20,000 nucleotides of DNA from an uncultured virus (IMG/VR IMGVR_UViG_3300042868_013692) (IMGVR_UViG_3300042868_013692); one strand, 5' to 3'. Counted from the first letter of the stretch, positions 1 through 20,000 are shown. Notes: generated from the letters alone by a model not told the origin. A program made the numbers and translations.

Positions 1-48
1 TTGAGCCGTCTTTTAATACTAAAGCCATAATATTCCTCTGTTTTTTGA

Positions 49-3000
49 TTATGCGATCGCTAATGCAGCCTGTTCTACGGCTTTTAATTCTGGTGTAGTC
101 ATGTAATTATTATAGGCAGCCAAGAAACTCATATTCCCGATAAATGTGCGATCATTTACACCATCTCCGCCAATACATTGGTATCCCTGGCTGCCAACAC
201 GATTACCAAAGCCTCTGCCTGTGTAAGAAGGGTGTAGTTCCGATCCAATATTCACACTGTCGACTCTTAGTGACGCTTTCCCAGTATTAGGGTTAAAAGT
301 TGCCGAAACAACAGCCCAAGTCCCATTTTTTCCGTATTCTTTGAATAGATTATATTGCTGGTTATTCGCACCGTAATTCGCTAGTAATAAACTATTATAA
401 ACAAACCCAAACACAGCTAGATTCCCTAGCGTCAAAATGTATTGAAATACTCTTCCGTTCGTGCGATTAATAACCGCAACGCAGGTAAATCCACGAGATA
501 TGTCAATTGGGCTTGAATCAGGCAAAACAAGCCTTTTGTGATTGTCCGTAAACCTGATTGTCGGCAGACCTCTTCGCAAAGCAGTCCCATCCGATGTTGG
601 ATTTTGACCTGTGGGAGCAACAACGTCATTTCCGTATCCACTCTGATCATTCCAACGAGTGACAATATTCCCAGCGTCAACAATCACCCCAGTATCATGG
701 CGTAGTAGCAATACAGGTCTGTAGACGTTTGCAAAAGTGGCTTGCGCTGGGGCTATTCGTGGTTCATCGCCTTTAACAATCATGTACTGAGGAATGGTTA
801 TTGTTTTACCAGCGTCCGCAGAGTTACAGATTAAAGTTCCGGTAGATCCATTCACCACGATTTCGTTAATTGCTGGGACAATAGCATCATTGGTGCGGAC
901 TGTCGCTGGAGTTCCATAGCCTGATATTTGGGCAGAGATAGGAATAACTTCTACATCAAGCCATCTAAAAGAAGGATCTGGGTTAGAACCACCGGCAGAA
1001 GATTTGCTCACTATTGCAGAATAAGGTTCTGCTGTAGAAATGGTAAGAGTTTCAGATACCGTTATTAATTCCGTTGGGCGCAAGTATGTTGATGCTTTAA
1101 TTGATACATTGTTGATATTGTCTTTTAGTACACCCAAGCAAACCACCTGAGTGTACCAATTCCCAGAAACAAAGCCTAAATTACCCAATTCTGTGAAATT
1201 AATAGTTAGTCCATCAATCAAGGTTTCCGTTGCTGCATGAGTCGGCTTGCCAGTTCTAGTAGCTTGAACCCATGCCGTGCCATTCCATGTTGGATCTGCC
1301 GACACCCAGGACGAAGTCCCCGGATTCCAGTGGAATGTCTCCCACACAAAGGGATTAAATACATTGCTCGTGTTTATTCCTGCACCAGTAATTCCTGTTA
1401 TTCTGTTTGCGTTGCCATATTTGTATATATAGTCACCGCTTTTATCCTTTTTCGATCCAAAAAATAGTCCATCGCCCAACCAGCAAACACTATCCCATAT
1501 ACTGTTGTATCTACTGTCTACCTCTGTCTGGTGCTGAAATAGAGTTGTTTTCCCTTCTTTAATGAATTTACCCGACAAGAGATACCCATTCTCGTCCAAT
1601 ATCGGAGTATCTCCTAGCAAGCCACTTGAATCGAAATCATTGTTGACAATCCATTCGCTAGTTGTTGTACCAAAAGTGAGAAGTATCCCTGAGTGTGTCC
1701 ACGTAGGGGTGGGGATGCTTGCGCTATACCATTGTCCTTTAGGAGAGGAAACGAGATATTTGGGCGAAGCTTGCCGTAGCGACAAAGCATTTGTATTAGT
1801 TGCTCCAGCAACACCAAATCCGTATCCGTTGGCAATACCACCAGATAAAGTCCACCACCATACAAGTGCGTTGTTATTTGATTGAGTGCCGAATAGAGCT
1901 ATTCTATTGGGTGCTGATTTGTCGGCAGTGATAAACCAAAGAGATCGATTGTCGCTTGAGTTGAGGTTTGATAGAGGGAATGTGAAAGTTAAATTTGTGT
2001 TCCAGTCTTGGCTATTTCGCAGGGTGAAAATTGCTCCATCCCAAAATAATGCGTACAGAATATTAGAGAATCCAGCACTAACACTTCGACACCCTGTAGT
2101 GACCAAATTAATAACTGCTGAGGAATTTCCAGGCGTTATTTCCCATAATCCGGTATTGTCACAGGCCGCATATATTTTCCCAGTCGCCAGAACAAATTCC
2201 ACATGACGAAGTGCTGTGACAGGCAAGGAAGGTTGTGTGCTGGAGTCCCAATCCTGGTGATCTCCATTGACAAGATTTATTATGCTTATCCCTGTACTGT
2301 CATGTCTGATAATTTGAGTTTTACTGTAGGCAATATCATGAGTTGTCTCTCCCGTGCCAGCATGATATCTGGGATAAGGCTTTCCGTTTGCAAGATTATT
2401 TTGGTGGGTAAAGATTGTTGCTAGTTCTATGTAATTAAAAGCATTGTCGTTGAAATGTGTCACTCTGCTTCTTTGAAAAACATAAGTAGCAGTACCTATA
2501 GAGCCAGAGTTTAGGATCTCAATTCTGTAAAGTTCGGGAAAATTATCCGCCCAAGAGCCTTGTATATTTGGTTTTCCACTGCCACTAGCCAAGTTGTTGC
2601 TATCTTGGAAAGGTAATGTGGCACTATTCCCATGTGAAAACATATTTTGGAACGGCGTGGATGTAGATTGATAATTAATGCTGCCAAATAGTTTACTTAC
2701 AGTTCTCCCGGCAATTCGATCTCTTGACGGTTCTGCTTGATATCCAGTCCCTATCATCGTGTAATATCTGCCTACCGATTTTGTATTTGGCACTGAAGCG
2801 ACAAAATCATATCGAGCTGCACCATACGCCTGTGTATGAACTTCCTCAGAATCATCGCTAAATTTGCGTACACCATCCCCATATACAAAAAAGTTAAGGC
2901 AAGACTTATTTGCCTCTTTAAAATTGCCATAAAGTAGCGGGAAAACAAAGTTGCGGATAGATGTATAAAAAGTTGAGTTCCACGAAAATCCATTCGCTCT

Positions 3001-3666
3001 ATTTATGGCATAAATCATGTCTTGGGAAATAGCAGGAACATTGTTATAGCCAGAGTAACTGCTAGGAAGCCTGATTCGGTAAGTAACGTCAATGATTTCA
3101 TTCTTTTTCTGCTGGATGTTAGAGCCAATATCTATATAAGCCCATATAGCACCAGATGTTCCACTGTTAGCTTGAGCGGCTGTGTGATCAATTGCTGAAG
3201 CGATGTTAGTTAATGCTATCGTTCTGAAAAATCGGTCAAAAGCAATGTTGGAGGGATACAAAGATCCCACAAATCCCAGTCTTTGTGATATTGTTATTTC
3301 TTCAACTATTCCATCATTATTGAAATCAATATAATTAGTTTTTGGACCAATGTTAATGGTATCCGTACTCGCAGTCCCAATAAAGTTACCAATCCAAAAT
3401 AAACTACGCTTCCCATTCCCAGGTGCTTCTGTGGAAAAAGAAATATTAAGTGAGGTTAGCCAAGGCAATATTATTCCTCCATAACCAATGTATTCATTTG
3501 CGTATGTACTATGTCTAGCGGTATAAGCTTCATTTATGAAACGATCAGTAATTGTATTTTCCTGTGTAATAGTTTGCCGAACCTCAAGAGTTTTAGCGTC
3601 TTTAATTTCTATTGTAAATTCGCCTTCTAATCCACCAAAATAATTAACAATTTGATTATTTTTCAT
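49..3666 (-). CDS. Large virion tail/baseplate-associated protein with C-terminal LamG/ConA-like domain
   Basis: 1205-aa ORF rich in G/T/S/N/W. N-terminus GEFTIEIKD...QENTITD resembles phage tail structural proteins; C-terminus LLLRHDTG...VTRWNDQSGYGND...LPTIRF resembles LamG-like jelly-rolls. Tightly linked to a fibre gene. Confidence 0.7.
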   Translation of the reverse strand: MKNNQIVNYFGGLEGEFTIEIKDAKTLEVRQTITQENTITDRFINEAYTARHSTYANEYIGYGGIILPWLTSLNISFSTEAPGNGKRSLFWIGNFIGTASTDTINIGPKTNYIDFNNDGIVEEITISQRLGFVGSLYPSNIAFDRFFRTIALTNIASAIDHTAAQANSGTSGAIWAYIDIGSNIQQKKNEIIDVTYRIRLPSSYSGYNNVPAISQDMIYAINRANGFSWNSTFYTSIRNFVFPLLYGNFKEANKSCLNFFVYGDGVRKFSDDSEEVHTQAYGAARYDFVASVPNTKSVGRYYTMIGTGYQAEPSRDRIAGRTVSKLFGSINYQSTSTPFQNMFSHGNSATLPFQDSNNLASGSGKPNIQGSWADNFPELYRIEILNSGSIGTATYVFQRSRVTHFNDNAFNYIELATIFTHQNNLANGKPYPRYHAGTGETTHDIAYSKTQIIRHDSTGISIINLVNGDHQDWDSSTQPSLPVTALRHVEFVLATGKIYAACDNTGLWEITPGNSSAVINLVTTGCRSVSAGFSNILYALFWDGAIFTLRNSQDWNTNLTFTFPLSNLNSSDNRSLWFITADKSAPNRIALFGTQSNNNALVWWWTLSGGIANGYGFGVAGATNTNALSLRQASPKYLVSSPKGQWYSASIPTPTWTHSGILLTFGTTTSEWIVNNDFDSSGLLGDTPILDENGYLLSGKFIKEGKTTLFQHQTEVDSRYNSIWDSVCWLGDGLFFGSKKDKSGDYIYKYGNANRITGITGAGINTSNVFNPFVWETFHWNPGTSSWVSADPTWNGTAWVQATRTGKPTHAATETLIDGLTINFTELGNLGFVSGNWYTQVVCLGVLKDNINNVSIKASTYLRPTELITVSETLTISTAEPYSAIVSKSSAGGSNPDPSFRWLDVEVIPISAQISGYGTPATVRTNDAIVPAINEIVVNGSTGTLICNSADAGKTITIPQYMIVKGDEPRIAPAQATFANVYRPVLLLRHDTGVIVDAGNIVTRWNDQSGYGNDVVAPTGQNPTSDGTALRRGLPTIRFTDNHKRLVLPDSSPIDISRGFTCVAVINRTNGRVFQYILTLGNLAVFGFVYNSLLLANYGANNQQYNLFKEYGKNGTWAVVSATFNPNTGKASLRVDSVNIGSELHPSYTGRGFGNRVGSQGYQCIGGDGVNDRTFIGNMSFLAAYNNYMTTPELKAVEQAALAIA

Positions 3667-3672
3667 GATTTT

Positions 3673-4425
3673 TTAGTTAAAAATTGTTCCTGCTGTAGAC
3701 CAAGTATACTGATTATTTGTTGTTGTTGTAGAGCTAATAAAGCTAGAGGTCTCTGCTATTTCGCCTAACGCATCTCTTTGAGAAATAGATGTAAAGAAGA
3801 AAACATCATTATTTGTCGTTGTAGTCTCAACTGGAAAAATTGAAGCCTCAAGCAGCGGTGATTCATAGGATTGGGTTGAAATTCCCGTATAGAAATAAAC
3901 ATCAGAATTTATGATTGAATTAACTCCAGCAAAGATGGATGCTTCAGCAGCTAATCCAGACACAACACCCGCTCCTATGAATCCAAGATCGGAAGGAGCT
4001 TCGTAAATTGGACTTGTTTTTATTTCCTGGTTTACATAATTATCAGCCTTGAAATATCCGACCAATCTGTAATTAGCTTTTACTCCAAAAATCCTCCTAA
4101 ATATCATATCTGTAGAAGTGTGGTAAAGCTTGTATTCCCCATCTAAATTCGCCCACACCTCTACTTTTGTTAAAAATTGACTCAGAAGTGACGGCATTAC
4201 GAAATATGCTGGTAGTTTTAGTGGGTCTGGCAAAACTATGATTGATGAATCAATTGCATCAATCCTTGGTAATGGATGTGAGCCAAGAATTAGCTGAGGT
4301 AATGCCATCGCATCTGGCGTAATTTCTAATAATTGATTTTGCAATATAGAAGGGACGGGCAAAGGCGCATAAAGTTTTTTATTGAAACCAATATCTGGGC
4401 GTTTCCACAAAAGATGTCTAAACAT
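3673..4425 (-). CDS. Hypothetical, probably virion structural protein
   Basis: 250-aa ORF packed between two tail genes (2- and 6-nt gaps); weak internal repeat EASIF...N(S/N)DV(Y/F)F(Y/F)T.IS. Confidence 0.65.
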   Translation of the reverse strand: MFRHLLWKRPDIGFNKKLYAPLPVPSILQNQLLEITPDAMALPQLILGSHPLPRIDAIDSSIIVLPDPLKLPAYFVMPSLLSQFLTKVEVWANLDGEYKLYHTSTDMIFRRIFGVKANYRLVGYFKADNYVNQEIKTSPIYEAPSDLGFIGAGVVSGLAAEASIFAGVNSIINSDVYFYTGISTQSYESPLLEASIFPVETTTTNNDVFFFTSISQRDALGEIAETSSFISSTTTTNNQYTWSTAGTIFN

Positions 4426-4427
4426 AA

Positions 4428-5885
4428 TCAGAAATCATTATTCATTACACAATACAAAATGTTGTCGCATGCAAACGAAGATATAATATCAACGCCATCA
4501 ATCGTAAATTCTGGAACTAATTTATTTGCAAACTTAAAAACACTTGGATCTAGTGTTAAGTTTCTGTCAAAACTATCTGAAAAAAACATAAAAATATAGC
4601 TCGCGCCTTGTACAAAATTTGTGCAAGTCAAGAAAGCATTAGAAAGATTTAAATTCACAATAAAGATATTGTTTTTGCCTAAATTTATGGACGTATTCGC
4701 TACTAGAGTGACGTTTACAATTGAAAATGGCGCAGAATTTAAAACTCCCAATACGTTTATTGTAAAATCATTGCCGACAATGATACCACCAAGTGTTGAT
4801 GTTGTGGCAATTGGTATGTCTAAATTAATATTGTCCTGGATATAATTTATGTCAACGGCAGTTAAGCCAGTGGCATCAACATCAAGCCCGTTACCGACAA
4901 TGATACCACCAAGTGCTGATGTTGTGGCAATTGGTATGTCTAAATTAATATTGTCCTGGATATAATTTATGTCAACGGCAGTTAAGCCAGTGGCATCAAC
5001 ATCAAGCCCGTCGCCGACAATGATACCACCAAGTGCTGATGTTGTGGCAATTGGTATGTCTAAATTAATATTGTCCTGGATATAATTTATGTCAACGGCA
5101 GTTAAGCCAGTGGCATCAACATCAAGCCCGTCGCCGACAATGACACCACCAAGTGTTGATGTTGTGGCAGGAACTAGGCCTCCACCTCCGTTGAATATTA
5201 AGTCAACGGGTATCCATTTTGAGCGATCGCTTGGTAATATGCCAACAATTCCATCATCTCTGCACACATAGCGGAAACCATTGTAAAGAACGGTATTTCC
5301 GACTCTGTATAGCTGAGTCCCGCTATAGTTTGATGTTGGAATTACTATTTCTAACATTGTCGCTAAAAATGCGGGATCTTTTTTAAGAATGTCTGCCACT
5401 TGCTTTGCCGTTTGAGGAGTTCTATCGTTCCAAAATCCAGTTTTTTCTAGGTCTGCAAAATCAACAGAATTCTTGTTGGGTATGGCAGCATAAAAAACCG
5501 GTTCTACCTCTACCTCTTCTGTATTGGTTTTCTTGTTTAAATGTATACTTTCATTTGTCCAAACATATCCAACATAATATTCGTTTTCGTGAAGAATATA
5601 CGGCAACTCGCCATCGTAACCATAGAAGTCACCATTGTCATAGTAAAAAGAGTTCGTGGTTGCTTTCTGAAAAATAGAAAAACTGTAAACCTGTTTTCTA
5701 GTTTCGGATTCAGGAAGTTCTAGTGAAAATCTTCCATTTATAATTTCGGCATCAAACTGAAGGGGAAGTGAAACTTTTTTTGGAGACTGAACACCGGAAA
5801 TTAGCGGCTGTAAAAGCTGAATTCTCAGAAAGCCGTTTATTGGATTTGACCCAGCATCTGCTATGTTTCCGCTTAAAAGTGTCAT
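4428..5885 (-). CDS. Tail fibre-like protein with 40-aa repeats and a CBM5/12-like motif
   Basis: 485 aa. Four ATTS(T/A)LGG(V/I)IVG units typical of phage fibre repeats; YSGTQLYRVGNTVLYNGFRYVC...W resembles a carbohydrate-binding module; small beta-rich C-terminal tip. Confidence 0.75.
   Translation of the reverse strand: MTLLSGNIADAGSNPINGFLRIQLLQPLISGVQSPKKVSLPLQFDAEIINGRFSLELPESETRKQVYSFSIFQKATTNSFYYDNGDFYGYDGELPYILHENEYYVGYVWTNESIHLNKKTNTEEVEVEPVFYAAIPNKNSVDFADLEKTGFWNDRTPQTAKQVADILKKDPAFLATMLEIVIPTSNYSGTQLYRVGNTVLYNGFRYVCRDDGIVGILPSDRSKWIPVDLIFNGGGGLVPATTSTLGGVIVGDGLDVDATGLTAVDINYIQDNINLDIPIATTSALGGIIVGDGLDVDATGLTAVDINYIQDNINLDIPIATTSALGGIIVGNGLDVDATGLTAVDINYIQDNINLDIPIATTSTLGGIIVGNDFTINVLGVLNSAPFSIVNVTLVANTSINLGKNNIFIVNLNLSNAFLTCTNFVQGASYIFMFFSDSFDRNLTLDPSVFKFANKLVPEFTIDGVDIISSFACDNILYCVMNNDF
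4773..5169. repeat. 120-bp tandem repeat, about 3.3 copies, inside the fibre gene
   Basis: Units start at about 4773, 4893, 5013 and 5133 (ccgacaatgataccaccaagtg...) and differ by only a few substitutions. Confidence 0.97.
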
Positions 5886-5936
5886 AAATATAAAATTATT
5901 TGTAAAATTATTATATTATTTTAGCGCAAAATTATC

Positions 5937-6287
5937 ATGGTAGAAAGAGCAACACCAAAATATCCAATACAGGTTTCAAATGGCAGAATTATGCTTTCTA
6001 CAGGAACAGATATTGAGAAGGATGCCATATTTAGCGTACTGGAAACAAGACAATATGAGCGTGTTATGCGACCACTTTCCTATGGAACTAAAAGCTATAT
6101 TTTCGATACAACCTCTGCTACATCTGTAATACCCGCGAGGGTTGAGGTGGCACTGCGATCGCAAATACCAAACCTTAGTAAAATCCAGGTCACCGGAAGC
6201 TTTGATGAAAGTGGTGTTCAACAATTAAAAATTTATTGGGAGGACAAGGATTTTAGGAAAAACGATCTCAAGCTATCTGTCTCTTAG
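5937..6287 (+). CDS. GPW/gp25-family baseplate wedge protein
   Basis: 116 aa with YPIQV.NG, AIFSVLETRQYERVMRP.SYGT and ALRSQIP, matching the gp25 pattern (ILxTxxGERxMRPxYG); indicates a contractile tail. Confidence 0.85.
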   Translation: MVERATPKYPIQVSNGRIMLSTGTDIEKDAIFSVLETRQYERVMRPLSYGTKSYIFDTTSATSVIPARVEVALRSQIPNLSKIQVTGSFDESGVQQLKIYWEDKDFRKNDLKLSVS

Positions 6288-6294
6288 TTTCGTG

Positions 6295-6668
6295 TTACAG
6301 ACGTATTACAAGAGTTTTAAATACAGGCGTGTGTTTGCACAATATATTGATTTTAATCAAAAATAAAGTAAAGGGAAGATGATCACTTTCTTATAGGAAA
6401 CTGCCCTTTTTTCTTTGTATCTTCCCTTTACTTTTGACACGCTTTATGTTATACTCCGCCACAGATTTTTCAACGAGAGAATGCGGGTTTGAGGCGTGTT
6501 ACAAGATTCGTGTTTTGGCGGCATTGTGACAGGTTGGAAGCGAATGCCAGTTTTGTGGTTTTGGGGACGGCGTTGGGGAGAATGCAACTAAAACCGGAAA
6601 CCTTGCTGTGCGGGGATTACAATATGTTTCTAGCCTGTGTGGATATATCGGCACACCAAATTTTTAGC
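6295..6668 (+). ncRNA. Structured non-coding element, copy 1 (putative ncRNA or single-strand DNA signal)
   Basis: About 90% identical to 17989-18200 over the first ~213 nt, with weaker similarity to 18360. Several hairpins, e.g. perfect 16-bp arms 6365-6380/6419-6434; substitutions mostly keep pairing. Confidence 0.6.
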
Positions 6669-6702
6669 GTGATCGCAACATAAAAATATTTTTCAGAAAC
6701 AC

Positions 6703-6731
6703 TTGACTTTTGTTGTTAGCCATAGTATTAT
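6703..6731 (+). promoter_or_regulatory. Sigma70-type promoter
   Basis: TTGACT-N17-TATTAT, then an A-rich leader and ATG at 6764. Confidence 0.75.
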
Positions 6732-6763
6732 ATTTACAGAAACAAACACAGAAAGAGAGAAAT

Positions 6764-6988
6764 ATGGTAGGCAAAAAAATCACAAAAGTAACCCAAGAGA
6801 ATTATGACACCGTGTGGGAAAAGCTAGAGGTTGGCGACATTATTACATGGAGCAAACAGTTTGCGTTCCATGATATGAAATTCCACTGTAGGAGAATTAC
6901 GGACGACAAAAAAAGCTGTATGCAGACTGGCACAACAGGCAGTAAGTCGGCAGTAATATGTTTAGTAAAAGAGAAAAAAGCGGCTTAA
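6764..6988 (+). CDS. Small hypothetical phage protein (74 aa)
   Basis: ATG at 6764 lies downstream of the promoter; ORF is followed by a hairpin. Confidence 0.65.
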   Translation: MVGKKITKVTQENYDTVWEKLEVGDIITWSKQFAFHDMKFHCRRITDDKKSCMQTGTTGSKSAVICLVKEKKAA

Positions 6989-6996
6989 CCTTTATG

Positions 6997-7050
6997 TAAA
7001 AGTCAAGCTGTATTTCACAAATTAATTTATAAAATACAGCTTGACTTTTA
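6997..7050 (+). terminator. 19-bp perfect inverted repeat, probable terminator overlapping the next -35 box
   Basis: taaaagtcaagctgtattt (6997-7015) / aaatacagcttgactttta (7032-7050), just after the 6988 stop. Confidence 0.65.
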
Positions 7051-7069
7051 TTGTTGTCCACAGTAATAT
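7041..7069 (+). promoter_or_regulatory. Sigma70-type promoter
   Basis: TTGACT-N17-TAATAT, A-rich leader, ATG at 7101. Confidence 0.7.
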
Positions 7070-7100
7070 AGATGCAGTAGAAAAAAACAAAAAAACGAAA

Positions 7101-7379
7101 ATGAGTAAAACACAAATTACGCACGAAGATGCTACAACGGAATTGTTAAGGGGGAAACAAATAATAGTAAAAATTCACGATGGTGAATTTAAATACAAAT
7201 TTGTGACAGGCTCTAGCGACACTTCATACTTAGAGATAATTTCTCCCAATGGCAGCTTATTTAGTAAACGGGCTATCGAAAGGACTGATCTTCCTAAGAG
7301 AATGGAAGAAGCAAATTCTCTTCCTCACGTTACATTTTGGACAAAAGATATAGTTGTACAAGAAGCGGAGAAATTATGA
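7101..7379 (+). CDS. Small hypothetical phage protein (92 aa)
   Basis: ATG after the promoter; ATGA overlap with the next ORF. Confidence 0.7.
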   Translation: MSKTQITHEDATTELLRGKQIIVKIHDGEFKYKFVTGSSDTSYLEIISPNGSLFSKRAIERTDLPKRMEEANSLPHVTFWTKDIVVQEAEKL

Positions 7380-7615
7380 AAAAAACAAGGCGACAATTAA
7401 CGCCTCAAGAACATAGACTTAGGGAGTATGTATTGGTTTTAAAAGACTTGCAGACTTTAGTAAATATGGAGTTAGAAAATTTTTATGAAATTCCAACAAC
7501 TAAAGACTTGTTGCCTCCATTAAAATCAGTTCCAGAAACTGCTCTAAGGTTAATAGTTGCATCGGAAAGATATAGAGGGTTTCTGGAAGCGCAAGAAGGG
7601 AAAGAAAGTCTCTGA
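7376..7615 (+). CDS. Small hypothetical protein (79 aa)
   Basis: ATGA coupling at 7376-7379 with the previous gene. Confidence 0.65.
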   Translation: MKKTRRQLTPQEHRLREYVLVLKDLQTLVNMELENFYEIPTTKDLLPPLKSVPETALRLIVASERYRGFLEAQEGKESL

Positions 7616-7810
7616 TTCTCTGTAATAATTTCGATAGCAGCATTAAAAAGCTGGCAAGCTGATTTAACAGTTTTTAACTGGTCAGCCTCACACACAATAA
7701 TAATCCCACACGCAGGTATTTTAGATTGAATCCCCATAGACTCAAGTGCTTTAACTATCGCTAGAGCATTGGTGTATGAACCTGCGGAAATAAAAACAAT
7801 TTACGTACAT

Positions 7811-7864
7811 ATATTTTAATGTAGTATAACGTTATTATAATAGCGTTATACTACATTAAAATAT
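7811..7864. repeat. 54-bp near-perfect loopless palindrome overlapping the terminase start codon
   Basis: 21-bp perfect arms (7811-7831/7844-7864), one T/G mismatch, palindromic core TATTATAATA. Confidence 0.95.
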
Positions 7865-9434
7865 GAAAACAATAACCCCTAACTTTGACCATTTTACGCA
7901 ACTAAACAAGCTTCAGAAGAATTGTGATGTTTATATTAAAAATAATTATCAAACCGTAAAAGACCCGCAAACAGAAGAGAAAAAGCTTCTTTATGAAAGT
8001 TCATTGTATGAGTTTTTTAAGGCATCTTGGCACGTAATTGAGCCAGGGAAAGACATATATTTAAATTGGCATCAAGAGGCTATATGCGAATACTTAGAGT
8101 ATTTTAACAAAGGGCATATTAATAAATTATTAATAAATATAGCACCAAGACACCTTAAAAGCATTATTGTTACGATTAATTTTCCTGTTTGGGAATGGTT
8201 ATCAGATCCCACGCTTAGATATTTGTGCTTGTCATACTCATCAAGATTGAGCGTGAAGCATAATTTGAAGCGCAGAACGATCATTAGATCAAACTGGTTT
8301 CAGAGTTTGTGGGGACATAAATTCGAGTTAAGTGGCGACAACAACCTTAAAACTGAATTTTCCAACAACTTCCAGGGTCAAATGTTTGCCTCATCGTTTG
8401 GAGGAACTGTTCTTGGGGAAGGGGGCGATCGCATTATTGTTGATGACCCTCATCACCCCGAAGAATTGGAATCTGACAATGTGCGCGAAGGAACTGTCTC
8501 TGAGTTTGATGATGTCGTCGGAACGCGGCTTAATGACCCCAACAAAGGGGGAATTATAACGGTTATGCAAAGATTACACGATAAAGATATTTCGGGGCAT
8601 ACGTTGGCAGAAATTGGGGGATACACCCACTTATGCTTGCCAACTATAGCCGAGGAAGACCAGCGGATTATATTCCCAATGTCTGGCAGGTATGTTGACA
8701 GAAAAAAAGGAACTCTTTTACATGAGGAGCGTTTTGGTTGGTCAAAAGTCAAAGATGCTCAAAAAGTCCTTGGTTCTTACAAGTTCGCAGGTAGACATCA
8801 ACAGCGACCAGTCCCTGCTTCCGGTGGTATTGTTTCGCCAGAATGGATTGTAAGGTACAAAAACTTACCGGCATTAAAAAGAATTATACAAAGTTGGGAC
8901 ACAGCCCAAAAAGACAAAACAGAGAACGACAATTGGGCTTGCACAACCTGGGGTGAAAGCTATGATCGAGACTATTATTTAATTCACAGTTTTATTGGAA
9001 AATTTGATTATGTGAAGGGCAAAAGAGCATTCTGTAGTTTGTACGATTCCTTCTTGCCGGATGTCATTTTGATAGAAGATAAATCTACTGGCTCAAGCCT
9101 TATTCAAGAGGCAAGAAAACCTATAATTTTAGATGGTGGGGAAAAAATAATCAAAATTGATTCCTGGATAGTTGGCATAATTCCGAAACAAAACAAAGAA
9201 GTTAGAATGGAGGTCGAGGCTACAGCTTACGAGAACAAGCGTGTACATCATCCGTATGATTCTCCCTGGTTAGCAGAATACGAGAGGGATTTATTTAATT
9301 TTCCCAAGGGAGTAAAAGACAGTATTGATAGTACAAGTCAGTTTTTGGGCTGGGTTCGCCAAAATATCCGCGATGGTGTTGCCAACGCAAGTTCAGAAAG
9401 CGAAACCGAGAACATTCTGCAAATGTTGAGATAA
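7863..9434 (+). CDS. terL: Phage terminase large subunit
   Basis: 523 aa: NWHQEAICEYL, Walker A-like INIAPRHLKS, Walker B IIVDDP, MQRLH..D, nuclease motifs SWDTA, IEDKSTG, FPKG..DSIDSTSQ. Confidence 0.95.
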   Translation: MKTITPNFDHFTQLNKLQKNCDVYIKNNYQTVKDPQTEEKKLLYESSLYEFFKASWHVIEPGKDIYLNWHQEAICEYLEYFNKGHINKLLINIAPRHLKSIIVTINFPVWEWLSDPTLRYLCLSYSSRLSVKHNLKRRTIIRSNWFQSLWGHKFELSGDNNLKTEFSNNFQGQMFASSFGGTVLGEGGDRIIVDDPHHPEELESDNVREGTVSEFDDVVGTRLNDPNKGGIITVMQRLHDKDISGHTLAEIGGYTHLCLPTIAEEDQRIIFPMSGRYVDRKKGTLLHEERFGWSKVKDAQKVLGSYKFAGRHQQRPVPASGGIVSPEWIVRYKNLPALKRIIQSWDTAQKDKTENDNWACTTWGESYDRDYYLIHSFIGKFDYVKGKRAFCSLYDSFLPDVILIEDKSTGSSLIQEARKPIILDGGEKIIKIDSWIVGIIPKQNKEVRMEVEATAYENKRVHHPYDSPWLAEYERDLFNFPKGVKDSIDSTSQFLGWVRQNIRDGVANASSESETENILQMLR

Positions 9435-9436
9435 AA

Positions 9437-9470
9437 AATAATCGTGAATTAAATTTAATTCACGATTATT
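9437..9470. terminator. 34-bp perfect palindrome between convergent genes
   Basis: aataatcgtgaattaaatttaattcacgattatt equals its own reverse complement and starts 2 nt after the terL stop. Confidence 0.7.
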
Positions 9471-9498
9471 GTATAATCAGCTATTTTATTGTAGATAA

Positions 9499-9936
9499 TT
9501 AATACAGAAAATGTATAGAGCATTGGATAACCTCAATGCCTAAAACACTTTTAACTTTCAAAATCTTGGTGAAACTAGAATTAGCATATCCATTAGCCTC
9601 ATCACGCTGCACCTGTTGTTCCTTCACATTTAAAAGTTCTGCTAATTGTCCCTGAGTTAAACCACGAAAAATCCGGGCTTTAATAAGTGCTTCTGGTAAT
9701 TCTTCTAAAGACTTACATTCCAACCTATCTATTTTCCTTGATTTGAGGTTTTCATATTCCTCCACTTGTTCTAATAGTTCTTCTATTTCACCATTGAGTG
9801 AAGCTAAATATGATTGATGTCGTAACTTTTCATTTTCATTATCTTGTGGGGGATCTTTTTCCAAATTTTCTGTTGCTGATTGAAATTTTTTAATCTGAGA
9901 TTTAGTAATCATGTATTGGCGTTCATTTAAGATCAT
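9499..9936 (-). CDS. XRE-family HTH protein (HigA-like antitoxin/regulator)
   Basis: MILNERQY.ITK N-terminus; C-terminal HTH LIKARIFRGLTQGQLAELLNVKEQQVQRDEAN.Y. Confidence 0.85.
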   Translation of the reverse strand: MILNERQYMITKSQIKKFQSATENLEKDPPQDNENEKLRHQSYLASLNGEIEELLEQVEEYENLKSRKIDRLECKSLEELPEALIKARIFRGLTQGQLAELLNVKEQQVQRDEANGYANSSFTKILKVKSVLGIEVIQCSIHFLY

Positions 9937-9990
9937 GGTTAGCGTCCTTAGTTAGTATTTGTTCTGTATAGAGATATCATGCTTTAACAA

Positions 9991-10122
9991 TTACCATTGT
10001 TCAAGCGGAAGACTGTAATCTAGAGTTTCAAGCCCGTTATGCCAAGGAACTGTTTTAAAGTTTTGCAGAATAGCACTGATCTTTTCATTTCTTGTGAGTT
10101 CTTTGCTTTTTGGTGCTGACAT
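9991..10122 (-). CDS. Small hypothetical ORF (43 aa, MSAPKSKELTRNEK...), not in the ORF track
   Basis: Manually translated; preceded by an A-rich leader and a consensus promoter. Confidence 0.5.
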   Translation of the reverse strand: MSAPKSKELTRNEKISAILQNFKTVPWHNGLETLDYSLPLEQW

Positions 10123-10161
10123 ATATTTTTGTTTTTGCTTGTGTTTTTTGCTTCTTTATAT

Positions 10162-10190
10162 AGCATATACCACTGGATAACAAAAGTCAA
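10162..10190 (-). promoter_or_regulatory. Sigma70-type promoter
   Basis: TTGACT-N17-TATGCT on the minus strand. Confidence 0.65.
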
Positions 10191-10199
10191 CAAAATACT

Positions 10200-10640
10200 T
10201 TATGCACTGTTCTCGTTCATTGACAAATTTTTGATTGATTTTATGCAATTTTCAGCATAAGAAGAATCATAAAGTTTTCCTGCTGGTATTCTTACGACAA
10301 CAAAGCCATTACGAGCAAACAAAGAGTTGCGTATAGCATCCTTAACTTTGTCTTGATGGTATGCAGCACCATCAATTTCAACGACTATTTTTTTAGCACC
10401 AAAGATTAAAAAATCTGCCTCTCTGAACGCAAAAGATCCGTCACGTTGTTGAAGCTGCATTCTTACGTTTACGCCAAATACAAAACCAGCGTCTCGCAGC
10501 ATTTCGGCAAACTTTACCTCTGCGGGTGAACGGAATATAAAAAAGGAGGTTAGGTCATTCTTATCAAAGCCTCCTTGTTCTACAATTTGTTGTGATTTTA
10601 ATTCGAGTGTTTCTCTGGTTTCGTGTATTGTGTTGTTCAT
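10200..10640 (-). CDS. DUF559 / Vsr-like PD-(D/E)xK endonuclease-domain protein
   Basis: RSPAEVKF, READFLI, IVVEIDG.AYH, D..RN..F...GFVVVRI. Confidence 0.85.
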   Translation of the reverse strand: MNNTIHETRETLELKSQQIVEQGGFDKNDLTSFFIFRSPAEVKFAEMLRDAGFVFGVNVRMQLQQRDGSFAFREADFLIFGAKKIVVEIDGAAYHQDKVKDAIRNSLFARNGFVVVRIPAGKLYDSSYAENCIKSIKNLSMNENSA

Positions 10641-10696
10641 TTTGTTATTTGTTAAGATAACAATATCTTAACATAATTATTTAAAACTCATTACAC

Positions 10697-10825
10697 TCAA
10701 AAACAGAATATTTTCTTTTGGTAGCTGAACTTTTCCCAATTATACCCAAGGGGTCGCAAATTTTCTTGAACATAGAAATTTCTACCCCTATAAACAACAC
10801 TGCAATCAAATTCTTGTATTGGCAT
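10697..10825 (-). CDS. Small hypothetical ORF (42 aa, MPIQEFDCSVVYRG...)
   Basis: Manually translated; lies downstream of the promoter at 10853-10881. Confidence 0.35.
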   Translation of the reverse strand: MPIQEFDCSVVYRGRNFYVQENLRPLGYNWEKFSYQKKIFCF

Positions 10826-10852
10826 TTTTGCTCACCCGCTTTTCATGTCTTT

Positions 10853-10881
10853 ATTTTACCACAAGCAAAATATTAAGTCAA
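10853..10881 (-). promoter_or_regulatory. Sigma70-type promoter
   Basis: TTGACT-N17-TAAAAT with an extended TG. Confidence 0.65.
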
Positions 10882-11004
10882 TATTGTTGCAATATTAATT
10901 TAGTGTGATATAATATTGATGTAGGGAAAAATTAAATTAGGAGAATTACAGTGCTTTGAATAAACATTCTGCGAAAAGTCTTAAACAAACCAAAAAATGT
11001 TGCT

Positions 11005-11196
11005 GTGGCGACAAATAAAGTTAGTTCTGGTAAACATTTAAAACAATTCAATGACGGCATTGATTTATTTTACCAAAGTGTCAATTGTCCACCAGAAGAC
11101 ACAGCCACGAAAGACGGCTGGCTGTGCGCCGAAAGAATATGGAAAATAAAAAACGACTTACTTCTGGATAGTCGTAAAAAATTTAATTTGGTTTAG
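11005..11196 (+). CDS. Small hypothetical protein, possibly 5'-damaged
   Basis: 63-aa ORF. An in-frame GTG at 10951 with a GGAG upstream is followed by TGA at codon 3. Confidence 0.45.
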   Translation: MATNKVSSGKHLKQFNDGIDLFYQSVNCPPEDTATKDGWLCAERIWKIKNDLLLDSRKKFNLV

Positions 11197-11457
11197 TGGT
11201 AATTGGACATTACTCAAATGCCCTAATTAATTTTATAAAACTATGGAAACGGAAACTTTCATTTACCAAGATTATCTAATCGAGTTGTCATATTGCAATA
11301 TGGCAATTTTTACCATTCTAAAGTTTTCAAAGGTGGTAAAAAATATGATTCCTGTCAGTCAGAAGACAAAGAAGATTGTTTGAGACAAGCAAAGAGTATT
11401 GTCGAGTTTTCAATTGAGTGCGATGCAATTAATTGTCAGGAATATTGCCTAAAAAAT

Positions 11458-12066
11458 ATGTCACTACAACTTTCTTTATTTAGTTTAAGCAACGTGGTCG
11501 AACACCCGCATTACATCTACTATCCAGATTTTTTAGATACTAATACGGCAACCAATTTTTTCATGGAGTTTGTTGATTTAGATTGGCGACAAAATCAAAT
11601 GTACATTAATCAAAAAATGATTGATGTACCAAGAAAAGAGTGTCTTTATGGTGATACAGATACATCATACAAATACGCAAACATTGAGATGAGAGCAAAG
11701 ACATGGAATCCACCACTTTTATCTTTGCGAAGCAAAATAATGGAGGTATTTGACTACAAATTTAACATCGTGTTTGGCAACCTTTACAACGACGGGAACA
11801 GTAGTATTGGTTGGCACAGCGATGATGACAGCCGGATGGGTGTAGATCCGGCGATCGCATCAGTTTCTTTTGGTGCTATTCGCAAATTTAGTTTTATGGA
11901 AAAAGAGAGTAGGCAGACTGAAAGTTTGTGGTTAGAACATGGGTCTTTGTTGATTATGAAAGAAGGTTGCCAACGGACACATTTACACTCACTACCGAAA
12001 ACAAAAAAGATTATTGGGCAGCGAGTGAATCTGACCTTTAGATCCTTTTGGTGGATTCAGCCATGA
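11458..12066 (+). CDS. alkB: AlkB-like 2OG-Fe(II) dioxygenase (ALKBH2/3-type)
   Basis: NLYNDG.SSIGWHSDD (HxD), IASVSFGAIRKF, LEHGSLLIM, HSLPK, RVNLTFR. Likely start at MSLQLSLF (11458) rather than 11293. Confidence 0.92.
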   Translation: MSLQLSLFSLSNVVEHPHYIYYPDFLDTNTATNFFMEFVDLDWRQNQMYINQKMIDVPRKECLYGDTDTSYKYANIEMRAKTWNPPLLSLRSKIMEVFDYKFNIVFGNLYNDGNSSIGWHSDDDSRMGVDPAIASVSFGAIRKFSFMEKESRQTESLWLEHGSLLIMKEGCQRTHLHSLPKTKKIIGQRVNLTFRSFWWIQP

Positions 12067-12086
12067 GAGTGTCAATTTGTAAAGTC

Positions 12087-12137
12087 AGATATTAATGCAA
12101 TATTGGTTGACATTAAATTAATATTGCATTAATATCT
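12087..12137 (+). promoter_or_regulatory. Promoter embedded in an 18-bp perfect inverted repeat
   Basis: Arms 12087-12104/12120-12137. TTGACA (12107-12112) sits in the loop, with N17 then TAATAT (12130-12135) in the right arm. Confidence 0.75.
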
Positions 12138-12168
12138 TGAAAGAAGATAACAAAACAAAAACAACAAA

Positions 12169-12636
12169 ATGCGAACAACAATCATCAAGATGTACAACGA
12201 ACTCACACCCTCCTTACAAGGTGTTGTAAGTAAGATTTTAGAGGAAGCCGAGTCTTCATTTGGATCTTCAAACTATTTAACACTTGTAGCCAAAACTTTG
12301 ATTAAAAACTTAGTTGAAACAAACCCAGAAAATACCCTCGTCCAAGGAATATTTGTTTCTTCAATTCCTGACGACATTACAAATGAGGAGCTAGATTGGG
12401 AGACAACATTTGCTTATATGAAAAAAAGAAAAAACATTTTTGACGATTTTTGTTTTTTTGTTTTTAAGCCAATTATTGAATATCTCCTTGGTATTAAAAT
12501 AGAAAAAAGTTTAAATGAAGACCAGAAAAAAGCTCTTGGCACTGCGATCGCTGTTGCTGCCATTATTCATTTTTCAAATTTAAGAGTTGAAATAAAAGAT
12601 AAATGGCATCTTTTCCCACACTTAGAAGAAAAATAA
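12169..12636 (+). CDS. Hypothetical protein (155 aa)
   Basis: ORF with its own promoter, A-rich leader and downstream terminator. Confidence 0.7.
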   Translation: MRTTIIKMYNELTPSLQGVVSKILEEAESSFGSSNYLTLVAKTLIKNLVETNPENTLVQGIFVSSIPDDITNEELDWETTFAYMKKRKNIFDDFCFFVFKPIIEYLLGIKIEKSLNEDQKKALGTAIAVAAIIHFSNLRVEIKDKWHLFPHLEEK

Positions 12637-12665
12637 GTACATTATTTTGCCAATAAAGCACTGAC

Positions 12666-12714
12666 AAAAAGTAATATCCTCAAAAAACAGAATTTTTTGA
12701 GGATATTACTTTTT
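12666..12714. terminator. Bidirectional terminator-like hairpin
   Basis: 22-bp perfect arms (12666-12687/12693-12714), 5-nt loop, A/T tails, between convergent genes. Confidence 0.85.
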
Positions 12715-12724
12715 TATAAAAAAA

Positions 12725-13204
12725 TTATTGCTTGCCAGAAAGCAGCCAAGGGATTAATCTTGGTAATTCTTGGTCTTCGTATATACCTGCTGTATCACTC
12801 AGAAGAGATGGGCTATAAAGATCAGAAGTAGCAGTAGTAAGACTTTCTATTGCTTCTCTTGAAAAACCTCTTAATGCTGGGATACTGTCAAGCTTTACCA
12901 GCAAATCTTTTGCTCCTGATATTTTTGTACTTGTTTTGTCAAACAGTGGTCGTGCAAATTTTAGTATTTCTCTTTCAAATGGGATTTTTATCCGCTTTGG
13001 TTTTTGGTCTAATTTTAGCTCTGCTTTACCAAAATAATCTTCTCCATATTCATCTGGGTTTAAGTCAACAATCTCTTTAAACCTTGTTACATTTTCGCCA
13101 GGGAAAACTTTTGCAGCTATGTCGTTAACTCCTTTTTCTGTGGTTACAGTAATATACCCATCCTCGTCTGGGTTGTAGTCTTGACTAAAAACATTAGCAT
13201 TCAT
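12725..13204 (-). CDS. LysM/tail-protein-X-like baseplate protein
   Basis: VNDIAAKVFPG...FKEIVDLNPD...LK....KRIKIP follows the LysM/P2 gpX pattern (IA...IxxxNP...IxIP). Start placed at MNANVF. Confidence 0.55.
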   Translation of the reverse strand: MNANVFSQDYNPDEDGYITVTTEKGVNDIAAKVFPGENVTRFKEIVDLNPDEYGEDYFGKAELKLDQKPKRIKIPFEREILKFARPLFDKTSTKISGAKDLLVKLDSIPALRGFSREAIESLTTATSDLYSPSLLSDTAGIYEDQELPRLIPWLLSGKQ

Positions 13205-13275
13205 AATTAATCTCGTGATAAATCTTACTAATATCAATTATAATTTTGTTTTAGTCCTTGTATTAGAAAAATAAG

Positions 13276-14694
13276 ATGCAAAAAATTACAAACATTGAGT
13301 ATGGCGTAAAAATACCAGTCAATAAAGTTCACCCAAATCCTTGGAATCCAAACGAAACGACCGACAGGCAACAAGAGGCAATTCAAGAATCGCTTGATGA
13401 CTTTGGGCAGGTTCTTGAAGTCTTGGTCCGTCCACACCCCACTATTAATGATGCTTATCAAATAATTGATGGGGAGCATCGTTATATGGAAATGTCTCAA
13501 GATGGCGTTATTGTCGCCAATATTTTATACGGCATAAGCGACATAGATGCCAAAAGGCTGACAATTGTGATGAACCAAACGAGGGGTAAACCAGACAAAG
13601 AAAAGGAGGCTGTGCTTTTAGCTGAAATTAAAAACATCCAGCCAGAAACCTTTGGTAACGCGCTACCTTACACGCCAGACGAACTTGATGAACTAATAGC
13701 GATCGCGTCCAAAAACCCAGATAGTGTCAACTATAAAAATGATGACGACAATAGCGAAGGAGATGGAGATGGCGACGGGAATGGCGAAGGAGATGGAGAT
13801 GGCGATGAAGATGAAGCACCTGCGGCAGATGCTGTTCAAATTAGGGTCAAGCTTGGCGATTTGGTTCTTATGGGTGAACACAGATTAGTCTGCGGTGACT
13901 GTACAAACAGAAAAAATATCGCTCTTTTGATGAATGGGAATAAGGCCGCAATGTGTTTTACAGATCCACCATACAACGTTGATTATGACCCAGAATCTCG
14001 TGGTGGAGAATTAACAGAAAGACAAATAAATGCTCCGCTTGGGAAAATCAAAAACGACAGTATGTCGGATGTAGAATTTCGCAAATTCTTAGATAAAGTC
14101 TACGCATCTATAGACAGATGTATGATTGAAGGAGGACCAATATATATATGTCATGCAGACACTATGGGTCATCATTTTAGGAATGCTTTTGTTGCCCAAC
14201 CCTGGAAATTGCAATCATGCTTAATTTGGATGAAAACATCTATGATTATGGGACGCGCTGACTATCAGTGGAAACACGAGCCGATACTTTATGGATGGAA
14301 AGAAGGTGCAGCGCATATATGGCACGGAGACAGAAAACAGACAACTATTGTTGAATGTGCAACAACTCATTTAGATAAGAAAAATTGTGACACCGATGGA
14401 TATGTGCATCCAACACAAAAGCCAACACCACTGGTTAAATATTTCCTAGAAAATTCTAGTCAGATAGGCGATTTAGTTCTTGATTTGTTTGGCGGAAGCG
14501 GTACAACACTAATTGCTTGCGATGAGCTTAATAGAGTTTGCTACACGACAGAATTGGACGAGCGTTTCGCCAATGTTATCGCCACCAGATGGGAAAATTT
14601 CAACGGAGGAAAAATCAAAATTATTAGAGATGGTGTTGATATTGGTGACGGTTCTGCATCAGAAGAAATATCTGAGGATCAATTGGGATTTTAG
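13276..14694 (+). CDS. ParB-N domain fused to a beta-class N6-adenine/N4-cytosine DNA methyltransferase
   Basis: PNPWNPN and IIDGEHR (ParB); HRLVCGD, TDPPYNV, HPTQKP, VLDLFGGSGTTLIA (methylase); acidic linker. Confidence 0.93.
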   Translation: MQKITNIEYGVKIPVNKVHPNPWNPNETTDRQQEAIQESLDDFGQVLEVLVRPHPTINDAYQIIDGEHRYMEMSQDGVIVANILYGISDIDAKRLTIVMNQTRGKPDKEKEAVLLAEIKNIQPETFGNALPYTPDELDELIAIASKNPDSVNYKNDDDNSEGDGDGDGNGEGDGDGDEDEAPAADAVQIRVKLGDLVLMGEHRLVCGDCTNRKNIALLMNGNKAAMCFTDPPYNVDYDPESRGGELTERQINAPLGKIKNDSMSDVEFRKFLDKVYASIDRCMIEGGPIYICHADTMGHHFRNAFVAQPWKLQSCLIWMKTSMIMGRADYQWKHEPILYGWKEGAAHIWHGDRKQTTIVECATTHLDKKNCDTDGYVHPTQKPTPLVKYFLENSSQIGDLVLDLFGGSGTTLIACDELNRVCYTTELDERFANVIATRWENFNGGKIKIIRDGVDIGDGSASEEISEDQLGF

Positions 14695-14778
14695 AGTTTT
14701 GTTGTCTAAAATTAAATATTTGACAAAAAATATATTATACTTTTAACTTGGATGTATAGTATATTTTTTCTTTTTAAA

Positions 14779-15615
14779 ATGTCCACAAAACCAAATAAAG
14801 AAGTATCATTTGCTGCTATTGAGTCTGTATGCCCAAGGATGAAAGAGGAAAGCTTGAGGGCATACATAGCTTTTACGGATTACATTTATTACAATTGCAA
14901 CAACTCTGAGTTGCAAAGAATTTATGCCAACACAAAACCTGGCGAATCTTTGCCACCAACAAGAGCTATGTCAACAATTCAGACATGGAGTTTAAAATTT
15001 AATTGGCAAAAAAGAAAAGAAGAATGGCTAAGGCATAAGCTCAATCAACGCGAAGAAGCGATGTTGCTACATTGGGAAGAACACAGGGACAGGATTTTAA
15101 GCAGTAGCAGAACTTTACTTGATAAAGCCGAGCAAATGCTAAAACAGCCAATTGTTCGGTCCACGGCCGAACAAGACGGCAAAACAATAATTATAGAACC
15201 TTCTAGATGGGGGTTTAGAGATGCAGCAACTTTTATGGAAGTTTCTACAAAGTTAACTAGGGAGGCTGTCGGTGACGACATTTGGGCTAAAGACTTGTTG
15301 CGACGTAAAGGGTATCATGTGTTTGAGCCTGGAATGGGCGACATTGCTATCGCTCTCAATTCTTTAGTCGCTGCAAAGATAATTCCATACGAAATAGTGC
15401 CAAGAATTATAAATGCCATCAAAGAATCGGAGATGGCGATGTCAGAAAAAATACAAAATGCTTTTAATATGGTTATAGAAGACGAGTATTACAAAGAGGT
15501 GGGTGTAGCTCCTGATGTTGATAACGATGAAGAATCTGACAGCACAGTAGATGTTGATAATATTGCTGCACAGGCTCTAGAAATGCGAAATAGATCAACA
15601 GAAGACAGTGAATAG
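14779..15615 (+). CDS. Probable terminase small subunit
   Basis: ESLRAYIAF.DY...TIQTWS.KFNW..R HTH-like N-terminus, helical middle and acidic tail; directly after the ParB-methylase, a common TerS neighbour. Confidence 0.55.
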   Translation: MSTKPNKEVSFAAIESVCPRMKEESLRAYIAFTDYIYYNCNNSELQRIYANTKPGESLPPTRAMSTIQTWSLKFNWQKRKEEWLRHKLNQREEAMLLHWEEHRDRILSSSRTLLDKAEQMLKQPIVRSTAEQDGKTIIIEPSRWGFRDAATFMEVSTKLTREAVGDDIWAKDLLRRKGYHVFEPGMGDIAIALNSLVAAKIIPYEIVPRIINAIKESEMAMSEKIQNAFNMVIEDEYYKEVGVAPDVDNDEESDSTVDVDNIAAQALEMRNRSTEDSE

Positions 15616-15617
15616 TG

Positions 15618-15646
15618 TTGACATTTTTTTAATTTGGGATTAAGAT
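15618..15646 (+). promoter_or_regulatory. Sigma70-type promoter of the endolysin remnant
   Basis: TTGACA-N17-TAAGAT. Confidence 0.65.
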
Positions 15647-15728
15647 AAATTCAAATTGTTTTATATGAATATTACGGCTGTTTCCCCCATCCAGCCGTTT
15701 TTTGATTTTTATTTTACCAAAAAATATT

Positions 15729-16385
15729 ATGACAAAAGTTAAGGATTTGCTAACTGGCAACACAATGCAAGCGCGTGGGCTTGATTTACAGCTATTTCAG
15801 CAATTAAATGAGTTAGCACCAAATTCTTTGGTTAATTTTGAGGATTTAAAAATTAACTCTGGTGATGGGCTTTTTCCGTATTGTCAGCCATCAACCAAAA
15901 AAAGCTTTGTCTGCTGCTATATCTGCCTACGGTAAGCCGATTACTATAAATAGTGCCTACAGGTCTGTAATTGCTCAAGCGATGCTGTATTCGCAAAAAT
16001 AAAGGGGATTAATAAAGAATCTTGTTGCCTATCCTGGCAAGTCTGACCATCAAAGGGGCGCGTCCTTGGATATTGAAGAATGGAAAGACGCTAAAGATAT
16101 AATGCAAAAAAAACGGGTTTGCTTGGACTTATGAGAATGCAGATGCAATGCACTTTGATTGTAAAAGCAGCACAGCAGACATTCGTGTAGACTCAATTAA
16201 GGCATTCCAGATTTTGTGGAATAAAGCCACCCCAAGAACCAAATTTCTGTTGATGGTGATTTAGGGGAAAAACATTAGACTGCATCTACGAATCCCCCGC
16301 AGAGGGATTCGTAAACGTTGGCTACCCTCGGATTTTAAGGCTAACTACACCAATTCAAAGCGGTGTTGATGGTGGACAAATTTAA
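15729..16385 (+). pseudogene. Disrupted M15-family peptidase endolysin with peptidoglycan-binding segment
   Basis: Joined frames give ...INSAYRS.IAQAMLY..*..VAYPGKSDHQRGASLDI...DAMHFD...KAFQILWN...VDGDLG.KT. One in-frame TAA (16000-16002) and about four frameshifts. Confidence 0.88.
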
Positions 16386-16687
16386 GCAAATCCGTCGCCA
16401 GATTTTATACAAATCCATTCACCATCACCATCTCTTTCCCATGTCGCGCTCCACAGCGGTGCTGAAACCTCTAAAAAATATTTTGTATTAGGCTCAAAAT
16501 GGATTTGATTTTCAGCATCTTTCAAAGTTATTAAATCTATTTCAAAATCAAAAACAGACTCCCTATCTTCTTTGCAAATGTACGCACTCCCAAAACCAAC
16601 TGTGTATATTTGGTCTTTGTTGGCTTTGCTGCCAATTTTGTTTCTAGATTCCCCTTTTTGGGTTATATGTAAATCAATTTGTGTCAT
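16382..16687 (-). CDS. Hypothetical protein (101 aa)
   Basis: ATG-started ORF 9 nt downstream of the preceding minus-strand gene. Confidence 0.65.
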   Translation of the reverse strand: MTQIDLHITQKGESRNKIGSKANKDQIYTVGFGSAYICKEDRESVFDFEIDLITLKDAENQIHFEPNTKYFLEVSAPLWSATWERDGDGEWICIKSGDGFA

Positions 16688-16696
16688 TATTTTTGC

Positions 16697-17071
16697 TTAC
16701 TTAATTGTTGTTATTGTCGGGTTATTTAAATTACTAGGATGATCGCTAAATCTATCAGGAATTTCTTCTACATTCCATCCTTTAGTTTTGACAAAATCAC
16801 TAATTGTGGTTATTAGTGACGCTGTGTTTACTGAAAGTAAACCGTCTGCAATCTGGACATTAATTAAATTTCTTGCTTCGATGTTTTCGCCGGATAAATT
16901 AATCTTTTCTGGTATTTGCACTTCTATCCATGTTGGGTGGGAGCTAGAAATCTTGTAATTAAATATTCCGTTCCCATTCACCCTAATGTCATAGTTTTCA
17001 GATATATCTGAAAATAGTCTAATATTCTCGCCGTACTCTACAGCTTCTTTCGATATTCTTAAAGTTGACAT
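16697..17071 (-). CDS. Hypothetical protein (124 aa from MSTLRISK)
   Basis: ATG with A-rich leader; appears co-transcribed with 16382-16687. Confidence 0.65.
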   Translation of the reverse strand: MSTLRISKEAVEYGENIRLFSDISENYDIRVNGNGIFNYKISSSHPTWIEVQIPEKINLSGENIEARNLINVQIADGLLSVNTASLITTISDFVKTKGWNVEEIPDRFSDHPSNLNNPTITTIK

Positions 17072-17252
17072 TTTTGCTCTTAATTTTGAAATTTGATTTA
17101 CCGTTCTATAAAACTTACCCAAAATTACCAAAGTCTAGACACATCTGGACAGCGATAATCTATGTTTGACATTTTGTTGATTTGATTTTTATTTATCTAT
17201 AATTAGATATATATCAAATCGTATATAAAGTCAAGAAAATAAAGTCCAATTT

Positions 17253-17408
17253 TTAAACAATTAAATTGTCATAAATGGTATTGAAATTAACGCCAAAATT
17301 AACACCAAAAACCTTTTCAAGCTTGCATAGAGTCGGGTATGCGATCGCCTCTTCATCTTTTGTTATCCGATTCCAATATGTCCGGCTAATTTTAGCCTCC
17401 TCGCATTT
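17253..17408 (-). pseudogene. C-terminal fragment of an XRE-type HTH regulator
   Basis: CEEAKISRTYWNRI...TLCKLEKVFGVNFGVNF resembles the second half of small cyanobacterial HTH proteins; the 5' end runs into a dispersed repeat. Confidence 0.55.
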
Positions 17409-17422
17409 AAGCCCCGGTAACT

Positions 17423-17516
17423 GAAAATCGCCGCTACACAAACAAATTCCGCCCGCGCAGACTAACCAAAAATCAAGAATTTGATTTTGTCTGTGTAGAC
17501 GGGATTTCTAACCACC
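17423..17516. repeat. Two inverted copies of a cyanobacterial short dispersed repeat
   Basis: Minus 17463-17423 reads agtctgcgcgggcggaatttgtttgtgtagcggcgattttc; plus 17485-17516 reads ttttgtctgtgtagacgggatttctaaccacc. They share TTTGTYTGTGTAG..GATTT. Family assignment is from recall. Confidence 0.55.
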
Positions 17517-17555
17517 AGTTTAACTTGTATAATCAACCGATTTATTCATTTTTAA

Positions 17556-17897
17556 TTATGGGTTTTGGGCTGGTGTCTTTTTTTCTTTCAGTTTTTCTAC
17601 TTCCTCTTGTAAAAGTCGGTAGCGATTTTCTACGGTGTTTTCTTCCTTTTCTGGTTTAGTTCTAGGGACTCTACCAATTTCCATTTCCCGTTTTTCTAAC
17701 CAGACTGCATTTCTAACTTTTTCATAGTCAAGATACCACTCACGGATAGCTTCTGCAACTACTTCCGAAGGTTCAGTTTCTATACCAGCGATAGTTTTTT
17801 GTAATTCTGTGATAGCATCTAAAGAAACGTCCGAAAAAACATAATCTTGGTTTCTCACGACTTCGGTAAATGCTTGGATAATTTGATTAGCTTCCAT
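17556..17897 (-). CDS. Hypothetical protein (113 aa)
   Basis: ATG-started ORF downstream of the promoter at 17936-17964. Confidence 0.75.
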   Translation of the reverse strand: MEANQIIQAFTEVVRNQDYVFSDVSLDAITELQKTIAGIETEPSEVVAEAIREWYLDYEKVRNAVWLEKREMEIGRVPRTKPEKEENTVENRYRLLQEEVEKLKEKKTPAQNP

Positions 17898-17935
17898 AGG
17901 TTTAGTTTGTGAATTGATTAATCTTTACTAAATAT

Positions 17936-17964
17936 ATAATACTATGGCTAACACATAAAGTCAA
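17936..17964 (-). promoter_or_regulatory. Sigma70-type promoter, near-identical to 6703-6731
   Basis: TTGACT-N17-TATTAT; 29/32 nt identical to the promoter at 6702-6733. Confidence 0.75.
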
Positions 17965-17988
17965 GCGCATTTTTAATTTATTTTCATA

Positions 17989-18360
17989 TTACAGGCGTAT
18001 TACAAGAATTTTGGATACAGGCGTGTGCTTGCACAATATATTGATCAAAATCAAAAATAAAATTGGGAAGATGATCACTTTCTTATAGGAAACTGCCCTT
18101 TTTTCTTTGCATCTTCCCTTTACTTTTGGTACGCCTTATGTTATACTCCGCTTCAGTTTTTTCAACGAGAGAATGTGGGTTTGAGGCGTGTTACAAGATT
18201 GGGATTTTATCGGCGTTAGTCTAGGTTGTGGACAAATGTTTGTTTGGTGGTTTTGGGGACGGCTGCGGGGAGCGATCGCTAAAAACACAAAACCCTTGCT
18301 GTGCGGATATTGCAATATGTTTTTTGTCGCCAAGGTTGGGCAGACTTTAGATTTTTTAGC
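17989..18360 (+). ncRNA. Structured non-coding element, copy 2
   Basis: Direct-repeat homologue of 6295-6668 with the same hairpins. Confidence 0.6.
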
Positions 18361-18395
18361 CGACGGTACGGGCGTTGACGGGATGCTGGTACAAA

Positions 18396-19094
18396 TATGA
18401 AAGTGGCACTGGAGCAAAGGATAATGGAACAAATTATTTCGTTTTAGCTAGTATTGCTATCTATGAAAAAGATTACTCAAAAAATTATGAAGAAATTTCC
18501 GCGCTCAAACGAAGTATTGTTAAAACAAAAGAACCTGAAGATTGGGAGTTAAAAGGTAACAAACTTTGTAAAGGGAAAGAACTCTTTAAAGGCTGAAACT
18601 TTGAAGCTCGTGTTCGTACATTTGTAACTATATCAGAAACTTTGAATAAAATCCCATGCCATATATCTTCTATTATAGTCAATAAAAAATTACTATATGA
18701 AAATAGAGAATTGTTGAAAGATGATATTACACTTTACCGTTTTACCTTCTACCGTTTATTAAAAGAATTAGATAGTTTTCTGAAATCCTCCAATGAAAGT
18801 GGAATTTTATTTTTGGACTCACGTTCAACACACAGTACAGGGAAACAAGATGATCGTTTGGTCAGGGCTTACAGAGAGTGGGTAAAATCACGAAAACATG
18901 ATTGTAATTTTGTAGAACAGCCCTGGTTAGGTGCTTCACAATTTTATGTAGGTCTACAATTAGCAGATTACGTTGCTTGCTTGATTAGTTTGAAGACACA
19001 AAATATGCAAAAAGATGATCGTAATTTTGGATTTTTAGAAGCTTTCGATATTTTAAAGGATAAAATTCATTTAGTTGAAATTCCTGAAAACTAG
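18396..19094 (+). pseudogene. DUF3800-family protein, 5'-truncated with an in-frame stop
   Basis: ESGTG..YFVLASIAI, WELKG, LFLDSR, GLQLADYVA motifs. ORFs 18375 and 18642 share a frame, separated by TGA at 18594-18596; the usual DESG reads YESG with no proper start. Confidence 0.85.
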
Positions 19095-19099
19095 AACAT

Positions 19100-19187
19100 T
19101 TAATGGCGAACCCACGACTGCATTAGCCGTGGGTTCATCCCTTGATAGACGATTACAAGACCGTCTCGACCCAATTAGGGGCGTTAA
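19100..19187 (+). ncRNA. Putative DUF3800-associated RNA motif
   Basis: Starts 5 nt after the DUF3800 stop. Stems: 19100-19105/19182-19187, 19108-19116/19128-19136 (perfect 9 bp), 19139-19145/19175-19181, 19147-19151/19162-19166. Confidence 0.6.
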
Positions 19188-19247
19188 TTAGATAAAAATA
19201 GAAAATTTGTCCGTTTTCTTGTCTGTTGTTTTGTCAAGTAAGCGTTT

Positions 19248-19309
19248 TGACAGGCGCACGGCGTTTCAACCGCACCATACCTTCCCGTGCAGTTCGGGAT
19301 ACCTTGTCA
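19248..19309 (-). ncRNA. Putative small three-way-junction RNA
   Basis: Minus strand: UGACA(A)GG/CCUGUCA closing stem, UCCCG/CGGGA hairpin, GUAUGGUG/CGCCGUGC hairpin with G-U pairs; extended -10 TGCTATTAT just upstream (about 19323-19331). Confidence 0.4.
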
Positions 19310-19379
19310 GAGTCTATATTTATAATAGCATAATTTTTTATTTTTTGTATATTTTTTTGTATATCTATCAATTTATATC

Positions 19380-20000
19380 CTAAACCATAGACTTTTTGAC
19401 TAGCGTTTGTAAACTGACAGGAAGACTGAGGATATTTAAACTTAATTGTTGCCAAGAAGATTTAGTAAATTCAATATTTCTTTTACCAATTCTTTGACAT
19501 ACCCATTCTACACAAGCAGAAACAATTGCATTACCAAATATAAAGCATATTGATCGTAAATTCTCGCTATTCGACACCAATCATCAGGAAAACCCATCAA
19601 TCTAGCATATTCAATATTAGTTAAACGCCGAAATTTATCACCTATTTGATAACGTTCATAATGTCTTGAGGTCGAAGCAGTTAATGTTGATGCAATTCCA
19701 TTAACTCCAAATATTGTATAACCTAATCTTGCGCCTCCATCTTGATTATATAATAATTCTACACCATGACAATAACGATGTACAGCTTTACTTTGCTTAA
19801 TTCTTTCTAAGGTATCAGATGTAAAATCAAATTGAGTATCTACCATTAAATCATCTTGGAGAATATCTTTTAATTTTTGTCTAGGTTTGATATCCGGTAA
19901 GGTAGAAAGATTCAAAGTTAACATTTTATTTTTATAAGCAATTCCCCAATTGTAATTCTTACCTTTATTTTCAACTATAGGCATCATATCTTTTTCTAGT
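19380..20000 (-). pseudogene. C-terminal part of a DNA cytosine-C5 methyltransferase, frameshifted at motif X
   Basis: ASTLTAS, RRLT.IEYARLMGFPDDW, then a shift near 19540 to FGNAIV..CVEWV; frame stays open to the window edge. Confidence 0.85.

What the first reader, a model, noticed from the sequence alone, without database searches (positions are those of the whole stretch)
6295..6668. Duplicated ~375-nt structured non-coding element with pairing-preserving substitutions: candidate new phage ncRNA or ssDNA signal
Seen: 6295-6668 recurs at 17989-18360 in the same orientation, with about 20 differences in the first ~213 nt and more after. The differences mostly keep plus-strand helices intact. 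GACACGCTTT/GAGGCGTGTT (6436-6445/6491-6500) becomes GGTACGCCTT (A-U to G-U, C-G to U-G, U-G to C-G). GGGAAGATG pairs with TATCTTCCC in one copy and CATCTTCCC in the other. CCGC/GCGG becomes CCGC/GTGG, GGCATT/AATGCC becomes GGCGTT/AATGTT, and GTATT/AATAC becomes GTATT/GATAC. TTGAT/ATCAA is kept while its loop changes (TTTA vs CAAA); TGTG-YTTG-CACA is a tetraloop hairpin; a long GTTTTGG/CTAAAA stem encloses a conserved GGGGA loop. One outer stem (AAAGTAAA) is partly lost in copy 2. Inference: selection acts on a folded single strand, not on a protein. I recognise no tRNA, intron, riboswitch, IS end or CRISPR pattern. Options are a large phage ncRNA (e.g. packaging- or virion-related), a single-strand origin or ssDNA promoter, or a non-autonomous mobile unit.
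Basis: partly seen in the sequence, partly recalled or inferred. Interest (0 to 1): 0.85.

Follow-up and report, generated by a model that had tools for sequence, protein, structure and literature searches.

The report
Repeated cyanophage promoter cassette with non-coding arrays
The duplicated stretch is one of about eleven copies per genome of a phage cassette, made of a hairpin, a strong promoter and one to six non-coding G/T-rich tandem units; it is probably transcribed, but nothing shows that it works as a conserved RNA fold.

Summary
The repeat is real. Window 6284-6632 recurs at 17978-18322 in direct orientation at about 84% identity, and it is non-coding. The window comes from an uncultured freshwater myovirus-like cyanophage. 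A 138-kb near-identical record holds 10 loci of the same family, covering 3.9% of that record.

Each cassette has these parts, in order:
- two direct TRTTACA repeats;
- a 9-bp inverted repeat flanked by T-runs;
- a sigma-70-type extended -10 promoter (TTTACT-17-TGnTATAMT);
- a conserved leader;
- 1-6 tandem units of 157-161 bp, G+T-rich.

The cassette points against the genes on both sides at 7 of the 10 loci, and some arrays end at hairpin terminators. I read it as a terminator-promoter cassette that launches a non-coding repeat RNA.

Covariation over 12-16 paralogues does not exceed shuffles. Folding z-scores are -1.3 for copy 1 and +1.3 for a three-unit array.

There is no match in Rfam, GenBank phages, plasmids or species-representative prokaryote genomes.

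The copies vary in unit number and swap flanks between strains, which resembles T4-type PeSL cassettes.

What the RNA or DNA does is still open. Direct evidence of expression is lacking.

The parts
6293..6312 (+). Copy 1: two direct TRTTACA repeats 11 bp apart (TGTTACAGA, TATTACAAG). A third copy of the motif lies at 6497-6505.
   Evidence: Regex hits. The block is conserved in all 16 paralogues of alignment A4.
6373..6426 (.). Copy 1: 9-bp inverted repeat GGGAAGATG / TATCTTCCC with a 36-nt spacer and T-rich runs on both sides. It looks like a bidirectional terminator and lies directly upstream of the promoter.
   Evidence: Seven of the nine arm pairs never vary, one is broken in 1 of 16 rows, and the ninth is G-C in 8 and G-U in 8 rows. 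In the most diverged paralogue (G002 44k) the arms are kept while the spacer has diverged.
6427..6455 (+). Copy 1: promoter PA, TTTACT - 17 nt - TATACT with TG before the second hexamer (extended -10).
   Evidence: Consensus scan. The same site is found at copy 2 and, as TATAAT, at the six-unit array. A regex for the site finds 8 places in G002 and 2 in the window. Activity was not measured.
6462..6508 (+). Copy 1: leader of the predicted transcript. The start near 6462 is inferred from the -10 box. It ends in GGCGTGTTACAAGATT (6493-6508), which is invariant in all paralogues.
   Evidence: Alignments A2 and A4. The first ~30 nt of the leader are also kept at the cassette copy in G002 at 26.4 kb, whose body is unrelated; at 93.6 kb the sequence after the promoter is unrelated.
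6509..6632 (+). Copy 1: a single G+T-rich repeat unit in the 'first unit' form. It contains the G-block GGACGGCGTTGGGGA (6565-6579) and the conserved end block CCTTGCTGTGCGGGGATTACAATATGTTT (6601-6629).
   Evidence: It is homologous to the tandem 159-nt units of G001 1-691 and of the G002 arrays.
6637..6668 (+). Copy 1: short GTGTG/CACAC hairpin followed by a T5 run. It may be a weak terminator and is not shared with copy 2.
   Evidence: Read directly from the sequence. The terminator scan did not list it.
6703..6731 (+). P2-type promoter TTGACT-17-TATTAT in front of ORF 6764-6988. It is the inverted partner of 17936-17964.
   Evidence: inverted repeat I1. About 9 sites of the core GTTARCCRTAG occur in G002, 4 of them away from PA cassettes.
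17936..17964 (-). Copy 2: divergent P2-type promoter TTGACT-17-TATTAT driving ORF 17897-17556.
   Evidence: The same divergent arrangement is seen at other cassettes.
17987..18006 (+). Copy 2: two direct TRTTACA repeats.
18065..18118 (.). Copy 2: inverted repeat GGGAAGATG / CATCTTCCC.
18119..18147 (+). Copy 2: promoter PA, TTTACT-17-TATACT with TG (extended -10).
18154..18322 (+). Copy 2: leader (invariant block at 18185-18200) and first unit (G-block at 18257-18271, a HIP1 site at 18272-18279, end block at 18294-18322).
18323..18396 (+). Copy 2: start of a further, incomplete unit. It matches the inter-unit part of the tandem array at the start of G001.
   Evidence: blastn of window 18282-18396 against G001 1-114, 87.8%.

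Best explanation
The two copies belong to a family of about eleven intergenic cassettes in one lineage of a large freshwater cyanophage.

Each cassette is a composite regulatory unit. An inverted-repeat hairpin with T-runs acts as a terminator or insulator. It is followed directly by a host-type (sigma-70, extended -10) promoter, often back to back with a second, divergent promoter for the neighbouring gene.

In 8 of the 10 loci of the 138-kb record the cassette includes one or more tandem non-coding units of about 159 nt, 21 in all; in 7 of these a conserved leader and the promoter stand in front of them, and the eighth (74.5 kb) is a remnant without the promoter. The units are G+T-rich and only weakly structured. 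The predicted transcript ends at a terminator or runs into a convergent gene.

What is shown: the repeat family, its anatomy, its non-coding nature, the consensus promoter, the orientation rules, the strand-skewed composition and its instability between strains.

What is inferred: that host RNA polymerase fires from these promoters early in infection; that the repeat RNA acts through short conserved sequence blocks (as a sponge, decoy or antisense RNA) rather than through a conserved fold; and that the cassettes also serve, like PeSLs, as points of homologous exchange.
For: Family and origin:
- nhmmer finds 25 hits forming 10 loci in G002 (5,369 of 138,383 bp, 21 units).
- All 14 of 14 metagenome loci found with a two-block pattern match the family profile. 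At least nine carry flanks that lie in G002; five have no flank match to the incomplete G002.
- The phage nature rests on terminase, portal, capsid, sheath, tube and baseplate hits.

Promoter: TTTACT/TTGACT-17-TGnTATAMT is found by the scan at all three cassettes tested and by regex at 8 G002 sites and 2 window sites.

No coding:
- Several units have stops in all six frames.
- Unit spacing is 157-161 nt.

Own transcription unit:
- At 7 of 10 G002 loci the cassette points against the ORFs on both sides.
- The six-unit array ends in a long hairpin followed by a T-run.
- The copy at 26.4 kb drives an unrelated ORF-less body of about 190 nt up to a strong hairpin.
- No promoter-like site lies on the array strand inside the five internal units.

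Constraint on sequence blocks: in the 70%-identical paralogue the hairpin arms, the -35 and -10 boxes, the 27-nt leader block and the unit end block are kept while the rest has diverged.

Not fold-based.

Exchange: L062 joins a flank of the 116k locus to a flank of the 81k locus. L063 has extra units at the 116k locus. L065 lacks 374 nt of the 54k array. G001 has 4.4 units where the window has one.
Against: There is no direct proof of transcription, of the start site or of the strand.
- The metatranscriptome material was Logan contigs only, at depth about 3. That is no higher than the flanking genes.
- One RNA-library contig begins about 60 nt upstream of the predicted start.
- The tool itself warns that presence in these libraries does not show transcription.

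Not every array ends in a canonical terminator. The 42k array has a hairpin without a following T-run.

The TRTTACA motif occurs both upstream of the promoter and inside the transcribed part. That pattern suits a DNA-binding reader better than an RNA one.

All copies are paralogues of one lineage that probably homogenise each other. Conservation among them is therefore weak evidence of selection, and the lack of covariation is weak evidence against a fold.

ORF neighbours come from my own longest-ORF caller, not from a gene finder.
Confidence: 0.5

Rival explanations
1. A structured non-coding RNA (or folded single-stranded DNA signal) whose helices are kept by compensatory substitutions.
For:
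- The GGCATT/AATGCC helix is 94.8% paired over 16 paralogues. All six of its pairs vary on one side only, as A-U/G-U or G-C/G-U, which works on the + strand only.
- The + strand folds far better than the - strand: -58.9 against -26.4 kcal/mol for copy 1, and -325.5 against -196.1 for a 1-kb array.
Against:
- RNAalifold on 12 first units gives a covariation term of +0.55 kcal/mol with 2 of 36 pairs compensatory. Its own structure scores 0.113 against 0.121 in shuffles, and 402 of 500 reach it.
- On 14 internal units, 3 of 36 pairs are compensatory.
- z-scores are -1.31 for copy 1 (21 of 200 shuffles fold as well) and +1.34 for three units.
- The strand difference in folding energy follows from the G+T richness.
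Confidence: 0.1
2. A DNA-level array of protein-binding sites. A phage (or host) DNA-binding protein reads the direct TRTTACA/ATTGCAAT motifs around the promoter and once per 159-bp unit. It would work as an operator, looping or spreading system that controls the divergent promoters, or as a partition- or packaging-type site.
For: - The motif sits in the same orientation twice upstream of the promoter, once at about +35, and once at the end of every unit. All of these are kept in the most diverged paralogue.
- The unit end contains an 8-12 bp palindrome, ATTGCAAT or ATATTGCAATAT.
- The 159-bp period is close to 15 helical turns.
- A 15-nt G-block is inverted in one paralogue. A double-stranded site tolerates this; an RNA motif does not.
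- The phage encodes two Cro/CI-type HTH proteins.
Against: - The motif is short and A+T-rich, so it is unspecific in a 62% A+T genome. My enrichment argument is post hoc and rests on hand arithmetic only.
- No binding protein is linked to the cassettes: the neighbouring genes are not paralogous.
- The strong G-over-C strand skew tied to promoter direction is not expected for a pure double-stranded site.
Confidence: 0.15
3. Transcription-primed R-loop zones. The promoter drives a G-rich transcript that stays hybridised to the C-rich template and starts replication or recombination, in the manner of T4 oriF/oriG or ColE1-type origins.
For: - A promoter is followed directly by sequence that is G-rich on the non-template strand.
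- The arrays are the strongest GC-skew outliers of the 138-kb record, with 32 G3+ runs against 4 C3+ runs in 952 nt.
- There are several loci per genome, and the copies are exchange points.
- A 24-nt patch of a unit was copied into an unrelated gene.
- T4 origins are a promoter plus a downstream element that forms persistent R-loops (PMC3016281, passages read).
Against: - The T4 downstream unwinding element is A+T-rich. Here the arrays have 49% G+C against 37.6% for the genome.
- There is no canonical G-quadruplex motif with loops up to 12 nt.
- The cassette copies at 26.4 kb and 93.6 kb have unrelated bodies after the promoter, and the 26.4-kb body does not look G-rich by eye (composition not computed).
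- Eleven origins would be many for one phage.
Confidence: 0.1
4. Functionless repeated DNA. A promoter-bearing intergenic segment has spread by homologous or illegitimate recombination, and its tandem part expands and contracts neutrally.
For: - Unit numbers differ between genomes that are otherwise 99.7-99.96% identical.
- One locus is a remnant without the promoter (G002 74.5 kb).
- One paralogue is decayed to 70% identity.
- There is no fold signal.
Against: - The cassettes take up 3.9% of a compact phage record.
- Conservation is very uneven, with invariant blocks next to diverged ones in the oldest paralogue.
- The promoter boxes are intact at every site the regex finds, 8 in G002 and 2 in the window.
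Confidence: 0.1

Closest known systems
PeSLs (promoter-early stem-loops) of T4-type myoviruses. PMC2839356: abstract and passages read. PMC4122927: abstract read.
   Same: Both are multi-copy intergenic cassettes that combine a strong sigma-70-like promoter with a stem-loop terminator. In both, the copies act as points of homologous exchange that shuffle flanking genes between close relatives.
   Different: PeSLs are conserved over about 100 bp and end in the Shine-Dalgarno sequence and start codon of the next gene. Here the conserved part is about 350 bp and the promoter mostly faces no gene but a non-coding leader and 1-6 tandem 159-nt units. The phage is not a close T4 relative: its TerL is at most 36% identical to that of any isolate.
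NsiR1 tandem small-RNA array of heterocystous cyanobacteria. PMC4030482: passages read.
   Same: Both are tandem direct repeats of a non-coding unit, in a Nostocales setting. The host is only hinted at, by a source's name for a 99%-identical protein.
   Different: NsiR1 is a 60-nt RNA and each of its 12 copies has its own promoter. Here the units are about 159 nt, no promoter-like site lies inside the internal units, and one promoter precedes the whole array. Neither NsiR1 nor any other Rfam family matches.
T4 oriF/oriG R-loop origins. PMC3016281: passages read.
   Same: A promoter whose transcript covers a defined downstream element, present at several loci per phage genome.
   Different: The T4 downstream element is A+T-rich and not repeated. 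Here it is G-rich, richer in G+C than the genome, and tandemly repeated.
RNA anti-CRISPRs (Racrs, solitary CRISPR-repeat mimics in phages). PMC10651486: search listing and start of abstract only.
   Same: Small non-coding repeat-like units carried by a phage, behind their own promoter.
   Different: Racrs mimic the host's CRISPR repeat, which is tens of nt long. The units here are about 159 nt with no spacer-like variable part, and I could not compare them with any host CRISPR repeat.
Promoter-proximal duplicated RNA elements of lambdoid phages (nut sites; HK022 put RNAs). Recalled; no call made.
   Same: A sequence duplicated just downstream of more than one phage promoter.
   Different: Those elements are short (17-70 nt), precede long operons and have defined hairpins. 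Here there is mostly no operon downstream and no conserved fold.

Membership tests
PeSL-type regulatory cassette | Strong sigma-70-like promoter | tested here: met
   TTTACT-17-TATACT/TATAAT with TG was found at the 3 cassettes scanned and by regex at 8 G002 and 2 window sites. This is a consensus match only; strength was not measured.
PeSL-type regulatory cassette | Adjacent stem-loop able to terminate transcription | tested here: inconclusive
   The 9-bp inverted repeat has T-runs on both sides, and 7 of its 9 arm pairs never vary in the 16 paralogues. However, its 36-nt spacer is outside the terminator scan's loop limit, so the scan did not list it. Function was not tested.
PeSL-type regulatory cassette | 3' end carries the Shine-Dalgarno sequence and start codon of the downstream gene | tested here: not met
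   At 7 of 10 G002 loci the next ORF is on the other strand. The promoter is followed by a leader and units with no conserved ORF.
PeSL-type regulatory cassette | Copies mediate exchange of flanking sequence between close relatives | tested here: met
   The flanks of L062 come from two different G002 loci, with the crossover inside the element. L063 and L065 differ in unit number. Mini-circles were not testable.
Any Rfam family | Covariance-model match | tested here: not met
   In the window at E<=1, 7 weak hits were found and none is on the element. In 60 kb of G002 that include six of its ten loci (the six-unit and both four-unit arrays among them), at E<=0.1, the only hits were 3 tRNAs.
Structured ncRNA with a conserved fold | Covariation above background | tested here: not met
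   2-3 compensatory pairs of 36-57, and shuffles reach the observed score in 97 and 402 of 500 trials. Depth is limited to paralogues of one lineage.
Structured ncRNA with a conserved fold | Folding energy below that of composition-matched shuffles | tested here: not met
   z = -1.31 for copy 1 on the + strand, +1.75 on the - strand, and +1.34 for a three-unit array.
NsiR1-like tandem sRNA array | Each repeat carries its own promoter | tested here: not met
   No promoter-like site lies on the array strand within L028 669-1450.
T4-type R-loop origin | A+T-rich unwinding element downstream of the promoter | tested here: not met
   The arrays have 49% G+C against 37.6% for the record. The defining feature is taken from PMC3016281.
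CRISPR array / Racr | Likeness to a host CRISPR repeat; repeat-spacer period of about 60-75 bp | not testable with these tools
   The period is 157-161 bp with no variable spacer.
MITE / IS-derived element | Terminal inverted repeats and target-site duplication | not tested
   None was noticed at the aligned ends, but I made no formal search.

The most novel reading that the evidence does not exclude
The phage devotes about 4% of its genome to at least 8 early-promoter units that flood the cell with a tandem-repeat, G/U-rich, weakly structured RNA, at least 21 units per genome. This RNA would act as a multivalent sponge or decoy for a host RNA-binding or defence protein. Alternatively, through its G-rich hybrids with the template, it would seed replication or recombination. 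Either would be a kind of phage take-over RNA not yet described.
Probability: 0.18. Interest if true: 0.8.

Novelty: new variant of a known kind. Interest (0 to 1): 0.45.

Why it matters
Phage genomes are compact. Eleven copies of a 350-bp cassette plus arrays of up to six non-coding units behind consensus promoters are therefore unlikely to be idle.

If the arrays are expressed, this would be a phage-borne tandem-repeat RNA family in a bloom-forming cyanobacterial system. It would also give a handle on early host take-over in a phage group with no cultured relative.

If they are mainly exchange points, they extend the PeSL idea of mobile regulatory cassettes outside the T4-like phages, and they explain why assemblies of this phage break and rearrange at these sites.

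The case also shows that pair-keeping differences between two copies of a G+T-rich repeat are not evidence of a fold.

Tried and rejected
- **Expression.** One run search and one laying of reads. The three RNA libraries were available only as assembled contigs at depth about 3. They cover parts of the phage and part of one paralogue (the 116k copy), with no strand, start or level, and one contig begins upstream of the predicted start. No conclusion either way. The summed DNA-contig depth over 6352-6495 (140 against 7-13 beside it) fits many copies, but the tool warns that it is not a copy number.
- **Homologues outside the lineage.** None were found in GenBank phages, PLSDB plasmids or species-representative genomes (two exact patterns). 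In IMG/VR, a 16-nt pattern gave 22 loci. 10 match the profile at E < 1e-90, all in the same three contigs, and the other 12 show no real match, the best at E = 5e-4. Phylogenetic depth for covariation was therefore not obtainable.
- **TerL relatives.** The nearest non-self protein is 79% identical and lies on a contig of at most 4.7 kb, which I could not fetch. Exact-peptide scans found only relatives at 30-32% identity.
- **Antisense target.** The only match of array RNA elsewhere in the phage is a perfect 24-nt antisense stretch inside ORF G002 45558-46286. Homologues at 87-89% identity carry a different peptide exactly there. I therefore read it as a patch copied from a unit into the gene, not as an ancestral target.
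- **Coding repeat.** Rejected.
- **G-quadruplex.** No motif with loops up to 12 nt.
- **NtcA site.** By eye the GTA/TAC spacing is 9, not 8, and GTA is GCA in about half of the copies. Rejected.
- **Linked gene family.** The ORFs next to the cassettes are not paralogous.
- **Host CRISPR-repeat mimicry.** Could not be tested.

Full report
**Observation**

- The repeat finder links 6284-6367, 6373-6580 and 6598-6629 with 17978-18061, 18065-18272 and 18291-18322 at 85-88% identity.
- blastn gives 83.8% over 351 nt, E 7e-89.
- In 6295-6507 I count 18 mismatches and 2 gap columns in 213 columns. In 6508-6632 there are 39 mismatches in 126 columns. After 6632 the likeness fades.
It is a promoter-like TTGACT-17-TATTAT that lies after copy 1 on the + strand and before copy 2 on the - strand.

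**Where the window lies**

The window's own assembly is not held.
- Virus record G001 (42 kb) is 99.96% identical to window 1-17850.
- A 138-kb IMG/VR record, G002, is 99.7% identical to window 1-17535.
- Of 118 ORFs of 90 aa or more in G002, PHROGs name terminase large subunit (window 7863-9434), portal, protease, scaffold, major head, sheath, tube, baseplate and tail fibre proteins. They also name helicases, clamp loader, ribonucleotide reductase and five methyltransferases. This is a large myovirus-type phage.
- The closest isolate TerL is 36% identical. The closest non-self protein in 5.8 billion is 79% identical, on a short contig.
- HIP1 sites (9 in the window) point to a cyanobacterial host. 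So does a source's name for a 99%-identical phage protein, a MAG of Aphanizomenon flos-aquae. The host is not shown.

**Census of the family**

A profile of eight full copies finds 25 hits in G002, forming 10 loci:

| G002 locus | Content |
|---|---|
| 11.7 kb | copy 1 of the window, 1 unit |
| 26.4 kb | hairpin and promoter, unrelated body |
| 42 kb | 4 units |
| 44 kb | 2 units, 70% identity |
| 54 kb | 4 units |
| 72 kb | 2 units |
| 74.5 kb | remnant without promoter |
| 81 kb | 6 units |
| 93.6 kb | hairpin and promoter, unrelated body |
| 116 kb | 1 unit |

- Together these cover 5,369 of 138,383 bp and hold 21 units.
- Window copy 2 lies beyond the start of G002 and makes an eleventh locus.
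- G001 starts inside a 4.4-unit array of period 159.
- All 14 metagenome loci found with a two-block pattern match the family profile. At least nine carry flanks that lie in G002; five (L059, L061, L068, L070, L072) have no flank match to the incomplete G002.
- Nothing was found in GenBank phages, plasmids, species-representative genomes or Rfam.

**Anatomy, from 5' to 3'**

1. Often a divergent P2-type promoter for the neighbouring gene.
2. Two direct TRTTACA repeats 11 bp apart.
3. Small inverted repeats that are not kept among paralogues.
4. The inverted repeat GGGAAGATG/YATCTTCCC, with T-runs on both sides.
5. Directly after it, promoter PA: TTTACT (TTGACT in two copies) - 17 nt - TATAMT, with TG one base before the second hexamer. 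The scan finds it at all three cassettes tested and a regex finds it at 8 G002 and 2 window sites.
6. A leader that ends in the invariant GGCGTGTTACAAGATT.
7. One to six units of 157-161 nt, each ending in CCTTGCTGTGCGG..ATTRCAATATGTTTTT.

**A non-coding transcription unit**

- Several units have stops in all six frames, and unit spacing breaks any frame.
- At 7 of 10 G002 loci the cassette points against the ORFs on both sides, so the promoter faces the 3' end of a convergent gene. The ORFs come from my own caller.
- The six-unit array ends in a long hairpin followed by a T-run, and a hairpin follows the 54k array.
- At 26.4 kb the same hairpin, promoter and first ~30 nt of leader precede an unrelated ORF-less stretch of about 190 nt that ends in a strong hairpin. 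At 93.6 kb the hairpin and a TTGACT promoter again precede unrelated sequence.
- No promoter-like site lies on the array strand inside the internal units.
- I infer one promoter per array, a start near 6462 in copy 1, and an RNA of about 0.2 to 1 kb. None of this was measured.

**Is a fold conserved?**

I found no sign of one.
3 pairs change on both sides against a shuffle mean of 2.4. 97 of 500 shuffles reach the covariation score.
- RNAalifold on 12 first units gives -13.97 kcal/mol with a covariation term of +0.55 and 2 of 36 compensatory pairs. Its structure scores below the shuffle mean, and 402 of 500 shuffles reach it.
- On 14 internal units, 3 of 36 pairs are compensatory.
- Folding z-scores are -1.31 for copy 1, +1.75 for its complement and +1.34 for three units.
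- The large strand difference in energy follows from composition: 31-34% G and about 29% T on the RNA-like strand. G-U 'rescue' is therefore the expected outcome of transitions.
- One helix, GGCATT/AATGCC, stays 94.8% paired through one-sided changes only. I regard this as suggestive, no more.
- All sequences are paralogues of one lineage, so the test has little depth.

**Composition and DNA-level readings**

- The arrays are the strongest GC-skew windows of G002, up to 0.39 against a mean of 0.10. They have 49% G+C against 37.6% for the record, and 32 G3+ runs against 4 C3+ runs in 952 nt.
- There is no canonical G-quadruplex motif.
- A T4-type origin needs an A+T-rich downstream element, which is not met here.
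- The TRTTACA/ATTGCAAT motifs lie on both sides of the promoter and once per 159-bp unit. A 15-nt G-block is inverted in the 44k paralogue. Together these keep a protein-binding DNA reading alive.

**Dynamics**

- Near-identical genomes differ in unit number: 1 in the window against 4.4 in G001. L063 has extra units at the 116k locus, and L065 lacks 374 nt of the 54k array.
- L062 joins a flank of the 116k locus to a flank of the 81k locus, with the crossover inside the element.
- Assemblies G001, G003 and G004 begin or end in elements.
- A perfect 24-nt stretch of a unit sits in antisense inside ORF G002 45558-46286. It lies exactly where homologues of 87-89% identity have a different peptide. 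I read it as a copied patch.
- ORFs next to the cassettes are not paralogous, so it is the intergenic cassette itself that is repeated.

**Comparison and verdict**

In behaviour the hairpin-plus-promoter core matches the PeSL cassettes of T4-type phages: a strong promoter, an adjacent stem-loop, many copies and exchange of flanks. It is not a member of that family. It does not end in a gene start, it is three times longer, and the phage is unrelated.

I found no description of tandem non-coding units behind such a cassette. The two literature searches aimed at this returned the PeSL papers and one unrelated paper.

I rate it a new variant of a known kind.

Noticed in passing
L026:5768-5791 (G002 45768-45791), inside ORF L026:5558-6286:+: A perfect 24-nt copy of a repeat-unit segment lies in antisense inside a 242-aa ORF of unknown function (E 4.6e-7). 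The ORF reads TQQGFRVF there, where homologues of 87-89% identity read TDED-GVA or a near variant. It looks like a templated patch copied from a unit. As a side effect, this mRNA would be complementary to the array RNA.
   Followed up: yes
window 4773-5169 (inside ORF 4428-5885, - strand): Three overlapping copies of a 157-nt repeat with 120-bp spacing (97% identity) lie inside a 485-aa ORF. The window and G001 place this array differently, so its copy number probably varies.
   Followed up: partly
window 18375-19094: Two adjacent + strand ORFs (73 and 150 aa) match the first and second halves of DUF3800. This is probably one gene split by a stop or frameshift, lying directly downstream of copy 2.
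   Followed up: no
window 6703-6731, 17936-17964; G002 22.5, 42.9, 48.0, 79.9, 81.8, 86.9 and 115.9 kb: A second repeated promoter class, TTGACT-N6-GTTARCCATAG-TAWTAT, has about 9 sites in G002. Some lie beside the cassettes and 4 lie away from them. This is probably the phage's standard early promoter.
   Followed up: partly
window 7811-7864, 6997-7050, 9432-9475, 12666-12714: Long perfect or near-perfect palindromes with 22-27 nt arms and 0-5 nt between the arms. One ends at the TerL start codon, and one carries TTGACT on both strands. They may be terminators or operators.
   Followed up: no
window 13276-14694: An ORF fuses a ParB N-terminal domain to an N6/N4 DNA methyltransferase. It is one of five methyltransferases in the phage.
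   Followed up: no
L026:4149-4660 (G002 44149-44660, - strand): In the most diverged paralogue a 15-nt G-block is inverted, reading CCCCGCAGCCG where the others read CGGCTGCGGGG. It is therefore exactly complementary over 11 nt to the same block in the next unit.
   Followed up: partly
L026:10130-10552, L027:1282-1354: The phage carries four tRNA genes: Asn, Asp, Glu and Met.
   Followed up: no
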